The notes under the pieces were generated by a model that had not been told where the DNA came from, ran no database searches, and worked only from the letters and a program-made list of their open reading frames with translations. This document shows, piece after piece, positions 1 through 64,000 of a stretch of 64,000 nt of DNA. The stretch comes from Cenarchaeum sp. Lineage in GTDB: Archaea > Thermoproteota > Nitrososphaeria > Nitrososphaerales > Nitrosopumilaceae. The stretch lies in NCBI GenBank assembly GCA_965212015.1, contig OZ243037.1, positions 1,472,001 through 1,536,000 on the forward strand, given 5' to 3'. How positions within the stretch are numbered: position 1 is the stretch's first letter; every line of letters starts with the position of its first letter. The translations under genes were made by a program, and so were the position numbers.

Positions 1-190
1 TCCTGCGTCCGCGCACAAAGCTGAGATAAAAGCCGATTCCGCCCACCAGAAACCCAAATACAATGGCCGCAGTGCCGAGTCCGGGCGAGTCGGCAAGGTA
101 CAGGGGGGTGGTGACAAACACCAGCGCGCCCAGGATGATTAGGAAAAACCCGCCGCTCTTTCTCCTGTTGTGATCGTCGTGCACCATCAT
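1..190 (-). CDS. small membrane protein (3' end outside window)
   Basis: Manual translation MMVHDDHNRRKSGGFFLIILGALVFVTTPLYL...FGFLVGGIGFYLSF gives two hydrophobic helices; its ATG overlaps the lysS stop (ATGA). Confidence 0.6.
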   Translation of the reverse strand, partial: MMVHDDHNRRKSGGFFLIILGALVFVTTPLYLADSPGLGTAAIVFGFLVGGIGFYLSFVRGRR

Positions 191-1767
191 ACGTACCCCC
201 TGATAATACCGCCGACCTTTTTTGCCCCAATGTCTGCGATGAACGGGCCGATTCTGGGGCCCCGCGTCGTATTGAGGATAATCTTGTAGAGGGTCTGAAA
301 AAAGTCCCTCGGCTGTATGTTGTTTGATTTTGCAATGTTGTATATGGTGTTTTGAAGATCGTCGTGATCCGCACCGCCGTCCAGTACCGCTGCCAGCTCC
401 CCCAGCGCCCCCCTTGTGGCGTCGTCTATCTCTATGTCTATCTTTTCTGCCGCATCAAAGTCGTCGGCGTACCGTCCGGCAAGCCCTATCATCTCGTCGA
501 TCTCTTTTTGCGGCTCCTTTATCACATTGTACTCTATGAGCTTTTTAGTCACGCGTACAGCCCTGTCGTCCCTGAATATCCTGGAGAGCTCAAGCAGCAG
601 CCTATAGCTTACGTGCGGGACGGGGGCATTCGGGGGGTCTAGCAGGTTGACATACTCAAATAGGCCCCTTGACTTTGTCTCTTTTGCCTCGTTGTCCAGC
701 TTTGTCCTGCCAAAATAGATGTTTTGCAGCTCGTTATACTCGTCCATCAGGGCAGGTATGTCCTCAAAGCCCAGCTCGCGCGCGCCGGTGATTCTCTTGT
801 ACAGCAGGAGCAGGATTGACTTTGGGGTCCCGTACTTTAGCCATTTCTGCGAGGTCACCACGTTTCCCAGCGATTTTGAGATCTTTTTTCCTCCCTTGTC
901 CAGGAACATCTCGTACCTTACGTGGTGGGGAGGGGGATACCCGAGTATTTCCTCGGCGACCCAGTCATTTACCCTCACAGAGTCCATAATGTCCTTGCCG
1001 TACGCCTCAAAGCGGACATCCAGCGCGCTCCATCTTGCGGCAAATTCCACCTTCCATGCCAGCTTTCCCATGTCCCTTCCAATGTCTGCCTCGCCCTCGT
1101 GCCGGCAGCCCCTGACTGTGCCGCCCCCAATGTCCGCATCGCCGCACCTGTACGTGATCTTTTTCTCGTCTGCAATGTATCCTGTCGCCTCTGCCGTATA
1201 CAGCCTGTTGCACTGGGCGCATACGGGAAAATATGGAAGATAGTTCCGGAACTTGTCCTGTCCCACCATGTCTGAAATCTTGGCGCCGATTTTCTCTGCG
1301 TTGAGCAGGATTTTGTGTATCTGCCCCTTTAGCAGCCCGCTCTGGTACGTCTCCTTTGCACTCCTAAAGACGTACTTTATGCCCAGGCAGTCCAGCCCGT
1401 CTAGCAGCAGGCTGCTCATGTGCATTCCGTACGAGTCGTGGCATCCAAAGGGATCGGGAATCAGCGATACCGGCTTTGCAATGTGCTCCTTGAGCGAATC
1501 GGGAAGGCCCTCTGGAATCTTTCTCAGCCCGTCGAGGTCATCAGAGTACGCAATCAGCTCCGACTTTAATCCCATATCCTCAAGCGCCATCTTTACGCCG
1601 TACGCCCTTACCGCATCGCCGAGGCTTCCAATGTGCGGAATGCCAGAGGCCCCAAGGCCGCTTTCGACCCTTAGCAGATCCAAGCTCCGCCCGAGCGACT
1701 TTTCCCTCTCTAGGAGCTCGCATGCCAGCTTGTCAATCCACGTGCCCCTGCCTATTATTTCAGTCAT
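187..1767 (-). CDS. lysS: class I lysyl-tRNA synthetase
   Basis: SGIPHIG (HIGH-like), GKLAWKVEFAARW, KISKSLGN (KMSKS-like), GPRIG C-terminus; likely start MTEIIGRGTW. Confidence 0.97.
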   Translation of the reverse strand: MTEIIGRGTWIDKLACELLEREKSLGRSLDLLRVESGLGASGIPHIGSLGDAVRAYGVKMALEDMGLKSELIAYSDDLDGLRKIPEGLPDSLKEHIAKPVSLIPDPFGCHDSYGMHMSSLLLDGLDCLGIKYVFRSAKETYQSGLLKGQIHKILLNAEKIGAKISDMVGQDKFRNYLPYFPVCAQCNRLYTAEATGYIADEKKITYRCGDADIGGGTVRGCRHEGEADIGRDMGKLAWKVEFAARWSALDVRFEAYGKDIMDSVRVNDWVAEEILGYPPPHHVRYEMFLDKGGKKISKSLGNVVTSQKWLKYGTPKSILLLLYKRITGARELGFEDIPALMDEYNELQNIYFGRTKLDNEAKETKSRGLFEYVNLLDPPNAPVPHVSYRLLLELSRIFRDDRAVRVTKKLIEYNVIKEPQKEIDEMIGLAGRYADDFDAAEKIDIEIDDATRGALGELAAVLDGGADHDDLQNTIYNIAKSNNIQPRDFFQTLYKIILNTTRGPRIGPFIADIGAKKVGGIIRGYV

Positions 1768-3349
1768 GGCTCCCCGAAAGATTTTTTGCCATATAAGGGC
1801 CATCCGGACGGTAGCCCATCCTTCTATAGTATTCCCTTGTGCCGACTGCGCTGATGACTAGCAGCTTGGCCGCATCAAACTCTTCTCTTGCTATCCTTTG
1901 CGCCTCTTCCATCAGTCTTTTGCCCAGGCCGGAGTGCTGTATTTCGTCTTTTTGCCTCTCGCCTATCTTGAGGGACCTGCCGTACACGTGCAGCTCCCTT
2001 ACGATGCAGGCACCAGCTGCCTCCGGCCTGTGCGCCATATGGCCGGGATTTCGCAGGCGCAAAAATCCATAGATATAGTCGTCTGCGTCCACGTATGACA
2101 GAAACACCTCGCTGCCGCCAGATGACTGATAGTCCGCCCTGTCGAGCTTCAAGTCCTCTGTTCTTGCGGTCTTTTTTGAGAGTCCTGCCTCCCTGCACCT
2201 GATGCACCTGCAGCGCAGCCCCCGGCTTTTGAGATTGTCCAGGACAAACTGTCTCAGGTTTCCGGACTTTGGGCCTGCCACTATCTCCGGTGCGGATATC
2301 TCCCGCTGCACGCGCATGATTCTGACCCATTTTGGAATGTTCCTTTTTACCTCGGTCAGGACGCGTATCATGTCGTCATCAGAGTACGGGACGTACCTGC
2401 CGTCCTTGTAATCCTCAAACAGCGGCGTGTTCTTTAGTACAAGCGAGGGATAGATCTTTAGCATGTCCGGCTTGAGATCGGGATCCTCAAAGAGGCGCCC
2501 AAAGTCTGCAATGTCTGTCTGCGGCGTGGCAGTGGGAAGCCCCGGCATCATGTGTGCGACAATCTTGTATCCGGCGTCCTTGGAGACCTGGAACGATTCT
2601 ACCACGTCACCATAGGTGTGCCCCCGGTTGACAAGCTCGTATATTTTTTCTTGCAGGCTCTGCACCCCTATCTCGACTCGCGTGACCCCAAAGCGCAGCA
2701 TAGAGTCGACGTGCTCCCTCTTGCAGTAATCCGGCTTTGTCTCTATTGTGAATCCCACATTCCTGTATTCGGACAGCTCGCCGGCTGCCTGCGCCTGCTC
2801 TAGCGTCTCCGAATCATTCCCCGTCAGCGCATCAAAGCACGATTTTATAAAATTTTCCTGATAGTCGCGCGGCATGAACAGAAACGTCCCGCCCACTATT
2901 ACCAGCTCCAGCTTTGAGACGTCGTGGCCGTAGGCAAGAAGCTTGTCTATCTTTGAGCGAATCTGTTTTTTTGGATCGTACATGTTTTCGATTGCGTTGA
3001 TTGTGGCCGGCTCCATTCCGGTATAGCTGTTCGGCGTGTTGAACTCTGTCCCGCCAGGACAGTACGTGCATCTGCCGTGCGGACAGGCGTACGGCTTTGG
3101 CATCAGGGCGATCACAGCTATTCCGGATGCCGTCTTTATCGGCTTTTTTAGCAGGACCCTTTGCAGCCTTGCATAGCCGTCACCTGACGCGGTGGCCAGA
3201 ATCTCGTCGTTTCCCGGAATCCTTCCAAGCGAGTATTTTAAGCATATTTTTTTGATCTCCGCCTTTACCTCCCGTTTTGTGGGCTCTTTGGCGGCAAGCA
3301 GATTGCAAGAGATCTCCTTGCACGCATCAGAGAATGATATGGACTGCAT
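1760..3349 (-). CDS. elp3: Elp3 tRNA U34 carboxymethylation radical SAM/GNAT enzyme
   Basis: CPHGRCTYCPGG radical SAM motif, GGTF, ETKPD, VRELHVYG, QHSGLG GNAT motif. Confidence 0.96.
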   Translation of the reverse strand: MQSISFSDACKEISCNLLAAKEPTKREVKAEIKKICLKYSLGRIPGNDEILATASGDGYARLQRVLLKKPIKTASGIAVIALMPKPYACPHGRCTYCPGGTEFNTPNSYTGMEPATINAIENMYDPKKQIRSKIDKLLAYGHDVSKLELVIVGGTFLFMPRDYQENFIKSCFDALTGNDSETLEQAQAAGELSEYRNVGFTIETKPDYCKREHVDSMLRFGVTRVEIGVQSLQEKIYELVNRGHTYGDVVESFQVSKDAGYKIVAHMMPGLPTATPQTDIADFGRLFEDPDLKPDMLKIYPSLVLKNTPLFEDYKDGRYVPYSDDDMIRVLTEVKRNIPKWVRIMRVQREISAPEIVAGPKSGNLRQFVLDNLKSRGLRCRCIRCREAGLSKKTARTEDLKLDRADYQSSGGSEVFLSYVDADDYIYGFLRLRNPGHMAHRPEAAGACIVRELHVYGRSLKIGERQKDEIQHSGLGKRLMEEAQRIAREEFDAAKLLVISAVGTREYYRRMGYRPDGPYMAKNLSGSHD

Positions 3350-3390
3350 GACTTGGAGTCAGAAATCTGCCATAAATTCCTTAACTGCGC

Positions 3391-3915
3391 CTATCGCCTT
3401 TTGCGACCGGCCTTTTTTGCGCTCTTTTTGGTCCTTCCTGCCGCGCTCTTTGGCCTTTTGCGCCCAGCCTTTGCCGCTTTTCTGGGTTTTTTTGCAGCAT
3501 TTTTCTTGGCCTTGCCTTTTGGCCTTTTACGACCCGTCTTTTTTGCCGCGCTCTTTGGCCTTTTACGACCCGTCTTTTTTGCCGCGCTCTTTGGCCTTTT
3601 ACGCCCGGCCTTTTTTGCGCTCTTTTTGGCCTTGCTCTTTGGCTTTTTACGACCGGCCTTTTTTGCCGCGGCCTTTTTCCTTGCCTTTGGCCTTGATCCG
3701 GATTTTCTTTTCAGTATAGTCAGCTGGTTTTTTAGCTCAATTAGATCCATCTTTAGCTTTGCCGACTGTTCTGCCACGCTTGCGTCGGGGGCCACAAAGT
3801 TTCCTCCTAGTTTTGCATAGCATTCGGCGTGAAAGACCCGCCCGTCTGCGTATTTTAGCTCGTTTTTTCTCACGCCTCTTGTGCATGCCACGCAGAACAT
3901 TACAACCTCGGCCAT
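3391..3915 (-). CDS. Zn-finger/coiled-coil protein with a histone H1-like Lys/Ala/Arg-rich repeat tail
   Basis: N-terminal CxxC...HxxC, coiled coil, then repeated AAKK(A/T)GRKRPKS. Confidence 0.8.
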   Translation of the reverse strand: MAEVVMFCVACTRGVRKNELKYADGRVFHAECYAKLGGNFVAPDASVAEQSAKLKMDLIELKNQLTILKRKSGSRPKARKKAAAKKAGRKKPKSKAKKSAKKAGRKRPKSAAKKTGRKRPKSAAKKTGRKRPKGKAKKNAAKKPRKAAKAGRKRPKSAAGRTKKSAKKAGRKRR

Positions 3916-3990
3916 CTCATTTTTTGTTTTTTCCTATGATTTAAGATTTTCCTAAAAAACATTTTGACCGGCAAGGCGCCGCACCATCCA

Positions 3991-5205
3991 TTACAGCTTG
4001 GCGTTTCTTACTTCCTTTCTGTATTCGAGCTTTAGCCAGATTGGCGTGATTATGGTGGTCACTGCGACCATTATTACTATTGTAGAGTATACGCTGCCCG
4101 TCAGTACGCCAGAGGACACCCCGACGCCGGCCACAATCAGCCCCACCTCGCCCCTGGATATCATGCCGATTCCGACGCGCATTCCCTGCGCCTTGTTTTT
4201 GAGGAACATCCATGCCGGAAGGCCGCATCCGAACAGCTTTGTCACAATGGCAATCACTATGATTATCCCGCTGAGCATCAGTATCTCCCCGTTGATCTCC
4301 CTGAAATCCACCTGCGCGCCGATGATTGCAAAGAACAGCGGCGCAAAGATCAGGCCGATCTTTTCTATGAAATGCTCCACCTTTTCAAACACCTTGGTGG
4401 TGGACAGCGCCATCCCGACTGCAAACGCGCCGACTATCGGGGAGAGTCCTATGGAGCCTGCCAGCGCGGCTGCGCCAAAAAACGCAGCCGTAACTATTCC
4501 CTCGACGCTTCCCTTTGCCTTCCACAGCCTGGGAGTAACAACCTTTGGCATGATGATTACGGCAACAATCAGCATTATGGCAAAGAATCCCAACACCTGC
4601 AGTATTGTAATCATGACTTGAGTCACGTCAATGTTTTCTACCCCGCCTCCCCCGCTTGCAATGGATGTGACTACTGAGAGCACCGCTATGGCCAGAATGT
4701 CATCCACCACTGCGGCGCCTATGATCAGCCTCGCCTCCGGGGTCTTTATCTTGCCAAACTCGCTTAGGACCTGAATCGAGATGGCAATGCTAGTGGCAGT
4801 AAGTGCCGTGGCAATCAGCATGGACTGCAGGGCGTCAAAGCCAAATGCCTGAAAAACCCACAATCCGGCGAAAAACGGTATCACCACCCCGAGCGTGCCG
4901 ACGGTAAAGGACGCCTTGCCTCCGCGCAAGAATTCCTTCGGGGTCATTTCCAGCCCCGCCATGAACAAAATCACAATCGCGCCGATCTCGCCGAGGACCC
5001 TGATCTCGCTGTCGATTCTCAGAATCGGCTCCCCGTCAAAGACCAAAAACGCCCCCAGCGCAAACGGCCCTATGATCATTCCTGCCAAAAGCTCGCCCAG
5101 GACGATCGGAAGCTTTAGCCTCAGGAACAGCTCGGCCATTAGCTTTGCCGCAAAGAGCAAAATTCCTACGCCTATGATGGTCTGAATAAAGTGGGTCTCA
5201 ACCAT
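3991..5205 (-). CDS. cation:proton antiporter (CPA2/Kef family)
   Basis: Multiple TM helices; GELLAG, ATSIAI, AAVVDD, GMISRGEV motifs. Confidence 0.93.
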   Translation of the reverse strand: MVETHFIQTIIGVGILLFAAKLMAELFLRLKLPIVLGELLAGMIIGPFALGAFLVFDGEPILRIDSEIRVLGEIGAIVILFMAGLEMTPKEFLRGGKASFTVGTLGVVIPFFAGLWVFQAFGFDALQSMLIATALTATSIAISIQVLSEFGKIKTPEARLIIGAAVVDDILAIAVLSVVTSIASGGGGVENIDVTQVMITILQVLGFFAIMLIVAVIIMPKVVTPRLWKAKGSVEGIVTAAFFGAAALAGSIGLSPIVGAFAVGMALSTTKVFEKVEHFIEKIGLIFAPLFFAIIGAQVDFREINGEILMLSGIIIVIAIVTKLFGCGLPAWMFLKNKAQGMRVGIGMISRGEVGLIVAGVGVSSGVLTGSVYSTIVIMVAVTTIITPIWLKLEYRKEVRNAKL

Positions 5206-5285
5206 GTCCTCAAGTTAGCAATGACGGGTGGCAATATAAGCAGATATCCCCGGGCAGAAAGGAGTGAATTTCCGGCTCCTGCCAA

Positions 5286-6305
5286 TCATGCAATCCTTTC
5301 AGAGTCCACAAAGACGCCCTTTTTTGAAGTGACGTCCCCTATTGCCTGCGATTTGATCCCATGTCTTTTAAAAACGGACACGATCCGATCCTCCTGATCC
5401 CTCGGTGCGACGACGCAAAAGCCTATTCCCATGTTGAATGTCTTGTACATCTCTGTTTTTCCGACGCCCTGCTCGCCGATCAGCTTCATTATGGGCGGCG
5501 CATCGGGAAGGCCGTGCAGCTCAAAGCCTGCGTTTTTCAGGCGCAAGAGCTTTGTAAACGATCCGCCAGTAATGTGCGCCAGTCCGTGCACGCGGCACTT
5601 TTTTGCAATTTCCAGTACCGGCTTTACGTAAATCTCAGTCGGGGCAAGCAGCGCATCGCCGATGGCGCCGACCCCCCTCGGCCTGTCCTTTAGCGAGTAT
5701 TTTTTGAGCGCGCGCCGGGCCAGCGTGTACCCGTTTGAATGTATACCGCTGCTGTATGCGCCAATGATCACGTCATTTGCCCTTATCCTGCCGCCCAGTA
5801 TCACGTCCTTTTTTGAGACCAGTCCCACCACCATGCCTGCCAGGTCAAATGCAAACCCCCTGCCTGCAAACAGGTCCGGCATTATCGCCGTCTCGCCGCC
5901 GACAATCGGGACTGCTGCCTTTTTTGCGCCCCTTGCAAGCCCGAGCATGATCTCTGAGAAAATCGCATCGTCGTTTTTGTTTGCTGCGATATAGTCCACA
6001 AAGGAGACGGGGGTGGCGCCGGTGCAGATTATGTCATTGACATTCATTGCAATACAGTCGATTCCTATAGTGTCGTATTTTTTCATCCGGCAGGCGATCA
6101 AGACCTTGGTTCCCACGCCGTCAGTATGCACTGCAAGATTCACCCCCTTTTGGAGCCCCACTATTCCCGCGTAATGCCCGAAACCGTGCATGATTTTTGC
6201 CTTTTTTTGGACCTTGTGGGTTTGGGCGATTATCCTGCCCATCCGGGCCTGGCTTTTTTTGATCCTTGCAATGTCCACGCCTGCGTCCTTGTAGGTCAGA
6301 GCCAT
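5286..6305 (-). CDS. purM: phosphoribosylformylglycinamidine cyclo-ligase
   Basis: TYKDAGVD, TDGVGTK, GGETA, SSGIHSNG, AHITGG, TFNMGIG. Confidence 0.97.
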   Translation of the reverse strand: MALTYKDAGVDIARIKKSQARMGRIIAQTHKVQKKAKIMHGFGHYAGIVGLQKGVNLAVHTDGVGTKVLIACRMKKYDTIGIDCIAMNVNDIICTGATPVSFVDYIAANKNDDAIFSEIMLGLARGAKKAAVPIVGGETAIMPDLFAGRGFAFDLAGMVVGLVSKKDVILGGRIRANDVIIGAYSSGIHSNGYTLARRALKKYSLKDRPRGVGAIGDALLAPTEIYVKPVLEIAKKCRVHGLAHITGGSFTKLLRLKNAGFELHGLPDAPPIMKLIGEQGVGKTEMYKTFNMGIGFCVVAPRDQEDRIVSVFKRHGIKSQAIGDVTSKKGVFVDSERIA

Positions 6306-6350
6306 GGTGTGTGGCGTGTCTTTTGCGAATAAAAGAATTTGCCTGACGGC

Positions 6351-7085
6351 TCACATGTACATTCCGGATATCTCTTCGCGGTGCGCTGCGTATTTCTGCG
6401 ACATTTCTTTAAAGTCCGTGCCGATCTTTTCCTTCTCCTTTAGCAGGTCTTCTGAGCTGACGTCCATGTCGTATACCCTGTTTACCGCCTCGATCAGCGT
6501 GGCAGCAGCTGCCGGATCCGCAACGTCCTTGTTTGCCTTGACTAGCAGCGTGATGCCGCGAATCTTTCTTAGGAGGCACTCGTTTAGAATCCCGCCGGGA
6601 ATGCCCGTGATAAAGCCCTGCGGAATCATGCTGATGTTTTTGTCCTTCATCAGCCTGCACAGATCCTCCTCTGCTGCACAGTACGCCTTGTCATCATGTC
6701 TCTCGCTGGCGACCCCGTCCAGGATTATGATCTCATTTGAGCCCTTTTTTTCTGCCCAGTCCAGAATCTCCGAGACCAGGGTATAGAGCCCCTCCATCCT
6801 GAGTGTAATCTCGCAGACTATGGCGCAGATTGTCCCCTTTTCGTTTGCGTAAAACCGGAACGGATGGCGCAGCCGTCCGCGCATGAACACAGTTGACGGC
6901 GGCAGGTGCCTTGATCTCATGAATCCGATCTCCCTCATGTCCAGCTGCTTTATGATGTGCCCCACTGACAGCGGCCCGACTAGCCCCGCGCCGACAAACC
7001 CGGCAAAGATTACCGGGGCGTCAAGCTTTTTTTCCTCGACTTCGAAAACCTGCGCCTCTGGAAAACCCGCCTTGTCCATATACAT
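6351..7085 (-). CDS. PAC2-family proteasome assembly chaperone
   Basis: GFVGAGLVG motif, ITGIPG, DPAAA, C-terminal MYM (HbYX-like). Confidence 0.9.
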   Translation of the reverse strand: MYMDKAGFPEAQVFEVEEKKLDAPVIFAGFVGAGLVGPLSVGHIIKQLDMREIGFMRSRHLPPSTVFMRGRLRHPFRFYANEKGTICAIVCEITLRMEGLYTLVSEILDWAEKKGSNEIIILDGVASERHDDKAYCAAEEDLCRLMKDKNISMIPQGFITGIPGGILNECLLRKIRGITLLVKANKDVADPAAAATLIEAVNRVYDMDVSSEDLLKEKEKIGTDFKEMSQKYAAHREEISGMYM

Positions 7086-7205
7086 GGATTTTTTCTATCT
7101 AGTTATCATGCTAGCTAAGTGTTTTGTAGCTATTTGGTTAGAAATTCTTTCCGAACATCGTGTTTAAATACGGTACGGCCGGCTGCGCCCCTGGCGTTTG
7201 TGCAG

Positions 7206-7553
7206 TTACACGCCCTTGTTTATGAACAGGTCTAGCATTGTCTTGCCTTTTTTGGTAATGCGATAAAATATCCTCGTCCCGTCGTCTTCCCTCTTTACAA
7301 AGTTATAGTCTGTACAAAGGTGCAGATAGTTGAGAAACGATCTCTTCATCCTTATCTTGGATTCAGAGTACAGGTTTGAAAACGTCATGGGCCCCTCTTT
7401 GAGCTGGTACAGGAGCTTTAGGAGAGACAGAGTGCTAAAGTCGCGCGTCCTGGCCTTTACTGCGCCGAGGACCTCCTCGTCTCTTGCTATTATAAAGTCC
7501 TCAAATTGGTCTGCCACCTCTACTGGCACATATGTCAGGCGCGCCTTCATCAT
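7206..7553 (-). CDS. winged-helix DNA-binding protein
   Basis: wHTH pattern ending YRITKKGKTMLDLF. Confidence 0.8.
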   Translation of the reverse strand: MMKARLTYVPVEVADQFEDFIIARDEEVLGAVKARTRDFSTLSLLKLLYQLKEGPMTFSNLYSESKIRMKRSFLNYLHLCTDYNFVKREDDGTRIFYRITKKGKTMLDLFINKGV

Positions 7554-7570
7554 ACCGTATTGTACGGTAT
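7552..7570. promoter_or_regulatory. perfect inverted repeat ATACCGTA-ttg-TACGGTAT, candidate operator
   Basis: 8-bp arms with a 3-bp spacer, overlapping the start of the wHTH gene. Confidence 0.55.
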
Positions 7571-7734
7571 TTTACCTTATTAACCTTGCTGTTTTTGGAA
7601 ATTATACTGTTTGGTGCCAAAAGCTTGCCTGCCGGGAGCCAAACCCGAATGGGGAGGGGCCGGCTCTGCCCTGCGCCAGGGAGCGCTGCCATGCCAATAA
7701 TGATGTTTATTAATCTCAAAGCGTGCCTGCTACC

Positions 7735-9231
7735 ATGACGGATATCACGTTTTATGGTGGGGTGGATGAAATTGGCGGCAACAAGTTTCTTTTGAAAGAC
7801 AAGGATGCCAGAGTCTTTTTGGATTTTGGCATGCAGATGGGCAAGGCCAACAGCTATTTTGCCGAGTTTACACAGCCCCGAGGACTCAACGGCATGGGGG
7901 ATCTGTTTGAGTTTGGACTGCTGCCCAAAATTCACGGCCTATACAGAAAGGACTATTCAGAACACATGGGCTGGGATAATGATCACAAAAGCGATACGGC
8001 GTTTGACGGCGTGCTGCTTACCCATGCACACGTTGATCACTGTGCATACATTCACTATCTGAGGCCCGAGATTCCGATTTACTGTACGGAGGCCACAAAG
8101 CTGATCATGCAGACGTTTCAGGATACGGGAGGGCATGAGCAATACATAAAATACAAGAGGAATTTCCAGATTTACAAAAACTCCAAGGGTGGCAAGAGTC
8201 GAGCAAACTCTAAGAAAAACAGGGAAGAGTTTGACAGAGAAATCAGGATAATCGAGCCATACAAGCCATTCAAGATTGGTTCTTTAGAGATAGAACCCGT
8301 GCCAGTTGATCACTCGCTGCCGGGCGTGTGCGGCTTTATAATACATACGTCCAATGGGACTATCGGCTATACGGGTGATTTGAGGTTTCATGGACGCCGC
8401 AAAAAAGAGAGTGTAAAGTTTGTAGAGCGTTGCGCGGAATCCGATCTGGATCACATATTGTGCGAGGGAACCAGGGTCGATGCCGGCACGTCAAAGACTG
8501 AATACGACATTGAAAAGGATGCCATAGATATTACAAACTCTGCCAAAGAGCTGGTTATCGTGACGTATCCTGTGCGGGATCTTGACAGACTCCAGTCGTT
8601 TTATCTTGCAGCAAAAGAGACCGGGCGCAAGCTGGCCATAGATATGAAGCAGGCGTATCTGCTGAATCTTTTTGCCAAATCCAAAAATTACACCAAAATT
8701 TATCCCACGTTAGATGATCCCACAATTGTGATCTATAATCCGAAAAAATCATGGGGACTAATAGACAAGGATGTGGAACATTGGACAAAAGATCAACAAT
8801 CGGCAGATTACAAAAAATGGGAGCAGACATTCATAGACTGTGAAAACTCGGTAATTCACAGCGACATATCCTCGCACCAGGACACATACATGTTTTATTG
8901 CAGTGATTTCGGTTTGAAGGAGCTGATAGACATAAGGCCATCCCCGGGATCCCAGTATATTCGTTCGTCAACTGAGCCATTTGATGATGAGATGAGGCTG
9001 GATCATGATAGAATCAAGCGGTGGCTGGTTCACTTTAACTTGCTGGATAAGGAAGAGAAATGGACTGTAAGCCATGTGTCGGGTCATGGTTCCGGGGATC
9101 AGATAGAGCAGCTGGCCAAAGGCGTTAAAGCCAAAAAGCTTACTCCGATCCATACGGAAAAAGGCGAATATTTTGATAAATGGCATGATAACGTGCAAAA
9201 AATCAAGCTTGACGGGACGTTGTCATTTTAA
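7735..9231 (+). CDS. metallo-beta-lactamase/beta-CASP ribonuclease (RNase J-like)
   Basis: GGVDEIGGN, LDFG, THAHVDH, VDHS, YTGD, HVSGH, PIHTE. Confidence 0.88.
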   Translation: MTDITFYGGVDEIGGNKFLLKDKDARVFLDFGMQMGKANSYFAEFTQPRGLNGMGDLFEFGLLPKIHGLYRKDYSEHMGWDNDHKSDTAFDGVLLTHAHVDHCAYIHYLRPEIPIYCTEATKLIMQTFQDTGGHEQYIKYKRNFQIYKNSKGGKSRANSKKNREEFDREIRIIEPYKPFKIGSLEIEPVPVDHSLPGVCGFIIHTSNGTIGYTGDLRFHGRRKKESVKFVERCAESDLDHILCEGTRVDAGTSKTEYDIEKDAIDITNSAKELVIVTYPVRDLDRLQSFYLAAKETGRKLAIDMKQAYLLNLFAKSKNYTKIYPTLDDPTIVIYNPKKSWGLIDKDVEHWTKDQQSADYKKWEQTFIDCENSVIHSDISSHQDTYMFYCSDFGLKELIDIRPSPGSQYIRSSTEPFDDEMRLDHDRIKRWLVHFNLLDKEEKWTVSHVSGHGSGDQIEQLAKGVKAKKLTPIHTEKGEYFDKWHDNVQKIKLDGTLSF

Positions 9232-9319
9232 ACCATCCAGACAGGCGCATTTTGTGCGAGATCAATAATTCCCACCTTGCCTGACATTCTTCCCAAAAAG
9301 TGCGCGTGTCTGACTATTC

Positions 9320-12300
9320 TCATTTGGGCTCGACTATCTTTATCACGTCAGTCACCATTCCGCCGTCGTGTACCATCTTTAGCACGTAAAACCCGGGCTT
9401 TTGCGCCTGGATGGCCACCTCGTAATACCCGCTGCCGTCGTCCTGTATGTCCCGGGTGTCTATTGTCCGGCCGTCCGTGTCCAGAAGGGATACCGTTACG
9501 AGCTCCGGCGCGCCAAACAGGGTTGATTTCTTGAACGCGCCTGACACTATTATCTGATCGCCAGAAAACTCACTGTCAATTATCGTGCGCTTTGAGCGCT
9601 CCGGCACGTACCGTTCTACCAGCTTTTCTAGCACGCTGGTGTATTTCTGGGCCTTTGCAGTGTCGCTTTTGGACAACGACCTGTCCACTATACCCGTTAT
9701 GGTCTCAAACTTGTGCGCGTTTTTCTCGTAATTGTCCCCGCCAAAGTTGGCAATTATATTCTTGAAGTTCTGGAATAATTCTACCACGTCGGCGTGCTCT
9801 GCCTGCCTCTTGTTTTGCTCAAAGAACAGATCCGGCGACACGCTCACTATCCTGACTGCCGAAGAGTTGCCGTGATCCAGCTTTATTGCAAACGTGCCGG
9901 ATTTCGGGGCCTCCCACAGGGTGTTAAAGTTGCCGTCCCGTGTGTTGACCGGGGTGAATACGCCGTGGTTGTTGTTGCCGTCCTGCAGATCGTGCACGCT
10001 GAACACCACAGAGTCCCTCTTGTTTTTGGGCTCGTTGATTGCGCCCTTTATACTCCACAGCTTTTCTGTCCCGTTGTACGACACGTCAAAGAATATGTCG
10101 CCCCGCATCTTTTCGCCCTCCAGAAGCGCTATGAGCTTTTTCAGGTCGTCCTCAAAGCTCCCCAAGCTCCCATAGTTTATGGTCTCCTGCATCTTGTTTT
10201 TTAGCTCTACAAACTCTGCATACATGGGATTCTGGCTCGGCGTGGGAAACAGGTCGTGCATGTTCTCCAGCAGGTCGTTGTACCTGATCTTCCTTATCTC
10301 TGCAATGTCGTACACGAACCTGTCGTGCGTCCCCTCGACATACTCTTCGTTGACCTTTTGCCACTCCTCTAGCGCCTCCTCCAGCATCCTGTCTGCCAGC
10401 TCTGGATTCTTTTGTACCAGCAGGGAGTCCCGGGCCAGCTCCACCCTTGCCTTTATCGATGCGGCAAACTCTTCGTATCCTGCGGCAAACCTGTGTCTGC
10501 CGTCGCCCACACTGACCAGATTCTCGATTGCGCGCGCCTTTTGAAGCAGCTGCTTTATCTTGAAGGGGTGGTCGACTGCGGAGTAAATCCGCTGCTTTAA
10601 CCTTTCTTCTGGAATGCTCGACTCTATCCGGTATAACAGCTCGTTTAGCCTTATGGTGTCATCAGGCGACAAATTCCTTGTGTCCTTGCCAGAAAACCTC
10701 TTGATTTCTGCGAGAATCTTGCGTATCTCCTCCAGTCCCTCTGTATCATAATTGTCGACTGCCTGCCTTTCCAGATTCCGGTACTGTTTTGTGTACGAGT
10801 CCAGGGTCTCCGAGACGTCGACGCCTGCCAGGACGCCCAGCTTTTCGCCGTACGGCACCAGTATCTTTGAGACCTGGGCAAACGAGTTTGCCTTGCGCAT
10901 TTCGACGTCAAAGTCGGCCCTCTGCTTTAGGAGCAGCGGGTTTATGACGCCGGCCAGCTTTTCTTTGTACTTTTCCTCTATTAGCTTTGCAGTCTTTAGG
11001 GCCGCATTCATCTCTTTTAGCTCCGCTATTATCTTTGGCACCTCTGTAATCAGGGTGGTAGTCTTTGCCTTTGCCTCAAGGGAGTGCCACAGCAGCTTTG
11101 TCACGTGCGTGACTGACTCTGGGGCCTTTTCGATATAGTTGCTGTTTATCAGCCTGTACGTCTTTTTCATCTCTGCCCTTATCTTTGGATCCCTTGCAAC
11201 GTCTATCGGCTTTTTGCTGACCTGCTTGTCGGGATCGTCTGACGAGTTGAGGTTCGGGGGAGTGGGCCTCCTGGACTCCTCTGCAAAGCCGTCTAGCATG
11301 TTGACGTGTGCGTCTAGCGTCCCCTCAAGGTCGTCAAGGTCCCGCACGCCTGCGGCCTGCCCTATCAGCTCCATTGTGTGCTGTCTTATGGCCTTTGCGT
11401 CGTCAAACTCTGCATTGAGGTCGTCATAATTCCCGTCAATAAGCTCTATCTTTTTGAGTATTTCAGAAAACCTGCGTATCGTGTCTGCCTCGGCGACTAT
11501 CCCCTCAAAGCCGGCCTTGTTGAGGTGCACGTGCGAGTTCCATATGCGTTTTATGTCCCCGCTCAGGTGGTGGCCCTGCCCCGCAAATGACTCGATCTTT
11601 TTTATGTCCTTTAGCAGTACGGCGCCCTGGTACGCCCTCTTGATGTCCTGTTTGTGTGCGGTTATGCCCTCAATGTCCTGCGCCTCGCCTATGGCCTCGC
11701 GTATCCTGAGCCATTCTGATGCGAGCTTGCGGGGTAGCTTGTCGTCGTCGGCAATCGAGTTTACATAGTCTATCTGCGGCAGCAGCTTTACTGTGGCGAC
11801 TAGTACGTTATGGTCAAGCGTCCCGGCGGTATAGGACAGCGCAATATCCCGTGTCGCCTGCTGGCTCAGCGCGTGGCCTGCGCGGTTGATGCCGCTTGTT
11901 ATGCCTTGTAATGCGCCGGGGGGCTCGCCTGTGGCAAACATACCGTACAGCCTGTCCTGAATTCTGTCTATTAGCCTCTCGCGCTCGTCGGCGCCGTGCG
12001 CGTAATTGTAAAACAGTGCAAGCGAATACAGCTCTTGTATGTCGTCGTATGATTGGCGGTCTATCTTTTTGGCGGCAAGCTGGTCGTCTGCGTACGACAT
12101 CATGTCGTCAAGCACCCTGTTGCGGTTGCGCTCGGCATTGCCGTCCTTGTATATCTGGTTCAGTATGGCATTGTCGTTCCGCACCATCTCCATGAACATG
12201 TCCCTGAGCAGCCTTGATTTTTTCACATGCTCTAGCCCGTCTGCCTTTTCCAGCCTTAGCTCGAGGGACGACTTTGATATGGAATCCTCTAGTGACTCGA

Positions 12301-12676
12301 CCATGTTCGATACCAGCCTGAATGCCACGGCAGTAGAAAAGCGGTTCATCCCCTCGGAGGATGACTCGAGGCTCCACGACGAGATTCCCCCGCCGTAATA
12401 CGAGAACGCCTCGTATGCGTCAGCAGAGGCGCACCGGGCCTCCATCCTCGAGGCATCAAGCGAAAAGATGAAAAAGCCCTCCATCGTGCCTGCCGGGAAA
12501 AAGCCGCACGACTTACTATCGTACACAATCTCGACGAGCATCGGGCCGCCAGAGTCCACAATGTCGCCGTGAATCCTTAATTTTTCGTGGAACGGAACGG
12601 CATCGTCGGCAAACGCGCCGGGGACTGTTAGTGTAAGGGACAGTAGCACCAGTCCGTACAGTATGCCGTATGTCAT
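9320..12676 (-). CDS. large secreted hypothetical protein, helical body with C-terminal beta-sandwich-like domains
   Basis: 1118-aa ORF with an N-terminal signal peptide (...VPGAFA/D). Confidence 0.8.
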   Translation of the reverse strand: MTYGILYGLVLLSLTLTVPGAFADDAVPFHEKLRIHGDIVDSGGPMLVEIVYDSKSCGFFPAGTMEGFFIFSLDASRMEARCASADAYEAFSYYGGGISSWSLESSSEGMNRFSTAVAFRLVSNMVESLEDSISKSSLELRLEKADGLEHVKKSRLLRDMFMEMVRNDNAILNQIYKDGNAERNRNRVLDDMMSYADDQLAAKKIDRQSYDDIQELYSLALFYNYAHGADERERLIDRIQDRLYGMFATGEPPGALQGITSGINRAGHALSQQATRDIALSYTAGTLDHNVLVATVKLLPQIDYVNSIADDDKLPRKLASEWLRIREAIGEAQDIEGITAHKQDIKRAYQGAVLLKDIKKIESFAGQGHHLSGDIKRIWNSHVHLNKAGFEGIVAEADTIRRFSEILKKIELIDGNYDDLNAEFDDAKAIRQHTMELIGQAAGVRDLDDLEGTLDAHVNMLDGFAEESRRPTPPNLNSSDDPDKQVSKKPIDVARDPKIRAEMKKTYRLINSNYIEKAPESVTHVTKLLWHSLEAKAKTTTLITEVPKIIAELKEMNAALKTAKLIEEKYKEKLAGVINPLLLKQRADFDVEMRKANSFAQVSKILVPYGEKLGVLAGVDVSETLDSYTKQYRNLERQAVDNYDTEGLEEIRKILAEIKRFSGKDTRNLSPDDTIRLNELLYRIESSIPEERLKQRIYSAVDHPFKIKQLLQKARAIENLVSVGDGRHRFAAGYEEFAASIKARVELARDSLLVQKNPELADRMLEEALEEWQKVNEEYVEGTHDRFVYDIAEIRKIRYNDLLENMHDLFPTPSQNPMYAEFVELKNKMQETINYGSLGSFEDDLKKLIALLEGEKMRGDIFFDVSYNGTEKLWSIKGAINEPKNKRDSVVFSVHDLQDGNNNHGVFTPVNTRDGNFNTLWEAPKSGTFAIKLDHGNSSAVRIVSVSPDLFFEQNKRQAEHADVVELFQNFKNIIANFGGDNYEKNAHKFETITGIVDRSLSKSDTAKAQKYTSVLEKLVERYVPERSKRTIIDSEFSGDQIIVSGAFKKSTLFGAPELVTVSLLDTDGRTIDTRDIQDDGSGYYEVAIQAQKPGFYVLKMVHDGGMVTDVIKIVEPK

Positions 12677-12772
12677 TATCCGTCTCGCATACCTGCGCCC
12701 CTGTGCGTTTTAATAATTACCATGTATAGGATTGTTGCGGAATTCTTATTAGCGGTATGTGGGGGCCTGCGC

Positions 12773-14959
12773 CTATCTGTAGTATGATGCCACTACCTTT
12801 TGGCCTATCTTTAGGTCCTTTTGCTCGCGCACCTTTTTTACTGCCACCTCAAAGTGCTTCATGGTTATGCGGGCCTCCTTTGAGTTGGTCTCCACCTCCT
12901 TTGCGTCGGGATGGGTGTCAAGATACTCGTGTATTACGAGCGATACTGCGGTGTTTGCAATGGCTGCCACGTCCGCACCGCTGAGGCCGTCAGTCATTTC
13001 TGCAATCTTTGCAATGTTGACGTGCTCTGGATCATCTGCGTCGCTCACTATGGGTATCTCTTGCGAGCTGATCTCAATTATGCTCTTTCTGCTGTCCTTG
13101 TCCGGAAGCGGAATCGATATTATCTTGTCAAACCTGCCCGGGCGCAAAAGCGCCGGATCTATCATGTCTGGCCTGTTCGTGGCGGCAAGCACCACCACCC
13201 CGTGAAGGTTCTCCATGCCGTCTAGCTCCGTGAGCAGCTGGCTGACGACCCTTTCAGTTACCGCAGTCTCCCCCCCGGCGCCCCTTATCGGGGCTATAGA
13301 GTCAATCTCGTCGAAGAATATGACGCACGGCGAGGCCTGCCTTGCCCTGCGAAAGATCTCCCTGATGCCCCTTTCTGACTCGCCTACCCATTTTGATAGC
13401 AGCTCCGGACCCCTGACTGAGACAAAGTTGGCCTCGCTCTGGGTGGCCACTGCCTTTGCAAGCAGCGTCTTTCCGGTACCGCTCGGGCCGTGCAGCAGTA
13501 TGCCGCGCGGCATCTTGTGGCCCAGCTTGTCGTACAGCATTGGATATTTCATGGGCCATTCCACCGCCTCTTGCAGCTCTTTTTTCACGGTGCCCAGTCC
13601 GCCGACGTCCTCCCATTTTACGTCGGGGTTTTCAATGAACACCTCTCTCATTCCGGACGGCGTCACCTCGATTAGCGCCCTTTGAAAGTCCTCGCCGTTT
13701 ACAATCAGCTTGTCAAGCGTCTCTGGGGGTATCTTTTCGTCCTCCATGTTGAGCTCCGGTAGCAGCCTTCGCAGGCACTTCATGGCCGCCTCCTTGCACA
13801 GGTATTCCAAATCCGCGCCGACATAGCCGTGGCTTACTGCGGCTATCTTGTCGGTGTTGACGTCCTCCGATAGCGGCATGTTCCTTGTGTGTATTGCAAG
13901 TATGTCCTTTCTGCCCTTTTTGTCGGGGACCTTTATCTCGATTTCCCTGTCAAAGCGACCGGGCCTTCGCAGGGCGGGGTCTATGGCGTTTGGCCTGTTT
14001 GTGGCAGAAATCACGATTACCTTTCCCCTCGCCTCCAATCCGTCCATCAGCGAGAGCAACTGCGAGACGACGCGCCGCTCCACCTCGCCGGTCACCTCTT
14101 CCCTTTTTGGGGCGATAGAGTCAATCTCGTCGACAAAGATTATCGACGGGGATTTTTCTCGCCCCTCCTTGAATATCTCCCTGAGCCTCGCCTCGCTCTC
14201 GCCGTAAAACTTGCTCATTATCTCGGGCCCCGAGATGCTAATAAAATGCGCATTGCTTTCGTTGGCAACTGCCTTTGCAAGCAGCGTCTTTCCGGTGCCG
14301 GGCGGCCCGTATAACAGCACGCCCTTTGGCGCCTCGATTCCGAGCTTTTCGAATATCTCCGGATGCCTCAGCGGAAGCTCTATCATTTCCCTTACCTTTT
14401 TAATCTCGTCAGTCAGGCCCCCGATGTCCTCGTAGGTCACCTGCGGCACGCCCCTGAGGGTCTCGCCTTTTTCTGCAATGTGGAATATCGTCCTCTGCGT
14501 GACTAGGACCGCATCAGCTGACGGCGTCACGCCGATTACCTGAAACGTCAGCCTGCCGCCAAAATACGGCACCATGACATTGTCGCCCTTGATGAGCGGC
14601 ACGCTCTCCAGGGCGTCGGCCAGATACCTCTCGTCGATGGGGGGTATGGCCTCCAGCGGGGCCACCACTATTTTTTCGGCGGCATCTGCCTTTATCTTTC
14701 GCACCGATATGGTGTCGCCGATTGCGATTCCGGAATTGTTTCTGCCCAGGCCGTCAATCCGTATTATCCCCTTTCCCTCGTCAGACGGGTACAGGGGAAG
14801 GCACTTTGCGACCGTCCTTCTCTTGCCTTTGATCTCAATTACGTCCCCAGTTGAGGCGTTCAGGGTGTCCATGGAGTCATAGTCTATGCGGGCCACCCCC
14901 CTTCCGACGTCCCGCGTATATGCCTCCAATACCTTGAGTGAAAGCGCGTTTTGGCTCAT
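12773..14959 (-). CDS. cdc48: CDC48/VCP family AAA ATPase
   Basis: N-domain plus two AAA modules ([16 protein letters not shown]; DEIDS; RPGRFD). Confidence 0.97.
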
Positions 14960-15056
14960 GGGGAAGCTCTAGCTGGCTATTTTTTATACCTTTGGCGTTT
15001 GGGATCCGGCGTTTAATCACAAGCTTAAAATCCATAGGTAGGGCCAACCGATCTAC

Positions 15057-15788
15057 TTGGGCAAAAGACCGCTAGTCAGAAGAAGGGGCCGTGGAGGCAT
15101 GCAGTTTCGGGCAGCAACCACTGGCAAGATAGCACGCGTAAAATACCCCGGTTTTGCCCTCTCAGAGCAGCATGCCGGCAAGGTGATGGATCTGGTCCAC
15201 GAGCGGGGCAGGGAGGCTCCGCTGGCAAAGATCATGTTTGAGGACGGCTCGGTGTGCTTTGTGCCTGCCGTCCTGGGGACCCGCGTCGGTTCCGTTGTTA
15301 ATTTCGGATTAAAGTCTACCGTAGAGCACGGTAATGTGATCAGCATCCAAAACATCCCAGACGGGACTACCGTATGCAACGTGGAGAAGCATTTTGGCGA
15401 CGGCGGCTCGATTGTGAAATCAGCCGGCGGAAACGCGACTGTCTTTTCGCACGGTGATGACGGCGTGGTCCTAAAGCTTCCGTCCGGCAAGTTTGCCACG
15501 CTAAACTCCAAGAACAGGGCGATGATTGGAACGCTTGCAGGCGGCGGGGCCACCGAGCGCCCGCTGATGAGCGCCGGCGGAAAATGGCGCAAGTTCCGCG
15601 CAAAGGGGCAAAAGTATCCCATAGTCCGCGGCGTGGCGCAGGCCGCATACGTGCACCCGCACGGAGGGGGACGGCACCAGCATGTGGGACAGAGCTCCAC
15701 CGTATCGCGCAACGCGCCTCCTGGGGCAAAGGTGGGAAGCATTGCCGCAAGAAAGACCGGCAGGGCCAGAATCAAGGAACGCAGATAG
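15057..15788 (+). CDS. rpl2: 50S ribosomal protein uL2
   Basis: MGKRPLVRRRGRG, VRGVA, HPHGGG, APPGAKVG. Confidence 0.97.
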   Translation: MGKRPLVRRRGRGGMQFRAATTGKIARVKYPGFALSEQHAGKVMDLVHERGREAPLAKIMFEDGSVCFVPAVLGTRVGSVVNFGLKSTVEHGNVISIQNIPDGTTVCNVEKHFGDGGSIVKSAGGNATVFSHGDDGVVLKLPSGKFATLNSKNRAMIGTLAGGGATERPLMSAGGKWRKFRAKGQKYPIVRGVAQAAYVHPHGGGRHQHVGQSSTVSRNAPPGAKVGSIAARKTGRARIKERR

Positions 15789-15830
15789 CCCCTGCCAAAA
15801 TTGATTAAAGGCAGATTCGCTATATTACGC

Positions 15831-16106
15831 ATGGCGCGCAGGGTTCGGATATTCGTTACAGGAAAGGTGCAGGGCGTGTTTTTCAGGCAGGCCCTAAAGG
15901 TGACTGCCAGAAAAAACAGCATTGCCGGCTGGGCGAAAAACCTGGGCGACGGCAGGGTGGAGGCGGTTCTTGAGGGCGACGATGCCGGAGTGGGACGGGT
16001 AGTCGAGTGGTGCCATGCGGGTCCGGCCAACGCCCGAGTCGCCGGCGTTGAAATCAAAAGCGAAAAGTTTGCCGGCGAGTTCTCTACGTTTGACGTGCTG
16101 TACTAG
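15831..16106 (+). CDS. acyP: acylphosphatase
   Basis: GKVQGVFFR, GWAKNLGDGRVE, GPANARV. Confidence 0.93.
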   Translation: MARRVRIFVTGKVQGVFFRQALKVTARKNSIAGWAKNLGDGRVEAVLEGDDAGVGRVVEWCHAGPANARVAGVEIKSEKFAGEFSTFDVLY

Positions 16107-16107
16107 T

Positions 16108-16427
16108 GTAGTGGCAGTAGCCCTGTCAGTTCCAGTCTAGACGGATGGCCCCTTTTCAAGGCGTACAAGATCCGCCACGTTGACGAGGAAGCGTGGATGC
16201 CCCACCTTAGGATTGCTCCCTCCCGGACCTCGTCCATTTCGATGGTTCGGTCTTGAAAGTCATCCCTTCGGATGATTCCAGTCCTGCAACCACCCGCCTC
16301 GGCGTGATTTCATTTCCGCACGCCAAGCGGGAATTACCCTTCTAGAGATTTACCCAACAGTTACTGATCTCTGCATATAGCCGGTTTCAGAACAGGGCAC
16401 GGCTGGCACCCCGATCCTACCTACTAC
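16108..16427 (-). ncRNA. ffs: SRP (7S) RNA
   Basis: Minus strand carries the helix-8 motif AGGTCCGGGAGGGAGCA; 5' GTAGTAGGTAG can pair with 3' CTACTGCCACTAC; ~320-nt intergenic gap. Confidence 0.9.
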
Positions 16428-16433
16428 CGTCTA

Positions 16434-17372
16434 TTATTCGGGCGGGTATGATATATTTGCATTAGGTTTTGCCCCCCGCAGCTTTGCGAGCGTCTCGCAC
16501 ACGGAGCATATGGCCCCCGTGCACTGGCTGCCGCAGCGCGGGCAGGGCGCCTTTTGCCTGCCGTCCAAACCCCTCATGGCGCCTGACACCCTTAGGGTCG
16601 ACCTGTACAGGTTGTTTTTTGCGCCTGCGTGGCCGTCCTCCAGCCTGTTGAGAAACTCGCGCAGCTCAGTCCTGATGCCCTCGTTTCTGTGGGGGCACGG
16701 CTCTGACTGGAACGGAATGCCGTTGGTAAAGGCGTAAAACACAATCTCTGCCTCGTAAATCTCGCAAAACGGCTTTATCTTTCTTGGAATGTCAAAAGAC
16801 GCGCCGGGATCCGTCCACCCTATTCTGCCCGTGTCCCCCGAGATCATGTTGATGAGAAACGTCTGCAGCGAGTCGTCCAGGTTGTGGCCAGTCGCAATTG
16901 CGTCTGCCCCCATCTCTTTTGCCGCATGATCCATCGCGCGGCGCCTGAGCGTCCCGCATATGGCGCACGAGGTGGTCTTTGCGTCCCTCAGGTCCAGCGC
17001 CTCATCAAGGGTCATCTCAAAGAGGTCCCCGTACGAATAGACCCCGAGCTCCACGCCCAATTTGCCGCAATAGTCCCTCACTATTTCCAGCGCCTCATCA
17101 CGGTATCCGGGTATCCCCTCGTCTATGGTTACTGCCCTTATCCCAAAGTTGTGGCTCTTTGACATCTGATCCAGTATGTGTAATAGCGCAAGCGAGTCCT
17201 TTCCGCCAGACACTGCCACGCAGACCAGATTCCCGTTTCCTATCATGGCGTGCCTAGAGATGGTCTTTGCAGTCTTGCGGACGATGGACTCTGAAAAGCA
17301 TCCTGCGCAAAGCGACTCGCCTGAATATTTTCTGGTGTATACGGGATTATTCGGGCACCTGTCGCACTTCAT
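16434..17372 (-). CDS. tRNA 2-thiolation protein (NcsA/Ctu1/TtuA family)
   Basis: N- and C-terminal CxxC pairs, SGGKDS PP-loop, CAICGTLRR, TGHNLDD, CPH. Confidence 0.92.
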   Translation of the reverse strand: MKCDRCPNNPVYTRKYSGESLCAGCFSESIVRKTAKTISRHAMIGNGNLVCVAVSGGKDSLALLHILDQMSKSHNFGIRAVTIDEGIPGYRDEALEIVRDYCGKLGVELGVYSYGDLFEMTLDEALDLRDAKTTSCAICGTLRRRAMDHAAKEMGADAIATGHNLDDSLQTFLINMISGDTGRIGWTDPGASFDIPRKIKPFCEIYEAEIVFYAFTNGIPFQSEPCPHRNEGIRTELREFLNRLEDGHAGAKNNLYRSTLRVSGAMRGLDGRQKAPCPRCGSQCTGAICSVCETLAKLRGAKPNANISYPPE

Positions 17373-17390
17373 CGGCTTGCGGGTCTGTTT

Positions 17391-18152
17391 TCAGGGTATT
17401 TGTGTCCTTTGAATCCGGCAGGGCGCCCGGCATGCAGGTGCCGCATCCTTGCGCCACGAGCGCGCAAAAAACGGCAGCGACAGCGCCAGGCCGATTGCTG
17501 CGAGCATGATCATCGTGATTGCAAGCTCGCCTGTGTCAAACGGAATAGTGCCGCTGTACGGATCAAAAAACGGCGTTCCGGATCCCGACGACGGGTTTGA
17601 TATCACGGCGTCTATCTTTTTTTGCGCAAGATAGACTGACTCGTCTACAGAGTTGGGAACCATGCTGCGCGATTCCGCACCGCCGGCCCATCCGAGCTCC
17701 GGCAGCGAGTTGCCCTCTATTCTGGTCAGCATTATGGACAGAATGGACGCGACGGCGGCCCCCCCGACTCCGAACAGGCGGTAAATGGACTTTAAGGACT
17801 TTGCCAGCAGCTTGCTCTGCCTTGCCTTTTCTGCCACGTCGGTGTGCGTGATTACTATGGCCAGCTTTGAGGCCGTGTAATAGTTCATGTCGCGCGATTT
17901 AGAGTTCTTGCCCACCCTGCTGACGCAGATGAGCCCTATTGACTGCATCTTTTCAATGTGGTACTTTGCCAGCTGCAGCGAGATGCCGGCCCCTGTGGCG
18001 ATCTCGTTTGCGGTGAGCTCCTTTTTGAAGAGCAGGTGCAGCATGTCGCTGCTTGACTTGTTTGCGACAATTTCGGCAAACGTCTTTAGCGTGGAATCAT
18101 TGGTGGAAAAAATCTTTGTTATATTGGCCGGGCCGGATTTTCTTTCACTCAT
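17391..18152 (-). CDS. membrane-anchored ArsR-like HTH regulator
   Basis: N-terminal wHTH (LTANEIA...SLQLAKYHIEKM...GLI) and two hydrophobic segments flanking a loop containing GSGTPFF. Confidence 0.8.
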   Translation of the reverse strand: MSERKSGPANITKIFSTNDSTLKTFAEIVANKSSSDMLHLLFKKELTANEIATGAGISLQLAKYHIEKMQSIGLICVSRVGKNSKSRDMNYYTASKLAIVITHTDVAEKARQSKLLAKSLKSIYRLFGVGGAAVASILSIMLTRIEGNSLPELGWAGGAESRSMVPNSVDESVYLAQKKIDAVISNPSSGSGTPFFDPYSGTIPFDTGELAITMIMLAAIGLALSLPFFARSWRKDAAPACRAPCRIQRTQIP

Positions 18153-18245
18153 AGGACGCATATGTTACGGCCGCAAGCTATGTAAGAGTTTGGTGAAATC
18201 ACGCCTTTATCAAACGCTATATGCAATTTTGCCGTACCATGTATA

Positions 18246-18548
18246 ATGAACAAGGCAATATGCGCACTGGCCGCACTCGTCGTGCTGGCAGTACCCACAT
18301 CAGGGGTGTTCGCCCAGTACGACTTGCAGTCGACTAACATAGGCGATGTCTACGACAATGTCCGCGATGCAAAGATAAAGTTGGAAATTGCGCGCGATCC
18401 AGACGCAGTCGGCTCTGGAACGCCGTACTTTGCACTAGACGGCGTCATCATCTCTGCGGTTCTCTCGGCAGGGATATTCGGCGGCGTTTCTGCGATGTTT
18501 TTCATCCGGGGACAAAAAGGCAGATATGCCGCGCAGGGACGCGGCTAG
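18246..18548 (+). CDS. small secreted/membrane protein with GSGTPYF motif
   Basis: Signal peptide, GSGTPYFALDG, C-terminal TM helix and basic tail. Confidence 0.8.
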   Translation: MNKAICALAALVVLAVPTSGVFAQYDLQSTNIGDVYDNVRDAKIKLEIARDPDAVGSGTPYFALDGVIISAVLSAGIFGGVSAMFFIRGQKGRYAAQGRG

Positions 18549-18569
18549 CCATTTTTTTTCTCCAGCCCG

Positions 18570-19772
18570 CTAGATGGATATCCAGCCGGACTTTGCATAG
18601 GACAGGCCGATGTTGAGACCGAACAGGACAAACGTTGCGCCGTAAATCCCCCACATTACAACATTGACTGACTTGTCGGAGATTTTCTTGTAGATAATAC
18701 TGTGGATGAACTTGCCGCCGTCAAGTATCGGAAGCGGCAGCATGTTGATTATCCCTATGAAAAACGAGATCATCCAGAGCCACAGCAGGAACAGCGAAAA
18801 CTGCGGATTGCCCCACTCTATATAGTCGTACTTTGGCTGGTATGCCGCAGAATTGTCCCTGATTATTCCCACCAGGCCGCGGTCCGGATCGTCAGGCGAC
18901 TCCATTACCACCACTGGCAGCTCCAGGGACTGCCCGTCCCTCTGTACCGAGACATTTACGGTCTGGCCCGGCACCAGATCGACCTTTTGAAAGTCAGGCG
19001 GCGTGAGTACCGGAATGCCGTTTATTGCATTGATGATGTCGTTTGGCAGTATGCCTGCGTCCTGCGCGCCGGAATCTTCGATAAGGGAGAGCACCAGCAC
19101 CCCGTCGGGTGCGTCATAAAACGTACCCAGCAGCGGCTCGGGCACTATTAGCGCAAAGAGCGGGTTTGTAAGCAGGATTAGGCCCAGTACCAGGGCAAAG
19201 GCGACGTTTGCCGTGGCGCCGGCGCCGATAACGCGCAGCTTTGATATCCTTTTTGCCTTGTCAAACTCTTCCTCGTCGGGCTCTACAAAGCCTGCAAACA
19301 TTGCGATAAAGATCGCAAAGCCGCCCGTCTTTATCTTTATCCTTTCCAGGGCAGCCACTATCCCGTGTGCGCCCTCGTGCATGACAAGCACTATGGGTAT
19401 GCACAAAAGAAAGTTCAGTATGGCAGACGACGAGGTCAGAGTCACCCCGGGTATCAGCACGGTCACCTCGGCGAATTTTGTGGGCTCTACGAAATACGTC
19501 GCAATGTTTGATATCAGAAACCAGAACGCAAAGCCCATCATGGCGAATCCTGCAACCACGCTGATGTCTGCAAACACGCGTATGCCCCTCCTGGTCCTCG
19601 AGAGCATCCTTGTCAGCAGCGACTGGACTGAGGCGTTCTTGTAGACCAGACTGTACGCCTTTATCTCAAAGCCGTGGTTTTGCAGCCTGAGGCCCTTGGC
19701 CACGACCAGAATTACAACCCATGCCAAAAGCACGTAAATTATCGCATTTTCGGTGATAAAATCAAATTCCAA
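18570..19772 (-). CDS. site-2 protease (M50) with PDZ domain
   Basis: HEGAH, GAGATAN, PDZ (SGAQDAGI..NDII..ING), NMLPLPILDGG; probable TTG start. Confidence 0.93.
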   Translation of the reverse strand: MEFDFITENAIIYVLLAWVVILVVAKGLRLQNHGFEIKAYSLVYKNASVQSLLTRMLSRTRRGIRVFADISVVAGFAMMGFAFWFLISNIATYFVEPTKFAEVTVLIPGVTLTSSSAILNFLLCIPIVLVMHEGAHGIVAALERIKIKTGGFAIFIAMFAGFVEPDEEEFDKAKRISKLRVIGAGATANVAFALVLGLILLTNPLFALIVPEPLLGTFYDAPDGVLVLSLIEDSGAQDAGILPNDIINAINGIPVLTPPDFQKVDLVPGQTVNVSVQRDGQSLELPVVVMESPDDPDRGLVGIIRDNSAAYQPKYDYIEWGNPQFSLFLLWLWMISFFIGIINMLPLPILDGGKFIHSIIYKKISDKSVNVVMWGIYGATFVLFGLNIGLSYAKSGWISI

Positions 19773-19815
19773 ACTGACTGTTACTTTTTTTAAGCACATA
19801 CATTTATCGGTTGCT

Positions 19816-20127
19816 ATGAAGATGGCAATCATACTCTCCACGTATCCGAGCAAAGAGTCGGCCGTACAGACGGCAAACCGGCTGGTGGCCCGCAGGCTGG
19901 CCGCATGCGTCAACATGCTGCCCGTCTCGTCGGTTTACGCGTGGAAGGGAAAAGTCGAGGCCCAGCAGGAGTACCTGGCAGTATTCAAGACCGAGCAGAA
20001 AAACGCAGACAGGCTAAGGCAGGAGATACAGGACACCCACCCGTATGACGTGCCCGAGATTGCCGAGCTTGAGGCCAAATCGGCAAACGACTCGTACCTC
20101 CGGTGGCTGGCAGAATCCACTAGCTGA
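19816..20127 (+). CDS. cutA: divalent cation tolerance protein CutA
   Basis: LAACVN, SVYAWKGK, HPYDVPEI, YLRWL. Confidence 0.95.
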   Translation: MKMAIILSTYPSKESAVQTANRLVARRLAACVNMLPVSSVYAWKGKVEAQQEYLAVFKTEQKNADRLRQEIQDTHPYDVPEIAELEAKSANDSYLRWLAESTS

Positions 20128-21154
20128 GCGCGAATCTCAGAACTGCCACCATGCCGCCAAGCCCTGTTACCCGCAGCCCGGCGTCGGTGGTAGAGTCGAC
20201 GCTAAACGACCTTACGCCCCTGGCCTCGGCGTCGTTTAAAAAGTCCATGACCTCCTGCTCGTCTGCGTCCTGTATTATCTTTTCAGAGAACACCAGCGAG
20301 TCTATGGCTCCGATCTCGTTTGCCCTCCTGGTCTCTGCGTATCCCATCGTAAACTTGTTGCTCTTTTTGTTGGCCATTGCCATCACCTCGTCGATTATAC
20401 CCGATACCGTGGCAAGCTTGCTGCCTGCCATGATCTCCCTCATCGCTTCGGACTTTGTAAAGATATAGATTCCGTCCTCGCCGCCAGAGTCGATTCCCTC
20501 CACCACCCGTATGTCCCATTTTGTCTTTATTAGGTGGTTTGCAAGCCTTTTTCTTGTCTGGCCGGGGCCGAATATTATCACAGAGTCGCCCTTTTTGATT
20601 ACGGCGGCGATCGCACCAGCTATGCCGTCAAAAAACCTGCCAATGTCAAAGTCAGTCTTGTATCTTTTTCCGCTGGCACCTGAGTACATGTTTGGCGTGA
20701 TCCGGAGGTGCGTCCCCTTTAGCCTTGCAATACCGCAGTCCGTTGTGTCCACTGCCACCAGGATGAATCCCGACTGAGACGAGTTTGACCTTAGCAGTCT
20801 TTTTTCCAGCGCGGACCACCTCTTTGTGATGGTGATCCCCTCGTTTGCCTGCACTATCATGGAGTGGTGCGAGCCGTGGGGGACCGACTCGTTGTTTGAC
20901 TCTGCGATGGTCCCCTGTATTCTCAGCTTGTCAAGCACGTTGTCAAGTGAGATCCTGTTCACGTTGAGTGCTATCTTTATCCTGGTCCTGCGGCCCTTGT
21001 CCGGCCTTGCAAAGTCCTTTTCCTGCTTTAGCACCCGCGTGGTGCTGCCCACTATCCTGTCCCCGGCCTTTATTATCCTCCTCAGGGTGAGCAGGTCGTC
21101 GGACTCCTCTGCAATGACGGAGATTGACTCGCCGTCGATTATCTTGGTTATCAT
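20120..21154 (-). CDS. pelA: mRNA surveillance protein pelota
   Basis: DDLLTL..II..GD, LRIQGTI, GSHHS, GPG, LGGMVAVLRF. Confidence 0.93.
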   Translation of the reverse strand: MITKIIDGESISVIAEESDDLLTLRRIIKAGDRIVGSTTRVLKQEKDFARPDKGRRTRIKIALNVNRISLDNVLDKLRIQGTIAESNNESVPHGSHHSMIVQANEGITITKRWSALEKRLLRSNSSQSGFILVAVDTTDCGIARLKGTHLRITPNMYSGASGKRYKTDFDIGRFFDGIAGAIAAVIKKGDSVIIFGPGQTRKRLANHLIKTKWDIRVVEGIDSGGEDGIYIFTKSEAMREIMAGSKLATVSGIIDEVMAMANKKSNKFTMGYAETRRANEIGAIDSLVFSEKIIQDADEQEVMDFLNDAEARGVRSFSVDSTTDAGLRVTGLGGMVAVLRFALS

Positions 21155-21164
21155 GACCGGTATG

Positions 21165-21578
21165 CTAGCCCGCCATCTTTGCCTTGTTCTCCTCTGTCTT
21201 TTTCTTTACATAGTTTGTGACCCATTCCAGTGTGATCACGTTTGTCTCTGCAAGGTTTACCAGCGAGTTTGAGGAGGCCTCTCCTGCCACCTTGCCGTTG
21301 TTGCGGCGTATCTGCCTCCATTTCAGCGAGGTGTTGCCGCTTTTAGAGTTGTAAATTATCCCGAGCACGTCCCTTGCGTTGACAAAGGTGACGTCCCTGA
21401 TCTTTTTTATGGTCACCTTGTCGGCTGCCTCGACGTATATCGAGCCGAGACTCTCGTCTCTTTCTGCGAATATCTCAGAGTCATCAATGTAGCTCTGCGG
21501 GGCAAACGAGCTGCAGGTGCTAGATATGATGAATCTGCGAAAGCTCTCAAGCGATGCCGGGGTGTCGATGGCTACCAT
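21165..21578 (-). CDS. conserved hypothetical protein
   Basis: 137-aa ORF in tandem with pelota. Confidence 0.75.
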   Translation of the reverse strand: MVAIDTPASLESFRRFIISSTCSSFAPQSYIDDSEIFAERDESLGSIYVEAADKVTIKKIRDVTFVNARDVLGIIYNSKSGNTSLKWRQIRRNNGKVAGEASSNSLVNLAETNVITLEWVTNYVKKKTEENKAKMAG

Positions 21579-21605
21579 TCCTTACCATATGCCCGCCGCC
21601 ATTTA

Positions 21606-21824
21606 TCAAGCTTTTTGAGGCCCCCCCGCTTGCAGTCCGGGAAATTCGGCCTGCCTCGTGCCAAGATTACGCTGCAGCTGCCGTATTCTGGCCGCAGTCG
21701 CGCCCATCGCGGTATGGTCTCCGTCCTGCCTTGCCTTTTTGTAGGCCCGCCAGCCCTCCTCCAGCCTGCGCCATATGGTCCCCGGCGGCTCGCCGGATTT
21801 TGCAGGTGACGGGAATCTTTGCAT
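21606..21824 (-). CDS. small helical hypothetical protein
   Basis: W..L..GW..Y..AR...D......A.RI..LQ..LG....EFP pattern; start uncertain. Confidence 0.55.
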   Translation of the reverse strand: MQRFPSPAKSGEPPGTIWRRLEEGWRAYKKARQDGDHTAMGATAARIRQLQRNLGTRQAEFPGLQAGGPQKA

Positions 21825-21882
21825 GATCGTTGTTTTGTAATTGATACTCCATGTATGGTGTGAGTTTTGGTTTATCCTGGGG

Positions 21883-22353
21883 TCAAATTATTGTCCCGAG
21901 CTTTTGCGCAATCTTTTTGCTGCTGATTGCCAGATCATAGCTGCCGTCCAGCTTGAGGGCGGCATCAAAGTATGGCATCGCCTCCCTTATGCGGCCCAGC
22001 TCGCCTAGGGATATCCCCTTGCATGTGAGGGCCGTAACGGAATTGCAGTCCGCCTTTAGCGCCTCGTCATAGCACGGTATGGCTTCGGCGTATCTTTCCA
22101 GGTTCTGCAGCGCCACGCCCTTGTTTGTCCAGGCATCTGCGTTTTCTGGCTCTAGCGCAATGGCCGCATCAAAGCACGGTATGGCTTCTGCGTACCTTTC
22201 CAGGTTTTCGAGTGTGACTCCCTTGTCGATCAGTATAGTCACATTGCGCGGATCTTTTTGCAGGATTGCGTCGAAATATTCCAGCGCCGTGCCATAGCTG
22301 CCGTCTGCGCACAGGCCGTACGTGTGGTTCATCAGCTCCGTAAGATCGTTCAC
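21883..22353 (-). CDS. TPR repeat protein
   Basis: Repeated KGV.L.NL.RYAEAIPC(F/Y)D.A TPR units; the real start is downstream of the called ORF start. Confidence 0.85.
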   Translation of the reverse strand: MNDLTELMNHTYGLCADGSYGTALEYFDAILQKDPRNVTILIDKGVTLENLERYAEAIPCFDAAIALEPENADAWTNKGVALQNLERYAEAIPCYDEALKADCNSVTALTCKGISLGELGRIREAMPYFDAALKLDGSYDLAISSKKIAQKLGTII

Positions 22354-22552
22354 GTTATGGCGTCTGCCGCCTCGTAAATAATATTTTTGGATTCCCGGAA
22401 TAATGCAGCCTGTTTCTGCCCTGAAAGGTTCAATTAGCGAGCGCGCCAGCTGCCGGTGCGGGCATTGATGAACGTATCCCGATGACTGATGATATGGATC
22501 TTGAGTTCTGAGCCTGCCTTGATTTTTATGGCCGTACGGCGTTGCGCTGCCC

Positions 22553-22972
22553 ATGAGGGTGCTCACAGAATACCTGCAGTATAATACAAAGACCAGGAGG
22601 GCCTTTGTGAACATAACCCCAAAGGTGGAGGCGCTGGTGAAAAAAAGCGGGGTGCAGGAGGGACTGTGCCTGGTAAACGCCATGCACATAACTGCCAGCG
22701 TGTTTATCAACGACGACGAGGGCGGGCTGCACAGGGACTATGAAAGGTGGCTCGAGGACCTGGCGCCGCACGCGCCCACTGCAATGTACGACCACAACAA
22801 GACCGGCGAGGATAACGCCGATGCGCACCTCAAAAGGCAGGTGATGGGACGCGAAGTCACGATAGCGATCACAGGAGGCAGGCTGGACTTTGGCACCTGG
22901 GAGCAGGTGTTTTACGGCGAGTTTGACGGGCGGCGCAAAAAGCGCGTGCTGGTAAAAATCATCGGCCAGTGA
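22553..22972 (+). CDS. yjbQ: YjbQ (UPF0047) family protein
   Basis: [26 protein letters not shown]. Confidence 0.92.
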
Positions 22973-23137
22973 CTAGCCAAAGTCCACGTCTCGTTTCTGG
23001 CTCTGGCCCTCGTTTGCCCTGGCAGAGGCGCGAAACTCCTCGTCGTGGTTTTGCGGCCCGTGTCCGCATTTTACGCACGCAATCTTGAAGCCGTTGGAGT
23101 CCTTTTCGTATGTGTCGCATCCGCAAAAGCACGCCAT
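22973..23137 (-). CDS. small Cys/His-rich Zn-binding protein
   Basis: MACFCGC...CVKCGH...H, 54 aa. Confidence 0.65.
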   Translation of the reverse strand: MACFCGCDTYEKDSNGFKIACVKCGHGPQNHDEEFRASARANEGQSQKRDVDFG

Positions 23138-23181
23138 GACAGATGGTGGGGCCGTAAAGCGATATATGTCTTGCACCGGCA

Positions 23182-23640
23182 TTACGCGGCATCTGCCATG
23201 CCGCAGCACTCCCCTGCTGGAATGTCCAGGCCGTGCGGGCACTTTCTGGGATGCTCAAGCATTGTGCAGAGTGCGTCGGTAAACTGCTTGTTCATGTGGT
23301 GCTCTACTCCGCAGACCATCTCTTCGTTTATCTCTATCTTTAGCGCGCTGAACATCAGCACCTCCAGCAGCCTGCTGTTTCTCATCATGACAGAGCCGAC
23401 CTTTTCGCCCTCGTCTGTGAGGACAATGCCCGCCCTGTTATAGCTGACCAGCTTTTTCGTGTTTAGCTTTTTTAGCATCTGCACCACGCTGGGCTGCTTT
23501 ACGTTGAGTATCTTGGCAATGTTGCTTATCTTGACGGGCTCGTCGCGCTCCTTTATGTGCCATATGGCCTTGAGGTACATCTCTACGTGCTCGGTTTCTG
23601 CCGTACCCACAAACAGTATCTCTTTTTTTGCGTCATCCAT
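23182..23640 (-). CDS. DtxR/MntR metal-dependent transcriptional regulator
   Basis: EMYLKAIW, PSVVQMLKKL, LTDEG, RLLE, EHH, CPHG. Confidence 0.92.
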   Translation of the reverse strand: MDDAKKEILFVGTAETEHVEMYLKAIWHIKERDEPVKISNIAKILNVKQPSVVQMLKKLNTKKLVSYNRAGIVLTDEGEKVGSVMMRNSRLLEVLMFSALKIEINEEMVCGVEHHMNKQFTDALCTMLEHPRKCPHGLDIPAGECCGMADAA

Positions 23641-23643
23641 GCC

Positions 23644-24411
23644 TCATATCTTCCTTGAATCTTTTAATAAATATTCAAAATACTCCCTGGCAAACCCGGC
23701 CAGTCCTGCGTGATCCGCCCATATGGCAACCGTGTCTGCTGATGACGACTCGCCCATCTCCGGGCCCAGCAGAATCACCACGTACCGCCTGTCTGAGATT
23801 ATCCCGCCGCCGTACAGGCCCTTTTTGACCTTGACAGATGCCACCCTGGAGAGCGTCTTTAGTGACTCTTTGCCCATCTTGTCTGACGTCAGTATGGTAA
23901 TGCCGACTCCCTTGTCGTGGAGCAGCCTGAGCTTTGGAAGCGCCTGCTTTATGAGCTCCTCGCCTGCCTCGGGGACGGTAATTAGCACCTCGTTTCTGCA
24001 CGTCTCTACCATCTCTAGGATCTTTGCTGCAATGTTGATTGCCCCTGACAAAAACCAAATGTCGGGCTTTTCGCTGGTGCCGCTCTTTTCGTACAGCGGC
24101 GAGAGCTCGCTTGTTATTATGGAATTATTGTCCGAAAAATCGGCGTCAATTTTCAGTTTTGTAGTCTCTAGGCCCGTTGAGGGCGACTTTGCAATGTATC
24201 TTGTGGGTCTCGAGTTATCCGAGCCAATCCACCTCTTCTCCTCCAGGGTGCCTAGGACCTCGTAGATCTTTGAGTACGGCACGCCTGACTTTTGGCTCAA
24301 ATCCTGCGCGGTAAGCTCGCCGGACTTGAGCAGCGCCACGTATGTGCGGATTTCGTACCCTGTCAGGCCTATCTGTTCTAGCGCCTTTTTGGCCTTGTCC
24401 GTGATGCTCAT
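23644..24411 (-). CDS. TrmB family transcriptional regulator
   Basis: GLTGYE..TY.ALL, SGVPYSKIYEVL..L, RPTRY. Confidence 0.92.
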   Translation of the reverse strand: MSITDKAKKALEQIGLTGYEIRTYVALLKSGELTAQDLSQKSGVPYSKIYEVLGTLEEKRWIGSDNSRPTRYIAKSPSTGLETTKLKIDADFSDNNSIITSELSPLYEKSGTSEKPDIWFLSGAINIAAKILEMVETCRNEVLITVPEAGEELIKQALPKLRLLHDKGVGITILTSDKMGKESLKTLSRVASVKVKKGLYGGGIISDRRYVVILLGPEMGESSSADTVAIWADHAGLAGFAREYFEYLLKDSRKI

Positions 24412-24601
24412 GCGATCTAGATCGACTCGATTCCGTATTTAAACTCGTTATAAAAGCGCGGCACGGGACCTCCAAAAGGGCGCCAATACCGCAAAATCCA
24501 CGCCTAGAGGAGGGGGCGGAAACCCCCGTTTAATACGTATTTTCACACGGGGGCGGGGGGGAAATGGATTATATACTATCCATTAAAAATTCCAACTGTA
24601 A

Positions 24602-26266
24602 ATGGCGTTAATTCAGATTGCAAACCAGTCTACAAAGAATCTGGGCAAAAAATCCACCATCAGGTTCACCCAGAGCATATGCCCTGACTGCAACATGATA
24701 CTGGATGCCGAGGTCTTTGAGCGCGGCGACAAGGTATACATGACAAAGACGTGCCCCACGCACGGCGAATGCGAGGAGCTGTACTTTGGATCATTTGAGC
24801 TATACCAGAAATTCAGCACATACTGGCAGGACGGCAAGGGCGCACACGCGCCGAACGTAATGATAGAAAAGTGCTCGTGCCCGAACAACTGCGGACTGTG
24901 CTCAAACCACCTCTCCCACAGCGGACTGGCAAACATGATAGTCACGAACAGGTGCGATCTTACGTGCTGGTACTGCTTTTTCTATGTCAAAAAGGGCCTC
25001 GAGGGCGCATACATGTACGAGCCCTCGCAGGATCAGGTCCGCGCAATGATGAAGACCCTCAGGGCGGAGCGCCCAATCCCGGGAAACTCGATGCAGATCA
25101 CCGGCGGCGAGCCGATGCTCAGGGAGGACATTACAAGTGTAATTAAAATCATGAAAGAAGAGGGCGTCGATCACATACAGATGAACACCAACGGAATCAG
25201 GCACGCAATGGATCCGGAGGCGGCCCGCGACGTGAGGCTGGCCGGATGCAACAATCTCTATCTGAGCTTTGATGGCGTCACTGCCAGAACCAACCCAAAG
25301 AACCACTGGGAGATTCCGCACGCCCTTGACAGCTGCAGAAAGACCGGCACCACGGTGGTCTTTGTGCCCACCGTGATTAAGTCAATCAACGACCACGAGC
25401 TGGGCGGCATCATACGGTACGCCCAAAAGAACATGGACGTGGTACACGCCGTAAACTTTCAGCCAGTCTCGCTGACCGGAAGGATGGGCAAGACTGAGCG
25501 TGAAAAGTACAGGATTACAGTACCTGACTGCATTCAGAGAATCGAGGAGCAGACGGGAGGCGAGGTCACCATAGACGACTGGTTCCCCGTCCCAAGCTGC
25601 ATGCCGCTGACCAACGTCATAGAGGCGTTCTCAAGCAAGCCAAAGTACGAGCTTTCCATTCATTTTGCGTGCGGTGCTGGCACGTACATCTTTGAGGACG
25701 AAGAGACGAAAAAGTTCGTCCCGCTGACAAAGTTCTGCGACATACAGGGAATGCTGGAATTATTTGAGGACAAGGCCGAAGAGATTCGCTCCGGCAAAAA
25801 CAAGTACTTTACAATGCTAGAAGTGGTCAGAAAGCTAAAGGGATTCGTTGACAGCAAAAAGCAGCCGGCGGGACTCGATCTGGCAAAGATGTTTGGCAAC
25901 ATACTGATGAAGCGCTCCTTTGACTCTGTGGGATCCTGGCACGTAAAGGGACTGTTCCTTGGCATGATGCACTTTCAGGACAAGTACAACGAGGACCTAG
26001 AGAGGCTGCAAAGGTGCGACATTCACTATGTGACGCCGGATCTGCGGATAATTCCGTTCTGCGCGTTTAACGTGATTCCAGAGTGGTACCGGGACAGGAT
26101 TCAAAAAAAGTATTCCATTACAGTAGAGCAGTGGGAGCAGCGCGAGGGCGTAAAGCTCGAGGACGGCCTCTACCGGGGTCTGATGAGGCGCGGCGCAGGC
26201 GACGAGCTTGCGGCAGGTTGCGCAAAGAGCCAAATGTTCCACGATGCGTCGCAGGCAGTAGTGTAG
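24602..26266 (+). CDS. tes: tetraether lipid synthase (radical SAM, GDGT-MAS)
   Basis: SICPDC...CPTHG, CPNNCGLC, TNRCDLTCWYCF, TGGEP, C-terminal HFACG and RCDIHY...IPFCAFN. Confidence 0.9.
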   Translation: MALIQIANQSTKNLGKKSTIRFTQSICPDCNMILDAEVFERGDKVYMTKTCPTHGECEELYFGSFELYQKFSTYWQDGKGAHAPNVMIEKCSCPNNCGLCSNHLSHSGLANMIVTNRCDLTCWYCFFYVKKGLEGAYMYEPSQDQVRAMMKTLRAERPIPGNSMQITGGEPMLREDITSVIKIMKEEGVDHIQMNTNGIRHAMDPEAARDVRLAGCNNLYLSFDGVTARTNPKNHWEIPHALDSCRKTGTTVVFVPTVIKSINDHELGGIIRYAQKNMDVVHAVNFQPVSLTGRMGKTEREKYRITVPDCIQRIEEQTGGEVTIDDWFPVPSCMPLTNVIEAFSSKPKYELSIHFACGAGTYIFEDEETKKFVPLTKFCDIQGMLELFEDKAEEIRSGKNKYFTMLEVVRKLKGFVDSKKQPAGLDLAKMFGNILMKRSFDSVGSWHVKGLFLGMMHFQDKYNEDLERLQRCDIHYVTPDLRIIPFCAFNVIPEWYRDRIQKKYSITVEQWEQREGVKLEDGLYRGLMRRGAGDELAAGCAKSQMFHDASQAVV

Positions 26267-26519
26267 GGACAGTCAGTTCTGACGGTATAATCAGTCTGTG
26301 GATGTTTAGCCAGATTTTTTTACCCCGCAGTGGCTACAAAACAAATATCCGTCCTTGTGCCTCACCCAGTAGTGAAGGGCGTGATCCTTCATGGCCTGTA
26401 TAATGGTTCGTGGCCTAAAGTTGTTTTGATGTATGGTATGGGGCCGGCTCGCAGGCCGTATGGCTTGTAATATAAAACCATATTTTTATCTGGTTAATGT
26501 TTATTAACTAATAAGAAAT

Positions 26520-27512
26520 ATGTGTTTTATGAACTCGAGGCAGGCAGAAGAAAAGGCGGCAGGATACCTTGCCGGGCTTGGCTGGGACGTGCAAAGGGAG
26601 GTAAAGATTCGCGGCAGGATGGTAGACGTTGTGGGCGTGCGGGACGGGCAGATTGCCATGGTGGAGGTAAGGGATGCGCACGGCAACATGGACATGGGTA
26701 TAATGCACGCCATGCACCAAAAGGAGGCAGCCGACTATTCGTATCTGGCAATGTATGACGGCATTCACAAAAGGGCCCGGACTGTCTGCCGGAATCTCGG
26801 AGTCGGGCTGATTCAGCTGGACGGCGCTGCTTGTGAGATGCTGCCGGCAGAACACACTGCGGCGCTGGAATCAGTCAGAAAAAAGATGCTCAAAACAAGG
26901 CCGGCAGAAAGGAAAACAATTCGGGTGCAGAGCCCCTTATACCACATTCTGCACACAAAAAGCCAGGTGCTGATACTAAAGCTGCTGTTTCTGAACGGGA
27001 CAAAAGAGTTTCACCTGAACGATATCGCGCGCAGGATAGGGCTTAGCGCGCCTGCCGTGCACAAGGAGATGGCCAGGCTTGCCGGCACGGATCTGATACT
27101 GCGGCGCCGCCAGGGAAGCATGATGCTCTATATGATAAACAAGGGCGGCATCATATATGATGAGATGAGGCGCATATTCTTAAAGTACGAGCTCTTCGGC
27201 GAGATGCTGTCTGCAAAGTTCGATAAAGAGGACGTACGATACGCCGCAATATATGGCTCGTTTGCAAGCGGGACAGAGGACGTGGCAAGCGATATCGATC
27301 TTTTTGTGGTAGGCGGCATACACGAGGACCGCCTCTTGGGGATTGTCACGAGGGTGGAGCGCGAGATTGGCCGCGAGATCAACTTTGTGCTGTGGACCGA
27401 AAAGGAGCTGGGACAAAAGATAAGAAAAAAGACGCCGCTGATCCGAGAGATTGCAAACGCGATTATAATGATAACGGGGGACGAGGATGAATTTAAGCGA
27501 CTTGCAGCGTAA
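26520..27512 (+). CDS. PD-(D/E)xK-like domain + wHTH + minimal nucleotidyltransferase (MNT) fusion
   Basis: E...VDVV....VEVR N-terminus; central wHTH (FHLNDIARRIGLS...L...DLI); YGSFASG...SDIDL NTase motif. Confidence 0.85.
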   Translation: MCFMNSRQAEEKAAGYLAGLGWDVQREVKIRGRMVDVVGVRDGQIAMVEVRDAHGNMDMGIMHAMHQKEAADYSYLAMYDGIHKRARTVCRNLGVGLIQLDGAACEMLPAEHTAALESVRKKMLKTRPAERKTIRVQSPLYHILHTKSQVLILKLLFLNGTKEFHLNDIARRIGLSAPAVHKEMARLAGTDLILRRRQGSMMLYMINKGGIIYDEMRRIFLKYELFGEMLSAKFDKEDVRYAAIYGSFASGTEDVASDIDLFVVGGIHEDRLLGIVTRVEREIGREINFVLWTEKELGQKIRKKTPLIREIANAIIMITGDEDEFKRLAA

Positions 27513-27924
27513 GGGGCTGGTGGAAAAGTTTGTCTCCAGTCCGGAGCAGGTAAGGACAGAGCTGGCAAACTCGCGCAGGAACCTAAAGTCGGCCCGCAAG
27601 ATGCTGGAAATTGACGAATGGGGACACTCGCAAGCGGCGGCGTATACCTCCATGCTTTTTGCTGCAAGGGGGCTCATGTTTTCCAAGGGATACAGGCCGC
27701 AGGGTCACGAGCATCACGTTGCAACAGTCTCGTTTGCCCACGTTTACGAGAGGAGGTATTCTGTAGAGACTCTGGCGGCCTTTGAGCGGGGCAGAAAGAT
27801 GAGAAACGAGTTCCAGTACGATGATGCCGGTGTAATATCGGAGGAGAGGGCCCGGGGACTGGTCGGCCATGCGGCAAAGTTTGCCTCCAAGACAAGGGAG
27901 ATCCTGAAACAGGCCGAGCTTTGA
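27487..27924 (+). CDS. HEPN domain protein
   Basis: Overlaps the MNT gene; AYTSML.AARGLM, H, RNEFQY motif. Confidence 0.85.
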   Translation: MNLSDLQRKGLVEKFVSSPEQVRTELANSRRNLKSARKMLEIDEWGHSQAAAYTSMLFAARGLMFSKGYRPQGHEHHVATVSFAHVYERRYSVETLAAFERGRKMRNEFQYDDAGVISEERARGLVGHAAKFASKTREILKQAEL

Positions 27925-27960
27925 GGGTATTGTGCCTGCCGTCCGTTAGGCGCGGGCTCG

Positions 27961-29481
27961 TTATATCAGCAAGAGAAAGATTGAGGCCGGAATGATCACG
28001 TATTCTGGCTTTTCGTCCAAGTCTAGTTTGGAGACTACAATCCCGCTTTTTGTTGCAGTAGCATCAAGAAAGCTAGTCAGCCCGGTCAGTTCCGTGTGGT
28101 TGATTTTGTTCCTGTATTTTACCTCGATTGGAACCTCGATGTCCTGTCCGTCATACAGGACAAAATCCACCTCTTTTTTCTTTTCATCTTTCCAGTAAAA
28201 GATGTGATTGTAATAATCAAATGTCTGTTTTTTCCTGCTTGACGCAAATGCCAATCTGATCAGATGATCTGCAACGATGCCCTCGATAATCTTGCCCTGA
28301 TTGTCCTCCTCGTGTATGTAATCCAGACTGGTAGTAAAACTGTCCTTTGCACTCATCCATCCGTTGAACATGTGCAAAAAATATGGATCGCGGAAATAGA
28401 ATTTTCTGTCTCTTTTAATGATTGGAATTTTTTTGTCAGTCCCGTATTGATGGATTATTGACAGAGCAAACAAATCTTTTAGTGTATAAGCATAATCGGA
28501 AGCCGTATTCGGACTTCCCAAGGCCGCTTCCTTGGAAAGATTGCTCCAGGATGTGTGGCTGCTCTGACTTTTGATTATGGCTCCACAAAACTGCTTTAAT
28601 AGAGTTTCATTCTTTGCCATCTTGTTCCATTCACCAGTAATGCTTTCCAAATACACTGCATACAAACTTTCATCAATAGTGCCAGTTTTTATTTTTTCAT
28701 CCATTATTTTTGGAATTCCACCGGTCAGCATATACGCATTTAGCAATTCGGTTAGTTCATTTTGATGTACTTGTAGGTTATCCAGACTCTCATCAATTTC
28801 CAGATTTAATAATTTTGTAAATATTGTTTTTCTATCCTGCGATAAGAACAGATTGTTGTCGTGAATCAAATTCCTGATGTTCTGGCTTGCCAATGTGGCA
28901 TATTCTGAAAATTTCATCGGAAGTAAAACTTTGTCATAACTGTCATTAACCCTACCTCTACGACCCGGAAGTCGTTCTGTTGAATTTCTCATATTGATCG
29001 CCTGTGAACCCATGGCCATGACTGTACAATTTTTTAATTTATCCCCGTCAACTAGCCATTTTATCCCCTTTTGCCAATCCCTTACCGATGTAACTTCATC
29101 CAAAAATATATAGCAGCGATTGTTTTTACGGTATTTTGCGCTTATTCTCATGTACGTTTCAATTACATCCACGACATCTTGTTTTGTGTCGGCCATGTCT
29201 AGCGTATAATATAAAATATTCCATGGCGAGATGTTTTTTTCTAGAAATTCCTTTATCTGCAATTTAATGAGTGTGGTTTTTCCTACCTGTCTTGGGCCAC
29301 GCAGCGAATACACCACGGTATTGGAAGGCTCAAAATCATAGGCAATCTCGTGCTGAAGTCCGGGAACATGCTTTATTTCAGAATCGTTCCATTCCTTGAT
29401 CTGCTTGTCCTTTAGGATGCTTTTTGGATCGCCCCACCATGGGTTAAAATCCCGTATCGTGCTTTCTTTAATCATATTCAT
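27961..29481 (-). CDS. AAA+ ATPase (AAA_14 type) with DUF4143-like C-terminus
   Basis: FNPWW, GPRQVGKTT, FLDEV, GRR, YMLTGGIP, KFYFRDP, EVDFV..IPIEVKY. Confidence 0.92.
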   Translation of the reverse strand: MNMIKESTIRDFNPWWGDPKSILKDKQIKEWNDSEIKHVPGLQHEIAYDFEPSNTVVYSLRGPRQVGKTTLIKLQIKEFLEKNISPWNILYYTLDMADTKQDVVDVIETYMRISAKYRKNNRCYIFLDEVTSVRDWQKGIKWLVDGDKLKNCTVMAMGSQAINMRNSTERLPGRRGRVNDSYDKVLLPMKFSEYATLASQNIRNLIHDNNLFLSQDRKTIFTKLLNLEIDESLDNLQVHQNELTELLNAYMLTGGIPKIMDEKIKTGTIDESLYAVYLESITGEWNKMAKNETLLKQFCGAIIKSQSSHTSWSNLSKEAALGSPNTASDYAYTLKDLFALSIIHQYGTDKKIPIIKRDRKFYFRDPYFLHMFNGWMSAKDSFTTSLDYIHEEDNQGKIIEGIVADHLIRLAFASSRKKQTFDYYNHIFYWKDEKKKEVDFVLYDGQDIEVPIEVKYRNKINHTELTGLTSFLDATATKSGIVVSKLDLDEKPEYVIIPASIFLLLI

Positions 29482-29488
29482 GCCTATT

Positions 29489-29845
29489 GACAGGTTCTTT
29501 ATATACCCTAACTTCAAGGTGTGACAGGTTCTTTATATACCCTAACTTCAAGGTGTGACAGGTTCTTTATATACCCTAACTTCAAGGTGTGACAGGTTCT
29601 TTATATACCCTAACTTCAAGGTGTGACAGGTTCTTTATATACCCTAACTTCAAGGTGTGACAGGTTCTTTATATACCCTAACTTCAAGGTGTGACAGGTT
29701 CTTTATATACCCTAACTTCAAGGTGTGACAGGTTCTTTATATACCCTAACTTCAAGGTGTGACAGGTTCTTTATATACCCTAACTTCAAGGTGTGACAGG
29801 TTCTTTATATACCCTAACTTCAAGGTGTGACAGGTTCTTTATATA
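29489..29845. repeat. perfect 34-bp tandem repeat, 10 full units plus a 17-bp partial unit (GACAGGTTCTTTATATACCCTAACTTCAAGGTGT)
   Basis: Units start at 29489, 29523 ... 29795, with the partial unit at 29829; no spacers. Confidence 0.97.
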
Positions 29846-30137
29846 TTCAGATAAATCCAATACTGACCGGCATGCTTGGATTTTTACGATCATTATCATG
29901 CAAGCATCAATGTCCAAAATTTACCCAATTCCACAAGGCCCAGCAGAGCAGTGAAATTATCGGCGTGTTCTGATGTACGATCCTGGATGTGCCGTGGGCG
30001 TATCCGGAGTTAGGTTCTGACATGAGCCGAATTCCCAATAACCAAATCATACCTTGCTGCTACAATTCCCCATGATTTCTTGTATAGTAAATTCTACTCG
30101 TCCAAGCGATTATGGCATTATCAGCTACAAGACCCCA

Positions 30138-31409
30138 TCATTTGGATTCTCTGTGGATTATGCTGTATTCTGAGTCGCCCTTGTCGTTTATGCTCCAGTT
30201 TACCGCCCCGAGCTCTGCAAGCCTTCCCATGGTGGCAAGTCTCCACTGGGCGATCTTGCGATCGACTATGGCACTTTGAGGCTCAAGTGAGTCAAGGTTG
30301 TATGTCTTGCTGGACTCGGGATTCTCCTTTACGTATTTGATTACGGCCTGTCTCATCTCCTCGCCTAGTATCATGGTAATTTTTGAATTCTTGTCGGATG
30401 CAACAGGACGTGTGATCCCTTTTTGATAATTCCTGACAATTCTGAGTGCTATCTCTACGAATCTCAACTCCAGCTTTCTTTTGGGAATCAGTTTTTTTAG
30501 GACAAAATCGGCCTCTTGTCTGCTCAGCGGTCTTGCATTGACATCTCCCATAATGATTGCATTTTCTAGCAAATAGAATTCCTTTCCTGCATCTGTCAGC
30601 GAGATGAACGTCTTTCCGCCACTCTCGAATGCAAAAACCAATCCCAAGGCAGATAATGCTCCCTCGAAATGATTTACCTTTGTAATCCTGTTCTTTCTTA
30701 CCTTTCCGATAAACTGGTCTTTGAATCTTTTCTGGGCCATGGAGATCTTTTCTTCATCCTTGTCGTCCCTGCCCTTCTTGGGAAGGCCGGTAGATGTTTT
30801 CTTGTTTCTGAGAATATTGTGCTCATTTTCATGCCTGTTAATTATTTCGGCAAATTCTTCTGCAATGTCGTATGCGTGAACCCTCAATTTGTTTAGCTCC
30901 ACTTTGGAATCCTTGCTCTGTTCAAGCAGGTCACACATCACGGACAGCACTATCTTGACTGGCAGTATTCTGCTGTAAAACCCAGACAGTAGCGGATATC
31001 CGTCGTACGGAATCACGTTTTTGGGCCTTGTGATCTTTAAGGCCCTGACGTATTTTCTTGTATGGTTAATGTTGGTGCGCAGCTCGAAGTGATCATGATC
31101 CGATCCTGCCAGCTTTTTTTGCTGTACCATCTCGTCGGCGTCACGGTCTATCTCCATGTCGCCAAACTGCCTTTTTCTCTCCTCTGAATTCATGCTTTGT
31201 TTCATGAATGCCTCCTGCTCGGCTGAAAACGGCATCAAATCCTTCATGAGCACCATGCATTCCTCGGGACGCGCGCTCTCCCAGGTAAGCAAAATGTCTA
31301 TGGCGGTCTTTAGAAAATCCTCTGTATTACGATATTTACTGTTCCCGACGAGCTCCCGTATTTTTTCTGCCTGAATCTCACGCACGGAATACTGTATCCT
31401 TTCTTCCAA
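30138..31409 (-). CDS. hypothetical protein with N-terminal ribbon-helix-helix-like and winged-helix-like segments
   Basis: IQYSV....AEKIRELV....YRNTEDFLKTAI resembles CopG/RHH; ISLTDAGKEF and GRLAELG resemble wHTH wings. Confidence 0.7.
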   Translation of the reverse strand: MEERIQYSVREIQAEKIRELVGNSKYRNTEDFLKTAIDILLTWESARPEECMVLMKDLMPFSAEQEAFMKQSMNSEERKRQFGDMEIDRDADEMVQQKKLAGSDHDHFELRTNINHTRKYVRALKITRPKNVIPYDGYPLLSGFYSRILPVKIVLSVMCDLLEQSKDSKVELNKLRVHAYDIAEEFAEIINRHENEHNILRNKKTSTGLPKKGRDDKDEEKISMAQKRFKDQFIGKVRKNRITKVNHFEGALSALGLVFAFESGGKTFISLTDAGKEFYLLENAIIMGDVNARPLSRQEADFVLKKLIPKRKLELRFVEIALRIVRNYQKGITRPVASDKNSKITMILGEEMRQAVIKYVKENPESSKTYNLDSLEPQSAIVDRKIAQWRLATMGRLAELGAVNWSINDKGDSEYSIIHRESK

Positions 31410-31587
31410 TGGCTTTATGATCTTTTGATACTATAAATATGATAGTATAAAGGGTAAAAATCTATTATAATACGATTATGAATTTTTTTAATGTACCATC
31501 TGTCATATATCCACCGTTTATATATTAAATATTGCCTTTATATGTAAATAAAGGTATCTTTATATATAACTAAAGCCATTACAGTAC

Positions 31588-32025
31588 ATGAACAATAACA
31601 CAATGATCAAATCCGAGACGGGCTTTACGCTGGACACCTGTGCGATAATCCGCATATGTGAGAACCGTAACGTAGCAGCCATGCTTGCCTGCCGAATTGA
31701 TTTTGAGAATTCGCCGGTATACCTGAACTCGATGACGGTATATGAGGCCGGAAAAAAAGGTCTGGACAAAAACGCGATAACATCCATTCTAAAAGACCGA
31801 TTGGGTGCGTCCGTGCTGTATGAGCCAGTTACTGCCGGGATGAATTCTGCCGCGATGGTTCTAGAGTGTCACCATAGCACGCTGCATTATGGTGATAGCC
31901 AGATCCTCGCGTTCAGCATCTCAAAATCCACGCTGCTCATCACCCGTGACAAAGGTCTGATTACGGCCGCCATAGAGGCAGGCTCTAATGCCGTAAATCC
32001 AGACGATCTGCCAGTCGACATGTAG
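31588..32025 (+). CDS. PIN domain (VapC-like) protein
   Basis: LDTCAII, YE, LHYGDSQILA, LITRDKGL acidic residues. Confidence 0.85.
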   Translation: MNNNTMIKSETGFTLDTCAIIRICENRNVAAMLACRIDFENSPVYLNSMTVYEAGKKGLDKNAITSILKDRLGASVLYEPVTAGMNSAAMVLECHHSTLHYGDSQILAFSISKSTLLITRDKGLITAAIEAGSNAVNPDDLPVDM

Positions 32026-32038
32026 GCAGGCACACTTG

Positions 32039-32076
32039 AAAACGACCCGGCAGGGTCTGTTTTTTTATTTTTTTTT
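32039..32076 (+). terminator. hairpin plus long T-tract after the PIN gene
   Basis: gaccc-ggca-gggtc followed by ttttttt/ttttttttt. Confidence 0.55.
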
Positions 32077-32441
32077 AAGATCCACCTTTATGTTGTGCCG
32101 TATGCTGGTTGGCATAGGCACATATCTGTTTTGTTTATTTTGATTTTACCGGCGTGATTAAACCTGGATATAGAAACCACAGTATGCAGTGTACGCGATA
32201 TGCCCTGATTGCACATGTCATTTGCGTGGGCTTTTTACACATGTGGATTAATAATATGATTTTACAATGCTTATTTCTGACACGTGTTTTTTCATGTGTG
32301 ACGGGTGTATTTTTGAGGATTTATCCGGACAAATAATACTCCAGAAAATCACTGTGGTTTGGACACTATTCTGCTTATATGCGATATGTCCAAATTACAC
32401 CACAGCAACGGTTTTTTATCCTGATATTACCTAGATGTGTG

Positions 32442-32915
32442 ATGAAGGTAGTGATTATGATCGGGATTCAGGGAAGCGGCAAGACGACGCTTGCCAGGCA
32501 AGAGTTTCCAGACCATGCCCACGTGTCCCTTGATATAATCAAGGGGTTTCCGTACACAAAAAAGCTAGAGATTCGAAAGCGGTATACGCCGGATGATGCA
32601 GGGCTGTCGCCATACCCTATTAGTAAAAACAGGCAAGTCGAGTATGTGATTATGAGAGAATCCCTGGATACGGGCAGGGACGTGCTAGTCGATGACACCA
32701 ATGTGACCCGCAGGATACGCCTGCAGCACATCTGCCTTGCCAGAAGGTACGGCGCCGAGGTAAGCGCCATATTCTTTACAAACATCCAAAGGGCGTACAG
32801 CCAGAACCAGTTGCGCAAAAAGCCCATACCCAAGAAAATCTTGGACAGATTTCACAGGGACATGGAGATTCCACATATGGATGAGGGCTTTGAGTCCATC
32901 CGGACCATATACTAG
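32442..32915 (+). CDS. P-loop kinase (AAA_33, polynucleotide kinase-like)
   Basis: GIQGSGKTT, VSLD, VLVDDTN, N..R...IP, EIP..DEGF. Confidence 0.85.
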   Translation: MKVVIMIGIQGSGKTTLARQEFPDHAHVSLDIIKGFPYTKKLEIRKRYTPDDAGLSPYPISKNRQVEYVIMRESLDTGRDVLVDDTNVTRRIRLQHICLARRYGAEVSAIFFTNIQRAYSQNQLRKKPIPKKILDRFHRDMEIPHMDEGFESIRTIY

Positions 32916-33490
32916 GGTTTTCTGAACGTGCGTCATGCCTTGTTTTATGGCAGGTCCGTTCATCCGCGTGAATCCGCCAAATTCCGGGCTTGCATTCTGG
33001 CAAATGCGGTATTTTCCCCGTGTTCGGAGGGCCTCTGTCCTTACCGCATTTCCCGTGCATGCCGTCTTGTACAATTCCGGCAATCACTGCCCTGTATCGG
33101 ACAGGGAATGAACTATTTTGACAGGACAATCTGGTAGTTCTCATTCTGGTGCAGTTGACCGGTTTTTAGTGAAATTTTGTGCGTATCTGAACGCGAATTC
33201 GTATATTGGATTGCTTTTGGGCCTTTTTAAGGCCAACTGGACTAAATTTGGACGGATCGCGGATTGTTCCAGACAGATTAAGGCGATCAGGCCGAATTTG
33301 GGAGTTTTATCCATGCAAATAGGCTCAAGGAGCTGGAGTGTAAAGCGGTAACAACTTGATACCATCAAACTTAATAAGGAATGACATCCAATTAAACTCA
33401 TGGACAAATCAGAGAAACATGTCATAAAAGACGTCTATGTGTGTACATTTCCATACGGCGCAAACAAAGACACAGAGCCTAAAATGGACG

Positions 33491-34030
33491 TCAAGCAATC
33501 TTAATTTCTTTTTCTAGCTGGTTTTTGGCAGCTTGAATATACGTTAGTATCTCATTTTGCACGTCTGTCAGCTGTATCCAGACATTTATCACAAGTTTGT
33601 GATAGTCGGCAGTTCCCAATTCTATATCATTACGCTTTGAAAATATGAACAGATCCTGGTTTTTATCCATCATTTTGTTGTTCAGTTCCATTTTAAGATA
33701 AAGTGGATTCAATATTTTTTGAAGATCTTTGGAAAATAAGGCGTAATGCCCCGAATGAATTGCACTTTGAAACCCAACATGGCCCACGTATACGGGACGA
33801 AATTTGATCTTTTGACCATCATCATAAATATGACGTATTGGTTCAATCTTGCTATCATCGCCAAGATAATGCTGAATATCGTTTATCTCATCCAATATGG
33901 AACATCCTGCGTTATTACGACTCGTATTCTTGTCTAATCGTTTCTTTACAAAGTACACTGCTGGCGATCCAATGACCGAGATTATCACAACACTGTTGGT
34001 TATCACTTCCAACCAATTGGCATCCATCAC
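33491..34030 (-). CDS. hypothetical protein with N-terminal TM helix
   Basis: 179-aa AT-rich ORF. Confidence 0.65.
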   Translation of the reverse strand: MMDANWLEVITNSVVIISVIGSPAVYFVKKRLDKNTSRNNAGCSILDEINDIQHYLGDDSKIEPIRHIYDDGQKIKFRPVYVGHVGFQSAIHSGHYALFSKDLQKILNPLYLKMELNNKMMDKNQDLFIFSKRNDIELGTADYHKLVINVWIQLTDVQNEILTYIQAAKNQLEKEIKIA

Positions 34031-34217
34031 GATTTCTTGGCCTTTGAAGGCATTTTAATCATTCTAATTTGGATCTGACACGGCAGAATCGTCTTTTACG
34101 GGACAGTTTTTCGACAAACTAGGACGTGCCGGCCTCAAACTGGAGGGGTTTTTGACGAATACCTGCCAGTCTTGCGGCGCATGCCGGCAGAGTTTATAAC
34201 GTGACCATACCCCTAAA

Positions 34218-35225
34218 ATGGCATTGGACGGCGCACTAGAGCACATACTCGCTGCCTGTATAGTCTGTATAGTCGCATTTGCAACCGTATACTGTATTAC
34301 GCCATATCTGATAAGGTACCTTGCCCGCCGCAACATGACGGTTCCTGACATGCACAAAAAGGACAAGCCGGCAATACCCAGGCCGGGGGGGCCTGCCATA
34401 ATTGCGGGTATTATAACATCCGAGATTGCACTGTATGCTTTTTTTCCGCATGTGGAGGTTCTTGCCATACTGGCATCCAGTGCGATTGCCTTTGCAGTCG
34501 GGTGGGTTGACGACAAAAAGGCCATGGGCGGCTGGTTCAAGCCGCTGGCACTGGCCTTTGCCGCAGTCCCGATACTCGCATTGGGTGCGTATGGCACCGA
34601 CTTGGCATTTCCGATATTCGGCTCGGTGCACATTCCGCTGCTATACCTGGGCATTATAGTGATAATGATTCCAATCACCGGAAACACCATAAACTCCATA
34701 GACGTCTTTAACGGGGCGGCCAGCGGATTCATGGCAATTGCCGGCATATCCCTCACCATATGCCTGGTGATAGTCCAGAATTACACCATTGCCCTTGCCA
34801 GCCTTCCCCTGATATTTGTCTCGCTTGCCTTTTACAAGTACCACAAGTCTCCAAGCAGGATATTTCCCGGCGACTCTGGGGCGCTGGCCTTTGGCGGCAT
34901 GTACGGGGCGCTTGCCATAGTGGGGCAGGTCGAGATTGTTGCCGCAATCGCCATACTGCCCGCCATAATAAACTCGTTTTTGTTCCTCTCTAGCGTAAAG
35001 CGCATAGTGGAGCATCGCGAGATAAAGGTAAAGCCTGCGTTTCTTACGGATGATTTAAAGCTGAACGCCTCGAAGGATCCTAGGGCGCCGATAAGTCTGG
35101 TGCGCATTATAGTGTCAAAAATCCCAATGACCGAGGGGCAGATAGTGCGCGAGATATTAAAGCTTGCCACATTCTCCGGCATACTGGCAGTAATCACGGC
35201 GTTTCTTATGGGCGTGAAACTTTGA
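34218..35225 (+). CDS. UDP-GlcNAc:dolichyl-phosphate GlcNAc-1-phosphotransferase (AglH/MraY-like)
   Basis: DMHK, PRPGG, GWVDD, NTINSIDVFNG, IFPGDSG. Confidence 0.9.
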   Translation: MALDGALEHILAACIVCIVAFATVYCITPYLIRYLARRNMTVPDMHKKDKPAIPRPGGPAIIAGIITSEIALYAFFPHVEVLAILASSAIAFAVGWVDDKKAMGGWFKPLALAFAAVPILALGAYGTDLAFPIFGSVHIPLLYLGIIVIMIPITGNTINSIDVFNGAASGFMAIAGISLTICLVIVQNYTIALASLPLIFVSLAFYKYHKSPSRIFPGDSGALAFGGMYGALAIVGQVEIVAAIAILPAIINSFLFLSSVKRIVEHREIKVKPAFLTDDLKLNASKDPRAPISLVRIIVSKIPMTEGQIVREILKLATFSGILAVITAFLMGVKL

Positions 35226-35434
35226 GGTCGCTTTACGCCTTTGTGTTTCTCATGTGGGGCTTGATGATTATAGGCGGGGGTATTCTCACCACGCTGGGCT
35301 CGTTTTCCGTACCCGCAGAGGATCTGCACCCGTTTGCCCTGTCGGTCATAAAGGCCATAATTGCCGTCCTGCTTGTTATACTGTGGATTGTAGTTCTATC
35401 CCGTATGAAAAGGATGATCTTTAACAGGGTATAG
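35222..35434 (+). CDS. small membrane protein
   Basis: Two TM helices; overlaps the upstream stop. Confidence 0.65.
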   Translation: MRSLYAFVFLMWGLMIIGGGILTTLGSFSVPAEDLHPFALSVIKAIIAVLLVILWIVVLSRMKRMIFNRV

Positions 35435-35447
35435 TTATCTGTCAGAG

Positions 35448-36458
35448 TTAGCCTGTTTTTATGATCTGGCGCAGCTTGTCGTATGGGTCTTCCATGGATT
35501 TTAGCATGTTTTCTGCCCTGTTGTCTGGTTTTTTATTCAGCATGTACTGTATGGTGTATGGGATCTTTTTTGGGTCTCTCTGCCGGGTTATGATCTTTTT
35601 TCTTACCAGATATTTTTCTATTAGATTTGGCGCGGCATCGTACGATATCGTGGGCGTGCCCAGCAGTGCGGATTCTGCCGTCATGGTGCCGCCGGAGCCG
35701 ACAAATACGTCGCATCCCTGAAGCAGGGACTTGCCGTCATACATCATGCCCTGCGTCTTTATCCTGCTTCCGAATGTTTCTTCGAGTGCCTTTTTCTGGT
35801 CATCATATCTGTACAGTACTATAACGTTCTGATCCCCATGCTGCTTTAGGATGTTTTCGATTATGGGGTTTGATGCGTGTTTTTTTATGTATGCTGCTTG
35901 ATCCTCTGCAAGCCGGATGAGGATGGTCTTTTTTTCCGTGTCAAATACGGGCTTTGACTTTGTGATTCTCTTTATCATGGGCGCCGCATCGATTGCCCTG
36001 TACGGTATGATGTCTTTTGGCGCGATTCCGAACTTTGTAAATTCCCTCTTTGGGATTATCCATGGGGTAAGCAGTTTTTGTATCAGTGGGATTGAGAGCT
36101 TTAGCGCCGCGGTGTGGTGCGGCGAGTCGTTAAATGCAATGTGTCGGATTCCCATGCCGTGGGATACGCGGGATGCGTCCGGCGAGCAAAAGCTTATCGT
36201 CAGGTCGGGTGCGAATTTGTGGATTAATTTTGAGAGTATCATGCATCTTTGCAGGCTGGATTCTAGCTTGCCGTACTTTTCCGCACCGCCGTACCTGCCG
36301 GCAAGGGTCAGCGGGAATTTTTTTATCCTGGCGATTGATGTCACTTCGCCGTATCTGCGGGAGGTGCACAGTATTTTGTGGCTCTTTTTCAGGTCCCTTG
36401 CCATGGGCTCGAAAAAGAGCAGCTGTTTGGGGGTTAGTATGTCAAACCAGATCTTCAT
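35448..36458 (-). CDS. DUF354 family GT-B fold protein
   Basis: MKIWFDILTPKQ, TSR, GSGGTMTAESALLGTP, MEDP. Confidence 0.88.
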   Translation of the reverse strand: MKIWFDILTPKQLLFFEPMARDLKKSHKILCTSRRYGEVTSIARIKKFPLTLAGRYGGAEKYGKLESSLQRCMILSKLIHKFAPDLTISFCSPDASRVSHGMGIRHIAFNDSPHHTAALKLSIPLIQKLLTPWIIPKREFTKFGIAPKDIIPYRAIDAAPMIKRITKSKPVFDTEKKTILIRLAEDQAAYIKKHASNPIIENILKQHGDQNVIVLYRYDDQKKALEETFGSRIKTQGMMYDGKSLLQGCDVFVGSGGTMTAESALLGTPTISYDAAPNLIEKYLVRKKIITRQRDPKKIPYTIQYMLNKKPDNRAENMLKSMEDPYDKLRQIIKTG

Positions 36459-36673
36459 GTGATTTTGGTGTGATTTTTGCGCTCAATAAGTCTTGTGTTC
36501 TGCCTGTGTGTCGTATTTTTAAAAACGTGATCTGTCTGTGACAGGATGGATCCTCAGATCGCGCTATATCTGTCATAATATGTTCAAAAAATACATTGAG
36601 AGCATTCTCAATATAGGCGTGGCCATGCCTGCCTATGTCGCATAAAAGATTTTTATTCATTAGTATGGCACAC

Positions 36674-38449
36674 ATGTTGTTGCAAATAGAAAAAATTACC
36701 ATACATAATATCCTGTCATATGAAGATGTCACTTTTACCCTCAAACAAAATAATGTGATAGTTGGCCCAAATAATTCAGGCAAATCAAACATATTGAGAA
36801 TATTAAACATGTTGAAAAATATCGATTTCATACAACATTTAAAAATGGATTCAAAATCCAAACATAGTGATGGATATTCTCTTTTATCGTTGAATCTCTT
36901 GTTGACAAAATCCGAGTCACGAATGCTAAATTCAGTGATATTTCGCAATCCAAATGTAACAGATGACTTGGATCGCGATTTTTCACGAATTCAAATAGTC
37001 ATCAAATGGAGTAAATCTGCAAATGATGACTTGCCAGCGGAGGTAATCTTGAGAATATCCAACGGGATCACATTTGTTAATCACCAGCCTAATGAGGCAT
37101 TTTATACAGATAAAATCATTCTCAATGAAAATTTGATCGCTGTTCCCACAATCATAAGAGGTATGCGAAGTAAAATAACGTCATACCAACAAATACATAA
37201 AATCCATGCTCCTGCATTGTTTCAAACAATTTTATATTCTCCTCCATTCTCCAATAATATTAAGTCATTTTTTTCAATAAGAAATGAAAAATGTTCCATT
37301 CCATGCAATATGGTTATATTACCAACTGACAATCGTGAATTTATTCCGCAGATCTTTAAATTTGTGGATGCAAATATGGTGGCCGGCAGTGAAATATCCA
37401 TATTTCATTTGATCACAAAATTCTTACATAAAGGATTATTCCTAATTGAGGAAATGCGACCACCAATTAATGATTTTGCAAATATGTTGTTTGTCATGAA
37501 GAACAATCAGGAAAGAGACTATGAAGAAATAAAATCAAGTTTTTCGAAAATTTTTTCTGGAATGCTGTTTGAAATACGTAAAGGCGAACAACAGAAGAAA
37601 CATATTATCATACATGAGCGTGAAAAAGAATTCCCCCTAGAGAAATCATCGGCAGGATACTTTCAGATGCTTTATATTCTTTATCAAATACATGGCAAAA
37701 AAGGCCAATCAGTGTTTTTTGATGAGCCCGAAACACACTTGCATCCAAACAATATTAAAAAAATGACAAATTATCTGAATAATTATGGAAAAGGAAATGC
37801 CGAATTGGATGACTTTGATGCTCGATCCAAATATTTTCATAGTTTTGAAAACCAAATTTCGCTGATTACCCATTCCCCATTATTGGTGACCCATCAGTTG
37901 TTATCTGATAAAACAAAAGAACTGTTTTATGTCAACAAACAAAACAGCACAAGCACTGTTAATCAAAAATCTGATAATTTTATCATGGATGTAAAGACTG
38001 CAAATTTTAGGCCTCAGATATTCTTTGGTAAATGTGTAATTTTAGTCGAAGGTATAACTGACGAATATGCCATGATGGGGTTATCGGCAAGATGTGGAAA
38101 TGAAATTGAAAAAAACGACATTGTACTAGTCAATGTTGGCAGCAAAACACAACTGCCTCATTATATTTCACTTCTCTCGGAATATAACATGCCGTATGTT
38201 GCTATGGCGGATTCTGATTATGAGGATAATTCGCGTGGTGTGATCATGTTGAAAACAGATCTAGAAGATGAACTAAAGTCATACGGCATGCCTTGGCGAA
38301 AGGATAAAAATCAGAAAAAAGAATTTAAGCCGGAAAAAATCTATGATTTCATGGCTAGCTCTGAAAATGACGAAAAAGTAAAAAATGGCACCATATACAA
38401 AGTAATGAAAAAAGCCGTATCCCTTGTTGATCCTGTCACGGATGCCTGA
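36674..38449 (+). CDS. OLD-family ATP-dependent nuclease (ABC ATPase + TOPRIM)
   Basis: GPNNSGKS, SSAG signature, FFDEPETHLHP, ITHSP, ILVEGITD, DSD. Confidence 0.88.
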   Translation: MLLQIEKITIHNILSYEDVTFTLKQNNVIVGPNNSGKSNILRILNMLKNIDFIQHLKMDSKSKHSDGYSLLSLNLLLTKSESRMLNSVIFRNPNVTDDLDRDFSRIQIVIKWSKSANDDLPAEVILRISNGITFVNHQPNEAFYTDKIILNENLIAVPTIIRGMRSKITSYQQIHKIHAPALFQTILYSPPFSNNIKSFFSIRNEKCSIPCNMVILPTDNREFIPQIFKFVDANMVAGSEISIFHLITKFLHKGLFLIEEMRPPINDFANMLFVMKNNQERDYEEIKSSFSKIFSGMLFEIRKGEQQKKHIIIHEREKEFPLEKSSAGYFQMLYILYQIHGKKGQSVFFDEPETHLHPNNIKKMTNYLNNYGKGNAELDDFDARSKYFHSFENQISLITHSPLLVTHQLLSDKTKELFYVNKQNSTSTVNQKSDNFIMDVKTANFRPQIFFGKCVILVEGITDEYAMMGLSARCGNEIEKNDIVLVNVGSKTQLPHYISLLSEYNMPYVAMADSDYEDNSRGVIMLKTDLEDELKSYGMPWRKDKNQKKEFKPEKIYDFMASSENDEKVKNGTIYKVMKKAVSLVDPVTDA

Positions 38450-38648
38450 TATGATACACCCCATCCCAAATTTGCCGTTTTTTACGTGTATACTGTGTGT
38501 TTGCCATCTAATTTTAGGACTTTGAATTCTTGATCTCAAATTTTGGACTGAGATCATAGCATATCGTGTGTGGTAATAAAAAGTAGTATCAACGTACGAT
38601 ACATGAAGGAAAGTATCATTTAAATCCATATTAGTAAATAATGATCAC

Positions 38649-39791
38649 ATGATGACAAACGGACAATACGACCCAAACATGAATCGCCAAAAAATCGCCA
38701 TATATCTCCCAATCGATGGGACTCGTGGGGGCGGGGAGCAGGTATCCCGTGATATAATCCGCGTACTGCATGAAAGCAAAAAATACCATATTACAATATT
38801 TACGCCATACACAAAACAGGAAACATATCCGCCAGATATCGCCCTAAAGCACTTTCTTCCTGCATGGATTAAAAAATACAAGATCATCAAACCCAAGATC
38901 GTCTGGTGGGCATTCCTATATGTCCGATACAGGTTCCAGAGGTTGAAAAACTTTGATCTAATCATACAGCCAAATGAAACATCGTTGCCCCACCAATCAA
39001 TCCCCATTCTCATATATTCGCATGACGGGCACCATTATCATGAACAAATACGACAAAGGATCAAAAATTCCAAGGGAATCAGACATTACATGAGAAAAAA
39101 AATATACGGAGGTTTTGTTGGCGACTTTGACAACATGTGCAGCAACGAAAATATCCATGTGATAACCAACTCTACAGACACCCAAAAAAGACTCAACCCA
39201 AAGCAAACCATTGTAATCCCACCCGCCATATACCTGAATAAATACAAACAGATGAGCAAAAAAGACGGAATAGTCTCGCTGGCAAGATATGACCGCGCAA
39301 AAAACTGGGAATTACTAATCAAAGTCATGGGTGATATCGGCGTAAAATCCATCTGCCTTGGTTCTACCGATTATGAAGGATCTCTGCAATATTACGACGA
39401 ACTGAAAGCGGCGGCATCTGAGAATGTGACACTAAAGCACAATGTTGATTTTGACACTATAGTGAATGATCTTGCAGAATCCAAGGTTTATCTCCATGCC
39501 GCATCCAGGGAGGGATTTGGAATTACGGTTATAGAAGCAATGGCATCAGGTTGCATACCCATAGTTCCAGACAATACGGCACTTGCAGACACTGTTCCGT
39601 TTGCAGAACTTCGGTATGAGACAAATTCGGCAGATGATGCTGCGAACAAAGTCAGGCATGCCTTGGCCGGAGAGTATGATCATTATCTTCCAAAACTATG
39701 TGAGCATATCAAGCAGTATGATTTTGACAACTTTCAAAAGCAGATTCTGGCAAAAATAGACGGCATATTAAAAAAAGACTCCAATACGTGA
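38649..39791 (+). CDS. glycosyltransferase family 4
   Basis: GGGEQV, NS, R...KN, EGFGITVIEAMASGCIP. Confidence 0.92.
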   Translation: MMTNGQYDPNMNRQKIAIYLPIDGTRGGGEQVSRDIIRVLHESKKYHITIFTPYTKQETYPPDIALKHFLPAWIKKYKIIKPKIVWWAFLYVRYRFQRLKNFDLIIQPNETSLPHQSIPILIYSHDGHHYHEQIRQRIKNSKGIRHYMRKKIYGGFVGDFDNMCSNENIHVITNSTDTQKRLNPKQTIVIPPAIYLNKYKQMSKKDGIVSLARYDRAKNWELLIKVMGDIGVKSICLGSTDYEGSLQYYDELKAAASENVTLKHNVDFDTIVNDLAESKVYLHAASREGFGITVIEAMASGCIPIVPDNTALADTVPFAELRYETNSADDAANKVRHALAGEYDHYLPKLCEHIKQYDFDNFQKQILAKIDGILKKDSNT

Positions 39792-40010
39792 TTTTTTTGA
39801 CATATATGCGGAACCGGGAATTGAAATTTGCCCTAGAAACAAATCATAATAATCAGGACCGTGACTTTATCGTCATGGAGACTATGGCCAGTCAAGTGCT
39901 TTAATGGAGCCACAATCTCGCACTAGAAATTTCAACCCATGTCTACATATTGCCGGAAGGGCATTGCCCAAACCCTCACATATTTTATATATGAACCATA
40001 TGCCGTCCAT

Positions 40011-41255
40011 ATGATGAACGTGGGTTTTGTCGGACTGGGCAAGCTAGGCCTGCCGTCCGCGCTGGCCATCGAGTCAAAAGGCCACACCGTAACAGGATAC
40101 GACATTAACCCAAAGATCAAAGAGTATATCGAGACCAAGAGCATCCCGTATCTGGAGGCCGGCGTTCCGGAACTGCTCCAGAACACAAAGATCCGCGTTC
40201 TGCCCCTGTCCAACGTGCTAAAGGAATCCGAGATAATATTCATGCCGGTACAGACGCCGCACGACCCCCTGTACGAGGGAATCACAAAGCTGCCGGACAC
40301 CACGGCGGACTTTGATTACGAGTATCTGAAATCTGCATGCAAGGCAGTCTCTGCAGAGCTGGACAAGCTAGGCCAGGACAGAATCATAATCATAATATCG
40401 ACGGTACTGCCCGGGACAATACAGCGCGAGATAAAGCCCCTCCTGTCCCCGCACGCAAAGCTGTGCTACAACCCGTTTTTTATCGCCATGGGAACCACCG
40501 TGCACGACTTTTTAAACCCCGAGATAGTCCTGTTCGGGGTAGACGACTCCGAGGCAGTCGCCAAGGCCAAGGAATTTTACAGCACGATAACTGACGTGCC
40601 GTTCCACGAGATGAGCATAATAAACGCCGAGCTGGTAAAGGTAAACTATAACACGTTTATCACGATGAAGATCAACTTTGCAAACAACCTGATGGAGGTC
40701 TGCCATAAAATGAGAAAAGCGGGCGCGGATGTCGACGTGGTAATAAACGCGTTATCCGATTGCACCAAGAGGATCATCAGTCCGTCATACATGAGGGGCG
40801 GAATGCCGGACGGTGGAGGGTGCCATCCGCGCGACAACATTGCGCTGGCGGACTTTGCAAAGCGCCACGATCTCTCCAACGATATCTATACCGAAGGCAT
40901 GATGGTGCGCGAACACCACATAGAATGGTTTGCAGACATGATCAATAAATACGACATGCCAAAGATAATACTGGGAAAGTCATACAAGCCAGAGACGAAC
41001 CTCACTGTAGGCAGCTCCTCGATGCGGCTGTACAACGAACTCAAGGATAAAATACCCATAACCATATGGGATCCGTACGTGGACGGCATGGACAACATTA
41101 AGGAAATGCAAAGGGGGCCTGCAGTGTACTTTATCGGCACAAAGCATGAATATTTTCAGAAATTCCAATACCCCGAAGGAAGCACGGTGATTGATCCGTT
41201 CGGATACATCGTACCACGTGACGGCATAACCGTAATCCCGGTGGGGCGGCAATGA
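40011..41255 (+). CDS. UDP-glucose/GDP-mannose dehydrogenase
   Basis: GLGKLG, VQTP, STVLPG, AELVK, GGGCHPRD, G.SYKPET. Confidence 0.93.
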   Translation: MMNVGFVGLGKLGLPSALAIESKGHTVTGYDINPKIKEYIETKSIPYLEAGVPELLQNTKIRVLPLSNVLKESEIIFMPVQTPHDPLYEGITKLPDTTADFDYEYLKSACKAVSAELDKLGQDRIIIIISTVLPGTIQREIKPLLSPHAKLCYNPFFIAMGTTVHDFLNPEIVLFGVDDSEAVAKAKEFYSTITDVPFHEMSIINAELVKVNYNTFITMKINFANNLMEVCHKMRKAGADVDVVINALSDCTKRIISPSYMRGGMPDGGGCHPRDNIALADFAKRHDLSNDIYTEGMMVREHHIEWFADMINKYDMPKIILGKSYKPETNLTVGSSSMRLYNELKDKIPITIWDPYVDGMDNIKEMQRGPAVYFIGTKHEYFQKFQYPEGSTVIDPFGYIVPRDGITVIPVGRQ

Positions 41256-42160
41256 GAATACTCCTGATAGGCGGGCTGGGATACATAGGCTCCACCCTGA
41301 TAGACGAGCTCTTAAAGTCCAAGGACCACGACATTACCGTCCTTGACCCGCTATTGTTCGATATTGCGCCAGATTACTTTCACAGGATACTCAGCGGCCA
41401 CAAGGTAAGATTCGTCAAGGAGAGCGTCGCAGACATGCATACAACATGGAACCTCATCAAGCAGCACGATATCATAGTGTATATGGCCTCGCTTACAATG
41501 CCCGAGACTGCCAAGCACCCGGAGGAGGGCATATTCGTAAACAGGTACATGGCAGAAATGGTAGGGGACTGCTGCGTAAAGCTTGACAAGCGCATGATAT
41601 TCATGAGCACGTGCAGTAACTATGGCAAGGCACAAAAGCCGGTAAACGAGGACGGGGATCTGTTGCCCGTCTCCATGTACGCCATGACAAAGGTGGACGC
41701 GGAAAAATACCTGCTGCGCAACGTGCCCAATATCACCATACTCCGGTGCGCGACTGCGTACGGCGTGGGCGCCGGCAGGACGCGGTGGGACGTGCTCCTC
41801 AACGACCTTACCCGTACCGCGCTGGAGCACAATGCGATAGACCTGTTCCAGCCCAATGCGCACAGGCCCATATGCCACGTCTCGGACATTGCAAGGGCCA
41901 TCCGCATGATGGTCGATTCTTCCGTCAGGGAAAAAATATACAACGTGGGCGACGACTCGCAAAACTATACGAAAAAAGAGCTCGCAGATATGGTGGCCGG
42001 GCTTGCCGGCGCCAAAATAGACATTACCGAAAAGGACGATGACCGCGACTATACGGTGGACTTTGCCCGCATACGCGACGAGCTGGGATTCGAGGCGCAG
42101 CACACGCCGGAATCTGCCATTCCCATACTGATACGGCACTGGAAAGAGCGAAAGGAATGA
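41252..42160 (+). CDS. NAD-dependent epimerase/dehydratase
   Basis: GGLGYIG, STCSNYG, YAMTK. Confidence 0.92.
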   Translation: MRILLIGGLGYIGSTLIDELLKSKDHDITVLDPLLFDIAPDYFHRILSGHKVRFVKESVADMHTTWNLIKQHDIIVYMASLTMPETAKHPEEGIFVNRYMAEMVGDCCVKLDKRMIFMSTCSNYGKAQKPVNEDGDLLPVSMYAMTKVDAEKYLLRNVPNITILRCATAYGVGAGRTRWDVLLNDLTRTALEHNAIDLFQPNAHRPICHVSDIARAIRMMVDSSVREKIYNVGDDSQNYTKKELADMVAGLAGAKIDITEKDDDRDYTVDFARIRDELGFEAQHTPESAIPILIRHWKERKE

Positions 42161-43155
42161 TTCCCCAATTTGTCCCGTACTGGGGGGAAAAGGAGACCTC
42201 GGCGGTATCGGACATACTCACAAACTCTGACTATCTGAACGAGCACAAGACGGTGCGTGAGTTTGAGCGCAGCTTTGCAGAGTTTGTCGGGGCCAAGCAC
42301 TGCGTTGCGGTGACCAGCGGCACGATGGCGCTGTATTGTGCCATACATGCAGCATCAAACATGGATGCAGTGCGCATTCCGTCCCACGACGGGATATTTG
42401 CGTTTAACGCGCTTTTGGCGGCCGGCAGGACGCCTGTGGTATCAGACGTGGACCATATGGGCCTGCTCCGGGGAACGGATGGGCCGTCAATAACCGTCCA
42501 TGCCAACGGGAGAATATCTGATTCCGTCACAAATATAGAGGACTGCGCCCAGGCCGTGCACCACCACACCAAAAACAAGATCAGCACGTACAGCTTTGCA
42601 TCAACAAAACACATCACCACGGGCGGCCAGGGCGGCGCCGTATGCTGCGACGATCAGGAGACGTTTGACAAGCTGACACGCCTAAAGGATCACGGAAGAA
42701 ACGACCGGCAGATGCTCAGGCCAATGTCGGACAACTATGACCGGTGGGGCGTGAACTTTAAGCTTACCGAGATCCAGGCGGCGTTCGGGCTGGTACAGCT
42801 GCAGGATTTAAAGAGGCGCATGAGGAGATTCGTCGAGATATATGCGATATATAGTGACGGACTCAAGGATGTGTTGGATTTTGATGATGCAATGCCGAGC
42901 TGGTATGTGGACGTCTTTACCCCAAAGGCGGGCGGGATTCGAGATAAACTAAAGAAAAAAGACATACATTGCAGATCCTACCCAAAGCCGCTCCACATGC
43001 AGGATGTGGCATCGGGATATGCCGGGGATTCAAAGTTTCCAAATGCAGAGTCAAGATACAAGACGGGACTGTACCTTCCGTCTTCCACAAACCTTGGTGA
43101 TGAGGACATAAAGCGCGTTACGAATGAGGTAATTCATGCAGTCTCTGAACTATGA
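42157..43155 (+). CDS. DegT/DnrJ/EryC1/StrS sugar aminotransferase
   Basis: TSGTMAL, IEDCAQA, SF..TKHITTGGQGG, NFKLTEIQAA. Confidence 0.92.
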   Translation: MIPQFVPYWGEKETSAVSDILTNSDYLNEHKTVREFERSFAEFVGAKHCVAVTSGTMALYCAIHAASNMDAVRIPSHDGIFAFNALLAAGRTPVVSDVDHMGLLRGTDGPSITVHANGRISDSVTNIEDCAQAVHHHTKNKISTYSFASTKHITTGGQGGAVCCDDQETFDKLTRLKDHGRNDRQMLRPMSDNYDRWGVNFKLTEIQAAFGLVQLQDLKRRMRRFVEIYAIYSDGLKDVLDFDDAMPSWYVDVFTPKAGGIRDKLKKKDIHCRSYPKPLHMQDVASGYAGDSKFPNAESRYKTGLYLPSSTNLGDEDIKRVTNEVIHAVSEL

Positions 43156-43906
43156 GCAGATAACCAAGAATGCTATACGGTTCATACGTGACCAGGTGGA
43201 AGGCGCCGGGGCGGACGGTGCGATATTCGGGCTCAGCGGCGGAATAGACTCGTCCGTGATTGCGCATCTGGTAAAAAAGGCCCTAGGGGACAGGTGTCTT
43301 GCCCTGATAATGCCAAATGCGGACATTACGCCGGACTCGGAGACAGATGACGGAATACTGATAGCTGAAAAGCTTGGCATCAGACACGTTACCGTTCCGA
43401 TTGGTGAGATCTCACGCCTTGCCGTTGCAAAAGATATTACAGAACAGATGAAAAAGGCTGTGGGAAACCTTAATGCGCGCATACGTGCCATGATGCTGTA
43501 CTATTACGGACAGAAAAACAACTATCTGGTAGTGGGCACCGACGATAAGAGCGAATACCTGATAGGATACTTTACAAAGTACGGCGATGGCGCAAGCGAC
43601 ATGCTTCCGATAGCCGATCTTTACAAGACGCAGGTTCAGGAGCTTGGGCGGTTTCTAGGGGTTCCATCACATATAGTAAAGAAAAAGCCCAGCCCGCACC
43701 TCTGGAAGGGGCACGATGCCTCCGACGAGCTTGGAATGGACTATACCGTAATAGACAAGATATTGGCGGGGATGGATGGCGGCGGGGATGCTGCGACGAT
43801 ATCGGCAAGGATAGGGATCGCCCAGGATTTGGTGGAGCGCATAATGGCACTGCACAGGGCCAGCGAACACAAGCGCAGAATGCCCCCGATTGCAAAACTG
43901 TTTTAA
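43136..43906 (+). CDS. nadE: NH3-dependent NAD+ synthetase
   Basis: GLSGGIDS, NLNARIR, GYFTKYGDG, PIADLYKTQV, SEHKR. Confidence 0.92.
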   Translation: MQSLNYEQITKNAIRFIRDQVEGAGADGAIFGLSGGIDSSVIAHLVKKALGDRCLALIMPNADITPDSETDDGILIAEKLGIRHVTVPIGEISRLAVAKDITEQMKKAVGNLNARIRAMMLYYYGQKNNYLVVGTDDKSEYLIGYFTKYGDGASDMLPIADLYKTQVQELGRFLGVPSHIVKKKPSPHLWKGHDASDELGMDYTVIDKILAGMDGGGDAATISARIGIAQDLVERIMALHRASEHKRRMPPIAKLF

Positions 43907-43928
43907 TCGGAATATACAGGATGGTGTT

Positions 43929-44282
43929 ATGGTGGATTTGCCAAGTCCGGTCAGAACCGACAGGCCGTGGGGATATTTTGAGCGGTTTACCATAAACCAG
44001 AAATCCACAGTAAAGATCATCCGAATCAATCCCGATGCCATGCTGTCGCTACAATACCACAAGAACAGATCCGAGTACTGGAGGGTGCTGGACGGCGATG
44101 CTACGGCAATTCTGGACGGCAAGAGCACCCGTATGGTGCCGGGCGATGATCTCTTTGTGCGTGAGGGCGCAGTCCACAGGCTGGTCGGAGGGCACGGTGG
44201 GGCGCGGATTCTAGAGATTGCGTTTGGCGATTTTTCAGAAGAGGACATTGTACGGCTTGAAGACGAGTGGAAGCGAAAGTAA
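43929..44282 (+). CDS. mannose-6-phosphate isomerase type II C-terminal cupin
   Basis: RPWG, LSLQYH..RSEYW, HRL, EDIVRLED. Confidence 0.9.
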   Translation: MVDLPSPVRTDRPWGYFERFTINQKSTVKIIRINPDAMLSLQYHKNRSEYWRVLDGDATAILDGKSTRMVPGDDLFVREGAVHRLVGGHGGARILEIAFGDFSEEDIVRLEDEWKRK

Positions 44283-44461
44283 ACCTACCCATCGGAATTA
44301 TTTTGGCTTTGTTCTAGTGGACGGGTGCGGCAAAAAACTATGCCAAAATATGGCAAAACATCACGTTTAGAATCCTAGTATGGACAGCTTTTTTTAAAAT
44401 TAAAATAGCCTATAAAACATGACAGTTTATGCCAAAAATGTTAAACCATATAATGCACACA

Positions 44462-45113
44462 GGTGGGTAGGCATGGACAAAAATGCCATTGTCTCCTTTA
44501 CCAAAAAACTGCTAATCCAGAATCCCGACCAATTGATCAGACACGTGTTTTACCGCATCAGGGTACGACGCAATGACAGTGTGTTCTCTGGCAATTACTG
44601 AATATTCAGGCCTTATTATTTTGAAAATGTGGATTTGGACGGATTCAAAAAAATTCATAATGGAATAGATACCTATATGGTCGATTGCGTACAAAAGCGC
44701 GCCACTTACAAAATGGTAACACTCAAGGACATTGGCGTAAATTCCATGGACTTGCAAAACGAGGACTATCCGTGGCACCAGTTCAATACCGGTGTGTGGA
44801 CATATGCCAATAAAAAGAGCTGGAAGAAAAAATAATGCAGGTAACTCGCTCACAAAACAAACACATGTAGGGAAACAAAATCATTGGGTTTATCGGCCAG
44901 CATCCGACACTATACATCATGATCAAGGTTCTTTTGTACCAGCATCCTTGGGCACTCAAAGGATACCTATGGGCAGGAAAAAACAACAATCACGAAGCGA
45001 TATCGGCTGCACACGGTAAAACTCTATCAGAATGGAGTCTTGTTGGCGCACAATATGTAAAGAACATACATGACTGGAAAAAACATGGACGACTGGGAAC
45101 CGGATATGCCTAG
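44462..45113 (+). pseudogene. 5'-truncated, broken copy of the 49752..50738 glycosyltransferase-like gene
   Basis: Near-identical to the reverse complement of ~49752-50400; TGG>TGA at 44599-44601, deletion/frameshift near 44820 and further stops. Confidence 0.9.
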
Positions 45114-45594
45114 AATAGTGGGAAAGTTCAACGACATACACGAGAGTGCAAAAATATCTGATACTGCAAGGATATGCGGATGGTGTTATATCGGTCCCCG
45201 TGTCGAGATAGGCGAGAACACGGTAATAGGTAATTTTTGCGAGATAAACTCTGATGCAAAGATAAGGGCAAACACGCTGATAAACTCCCACTGCCACATC
45301 AACAGCAATACCGTAATTGGTGATGGCGTGATTTTTGGTACACATGTAGGCATTGCAGATGAAAAATACATGACTGCGTGAACTGCCAATATACAAAAAA
45401 AAAAGCCGTGCGTGATTGACAATGACTACAGGATAAGTCAGGGTTCGGCCTTAATCAGTGTAAAATTGGGAGATCACGTATCCATTGGGGCAGGCTCTGT
45501 AGTTTTAGAACCAGAGATAAAGCCGTTTGAGGTGTGGGCAGGAGTACTCACAAGATTTATCCGCAAAATGTCCGAGCACGAGCTTGCAATATGA
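45106..45594 (+). pseudogene. broken copy of the hexapeptide acyltransferase
   Basis: Near-identical to 49274..49759; AGA>TGA at 45379-45381 and an expanded A-run frameshift near 45395. Confidence 0.9.
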
Positions 45595-45652
45595 TTTGCA
45601 ATGCTTGTATATTTTAAATTTTACACACATGTTTTAGAATGGTGCGATATTT

Positions 45653-46813
45653 TCAACCCATATGGGATTCCAAGAACTCTATAACCGAATCCACGTCATA
45701 TTTATGTGTCCCATCATGTGCAATAAAATAAAAATTATCGGATTTCTGATGCAGATCATATACGCCCTGCAAGAAATCCGCCGTATGGCGCGTCTCTGCC
45801 TCCCAGCGAAAAAAAGTAGATTCCTGCAAACCGAATGATACATACATCGGTGTTGGAGCAATGGTTGCAATCATATCATTGGAATCACAACACTTCAGTA
45901 GTTCCGCTGTTTCACCAATTTCATAATTGAGTGGGCTATACAATGTGCTGCCAATCCCACTTGCTAATATCGCCGCATCGATCACATCATGGTTTATTAT
46001 GGCAGTATTTGTGGCAAGTTTTGCACCACCTGACAGACCTGCCACTGCAATTTTTTCTATGTGTTTTTTTGACTCTATCCACGACAATACCTGCGATATC
46101 TCATCTAGCCTCATATCGTCAATGCTTATTCCGTATGCTGATAGTTTGTTTTCCAGAATATTGGCAGAACATATAAACGGCCTTTGGTTGTCACATGCGC
46201 TTCCCGGATCAACCTGTCTTTCCCCGTAGCCTCGCAGCTCTATTGTATATACTGCGTAACCTTCCAGCACCAGATGTCTAGCAATGTCTCCGTGGTAATA
46301 ACGTGAGGAATAATCCGATGGCAGTCCCAACACGTCCCTTGCTCCCTGATGGCCGGATCCCGGGATTATAAACACTGCATCATGTGTGGCCTTGCCCTTT
46401 GGGAGAAGCTCATAAAAGATTACAGTATCGGGATCAAAAAATGCTGGAATCGTAAGTTTTTTTAGAACATGATCATCCGTATCCTCAAGTATCTGTTCTG
46501 TGGGTTCAAAGTGATTCATATCATGTACGGTGGGCCTAGCTGCGTATGATTCCAGTATCCCTCCTTCTTTCCACACTGCAAAGTCCTCCAATGTTTCGAC
46601 ATTTTTTTCAAAGGAATAAGGCAGATGGTCGTCCAAATTGGCCATATAGTACGACGGCAGATATTCATAAACGATTGGTTTTTCTTGTACCGCATCACCA
46701 AATACATCAAATACGTAAGAAAATGGAATATCACGTATCACTAGAATCATGCCACCCATTACAACAAGTGCCACAGTGGTTGCAAAAAACACCCAAAAGA
46801 GAATACGATACAT
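45653..46813 (-). CDS. membrane-anchored alpha/beta hydrolase (esterase-like), paralog A
   Basis: N-terminal TM, IPGSG, ELRGYGER, GLSGG nucleophile elbow, HDGTH. Confidence 0.88.
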   Translation of the reverse strand: MYRILFWVFFATTVALVVMGGMILVIRDIPFSYVFDVFGDAVQEKPIVYEYLPSYYMANLDDHLPYSFEKNVETLEDFAVWKEGGILESYAARPTVHDMNHFEPTEQILEDTDDHVLKKLTIPAFFDPDTVIFYELLPKGKATHDAVFIIPGSGHQGARDVLGLPSDYSSRYYHGDIARHLVLEGYAVYTIELRGYGERQVDPGSACDNQRPFICSANILENKLSAYGISIDDMRLDEISQVLSWIESKKHIEKIAVAGLSGGAKLATNTAIINHDVIDAAILASGIGSTLYSPLNYEIGETAELLKCCDSNDMIATIAPTPMYVSFGLQESTFFRWEAETRHTADFLQGVYDLHQKSDNFYFIAHDGTHKYDVDSVIEFLESHMG

Positions 46814-46863
46814 AGAGAATTTTATATTCGCCTAATATATTTAGTTTTATAATAGATACTATC

Positions 46864-47812
46864 TATGCCAGCGCTCAAAAGTTTTTTCGCCTAGTGAGAT
46901 ATTTTGAACAGAAAACTATAAGGATCAGCGGATCTAGGCAGTTATCATGAACAAAACAGCACTCATGAAGGCCATAAAGTCTGAAAAAAACGTCAAAACA
47001 TACCAGAAACTAATTGCAATCAATATGGTACGTGATAAAGGATGTTCCACAAGTCTTGCTGCAGAATCAGTCGGCACCACGCAGTGTTCTGTACAGTTGT
47101 GGCTGGAACGGTTTGACGAATACGGAGTTGACGGTCTAAGGAATCTGCCGCAGGATGGCGGGCCTCCCCTTGTATCCTATGAGAGGATTCTAAAATTTGC
47201 AAACAGACTGTTCAAAAAGGGCGTGCATAAAGTGGCAAAACCAAACAGAACAGGACATTTTAGACGCAAAAAAGCGTGGATTTACAATTGTAGTCCAGGA
47301 CGAGTCCATTTTTACATGCGACTCCAAGACGGGGAAAAAATACCGGTCTCGACCTGGCCAAAAAATCCACGTCAAAAGCACCGGATATCACACAAGAATG
47401 ATTGTGTACGGCGCACTGGCAGATGACGGCACACAGCTGTTCCGATTACATCAAAAGTTTAACGGAGATACATTTCTAAAATATCTCAAGGATATCCGGC
47501 TTAAATGGGGCAAGGTAATGGTCATTGTTGATAATGCATCCCAGCATAGATTCCATAAAGTAAAAGAATATTTGAATGATCACAAGGATGTCGTACTGTA
47601 TAATCTTCCGCCGTATGCGCCTCGACTTAACGCCATCGAAGAGTGCTGGCGACAGGCCAAGTATGAGCTAGTCCATTCCGAGTATTACGATACTGAAGAG
47701 AAAATGTGGGATATACTATCAGAATATTTCAGAAACAAGAGGTTCAATCTGGACATCTATCGCTATTTAGAGCGTAGTCTGTGAGGCGAAATTACTTACG
47801 ATCGACGGTGTA
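46864..47812 (+). mobile_element. IS630-family element; transposase split over 46947..47426 and 47197..47784, probably internally deleted
   Basis: N-terminal HTH; QDES, VDNASQH, LPPYAPRLNAIEECW DDE motifs; imperfect 29-bp terminal inverted repeats ending in TA. Confidence 0.88.
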
Positions 47813-47903
47813 GCCCATGGAATAGTCGTAAAAACTCCTGAAATTCATCTTGCATGTCTGGTGTATGCTTATCAGCGTCAGATGTGCCATGGCACCCTTG
47901 GTC

Positions 47904-48030
47904 ATGCCAGTTTCAAATTATTTATGCGTTTGATCATACGATGAACAAAGAATCGCAGGGATCCGTGGCTCTTTTTATCAAAAAAACTTGTAAATTGATT
48001 AAAAATTAGGCATTAATATGCCCAAGGCTC
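47904..48030. mobile_element. composite remnant of two IS ends
   Basis: 47904-47933 is the reverse complement of 59565-59594 (IS630 end); 47935-48030 is similar to 60929-61024 (end of the DDE element, ...ATGCCCAAGGCTC). Confidence 0.85.
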
Positions 48031-48036
48031 ATATAT

Positions 48037-49218
48037 ATGAAAATCGCACGGTCAGATATGTACCGGCTCCTCTTTTGGGTGTTTTTTGCAACTACTATTG
48101 CACTTGTTGTAACGGGAAGTATGATTCTGACGATACGCGACCGATCATTTTCATACATCTTTGACATATTGAGTAATACTGTAGAACAGGAAAAAACACA
48201 CGGTTACAAATATCTGCCGTCATACTATGAAACAAATCTCAACGACAGTCTGCCTTACTCTTTTGAAAAAAACGTCAAATCATTGGAGGATTTTGTAGTG
48301 TGGAAGGAAGGCGGAGTACTGGAATCATACGCATCTAGGCCCACTATACACGAAATGGATCATTTTGAACCCACAGAACAGATACTTGAGGATACGAATG
48401 ATCATGTTCTAAAAAAACTTACGATTCCAGCATTTTTTGATCCCGATACTGTAATCTTTTATGAGCTTCTCCCAAAGGGCAAGGCCACACATGATGCAGT
48501 GTTTATAATCCCGGGATCAGGAAATCAAGGGGCGAAGGACGTATTAGGACTGCCGTCTGAATATTCTTCACACTATTACCACGGAGACATTGCTAGACAT
48601 CTGGTGCTGGAAGGTTACGCAGTATATACAATAGAGCTGCGAGGTTATGGAGAAAGACAGATTGATGTGGGCAGTGCATGTGAAAATAATGATCCATTTA
48701 CCTGTCCTTCCCTGGTGCTAAAAAACAAACTAGCCATATATGGAATAAGCATCGGAAACATGAGACAAGATGAGATATCACAAATATTATCGTGGATCGA
48801 GTCAAAAAAATACATAGAACGGATTGCAGTGGCAGGATTGTCACTTGGTGCAGGACATGCTGCAAATACCGCCATAATAAACCCCGATGTGATCGATGCG
48901 GTGATACTGGCAAGCGGGATTGGCAGCACATTGTATAGCCCACTCAATTCTGCAAGTGGCGCAACATTGAAACTAAAGTGTTGTGATTCCAAAGATGCGA
49001 TTGCAACCATCGCCCCAACACCAATGTATGTATCATTCGGACTGCAGGAATCTACTTTTTTTCGCTGGGAGGCAGAGACGCGCCATACGGCGGATTTCTT
49101 GCAGGGCGTATATGATCTGCATCAAAAATCCGATAATTTTTATTTTATTGCACATGATGGAATGCACAAGTATGACGTTGATTCTGTTATAGAATTTTTA
49201 AACTCACACATGGGTTGA
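48037..49218 (+). CDS. membrane-anchored alpha/beta hydrolase, paralog B
   Basis: Highly similar to 45653..46813; GLSLG elbow; start may be 48058. Confidence 0.88.
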   Translation: MKIARSDMYRLLFWVFFATTIALVVTGSMILTIRDRSFSYIFDILSNTVEQEKTHGYKYLPSYYETNLNDSLPYSFEKNVKSLEDFVVWKEGGVLESYASRPTIHEMDHFEPTEQILEDTNDHVLKKLTIPAFFDPDTVIFYELLPKGKATHDAVFIIPGSGNQGAKDVLGLPSEYSSHYYHGDIARHLVLEGYAVYTIELRGYGERQIDVGSACENNDPFTCPSLVLKNKLAIYGISIGNMRQDEISQILSWIESKKYIERIAVAGLSLGAGHAANTAIINPDVIDAVILASGIGSTLYSPLNSASGATLKLKCCDSKDAIATIAPTPMYVSFGLQESTFFRWEAETRHTADFLQGVYDLHQKSDNFYFIAHDGMHKYDVDSVIEFLNSHMG

Positions 49219-49273
49219 ATGTATGATACTGTCAATCGTCCTGATCAATTCACGCAAGTCCCAAATGGGAAAA

Positions 49274-49759
49274 TCATATTGCACGCTCGTGCTCGGACAT
49301 CTTGCGGATAAATCTTGCGGGCACACCTGCCCACACCTCAAACGGCTTTATCTCGGATTCTAAAACTACAGAGCCCGCCCCGATGGATACGTGATCTCCC
49401 AGTTTCACGCTGATCAGGCTCACGCCTTGGCCTATCCTACAGTCATTGCCAATCACGCACGGTTTTTTTTGTATATTGGCAGTTCTCGCAGTCATGTATT
49501 TTTCATCTGCAATGCCTACATGTGTACCAAAAATCACGCCATCACCAATTACGGTATTGCTGTTGATGTGGCAGTGGGAGTTTATCAGCGTGTTTGCCCC
49601 TATCTTTGCATCAGAGTTTATCTCACAAAAATTACCTATTACCGTGTTCTCGCCTATCTCGACACGGGGACCGATATAACACCATCCGCATATCCTTGCA
49701 GTATCAGATATTTTTGCACTCTCGTGTATGTCGTTGAACTTTCCCACTATTCTAGGCAT
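49274..49759 (-). CDS. hexapeptide-repeat acyltransferase
   Basis: IG.N..IG repeats, IGAGSVV, WAGVPARFIR. Confidence 0.9.
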   Translation of the reverse strand: MPRIVGKFNDIHESAKISDTARICGWCYIGPRVEIGENTVIGNFCEINSDAKIGANTLINSHCHINSNTVIGDGVIFGTHVGIADEKYMTARTANIQKKPCVIGNDCRIGQGVSLISVKLGDHVSIGAGSVVLESEIKPFEVWAGVPARFIRKMSEHERAI

Positions 49760-50738
49760 ATCCGGTTCCCAGTCGTCCATGTTTTTTCCAGTCATGTATG
49801 TTCTTTACATATTGTGCGCCAACAAGACTCCATTCTGATAGAGTTTTACCGTGTGCAGCCGATATCGCTTCGTGATTGTTGTTTTTTCCTGCCCATAGGT
49901 ATCCTTTGAGCGTCCAAGGATGCTGGTATAAAAGAACCTTGATCATGATGAATAATGTCGGATGCCTGTTGATGAATCGGTTGACCCGGTTTCCAAACAT
50001 GTGTGTATTTTGTGAGCGCATTACCTGTGCCCGCATCTCGCTTAGCTCTTTTTTATTGGCATATGTCCACACTCCGGCATTGAACTGGTGCCATGGATAG
50101 TCCTCGTTTTGCAAATCCATGGAATTTACGCCAATGTCCTTGAGTGTTATCATTTTATGAGTGGCGCGCTTTTGTACGCAATCAACCATATAGGTATCTA
50201 TTCCATTATGAATTTTTTTGAATGCATCTAGATCCACATTTTCAAAATAATATGGTCTGTATATCCAGTAATTGCCCGAGAACACACTGTCATTGCGTCG
50301 TACCCTGATGCGGTAAAACACGTGTCTGATCAATTGGCCGGGATTCTGGATTAGTAGTTTTTTGGTAAAGGAGACAATGGCATTTTTGTCCCTGCCCACC
50401 ATATCGTATCCTTTTAGTATAGTGGGCCTTATGACTGTGTCCACATCAAATGCAAATATTTTGTCATTTTTGCATGCGTTATAACACTCCCATATTATGT
50501 GGGCAAGACGAAAGTTCCATTCATCAGAGCGCGCAATTTTGATAATTTTATAGTTTCTAAATGACGATTCCCCACACAATGAATCTATGAGTGCAAGAAA
50601 CGATTCGTCTGCTGGATCGTCAACTCCTATTATCAGCTCGTCCGGTTCCACTCTGATTGCAGATGGAATGGATTTTGCCGCAAATTTGCGCTCCCGCGGG
50701 GTGTCGCGAAACGCCATTACGATGCTAAATTTCCTCAT
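49752..50738 (-). CDS. GT-A (family 2-like) glycosyltransferase
   Basis: FSIVMAF, ELIIGVDD, FDVD DxD motif; located in the glycosylation cluster. Confidence 0.7.
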   Translation of the reverse strand: MRKFSIVMAFRDTPRERKFAAKSIPSAIRVEPDELIIGVDDPADESFLALIDSLCGESSFRNYKIIKIARSDEWNFRLAHIIWECYNACKNDKIFAFDVDTVIRPTILKGYDMVGRDKNAIVSFTKKLLIQNPGQLIRHVFYRIRVRRNDSVFSGNYWIYRPYYFENVDLDAFKKIHNGIDTYMVDCVQKRATHKMITLKDIGVNSMDLQNEDYPWHQFNAGVWTYANKKELSEMRAQVMRSQNTHMFGNRVNRFINRHPTLFIMIKVLLYQHPWTLKGYLWAGKNNNHEAISAAHGKTLSEWSLVGAQYVKNIHDWKKHGRLGTGYA

Positions 50739-51180
50739 TCTTCATCGCCTCTGTGGCGTATTCACCGCCGGCAAATCTTTCATATGCAGACTTGAGCTTT
50801 TTGAGTTCATCCAATAATGCCTTGTCCTGTGTGGTCTGCATCATCCAGTCCAACATTTTTAGCGTAAACTGTACCTGTAGAACCTCCTTTGAATTTGGCA
50901 CTATCTTGTTGTTGTACGGATGCAGATGCTGCAACTGTTGTTGCTCGGTTTTCAGCTGTATTCTATTGTGCTTGTAGCCTATCAGTGTGGCAAACGGCAT
51001 TATGGCGCAAAAGAGCAAGATGCCAAATATGTGCAACGGGATGTCCTTGAACCAGTCCGTGAGGCCATAAAGAATCAGTATAAAGTTGGAAAAATTGAAC
51101 GTAAAGGCCAGATAGGTGGTGTATCCCACGCGAAACTCCCACCATCTCCTTCCAACCCAGCTGGAATTCACAGGAGTCAT
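50725..51180 (-). CDS. membrane hypothetical protein
   Basis: RRWWEFRVGYTTYLAF...IGYKH two-TM pattern. Confidence 0.7.
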   Translation of the reverse strand: MTPVNSSWVGRRWWEFRVGYTTYLAFTFNFSNFILILYGLTDWFKDIPLHIFGILLFCAIMPFATLIGYKHNRIQLKTEQQQLQHLHPYNNKIVPNSKEVLQVQFTLKMLDWMMQTTQDKALLDELKKLKSAYERFAGGEYATEAMKNEEI

Positions 51181-51506
51181 GATAAATCACCACATGTGGG
51201 TAGGTCTTGCGAGAATGCGTGCCAATCATAAGCGTGACGTATGATGGAAAATATCGTAAAAGCCAGCATCCAATTGTGCCCAGATTCGTGAAAGATTCCC
51301 ATGCATATTTTGTCAGTTGTTATATATTTTAATCTGTCCATTATGTTGCGTATAACCTCGTCTAGTATATGTGATATACACGGTGATTTATCCAAATTAC
51401 GCCATAACCTTCAAAAGCATCCTTGCGGCACTGAAACTCGTGGATCTTCCATATGGCAAGGTTTTGCACGCCAAACCGGCAAAGGTTAATTAATTTAACA
51501 TGAACC

Positions 51507-52304
51507 ATGTCAATCAAATTGAAGGAAAAAAACACAGTTGTGGGCCTAGGAGAGATTGGCAGGCCCATTTTAAAGCTTCTATCTTCCGGGCATATCGCGG
51601 TAGGGTACGACCAGAATGCAAAACTGATGGATGAGAAACCATACAAGAAATATGAGAAAAATCCGACCTCGTTTTTGCACATATGCATTCCGTTTGATGG
51701 GAATTTTATAAAAAACATAAACTCGCTTTACAAAAAATTCCGACCAAAGTGCATTATAATTCACAGTACCGTCAGTCCAGAGACCACCAAAAAACTGCAA
51801 AAAAAACTTGACGTTCCGATCATTTACAGCGCAACCAGGGGGGTCCATGCGCGCATGCTCGACGATCTCAAAAGATATGTAAAGTTTTTCGCCCTGGAAG
51901 CGGATGCCCCGAAAAAAAAGTGGGCAGCTACTACATACAAAAAATTAATGAACCAGTGCGGAATAAAAACAAAACAAATGTCAAGTCCGGTCACACTCGA
52001 GCTGGCAAAAATAGTCTGCGATACATCATATTACGGATGGCTGATAAGCTATGCGCAGTTGAGCAACACGATTGCCATAAAACATGGCGTAAACTATGAC
52101 GAAATGTGGTCGTTTTCAGACGAAATCCACAAGTTTCTTGGCAATCGGCCAAAAATGCATCCTGGCTTTATTGGCGGACATTGCGTTATTCCAAACCTTT
52201 CACTGATACGCGATCAAACTTTGGCTCTGATTGCCAGTATGAATATGACATATGCTAAAAAACAAGCGCGTACTAGAAAAAAAGCCGTTAAACACAAAAA
52301 ATAA
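51507..52304 (+). CDS. short nucleotide-sugar dehydrogenase-like protein
   Basis: GLGEIG, HSTVSP, RGVH, ELAK, GFIGGHCVIPN. Confidence 0.85.
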   Translation: MSIKLKEKNTVVGLGEIGRPILKLLSSGHIAVGYDQNAKLMDEKPYKKYEKNPTSFLHICIPFDGNFIKNINSLYKKFRPKCIIIHSTVSPETTKKLQKKLDVPIIYSATRGVHARMLDDLKRYVKFFALEADAPKKKWAATTYKKLMNQCGIKTKQMSSPVTLELAKIVCDTSYYGWLISYAQLSNTIAIKHGVNYDEMWSFSDEIHKFLGNRPKMHPGFIGGHCVIPNLSLIRDQTLALIASMNMTYAKKQARTRKKAVKHKK

Positions 52305-52500
52305 TCTTGTTTTGTGCAAGCTTTACGATCAAAGTGATAGCTCCTTACAAACAGACAAAGTCATGTAGCAGGGATACAAAAAACACAAACTGTTGGCGTG
52401 TCTATGCATAATTGCGATTGTCCGCGGTACAAAACAATTTCTATGATCAACTTTTGGCTCAAATCATCTGTATATTTGCGCATGAGAGAAATTCAAATCC

Positions 52501-53265
52501 TCATAGTTTGCCCTTTTGTATCATTCCAAGCATCTCCCTTCCCGTGCAAAACACCGCGCCGCGCGACTCGAGGTGTCTTATCACATCACCGTACATGCGT
52601 CCGCCCTTCATCCGTAGCACGTTGTCGTGCCAGATTATGCTCATCATCCGGTCGTCTTTCTCCAGTATGCGATCAAAATAGGACAGCATGTTGGACTCGT
52701 CCACGCCGTGGTGCCTGTACATGAACACGTCTGCTACAGTTATCGGAAACTGTACAATGTTCTTTTTGATATACCCGTAATTCTCGGCTATAATGTCTGA
52801 CCTTGAGGGCATTATGGACGAGTCGTATAAAATCCCGAGCCGCGCAAGCTTGTCCAGCATGGCCTCGTCATAGTTCAGATAGTGGACGCGGTTGCCGATT
52901 ATCCTGTTTTTGGCCATACCGGAAAGATCGTCGTACTCTTTTTTGATCTTCTCCATGTCGTGTATGGAGCCCGGATCCAGGTGCAGGCCGATCTCCCAGC
53001 CGGAGGACTCTAGTTCGTTTATCCGGGTTTTGTACTCTGTGAGATCCCCGCCCTCATATACGGTCCTGAAAAAGAACGTGGAACGGCACCCGTGTTTTTC
53101 CTCAATGTCCATAATCTGCTCAAAATTATCGTACGGATTTGTGGAATCGATATTGTCTATTACCGACTGCTCAAACCGCTCGCGTATGTCCAGTATGTGC
53201 TGTTTTGGGGGGCCGGCAAGCCTCCAGTCCACGTCATGGCTTAAAAACACGTACCTTTCCAACAT
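52501..53265 (-). CDS. polysaccharide deacetylase (CE4-like)
   Basis: LSHDVD, STFF, EIGLH, GNRVHYL, YDSS, WH. Confidence 0.88.
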   Translation of the reverse strand: MLERYVFLSHDVDWRLAGPPKQHILDIRERFEQSVIDNIDSTNPYDNFEQIMDIEEKHGCRSTFFFRTVYEGGDLTEYKTRINELESSGWEIGLHLDPGSIHDMEKIKKEYDDLSGMAKNRIIGNRVHYLNYDEAMLDKLARLGILYDSSIMPSRSDIIAENYGYIKKNIVQFPITVADVFMYRHHGVDESNMLSYFDRILEKDDRMMSIIWHDNVLRMKGGRMYGDVIRHLESRGAVFCTGREMLGMIQKGKL

Positions 53266-53299
53266 GTAAGAATGTCAAACACGGGAATTAAAGACTTGC

Positions 53300-53857
53300 C
53301 TATTGGTTCAGCCGCTTCCAGGATATAATGCTGGAGCCTTGGGTATCCTGCGGGCCAAGCGTCCTCGTCTTGTATCCGAGACCCTCCAGAAAATCCGGAT
53401 ATACTGGACTGGCCTGAATGTCGTTCTTGTTGTTGTTGTACGAGGTATGGACATCCGGATACCTGCCAAACGGCACGCCGAGGACTATTAGGTGTTCGGC
53501 CGTCTTTTCAAGCTTGGAGATCGTAGGTATAATATCCTCCCTGGGCAGGCAATCGATGCCGTGCCAGTAAAACACTGTATCAAACCTGCCCAGATTCAGC
53601 CCGTCCACGTTTCGTACGTCCCCCTGCATGACGGATATGTCCGTACCGGACAGCTTTTCCTTGAGAAATTCCACGTTTTTGTCAAATATCTCGAGGATTG
53701 TAATGCGGTACGAGTTTTCCTTAAACGAATCCAAAAGGTGCTGCCGCCTCGTGTTTGCGCCCACATACAAGACGCTCTTGAATCGCGTAGTAAAGAGATC
53801 CGGAATGCATTCCCGGAGAGTGCGCTCCCTCTCCTGTTTGATTGGATCGGTTGCCAT
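53300..53857 (-). CDS. class I SAM-dependent methyltransferase-like protein
   Basis: VLYVGA, LEIF, GDVR, FD motifs. Confidence 0.75.
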   Translation of the reverse strand: MATDPIKQERERTLRECIPDLFTTRFKSVLYVGANTRRQHLLDSFKENSYRITILEIFDKNVEFLKEKLSGTDISVMQGDVRNVDGLNLGRFDTVFYWHGIDCLPREDIIPTISKLEKTAEHLIVLGVPFGRYPDVHTSYNNNKNDIQASPVYPDFLEGLGYKTRTLGPQDTQGSSIISWKRLNQ

Positions 53858-54033
53858 GTATATGAGTCACAGAATCCGGCATTATAAACACTACCCGGGG
53901 ATCAAACGGGTTTGGATATGTGGCCTGAGATGCCGCATGGCAGTATACGGATTCGAATTATTGCGCGCGACCGTAATGCTGTAAAGTTATCTCAGATACT
54001 ATAGTATGTTGTGGACTGGCTAAAAACTGCACA

Positions 54034-54174
54034 TCAATCCACCGCTTCGTTCAGTTCCTTGATGAATTCCTCGGCACTGGTCGTCTTGTGCTCTTCCGGA
54101 TGGGCATAAAACTCTAAAATAGCTGCAATCTCTTCCTCTGAGAGCGGAGGCGAATCAGTCTGTGTGTCAGGCAT
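54034..54174 (-). CDS. small acidic protein (antitoxin-like), 46 aa
   Basis: Manual translation MPDTQTDSPPLSEEEIAAILEFYAHPEEHKTTSAEEFIKELNEAVD; TTTTTAAG ~25 bp upstream. Confidence 0.5.
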   Translation of the reverse strand: MPDTQTDSPPLSEEEIAAILEFYAHPEEHKTTSAEEFIKELNEAVD

Positions 54175-54207
54175 GTATTTTTGGATCATATACGGCCTTA
54201 AAAACAT

Positions 54208-54537
54208 TCATTTGCTAGTCCAGCATGGAAATTTATTGGTTTTTTTGCACTTGCCGGTAAATTTTACGTTTTTTATCCAGATAACCTGACCGGGTAATCC
54301 TTTGTATTTTTTTGGCGTCTTGAATTTTTTGTATGATTTTATGTGCCAGCCGTGTTTGTATCCGAGTTTCCCCTTGCAGATCCTGTCAAATATTACGGTG
54401 CCGTATGCGCAGCCGCGCTTTGCAAGTATTATTTCCACATTCAGCTTTCTGCACTTGAAATTCCTATACTCGTATTTCTTTTTGCCGGTAAGCATCTGTT
54501 CGATGAACTCTTCCTTGACGAGTAGGCCAGGTGTCAT
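54208..54537 (-). CDS. ASCH domain protein
   Basis: L.VK..F...MLTGKKKYEYR (GxKxxExR); basic protein. Confidence 0.75.
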   Translation of the reverse strand: MTPGLLVKEEFIEQMLTGKKKYEYRNFKCRKLNVEIILAKRGCAYGTVIFDRICKGKLGYKHGWHIKSYKKFKTPKKYKGLPGQVIWIKNVKFTGKCKKTNKFPCWTSK

Positions 54538-54869
54538 GATGTTTGTAATGCCTGTATGTATAAAAGCATGATCTAAACCAGCATTTAAAAGCAATTTTGC
54601 CTATTGACTATTTTAGATAGAAAGCACGGATCAAGGCACGCCATGAACAAAATAGCGCATGTAAAAGCTGTTTTTTGTCCCCGTCGATGGTCTGTGACTC
54701 TGCGGGTCTCCAATGGTGCTAAAGATGGCCATATACAACAGGATGGTGCTGGCTGCATGACATCATGGATTGGACTACTTTGGCACGGGTTGGAGGATCA
54801 CGTTATGTGGTAAGGGAGTTGTGACACAGAGCAGATCTAACTTCAAAAACCTAGACGGATACCGATGTT

Positions 54870-56315
54870 TTAATGTCTGAATTTCCTCTCTAATCGTCGT
54901 TTTAATGCTACAAAAAGACTACCCATAATTGGCAACAATGTAATTCTTAGAATAAAATCAATTTCTGATTTTTGAATTTCTTTGTTAAAATCATAAAATG
55001 GGAAAAAACCATTTAAGCTTCTTAATAATGAATTAACAAATGAATTCCAAGATAATTCAATTTTTGTATCATCAAATATGAAATTATTTCCACACCAAAA
55101 ATATATAGTAGAACTCAAAATTATTGGGAAAATAATATAAATTGGTCTTTTGATTGATTCACCATATTGAGCAATTATATTATACAACCAAAGAATAGAA
55201 AAATGTTTTTTAAAATTATGTTTTTTGATAGTAAATGCTTTATTTTCATGTTGAATTGTTTTATATTTTCTCCTTAATTCCATTTCTCTAATAAAAAATT
55301 CTCCAGAAATATCATATCTCATCTGTTGATCAAAATTCTCAATTAATTGTCTATAGATATCTTTGACACTTTCCAACAATATGGGCGATTCCTTTTTTTT
55401 CTCAAGTTCACGTTCATCTAAAATTTTATATTGAAAATTTTTATGACCTATTGACTCATAAATCTTCAATTTTAATTTATTAGATCGTGATTTTTCAATA
55501 TTTGATTCTTTCCATGATATTTTATTTCCAAATTTGATCTTATTAATTTTAGTTTCTAAAAATGAAATTTGTGAAATATTTCCATTAAAGTTTGTTTGAT
55601 TATTGTTTGAAAAGCTGGTATTTTCAAATTTTGTTTTTTTATTAAACTTAGCATCTTCAAAATTTGCTTGATAAGCAAATAGACTATCTTTAAAATTTGT
55701 AATCGAATTAAACTGTGAGCGAATAAAAATTGCATTCTGCTTAAAATTTGTTTTCCAAAATGATGTTTCTTTACCTCCAAAATTAGCTGAAGTAAAATCT
55801 ATTTCATCAAAATATACATTACTAAAATTAGTATTTTTAAATTTACAATCTTTAAAATTAGCTGGTTTTTCAAATTTGCAAAATCGGAAATTTATTTGTT
55901 CATTATTTGTTGCATTAGAAAAATTAACTGTTTTATGAAATTTAGCAGCAAGAAAATCCGCTCCTTTTTTGAATCTTACATTTGCAAAAGAAATATGATG
56001 ATTAAATTCCATATTTGATAAATTTAATTTATCAACAAATGTAGTTTTGTCAAAATAGATAGGTACTATGTTCAATTTTGGATTGTCAAAAATCAAATTT
56101 GGGAGATAATATCCTATACATTCTATTCTAAAGCCGGAATTATACAATTTTCGAAAAAATTCTTTTCTAATTATTTCAGAGTTATTTTTATTTTTCAAAA
56201 AACCTTTATCATGAAAAATACAAGTTTTTTTTTCAGCTTGTGCATTTTCAGTACAATGATAATATCTAGGTCCATCACTGTCCAAATATTCATCAGAATA
56301 GATACATTTTTCCAA
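54870..56315 (-). CDS. pentapeptide-repeat protein with C-terminal membrane domain
   Basis: Many (A/T)xF.. repeats; FFIREME, YGES..RP, TM helices. Confidence 0.85.
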   Translation of the reverse strand: MEKCIYSDEYLDSDGPRYYHCTENAQAEKKTCIFHDKGFLKNKNNSEIIRKEFFRKLYNSGFRIECIGYYLPNLIFDNPKLNIVPIYFDKTTFVDKLNLSNMEFNHHISFANVRFKKGADFLAAKFHKTVNFSNATNNEQINFRFCKFEKPANFKDCKFKNTNFSNVYFDEIDFTSANFGGKETSFWKTNFKQNAIFIRSQFNSITNFKDSLFAYQANFEDAKFNKKTKFENTSFSNNNQTNFNGNISQISFLETKINKIKFGNKISWKESNIEKSRSNKLKLKIYESIGHKNFQYKILDERELEKKKESPILLESVKDIYRQLIENFDQQMRYDISGEFFIREMELRRKYKTIQHENKAFTIKKHNFKKHFSILWLYNIIAQYGESIKRPIYIIFPIILSSTIYFWCGNNFIFDDTKIELSWNSFVNSLLRSLNGFFPFYDFNKEIQKSEIDFILRITLLPIMGSLFVALKRRLERKFRH

Positions 56316-56504
56316 TGATTGGATCTGAAATCCATATTATTAGTGCTTATCTATGGTTATAGCCATAATACAAGTATGTCACCACATGCATGCCATATTA
56401 TTCAGATATTTAAGTGTGATTTTGACCAAATTTCCAAAAATAGTCGATTTTCTTAGTGCAGAAATAAGATAAGTTTATTGAGGCAAAGAATAATTCAGTA
56501 TAGT

Positions 56505-57719
56505 ATGACAAAAGAACTGGAATCCATCATTAATGCAGCAAGAGAGGATTTTGAGAACAAAAGATTGGTTGCTTTCATAGGTGAAAGACATTCTGGAAAA
56601 ACCGTCATTTCAGCATTACTAAAACATGCATTAGTGAATCATTTTGTTAAAAATGAGGAAAATTGGAATGCTTGGGTCATTCAGGGTAGTGACAGAATAA
56701 ATGAAATTTTAGACAAATTAAATCATGAAGAATTTCCAGCCTCAACTTTACCTGGAGACGCTAAACCAATCACAATGGAAATTTTTAGTGGAATGGGAAC
56801 TGGTGGTGGAATTGAAATTACATTACAAGATATGGCAGGAGAATCAAGAGATGAATTGTTACGAAATGAATTTACAAATGAAGAGAACAGATTAAAAGAG
56901 ATCATGACGGCAAATCCAATAGAAGGAAGACGATATGGAATATTATCATATTTACCATTTACAAGTATTTATGTCATAATTGTAGACTGTTCAAAATATA
57001 AAAATTGGAATCAAGAGCAATCATACTTGGCTGCAACTATGAACAATTTGTTAAAAATAAAAAAAGCCGTAGGCACAGACTTTAAAGGAAAAATAATGGA
57101 TCCCATAGCAATTATTTTTTCAAAATATGATCAGTTATCACAAGAAGATCAAGATACGGCTGAAAACCTACTAAAAAAATTACCGGAATTCACAACTGCA
57201 TTAAACATTGCACATAGAGGAGAATTAAAATTATTTTTAAGTCAAATTAAATCTGTTAAGCGAACTGAAGATGAATTAGCAATATTAGTTAGTCAAGAAA
57301 TTCAAAGAAAAAATACAAAATTAGACAATTTAAATAAGATTATTAAAAGTTTAGAAATGATAATAAAAGATAAAGATCAAGAATTAGAAGAAATAGTACA
57401 AGAATTAGAAGAAATAGAGCAAAAATTAGAAGAAGCTAAACCACAAAATAATCCTGCCGAGATTGAACAAATCACTCAAGAATTAAATGAAAAAAAAGAT
57501 CTGATAAATCAAATGGAATCTGAACGTATAGAAATAATTAAAGATATACATAATTCCAAGGCAAATAAATCAGAGATCGAAAAAAAATTAAATGAAAACA
57601 AGCCTAGTGCAAAGGAAATAGGAATAAGTGAATTCAAACCATCATCATCGCCCCTAGAATACAATATTGAAGAATATCTAGGCTTTATTAGTTGGATTAT
57701 TGAAATGAGTAAAGAGTGA
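56505..57719 (+). CDS. TRAFAC-class GTPase with a long coiled-coil insertion
   Basis: G1 GERHSGKT, G2 STL, G3 DMAGE, G4 SKYD; coiled coil before the terminal helix (FISWII). Confidence 0.82.
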   Translation: MTKELESIINAAREDFENKRLVAFIGERHSGKTVISALLKHALVNHFVKNEENWNAWVIQGSDRINEILDKLNHEEFPASTLPGDAKPITMEIFSGMGTGGGIEITLQDMAGESRDELLRNEFTNEENRLKEIMTANPIEGRRYGILSYLPFTSIYVIIVDCSKYKNWNQEQSYLAATMNNLLKIKKAVGTDFKGKIMDPIAIIFSKYDQLSQEDQDTAENLLKKLPEFTTALNIAHRGELKLFLSQIKSVKRTEDELAILVSQEIQRKNTKLDNLNKIIKSLEMIIKDKDQELEEIVQELEEIEQKLEEAKPQNNPAEIEQITQELNEKKDLINQMESERIEIIKDIHNSKANKSEIEKKLNENKPSAKEIGISEFKPSSSPLEYNIEEYLGFISWIIEMSKE

Positions 57720-57722
57720 CAA

Positions 57723-59528
57723 ATGGCATTATGTGAACATTTTATCTACACGGCAGGGATCATAGATAATCAAAGTGGTTATCAAATCATCTCAAAATCT
57801 TCAGGCATAAATAATAAAATAATTTCTGAACTAGATAATTATCTCTATCCCTTGGGAGTAAATCTAAGTGAATTTTTGATGTCCAAATCATTATTGGTTT
57901 TAAATGAACATGTTGTTTTCACAAAAATTCGAAATGTAGGCATAGGGTTTGATGGGAGACCAGATACACTCTATAGCCATACGATTATAATGAAAAAGAA
58001 GGATTTTAAAAAATTTAGCAATGATTCTAGAATTTTTGATGATGAGTATGTAGAGGAGACACAGCCAATTCGTATGTCATCAATTTTAATTAAAGAAAAG
58101 AAATTATTGCCTGATTTTACATGTGTCGACGAATTAGGAATATCCACAATAGAAAAAATTTTTAGAGGGTTATTAGATAAGAAAAAAATATTATTAATAG
58201 ATAATGATTCTTCAGAATTAATTCAAAGCATATTGTCTTTGATGCCTTCCTCAATGAAAATTGTATCCTATTCAACGAATGTTGCTGAACCAAAGAGGCA
58301 ATCAAAATATAATATGATACAAATTAAAAAGAAAAATCTAATAAAATTTCCTAATAGTGTTAAAATAGATAAAAAAATGGATTTAAAAAAGATTGAAAAA
58401 AATGATTCATTACTAAATTTTTGTATTAAATATATTCTAGACATAATAGATTTAAAAGAATCAAAAAAATTAATAGAGATTAATCATCGTATTGAATCCA
58501 TAATGGGAACCATTACCGAAAAAATTATTTTAGGAACAAGTTTATTAATTATAATAGAAAAATCACAAAAATTCCCAAAACAACACATATTGGGATTGAA
58601 AAAAATGTTGCGAGAAATATCGGTTAAACAAAATGAAATTATTAATGAATTTGACCATAAACTAGATGAACTACTCATTAAACAAAAATCAGGAGAGTTT
58701 GAAATAGAAAACATAATTTCAAAATTCAACGATAAAAAATTAAATATCACAATTCTTGGAAAAATGTTCGGAGAATTAACAGGAGACAATACAGGTTTAC
58801 GTAATTCACTTTTTCATCATCTAGTAAAAAAGAGAATATTTGATTTTGAAGAAAATGGACAGGACATATTATTAGAATCAATTAATAGATATTATAATAA
58901 CGAGATCATACGTGGATTTGTAGAAGAATCTGAATTACATTTTGCATTCAAAAAAATTTTTCAGAATAATGAAATAAACGAATATCAAAAAATCAATTTA
59001 TTTTCCAAGGCAATTAAAAATGCATTATGTTTCAATATGGAATTTCTTGAAAATCTATTCAAATTTAATGTATACGATTTAAAAAATTATGATCACATAA
59101 TACAATTTAATAAAGATATCAAATGGGTGTTTAATTCAAAAGAATTTTATCAAAATTTTAATTCAACAAAAATCTTGAAAATACTAATAAATATCCAAGA
59201 GAAAGTTATTCCATTGTTTCCTAAAAATATAAAAACTGAAACTAATGATCCAAAATTTTGCCAGATGGAAGAAATTCTGAACATCTTACTCAATACTGCA
59301 CGATATATGTTGACTAGAAAAAAATATTCCTTAGGTTCTAGCAAAAATGATATCATATTATTTGAAAATATTCTTTCTGAATTTCTATCTAAAAATTCCT
59401 TACAAAATACAAAATATGATTTACTTAATCCCGATTTGACATGTAGAGTTTCTTCAATTTTCAGTTGGATGTTGTTCTTATGTTTGCCTTATAGATGTAA
59501 TAATTGTATAACATTAGATCAGTCTTGA
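57723..59528 (+). CDS. GTPase-associated protein, GAP1-N/DENN-like N-terminus plus helical C-terminus
   Basis: HFIYT...GYQIISKSSGI...DGRPDTLYSHTII; starts 3 bp after the GTPase stop. Confidence 0.7.
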   Translation: MALCEHFIYTAGIIDNQSGYQIISKSSGINNKIISELDNYLYPLGVNLSEFLMSKSLLVLNEHVVFTKIRNVGIGFDGRPDTLYSHTIIMKKKDFKKFSNDSRIFDDEYVEETQPIRMSSILIKEKKLLPDFTCVDELGISTIEKIFRGLLDKKKILLIDNDSSELIQSILSLMPSSMKIVSYSTNVAEPKRQSKYNMIQIKKKNLIKFPNSVKIDKKMDLKKIEKNDSLLNFCIKYILDIIDLKESKKLIEINHRIESIMGTITEKIILGTSLLIIIEKSQKFPKQHILGLKKMLREISVKQNEIINEFDHKLDELLIKQKSGEFEIENIISKFNDKKLNITILGKMFGELTGDNTGLRNSLFHHLVKKRIFDFEENGQDILLESINRYYNNEIIRGFVEESELHFAFKKIFQNNEINEYQKINLFSKAIKNALCFNMEFLENLFKFNVYDLKNYDHIIQFNKDIKWVFNSKEFYQNFNSTKILKILINIQEKVIPLFPKNIKTETNDPKFCQMEEILNILLNTARYMLTRKKYSLGSSKNDIILFENILSEFLSKNSLQNTKYDLLNPDLTCRVSSIFSWMLFLCLPYRCNNCITLDQS

Positions 59529-59560
59529 TTAGAAAATATCCTTGATGCAAAAACACACCT

Positions 59561-59738
59561 ATAGTCAAACGCATAAATAATTTGAAACTGGCATAACTCT
59601 CATGAAATATTTCATCACATCTAACGAATACTTCTTTGTCCTGAAATACTCACACAGTGAATATTTCATCTCGTCAAATGTACGGTAATATTCAGACACC
59701 ATCAAGTCATGTTTTGCCCGTCTCCACCATTCCTCCAT
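59561..59738 (-). pseudogene. C-terminal remnant of an IS630-type transposase with IS end
   Basis: EEWWRRAKHDLMVSEYYRTFDEMKYSLCEYFR aligns with EECWRQAKYELVHSEYYDTEEKMWDILSEYFR of the 47-kb IS630. Confidence 0.85.
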
Positions 59739-59888
59739 TAGTTGCTATGCGTATTGACAATACCCACAAATTTTTTCAACCAACAGGTTTAGATCAAGCA
59801 TGATCGTCGCATTTGCTTGATGTCTAAATCTGAGATCAGGCAAATACACGAATTACAGCAGGCAATCAAGAAAAAAGACCAGATAATC

Positions 59889-61024
59889 GAGCCTTGGGCA
59901 TAATTTTCACCAAAAAAACCACGGAATTGACTCAACAGTACAGCATTTGCCTTACCAATTTTGGCCTAGGGACCTTGTAATGCAGTTATGGTACACCATC
60001 ATCTGATACACCAGCACACAGCTCAGCATAAATGATCAGGATTTCTCAAACCCTCTTACCGGCGATTGATTGATCCCAAACGTTTCCTTTAATGTGCCAA
60101 ACAGCGGCTCGATCGATATCTTTCTGTCGCCGTATATGCGCTGCCCTTTTTTGGAGCGGTAAAACCGCACCAGTTTTAATCTTGCGGGAGTGGTCAGGCG
60201 GAATTTCCTTACGGGACACACCAGCCTCATCCTGCATTTTTTTGTATATTCGTACAGCTTGTGATCATCGTATTCTGGATCGCACAAAACGTACTGGAAT
60301 AATCCTGCAAACGGGTTCACCAGATCGCAATATTGTGAATTATCCGCCGCATTTGCCGGGGTAAAACTCGCATACAGGGGAACGGCGATCCTTCCGGTGG
60401 AGCAGCTCATATGCAGCTTGAATCCGTATACCCACCTTTTGTAATTGGAGTATCCCCAACGTGCATCAGTGTCGATTCTAAAGATCGGAATCCGATTTTG
60501 CTTCCTGTCGGATTGATTCCATACGGAACCGAGGGATCGTATCAGGGAAGAGTCTACAGATGCAGAGACGATATCTACCAGTCCTTTCGATACAAAGACC
60601 CGTCCCATCTTTGAGATGAATTGTTCTATTGGAATCACGTGAAATCTCCTGTCAAGTGTTCTTCTGTCTGGAACGGTAGAGCCTGCACATCTGTAGCAGT
60701 CGATTGTCTGGTGCCTGGTGTGACAGAAAATAATGCAGCGTATTGTTGCTTGGAATTCCCTTCCACGTTTTTATGATTAACAGCTGCAGCATCAGGATCG
60801 TGGGATAGATGTACGGCCTGCCACGTCTCACCGCATCCTCGTACAGACGCATCGTTCCCACTAAATACAAAACAACAATAAGAGGCGACCGTGTTAGAAT
60901 GTTGCTGGGGATCTTTGTCTTTTTCATCGTACAATGAACAAAGAATCACAGGGATCCTTGGCTCTTTTTATCGAAAAAAACTTGTGAATTGGTCAAAAAT
61001 TAGGCACAATTATGCCCAAGGCTC
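59889..61024 (-). mobile_element. DDE insertion sequence (IS5/IS982-like) with frameshifted transposase
   Basis: 17-bp perfect TIRs GAGCCTTGGGCATAATT / AATTATGCCCAAGGCTC; VDSS, DARWG..YGFKLH, IEPLFG motifs across ORFs 60652..60927 and 60036..60638. Confidence 0.88.
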
Positions 61025-61210
61025 AATTACTTTGTGTTTGTAAACACAAAGTCACACCTTGCTGAGACCATATTTGATATCATTAAACGCATGAACGCGG
61101 TAATGTTCGGCATACTCCTCGTTTTTGCATTCAAAATCATTATCTAGTGAATCAGTTGGCATGAGCTGAATTATATCAACATCATTATAGTCGATAATCT
61201 TCATATTCAT
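61025..61210 (-). pseudogene. N-terminal fragment of a GNAT (TacT-like) toxin
   Basis: L...DSLDNDFECKNEEYAEHYRVHAFND...LSKV resembles the FDCG..LN.YL...A motif; TGA at 61052-61054, then the IS. Confidence 0.5.
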
Positions 61211-61224
61211 AAAAATATAACGCG

Positions 61225-61365
61225 TTACCGCTCTTTTATCCTGTTGGCTATTTTTAGTGATTTTTTAATGGCACGTATGGATTCGCTAGTTGGACCGGCC
61301 TCCAAGCTCTCGATTACCTGCTTCCACTGTTTGTCGCTTAATGGCTTTACCTCTCTTAATCCCAT
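61225..61365 (-). CDS. small antitoxin-like protein (similar to the DUF1778/TacA C-terminus), 46 aa
   Basis: MGLREVKPLSDKQWKQVIESLEAGPTSESIRAIKK... Confidence 0.5.
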   Translation of the reverse strand: MGLREVKPLSDKQWKQVIESLEAGPTSESIRAIKKSLKIANRIKER

Positions 61366-61508
61366 ACTACATTCTACAAAGAAATAATATATGAAGTTGC
61401 CGCCTAATTCTATTTAAACAAACTCGAGGCACAACATGTCTGAATTTTGATCTGTTACCGATTTTTTCAGACTCGGATTTTTTTTCACTCAATATGGGCA
61501 CGAGAGAT

Positions 61509-61895
61509 TTATGATCTAAATAATTTTGTGACCCTGCCAGAATTGTCCATTAATTCCATTTTTCGACGTAGGGCCATAAACATATATGTTACTTTGTCCT
61601 TGTTTACAAAACTGACGAGTACGGAATTATTATTCCCATAGGTATTTTTGATATATTCGTGCAGGTGATATGGATTCTTGTCTGCACGGCAAACTTTTTT
61701 CTTGTATATTGCCACGCACATGTCGGGGTATTTTTTTCGCAACTTGTCATAGTTTCTTGTAAGCCATCCCAGATTTTCACAAAAATCTGCAAAATCCTTT
61801 TTGCGCTTTGCATCATGTACCGAAAACAACCTTTTGGCCCTCATGGAATCCGGGGATGACGCATACTTTGATAGTGAAATGATCTTTCCGGACAT
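61509..61895 (-). CDS. DUF5678-like protein
   Basis: N..WL..NYDKLRKKYP..CVAI...KV...DK motif. Confidence 0.7.
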   Translation of the reverse strand: MSGKIISLSKYASSPDSMRAKRLFSVHDAKRKKDFADFCENLGWLTRNYDKLRKKYPDMCVAIYKKKVCRADKNPYHLHEYIKNTYGNNNSVLVSFVNKDKVTYMFMALRRKMELMDNSGRVTKLFRS

Positions 61896-62071
61896 GGCTT
61901 ACATATAGATTGGGCATTGTTATAGTTAAATGTTATCCGATCCCAAGCATATAACGACACCCATCCTGCCTAAAAAACAACCATAACGCAAAATTCATGT
62001 CTAATTGCCGTAATCTCATATGCCCGGGCAATACGCGCCAATTCAATTCCGAGGCCAAACACGGACATGAT

Positions 62072-64000
62072 CTATGCCTTTCTGCATTTCTTGCATTTTG
62101 CAGGCAACGTATCGCCTCCCGCCTCCAGATATTCAACCAATACCTCATCTGATCCCTCGACCCCAAATATTGCCCTGATGGACTCGAGCCCTTCTGCCAC
62201 ATCTCCGCACTGTACACATGTGCGCGCATAGGCATCATCCGGCTCGTCCTCCTCGAGATCTACCTCCGGCTCCTCGGGCTCTGCATCCGGATTATCTGCA
62301 CCCCAGCTCTTCCAGTACGGCCGGTATATCTTCCATCCCAGCTCCACGTCATCACCTGATCCGCGCAGCTGGAAATTATCATCAATGTCCACCAGCAGGA
62401 CATCCTCTGTCCCCCCGCTCTTTGTGCCCCTCATCCCTCGCCCGATCATCTGCGTGTACAGTAGGGTGCTCTTTATGGGCCTACCAACAAAGACACAGTC
62501 CACGTTTGGCGCATCAAAGCCGGTGGTCAGCACGTCAAAGTTGCACAATACCTCCAGGTCTCCAGAACGGAACAACTCAATGGCATTCACCCGGGAATCA
62601 AGGTCCATTTTAGAGTCGACATACCTTACCCTGATCCCGTATAGCGTCTTGAGATACATGGCAATCTGCCTGGAATGCTCGACGCTGCACCCAAAGAACA
62701 GTATCTTTTTCTTGCCAGTCTCTTTCAGGCCGTGTATCTCTTGTATGATGAGCTTGTTTCTCTCAAAGTTCCTGCCAATCTCCTTTAGGGTGTTTTTCCG
62801 GAATTCGCCAAACTGGTTCATGTGCTTTATGTCATCCTCGCCGAGCATGATTCTGTCGGACTGGAGTATTTTGTGGTATACGTCGCAGAGAATCTTTCGC
62901 CGTATAAGCTTGTGGTACAGGTGCTTTTGCTGCTCCTCGGGCATAACGGGCACCTCAGAAGGCCGCTCCAAAATCTCAATGTGCGTGCTTGACGTGTTTG
63001 TGTCTCCGTCGTTGGCAGTAACAGTAAGGGATATCCTGTACTCTCCGGGCTCGGGGAACCGGAATGTCACGTTCTTTGTCCTCTCAAACCTCCACACTTT
63101 TCCGGCGGCCTTTTTGCCCCGGGATATCTTCCAGTTATAGTCATCCTCTCTGATAAAGCCGTCCCTATAGTATGATCTTTTCCCTAGGATTCGAACATCC
63201 TCGTCTGCATGCGCAAACATCTGGCAGTCGATTATCGCGTGCGGATCAAAGTTGTCGGCCCCGTCATAGTGCGAGATGCTCGGAAAGAACACTCCCGCAT
63301 ACCGCCTTTTGAGCCGCTCGGTCTCCTCATTGTTGCCGCGGCCCTTGAACGGCGTGGCAGTAAGGCCGATTAGTATCACGCCCATCTCAGAGATCTCTTT
63401 TTTCCTATTGTCCCAGTTGAATCCCATCTTTCTGAGCGTGTCAGAGTATGACTGGCCCGTGGAGTGGTGCGCCTCATCCATTATTATACAGGATGTTAGC
63501 CTGCCGAGTGTTTCCAGCTGCGAGGGATCCCGCTTGTAGATCTTGTGAAGCGACTGGATGGTGGCGACAATGACGCCCTTTTCGTCGAACAGCTCGTCCA
63601 TTTCAAGGCTGGGCAGCTCGCCGCCCTGGCCCCAGAACCTGTGAAGCCGCAGCGTGGTCCCGCGCCTGCCAGACGACTCAAAGACGCTCCGAAAGGTGCT
63701 AAAGGCCTGCTCGCAGAGCTCGCCGGACTGGGCTATCCACAGGATGAATTTTGAGTTGCTCTGCTGCTCGTTTTTGGATTTTTTTCCGCCGTTGAGCCAC
63801 TCTATTAACGTCTCGACTATCATGCGCGTCTTGCCAGAACCGGTGGGGACTGCAATCAGCTTTCGCTTTACCTCGCGGCCGCTCTCGTCAAGCTCTTCAC
63901 CCTCCAGCATCCTTGTGAGGACCATCCCCGTGGAATTCTGATAGTCGTATAACGGGTTTAGCTGTACGTGGGGCTCTATAACCTCGGTGTCCGGCAGGTG
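62072..64000 (-). CDS. SF2 DEAH helicase (Res/XPB-like) with PKD insertion and C-terminal Zn ribbon; 5' end outside window
   Basis: LYDYQ, PTGSGKT, DEAHH, GLTATP, LTTGFDAP, QMIGRGMRG; CxxC...CxxC. Confidence 0.9.
   Translation of the reverse strand, partial: HLPDTEVIEPHVQLNPLYDYQNSTGMVLTRMLEGEELDESGREVKRKLIAVPTGSGKTRMIVETLIEWLNGGKKSKNEQQSNSKFILWIAQSGELCEQAFSTFRSVFESSGRRGTTLRLHRFWGQGGELPSLEMDELFDEKGVIVATIQSLHKIYKRDPSQLETLGRLTSCIIMDEAHHSTGQSYSDTLRKMGFNWDNRKKEISEMGVILIGLTATPFKGRGNNEETERLKRRYAGVFFPSISHYDGADNFDPHAIIDCQMFAHADEDVRILGKRSYYRDGFIREDDYNWKISRGKKAAGKVWRFERTKNVTFRFPEPGEYRISLTVTANDGDTNTSSTHIEILERPSEVPVMPEEQQKHLYHKLIRRKILCDVYHKILQSDRIMLGEDDIKHMNQFGEFRKNTLKEIGRNFERNKLIIQEIHGLKETGKKKILFFGCSVEHSRQIAMYLKTLYGIRVRYVDSKMDLDSRVNAIELFRSGDLEVLCNFDVLTTGFDAPNVDCVFVGRPIKSTLLYTQMIGRGMRGTKSGGTEDVLLVDIDDNFQLRGSGDDVELGWKIYRPYWKSWGADNPDAEPEEPEVDLEEDEPDDAYARTCVQCGDVAEGLESIRAIFGVEGSDEVLVEYLEAGGDTLPAKCKKCRKA

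Follow-up and report, generated by a model that had tools for sequence, protein, structure and literature searches.

The window, by which we mean the whole 64-kb stretch of DNA that was analysed, contains a block of strongly AT-rich DNA. GC content is 0.16–0.35 in all 200-nt intervals from 54900 to 59699, 0.47–0.50 immediately outside the block and 0.53 in the genome backbone. The low-GC block coincides exactly with three genes, here designated PENTA, GTPase and GAP1 (the last also called the partner), and one of its ends is the PENTA stop codon. The features of the locus, and the grounds on which each was recognised, are:

54713..54834, no strand assigned: left border, a dispersed repeat of about 120 nt (genome repeat matches, unitig breaks, GC step)
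54870..56315, minus strand: PENTA, 481 aa from a TTG start, GC 0.234 (Pfam Pentapeptide_3, Foldseek match to HalA, linkage)
56316..56504, no strand assigned: divergent intergenic region between PENTA and the GTPase gene, 189 nt, presumed site of both promoters
56505..57719, plus strand: DO-GTPase, 404 aa from ATG (Pfam DO-GTPase2, invariant G-motif residues)
57723..59528, plus strand: GAP1-N2-type partner, 601 aa (sub-cut-off Pfam GAP1-N2 score, clade matches, predicted DENN-like fold)
59559..59890, no strand assigned: right border, a dispersed repeat of about 300 nt (genome repeat matches, unitig breaks)
59874..61039, minus strand: insertion sequence (inverted terminal repeats of 32 nt; two ORFs, 60635..60949 and 60036..60638, which overlap)

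Both borders of the block are repetitive. The left-border segment matches eight further places in the genome at 80–95% identity, short-read unitigs end there while their summed depth goes up, and GC drops from 0.465 to 0.23 immediately to the right of it. The right-border repeat contains the remnant of a 57-aa ORF (59565..59738, minus strand), and parts of it recur at eight further genome places at 82–97% identity; unitigs end and depth goes up there as well, with GC back to 0.415 at 59700. The unitigs derive from three short-read runs, all belonging to one study, which may include the source sample. The IS element is bounded by inverted repeats at 59874–59905 and 61008–61039 (repeat I1, 84% complementary). 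Its 200-aa ORF is a DDE transposase (DDE_Tnp_1, E 2.7e-15), its 104-aa ORF has no Pfam match, and a second full-length copy is not present in the genome. No tRNA gene was found within the 64-kb window and no attachment-site-like direct repeat at the island ends. The neighbouring genes are sugar-modification genes and a helicase, with known defence genes not among them. An original prediction, made from the DNA letters, had placed the genes in a thaumarchaeote, far more AT-rich than the host backbone and acquired horizontally amid IS debris. The thaumarchaeote label is sound because the genome encodes an archaeal AmoA (393.7 bits), the module has a GC content of 0.23–0.30 against the backbone value, and composition, dispersed repeats and IS all agree with horizontal acquisition.

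The GTPase gene is present in a single copy in the genome; an alternative TTG start at 56478 would extend the protein to 413 aa. The protein comprises a G domain (residues 1–245), a coiled-coil insertion (about 246–375) and a conserved C-terminal helix (376–404), and regional identities are 0.47, 0.26 and 0.49. All of the motifs by which it had been called a TRAFAC GTPase (GxxxSGKT, DxAGE, SKxD) are found, in the forms GERHSGKT, DMAGE and SKYD. In an alignment of 12 homologues G26, G31, K32, T33, D109, G112, E113, K207 and D209 are invariant, and DMAGE includes the Walker-B glutamate typical of the DO-GTPase family. Pfam DO-GTPase2 (PF19993) barely passes, with 27.0 bits at a cut-off of 27 (E 4.2e-6), and PF19975 gave the window GTPase only 16.5 bits in the genome scan; relatives carry PF19975 or PF19993, the PF19975 scores being 35.3 bits at locus L015 and 32.2 bits at L030. 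Neither N-terminal zinc ribbons nor an extra N-terminal region is evident, there being no Cys clusters in the 12-sequence alignment. PADLOC coiled-coil matches of the GTPase tail (JetC, LmuB, ZorA) were treated as noise, as were NCBIfam matches to SMC and Rad50.

The GTPase TGA ends at 57719 and the partner ATG begins at 57723, which is the tight operon with a 3-bp gap and a 601-aa second product that had been described. Homologues of both genes are found at E 1e-130 to 1e-237; given these and long open frames that would be unlikely by chance in 25% GC DNA, we consider the two genes real. A contig scan with a single protein as query had found no relative, and a scan using an alignment, with search patterns specific to this clade, yielded 21 related loci, which do not amount to a census of all GAP1 proteins. 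In all 21, GAP1 is immediately preceded by the GTPase gene, and in 20 the two are at most 6 nt apart. A complex prediction with GAP1 residues 1–320 and GTPase residues 1–250, both given as alignments, returned a score of 0.00 ('no answer') and is uninformative either way on binding.

The partner is laid out as a longin-like domain (residues 1–125), an alpha/beta domain (133–215), helices to about 320, helical repeats (324–570) and a disordered tail. Its N-terminus, with the motifs HFIYT (6–10), GYQ (19–21), KS (25–26), DGR (77–79) and YSH (84–86), had been likened to GAP1, and the motif positions quoted for both proteins are invariant or nearly so in alignments of 12 homologues each. The window protein itself scores below the cut-off of Pfam GAP1-N2 (19.4 bits against 24, E 1.2e-3), while 11 of 12 clade members match that family, the best at E 1.1e-7. 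In the reverse search with a clade profile, four of ten distant matches tested pass the GAP1-N2 cut-off (PF20013, 25–45 bits), two fall below it and four have no match. The nearest named ESM Atlas clusters all carry GAP1-N1, N2 or M. The Pfam entries considered for an N2-type GAP1 were PF20013, PF20014 and PF20052. GAP1-M was matched by one of 12 clade members (E 0.0083) and GAP1-C by none of the 12; the three parts predicted for the partner would accommodate both domains. The clade matches, the reverse search and the Atlas clusters support placing the partner in GAP1-N2, a family described by Kaur et al. (2020), in line with the GAP1 likeness noted originally.

The original prediction had also noted that the stretch running from IEKIF to SLMP (residues 143–175) recalls the DENN core. 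In the predicted fold this resemblance is upheld and extends over residues 1–315, more than the segment quoted. With an AF2 model of the partner (pLDDT 82.0), Foldseek against the PDB matched DENND1B/A at E 5.3e-4 and probability 1.00. VIA aligned the first 300 to 315 or so residues with DENND1B (Z 9.5), DENND1A (Z 9.3), DENND10 (Z 8.9) and TagF (Z 7.8), the DENN values of 9–9.5 being only modestly above the background of 7–8 stated for the tool. The DENND1 alignments take in 241–250 residues, nearly the whole GEF domain, at an rmsd of 5.5–5.8 A. Among the best 50 matches from 48,161 chains, searched without Foldseek, only those to DENND1A, DENND10 and TagF cover the N-terminal part. We therefore predict that the first 315 or so residues of the partner fold like a tripartite DENN module.

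The DENN module has so far been regarded as a eukaryotic invention. With its representatives (DENND1A/B-Rab35, 3tw8 and 6ekk; DENND10, 8p0v) the partner shares the predicted order of longin-like domain, alpha/beta domain and helices, and it is likewise encoded beside a GTPase. However, the likeness comes from the predicted model alone, at high rmsd and without detectable sequence similarity, and the GTPase here is a DO-GTPase rather than a Rab, Arf or Rag. None of 12 members matched a DENN family in sequence, even at E values as high as 10, the GAP1 profile found nothing relevant among PDB sequences, and in partial literature coverage no publication linking GAP1 to DENN was found. Arg79 in the longin-like domain of the partner is invariant, and an invariant longin arginine is shared with the FLCN-FNIP and C9orf72-SMCR8 longin GAP complexes, as these are described in PMC12290439.

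PENTA consists of an N-terminal Cys/His cluster, a pentapeptide-repeat beta-helix (Pfam Pentapeptide_3, E 2.3e-17), conserved juxtamembrane helices, two membrane helices separated by a short helix and a GFFPFY loop, and a basic C-terminus. For its AF2 model (pLDDT 85.2) the best Foldseek match in the PDB is HalA (9nyi_A, E 3.4e-5, probability 1.00), the TM-scores with HalA being 0.24/0.31 and the likeness weak outside the repeats. A PENTA profile run against PDB sequences matched HalA in the repeats only (E 1.1e-3). In VIA the best 50 matches are all beta-helix proteins (HetL, Z 18.3) and HalA is not among them, for which reason the membrane part of PENTA has barely been probed structurally. 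On these models PENTA is a putative HalA-like channel effector. Because a single unitig of run X1 covers 54834–58013 without difference, the divergent order of PENTA and GTPase is present in the reads. PENTA is divergent here and co-directional in every other linked locus, which makes co-regulation less certain.

Of the 21 related loci, seven have a PENTA homologue immediately upstream of the pair and in the same orientation, as does locus L007; a winged-helix-turn-helix (wHTH) protein of about 700 aa takes the third-gene slot in 11, and neither is found in three. Nearly all related loci have some third gene that overlaps or abuts the pair. In a PENTA-seeded search, a GTPase adjoins PENTA in four of the eight family genomes with a match, and none was found within 1.5 kb of three more distant PENTA relatives. 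PENTA accompanies a long coiled-coil GTPase (at least 367 aa) in 5 of 6 loci and a short GTPase in 2 of 13, the loci being related. Homologues of PENTA, GTPase and GAP1 in the protein database come from contigs of equal size. The GAP1 gene was found in 3 of 400 other genomes of the phylum and PENTA in 8 of 300 other genomes of the family, and broken or shortened copies occur at L009, L018, L026, L028 and L029. Within this family the module is found again in scattered genomes, many of them recorded as Nitrosopumilus. Two statements of the original prediction do not stand. It knew of no such module in Nitrososphaerota, whereas 19 of the 21 related public loci are recorded as Nitrososphaerota or Nitrosopumilus; and it described a minimal pair lacking further partners, whereas PENTA shares the AT-rich block with the pair and accompanies such pairs elsewhere.

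The DO-GTPase/GAP1 systems were predicted in 2020, and we know of no experiment on any of them. As Kaur, Burroughs, Iyer and Aravind describe them (eLife, PMC7159879; PF19975, PF19993, PF20013, PF20014), a TRAFAC GTPase with a Walker-B glutamate is encoded directly upstream of GAP1 or fused to it, the former being the case here. GAP1 is predicted in that paper to contact the GTPase and deploy variable effectors. Further likenesses are a constant pair with a variable third component, mobile and sporadic occurrence, and prediction by computation only; membrane-associated or pore-forming effectors are common among those systems (PMC7159879). A second paralogous GTPase (38% of systems) and N-terminal zinc ribbons (60%) are given there as frequent and not obligatory. 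In contrast, the window module has a single GTPase with a coiled-coil insertion and without zinc ribbons or membrane helices. A fibronectin type III (FNIII) repeat protein, the mark of N2-type systems according to the same paper, had no match in the ORFs scanned from 39.9 to 64 kb or in the third genes of related loci. The pentapeptide-repeat membrane effector is another difference, none appearing in the main text of PMC7159879, and so is the ammonia-oxidising host, that main text having 'a few archaea' and 'thaumarchae' 0 times.

The anti-phage system Hailong, which pairs the HalA channel with the nucleotidyltransferase HalB (9nyi; PMC13434031), is the closest parallel considered for the effector. 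PENTA shares with HalA a cytoplasmic pentapeptide-type beta-helix followed by C-terminal membrane helices, and in both cases a regulator gene lies beside a potentially toxic membrane effector. The review just cited describes HalA as forming a tetrameric channel and depolarising cells. However, PENTA is not a HalA equivalog (NCBIfam NF051894, 22.4 bits against a cut-off of 250), the likeness being one of fold and architecture; it has an additional N-terminal Cys/His cluster, and the regulator proposed for it is a GTPase switch, not a DNA ligand. No HalB-like nucleotidyltransferase was found among the module genes or their immediate neighbours, and in partial literature coverage no publication linking Hailong with a GTPase and a pentapeptide protein was found. 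In the mfp operon of mycobacteria, as described in PMC9769811, a pentapeptide-repeat protein (MfpA) is acted on by a small GTPase (MfpB) that has its own GAP (MfpD); the logic of longin/Roadblock-class regulator, GTPase and pentapeptide-repeat effector is shared. The analogy is one of wiring only: mfp has an MglA-like GTPase of an unrelated family, a small Roadblock protein as regulator, and a soluble effector that targets DNA gyrase (PMC9769811).

We assign a probability of roughly 0.6 to the reading that this is a horizontally acquired three-gene conflict module, with a DO-GTPase and N2-type GAP1 core and a HalA-like membrane effector as divergent third gene. What the analysis shows directly is which genes are present, the families they belong to, how they are predicted to fold, that their linkage is conserved and that their composition is foreign. 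From this we infer binding between GTPase and GAP1, a direction of regulation, channel activity and a trigger, and the cassette is most likely a switch-controlled defence device. The GTPase would be a nucleotide-state switch. GAP1 would bind it through the conserved longin/DENN-like N-terminal module and set its nucleotide state, being equally possibly an exchange factor like DENND1 or a GAP acting through Arg79. The less conserved helical-repeat half of GAP1 may sense the trigger, most likely a viral component. Once switched, the GTPase would release or open the PENTA membrane protein by way of its coiled-coil insertion, and PENTA would depolarise the membrane and thereby stop the infected cell. 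A bolder version, which we put forward only tentatively, is that GAP1 proteins are prokaryotic counterparts, possibly forerunners, of the whole DENN module, and that here a DENN-like regulator and a GTPase gate a HalA-type ion channel.

A physiological membrane-signalling module, in which the GTPase/DENN-like pair regulates an ion channel or envelope process on an environmental cue, seems to us improbable. It would suit the cell-surface sugar-modification genes found upstream, the absence of any PADLOC match for the partner or PENTA, the membrane-proximal role given to N2-type systems by Kaur et al. (PMC7159879), and the eukaryotic DENN and longin regulators, which PMC3521125 describes as working in membrane traffic and not in immunity. 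Yet the module is sporadic within one family and broken in several copies, its third gene is exchangeable, and its composition is foreign with repeats and an IS at the borders; moreover, the sole characterised protein with the PENTA architecture, going by PMC13434031, is an anti-phage effector.

We also think it unlikely that the genes form an addiction (toxin-antitoxin-like) cassette, in which PENTA would be a membrane toxin restrained by GTPase and GAP1 and no virus would be sensed. Toxicity of HalA when HalB, its regulator, is missing is described in PMC13434031; the cassette is bracketed by dispersed repeats and an IS, and it has moved among hosts of very different GC. An addiction role would accommodate all of this. 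However, the pair is kept without any PENTA in at least 11 of 21 loci, and conservation is lowest in the coiled coil of the GTPase and in the C-terminal, helical-repeat part of GAP1 (identity 0.26–0.34), which fits a sensing surface better than a plain antidote.

The self-sufficient two-gene GTPase/GEF switch of the original prediction, with PENTA an unrelated neighbour, is already disfavoured and in our estimate very unlikely. PENTA is on the opposite strand here and absent from 14 of 21 related loci, but where it occurs it repeatedly abuts the pair (7 of 21 loci, and 4 of the 8 genomes with PENTA), some third gene is present at nearly all related loci, and the low-GC block stops exactly at the PENTA stop codon. 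Just as doubtful on its own terms is GAP1 as an enzyme, e.g. a thiol hydrolase with active site Cys4/His86/Asp77/Asn71, and not a GTPase regulator: in 12 sequences of its N-terminal domain N71, D77 and H86 never vary and C4 hardly does, but that domain is predicted to be longin-type (beta-beta-alpha-beta-beta-beta-alpha) and the PDB matches listed are GTPase regulators and TagF only.

As a switch-controlled conflict module the cassette is small, its three genes encoding soluble switch parts and one membrane effector with a known assay for its architecture (toxicity, depolarisation), and it is thus a convenient experimental entry to DO-GTPase/GAP1 systems. If the predicted fold holds, prokaryotes have a complete longin-DENN-type regulator together with a non-Ras GTPase, which bears on the origin of eukaryotic GTPase regulators. 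Should DENN-like gating of a HalA-type channel prove true, an abortive-infection channel would for the first time be seen to be gated by a GTPase, and ammonia-oxidising archaea would have their first characterisable defence switch. To those archaea the cassette adds an accessory, mobile and probably antiviral element.

The two genes occupy the positions named in the original prediction:

56505..57719, plus strand: GTPase, an ORF of 404 aa
57723..59528, plus strand: GAP1 partner, an ORF of 601 aa

Only 3 nt separate the GTPase TGA from the partner ATG. In alignments of 12 homologues each, the GTPase residues G26, G31, K32, T33 (GERHSGKT), D109, G112, E113 (DMAGE), K207 and D209 (SKYD) are invariant, as are N71, D77, R79, T82, Y84, H86, K155, I167, L171 and P175 of the partner, in which C4, G19, Y20 and Q21 are nearly so. 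All of the motifs first quoted for the two proteins were found, and all fall on conserved columns. The host genome, a single 1.76-Mb contig, encodes an archaeal AmoA (393.7 bits), and by its sequence the host is an ammonia-oxidising archaeon.

Against Pfam DO-GTPase2 the GTPase scores 27.0 bits (E 4.2e-6), a value equal to the curated cut-off, and its relatives carry DO-GTPase1 and/or DO-GTPase2 domains. Residues 5-92 of the partner score 19.4 bits against GAP1-N2, under the cut-off of 24; within its clade, GAP1-N2 is matched by 11 of 12 members (best E 1.1e-7) and GAP1-M by one. A clade profile searched against 1.84 billion representatives gave no more than 146 protein hits at E <=1e-3. When 10 of the most distant of these were scanned, four passed the GAP1-N2 cut-off (25-45 bits), two fell just under it and four gave no match. 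GAP1-N1, N2 or M is present in each of the nearest ESM Atlas clusters that bear a name. Because of the DO-GTPase2 match, the GAP1-N2 matches in the clade, the profile hits and the Atlas neighbours, the family assignment of the original prediction is supported, and on sequence grounds the pair probably represents the DO-GTPase-GAP1 core, a unit recognised through comparative genomics by Kaur et al. (PMC7159879). In contrast to the N2 type of those authors, the module has a single GTPase that carries neither zinc ribbons nor membrane helices, lacks an FNIII-repeat protein, and has a 130-residue coiled-coil segment in its GTPase. Since the final ~29 residues of the GTPase (a P-x-x-Y-x-x-x-E-Y ... 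W motif) are kept even in short relatives of 292 aa that lack the coiled coil, the latter would be inserted within the G domain instead of forming a tail.

The module had been described as a minimal one of two genes. This is not supported, as a third gene, PENTA, shares the same low-GC block and has homologues immediately 5' of the GTPase in 7 of 21 related loci:

54870..56315, minus strand: PENTA, an ORF of 481 aa, with the low-GC block beginning at its stop codon and with 189 nt between the ORF and the GTPase start

The predicted protein (model pLDDT 85.2) has an N-terminal Cys/His cluster (C4, C21, C32, H35, C66), a beta-helix of pentapeptide repeats (Pentapeptide_3, E 2.3e-17), juxtamembrane helices that are strongly conserved, a pair of membrane helices divided by a short helix plus a GFFPFY loop, and a basic C-terminus. 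In the protein database PENTA is entered as a 442-aa product from a later ATG. We place the start at the TTG at 56315, since the N-terminal cysteines, conserved in an alignment with 17 homologues, require it. In a Foldseek search of the PDB the top match is HalA (9nyi_A, E 3.4e-5, prob 1.00, 418 columns), which serves the Hailong anti-phage system as its channel effector (PMC13434031). The likeness is weak outside the repeats, and the match to the NCBIfam HalA model is likewise weak (22.4 bits, cut-off 250).

Public genomes were the source of the 21 related loci. The original prediction knew of no such module in Nitrososphaerota, yet 19 of these loci are filed as Nitrosopumilus, Thaumarchaeota or Nitrososphaerota. 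The other two, L013 (10.2 kb) and L021 (3.7 kb), are small contigs filed in bacterial bins (Zixiibacteriota, Paceibacter); the match statistics of L013 are identical to those of L014, a locus filed as Thaumarchaeota, and misbinning seems likelier than transfer to bacteria. Three public genomes hold two distant modules each (L012/L017, L019/L023 and L022/L027): one a PENTA+PENTA pair, one a pair with winged-helix proteins in both, and one with one of each type.

The GTPase gene lies immediately 5' of the GAP1 gene in all 21 loci. In 11, the place of PENTA is taken by a ~700-aa protein with winged-helix motifs and weak nucleotidyltransferase matches, which seems to serve this switch as another possible third component. 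This gene is found at L015:2984-5110 (plus strand) and in the same position in L018, L019, L020, L022-L026, L028 and L029; its product, 476 aa in L025, matches PF14907 (E 8e-4) and DUF2204 (E 0.06), and occurs together with a GTPase (about 292 aa) and a GAP1 (about 430 aa) that are both short. The remaining three loci have neither gene, two of them carrying an overlapping downstream gene without Pfam hits. PENTA is present with the long coiled-coil GTPase in 5 of 6 loci and with the short GTPase in 2 of 13, which is only a hint of an association because the loci are related.

A survey based on PENTA found a match in 8 of 300 other genomes of the family. Four of these have an adjoining GTPase, one match is at a contig end, and three, the more distant relatives (25-28% identity), have no GTPase within 1.5 kb. 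In the protein database, homologues of all three proteins come from contigs of matching lengths. One related genome has the order PENTA-GTPase-GAP1 all on one strand, and PENTA is divergent from the pair in the window only. The divergent order is present in the reads, since a short-read unitig covers 54834-58013 with zero differences.

The AF2 model of GAP1 (mean pLDDT 82.0) comprises the following parts:

Residues 1-125: beta-beta-alpha-beta-beta-beta-alpha domain
Residues 133-215: alpha/beta domain, including the IEKIF...SLMP stretch first noted as DENN-like
Up to about residue 320: helices
Residues 324-570: helical-repeat domain

With Foldseek against the PDB, the GEF domains of DENND1B and DENND1A were the sole hits at E <=1e-3 (5.3e-4, prob 1.00), followed by C9orf72-SMCR8 chains, FLCN-FNIP2 chains, DENND10 and TagF. 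A Foldseek-free search covered 48,161 representative chains; among its best 50, the N-terminal part was covered only by DENND1A, DENND10 and TagF, the remaining rows matching the C-terminal helical repeat.

VIA-align comparisons of the GAP1 model; Z for the DENN proteins is only moderately over the tool's stated background
DENND1B: Z 9.5, model 1-315, target 11-347, 250 aligned, rmsd 5.7 A
DENND1A: Z 9.3, model 1-294, target 9-349, 241 aligned, rmsd 5.5 A
DENND10: Z 8.9, model 1-319, target 6-336, 266 aligned, rmsd 5.8 A
TagF: Z 7.8, model 1-263, target 4-325, 232 aligned, rmsd 5.0 A

The original hint of DENN is thus borne out at the level of predicted fold, over residues 1-315. As Z is moderate and no sequence similarity to DENN families was found with the 12 clade members or with the profile against PDB sequences, we describe the N-terminal part as a predicted DENN-like fold and not as a member of the DENN family. 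The main text of Kaur et al. makes no mention of longin, Roadblock or DENN, and no published link between GAP1 and DENN was found in the literature searched. According to Zhang et al. 2012, only the DENN module's longin domain is traced back to prokaryotic (MglB-like) ancestors, and the domains DENN and d-DENN were so far known solely together, within that module (PMC3521125). The invariant Arg79 is located in a loop of the longin-like domain in the AF2 model; FLCN, NPRL2 and SMCR8 have catalytic arginines within their longin domains (PMC12290439). GAP1 may act as either a GAP or a GEF.

On the best-supported reading, the module is a membrane effector controlled by a switch; we infer the binding, the direction of control, the channel activity and the trigger. 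Holding the GTPase would fall to the conserved DENN-like head of GAP1 (regional identity 0.56 and 0.44), and the less conserved helical parts of GAP1 (0.27-0.34) together with the GTPase coiled coil (0.26) would serve as adaptive surfaces. The effector would be PENTA, which may depolarise the membrane as HalA does (PMC13434031). A tested precedent for this three-part wiring, with a longin-class regulator, a GTPase and a pentapeptide-repeat effector, is the mfp operon of mycobacteria (PMC9769811). Rival readings are that the module is a physiological channel regulator instead of a defence device, that it is an addiction cassette, that the pair is an independent two-gene switch, or that the GAP1-N is enzymatic.

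The module and its surroundings are arranged as follows:

39939-43155, 49274-49795 and 52501-53857: sugar-modification gene block upstream of the module, GC 0.41-0.45
45653-46813 and 48037-49218: two paralogous alpha/beta hydrolases, within the block upstream of the module
54713-54834: left border, a dispersed repeat with about eight further genome copies
59559-59890: right border, a dispersed repeat with about eight further genome copies
62072-63925, minus strand: superfamily-2 helicase (ResIII + Helicase_C) with a PKD-like domain between the helicase lobes

The sugar genes encode a UDP-glucose dehydrogenase, an epimerase, a DegT aminotransferase, a hexapeptide transferase, a polysaccharide-deacetylase-like protein and a methyltransferase, and the block is probably a flexible cell-surface island. 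The helicase frame is still open at the window's end.

GC is 0.16-0.35 in all 200-nt windows of 54900-59699, compared with 0.465 immediately to the left, 0.415 immediately to the right and 0.53 in the window's first 28 kb. Low-GC relatives have module GC of 0.26-0.33 against flanks of 0.31-0.38, and because the module here is at 0.23-0.30 in a 0.53 host, its sequence fits a recent transfer from such a relative. Horizontal acquisition, as originally proposed, agrees with this low GC, with the dispersed-repeat borders and with an IS with 32-nt inverted repeats that comes next on the right-hand side. At L031, another site in the same genome (G000:C1:495800-497600), both border repeats occur in the same order (at 576-704 and 1187-1290), with only 480 nt between them and a short AT-rich stretch (30-34% GC) enclosed; they may form the two ends of a single element family carrying variable AT-rich cargo. 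PENTA, GTPase and GAP1 have one genome copy each. In a sample of 400 further genomes of the phylum, the GAP1 gene turned up in 3, which all belong to one genus of the same family. Decayed or truncated copies occur at five related loci: L009 and L026 have a split GTPase, L029 has breaks in both genes, a TAA divides GAP1 in L028 (a locus also listed as L008), and GAP1 is cut to 238 aa in L018.

DO-GTPase/GAP1 systems are themselves of a kind already known, by computational prediction only, and the supplements of Kaur et al. may list related cases. Within this kind, the module here forms a variant that is archaeal and has a single GTPase and a putative HalA-like effector.
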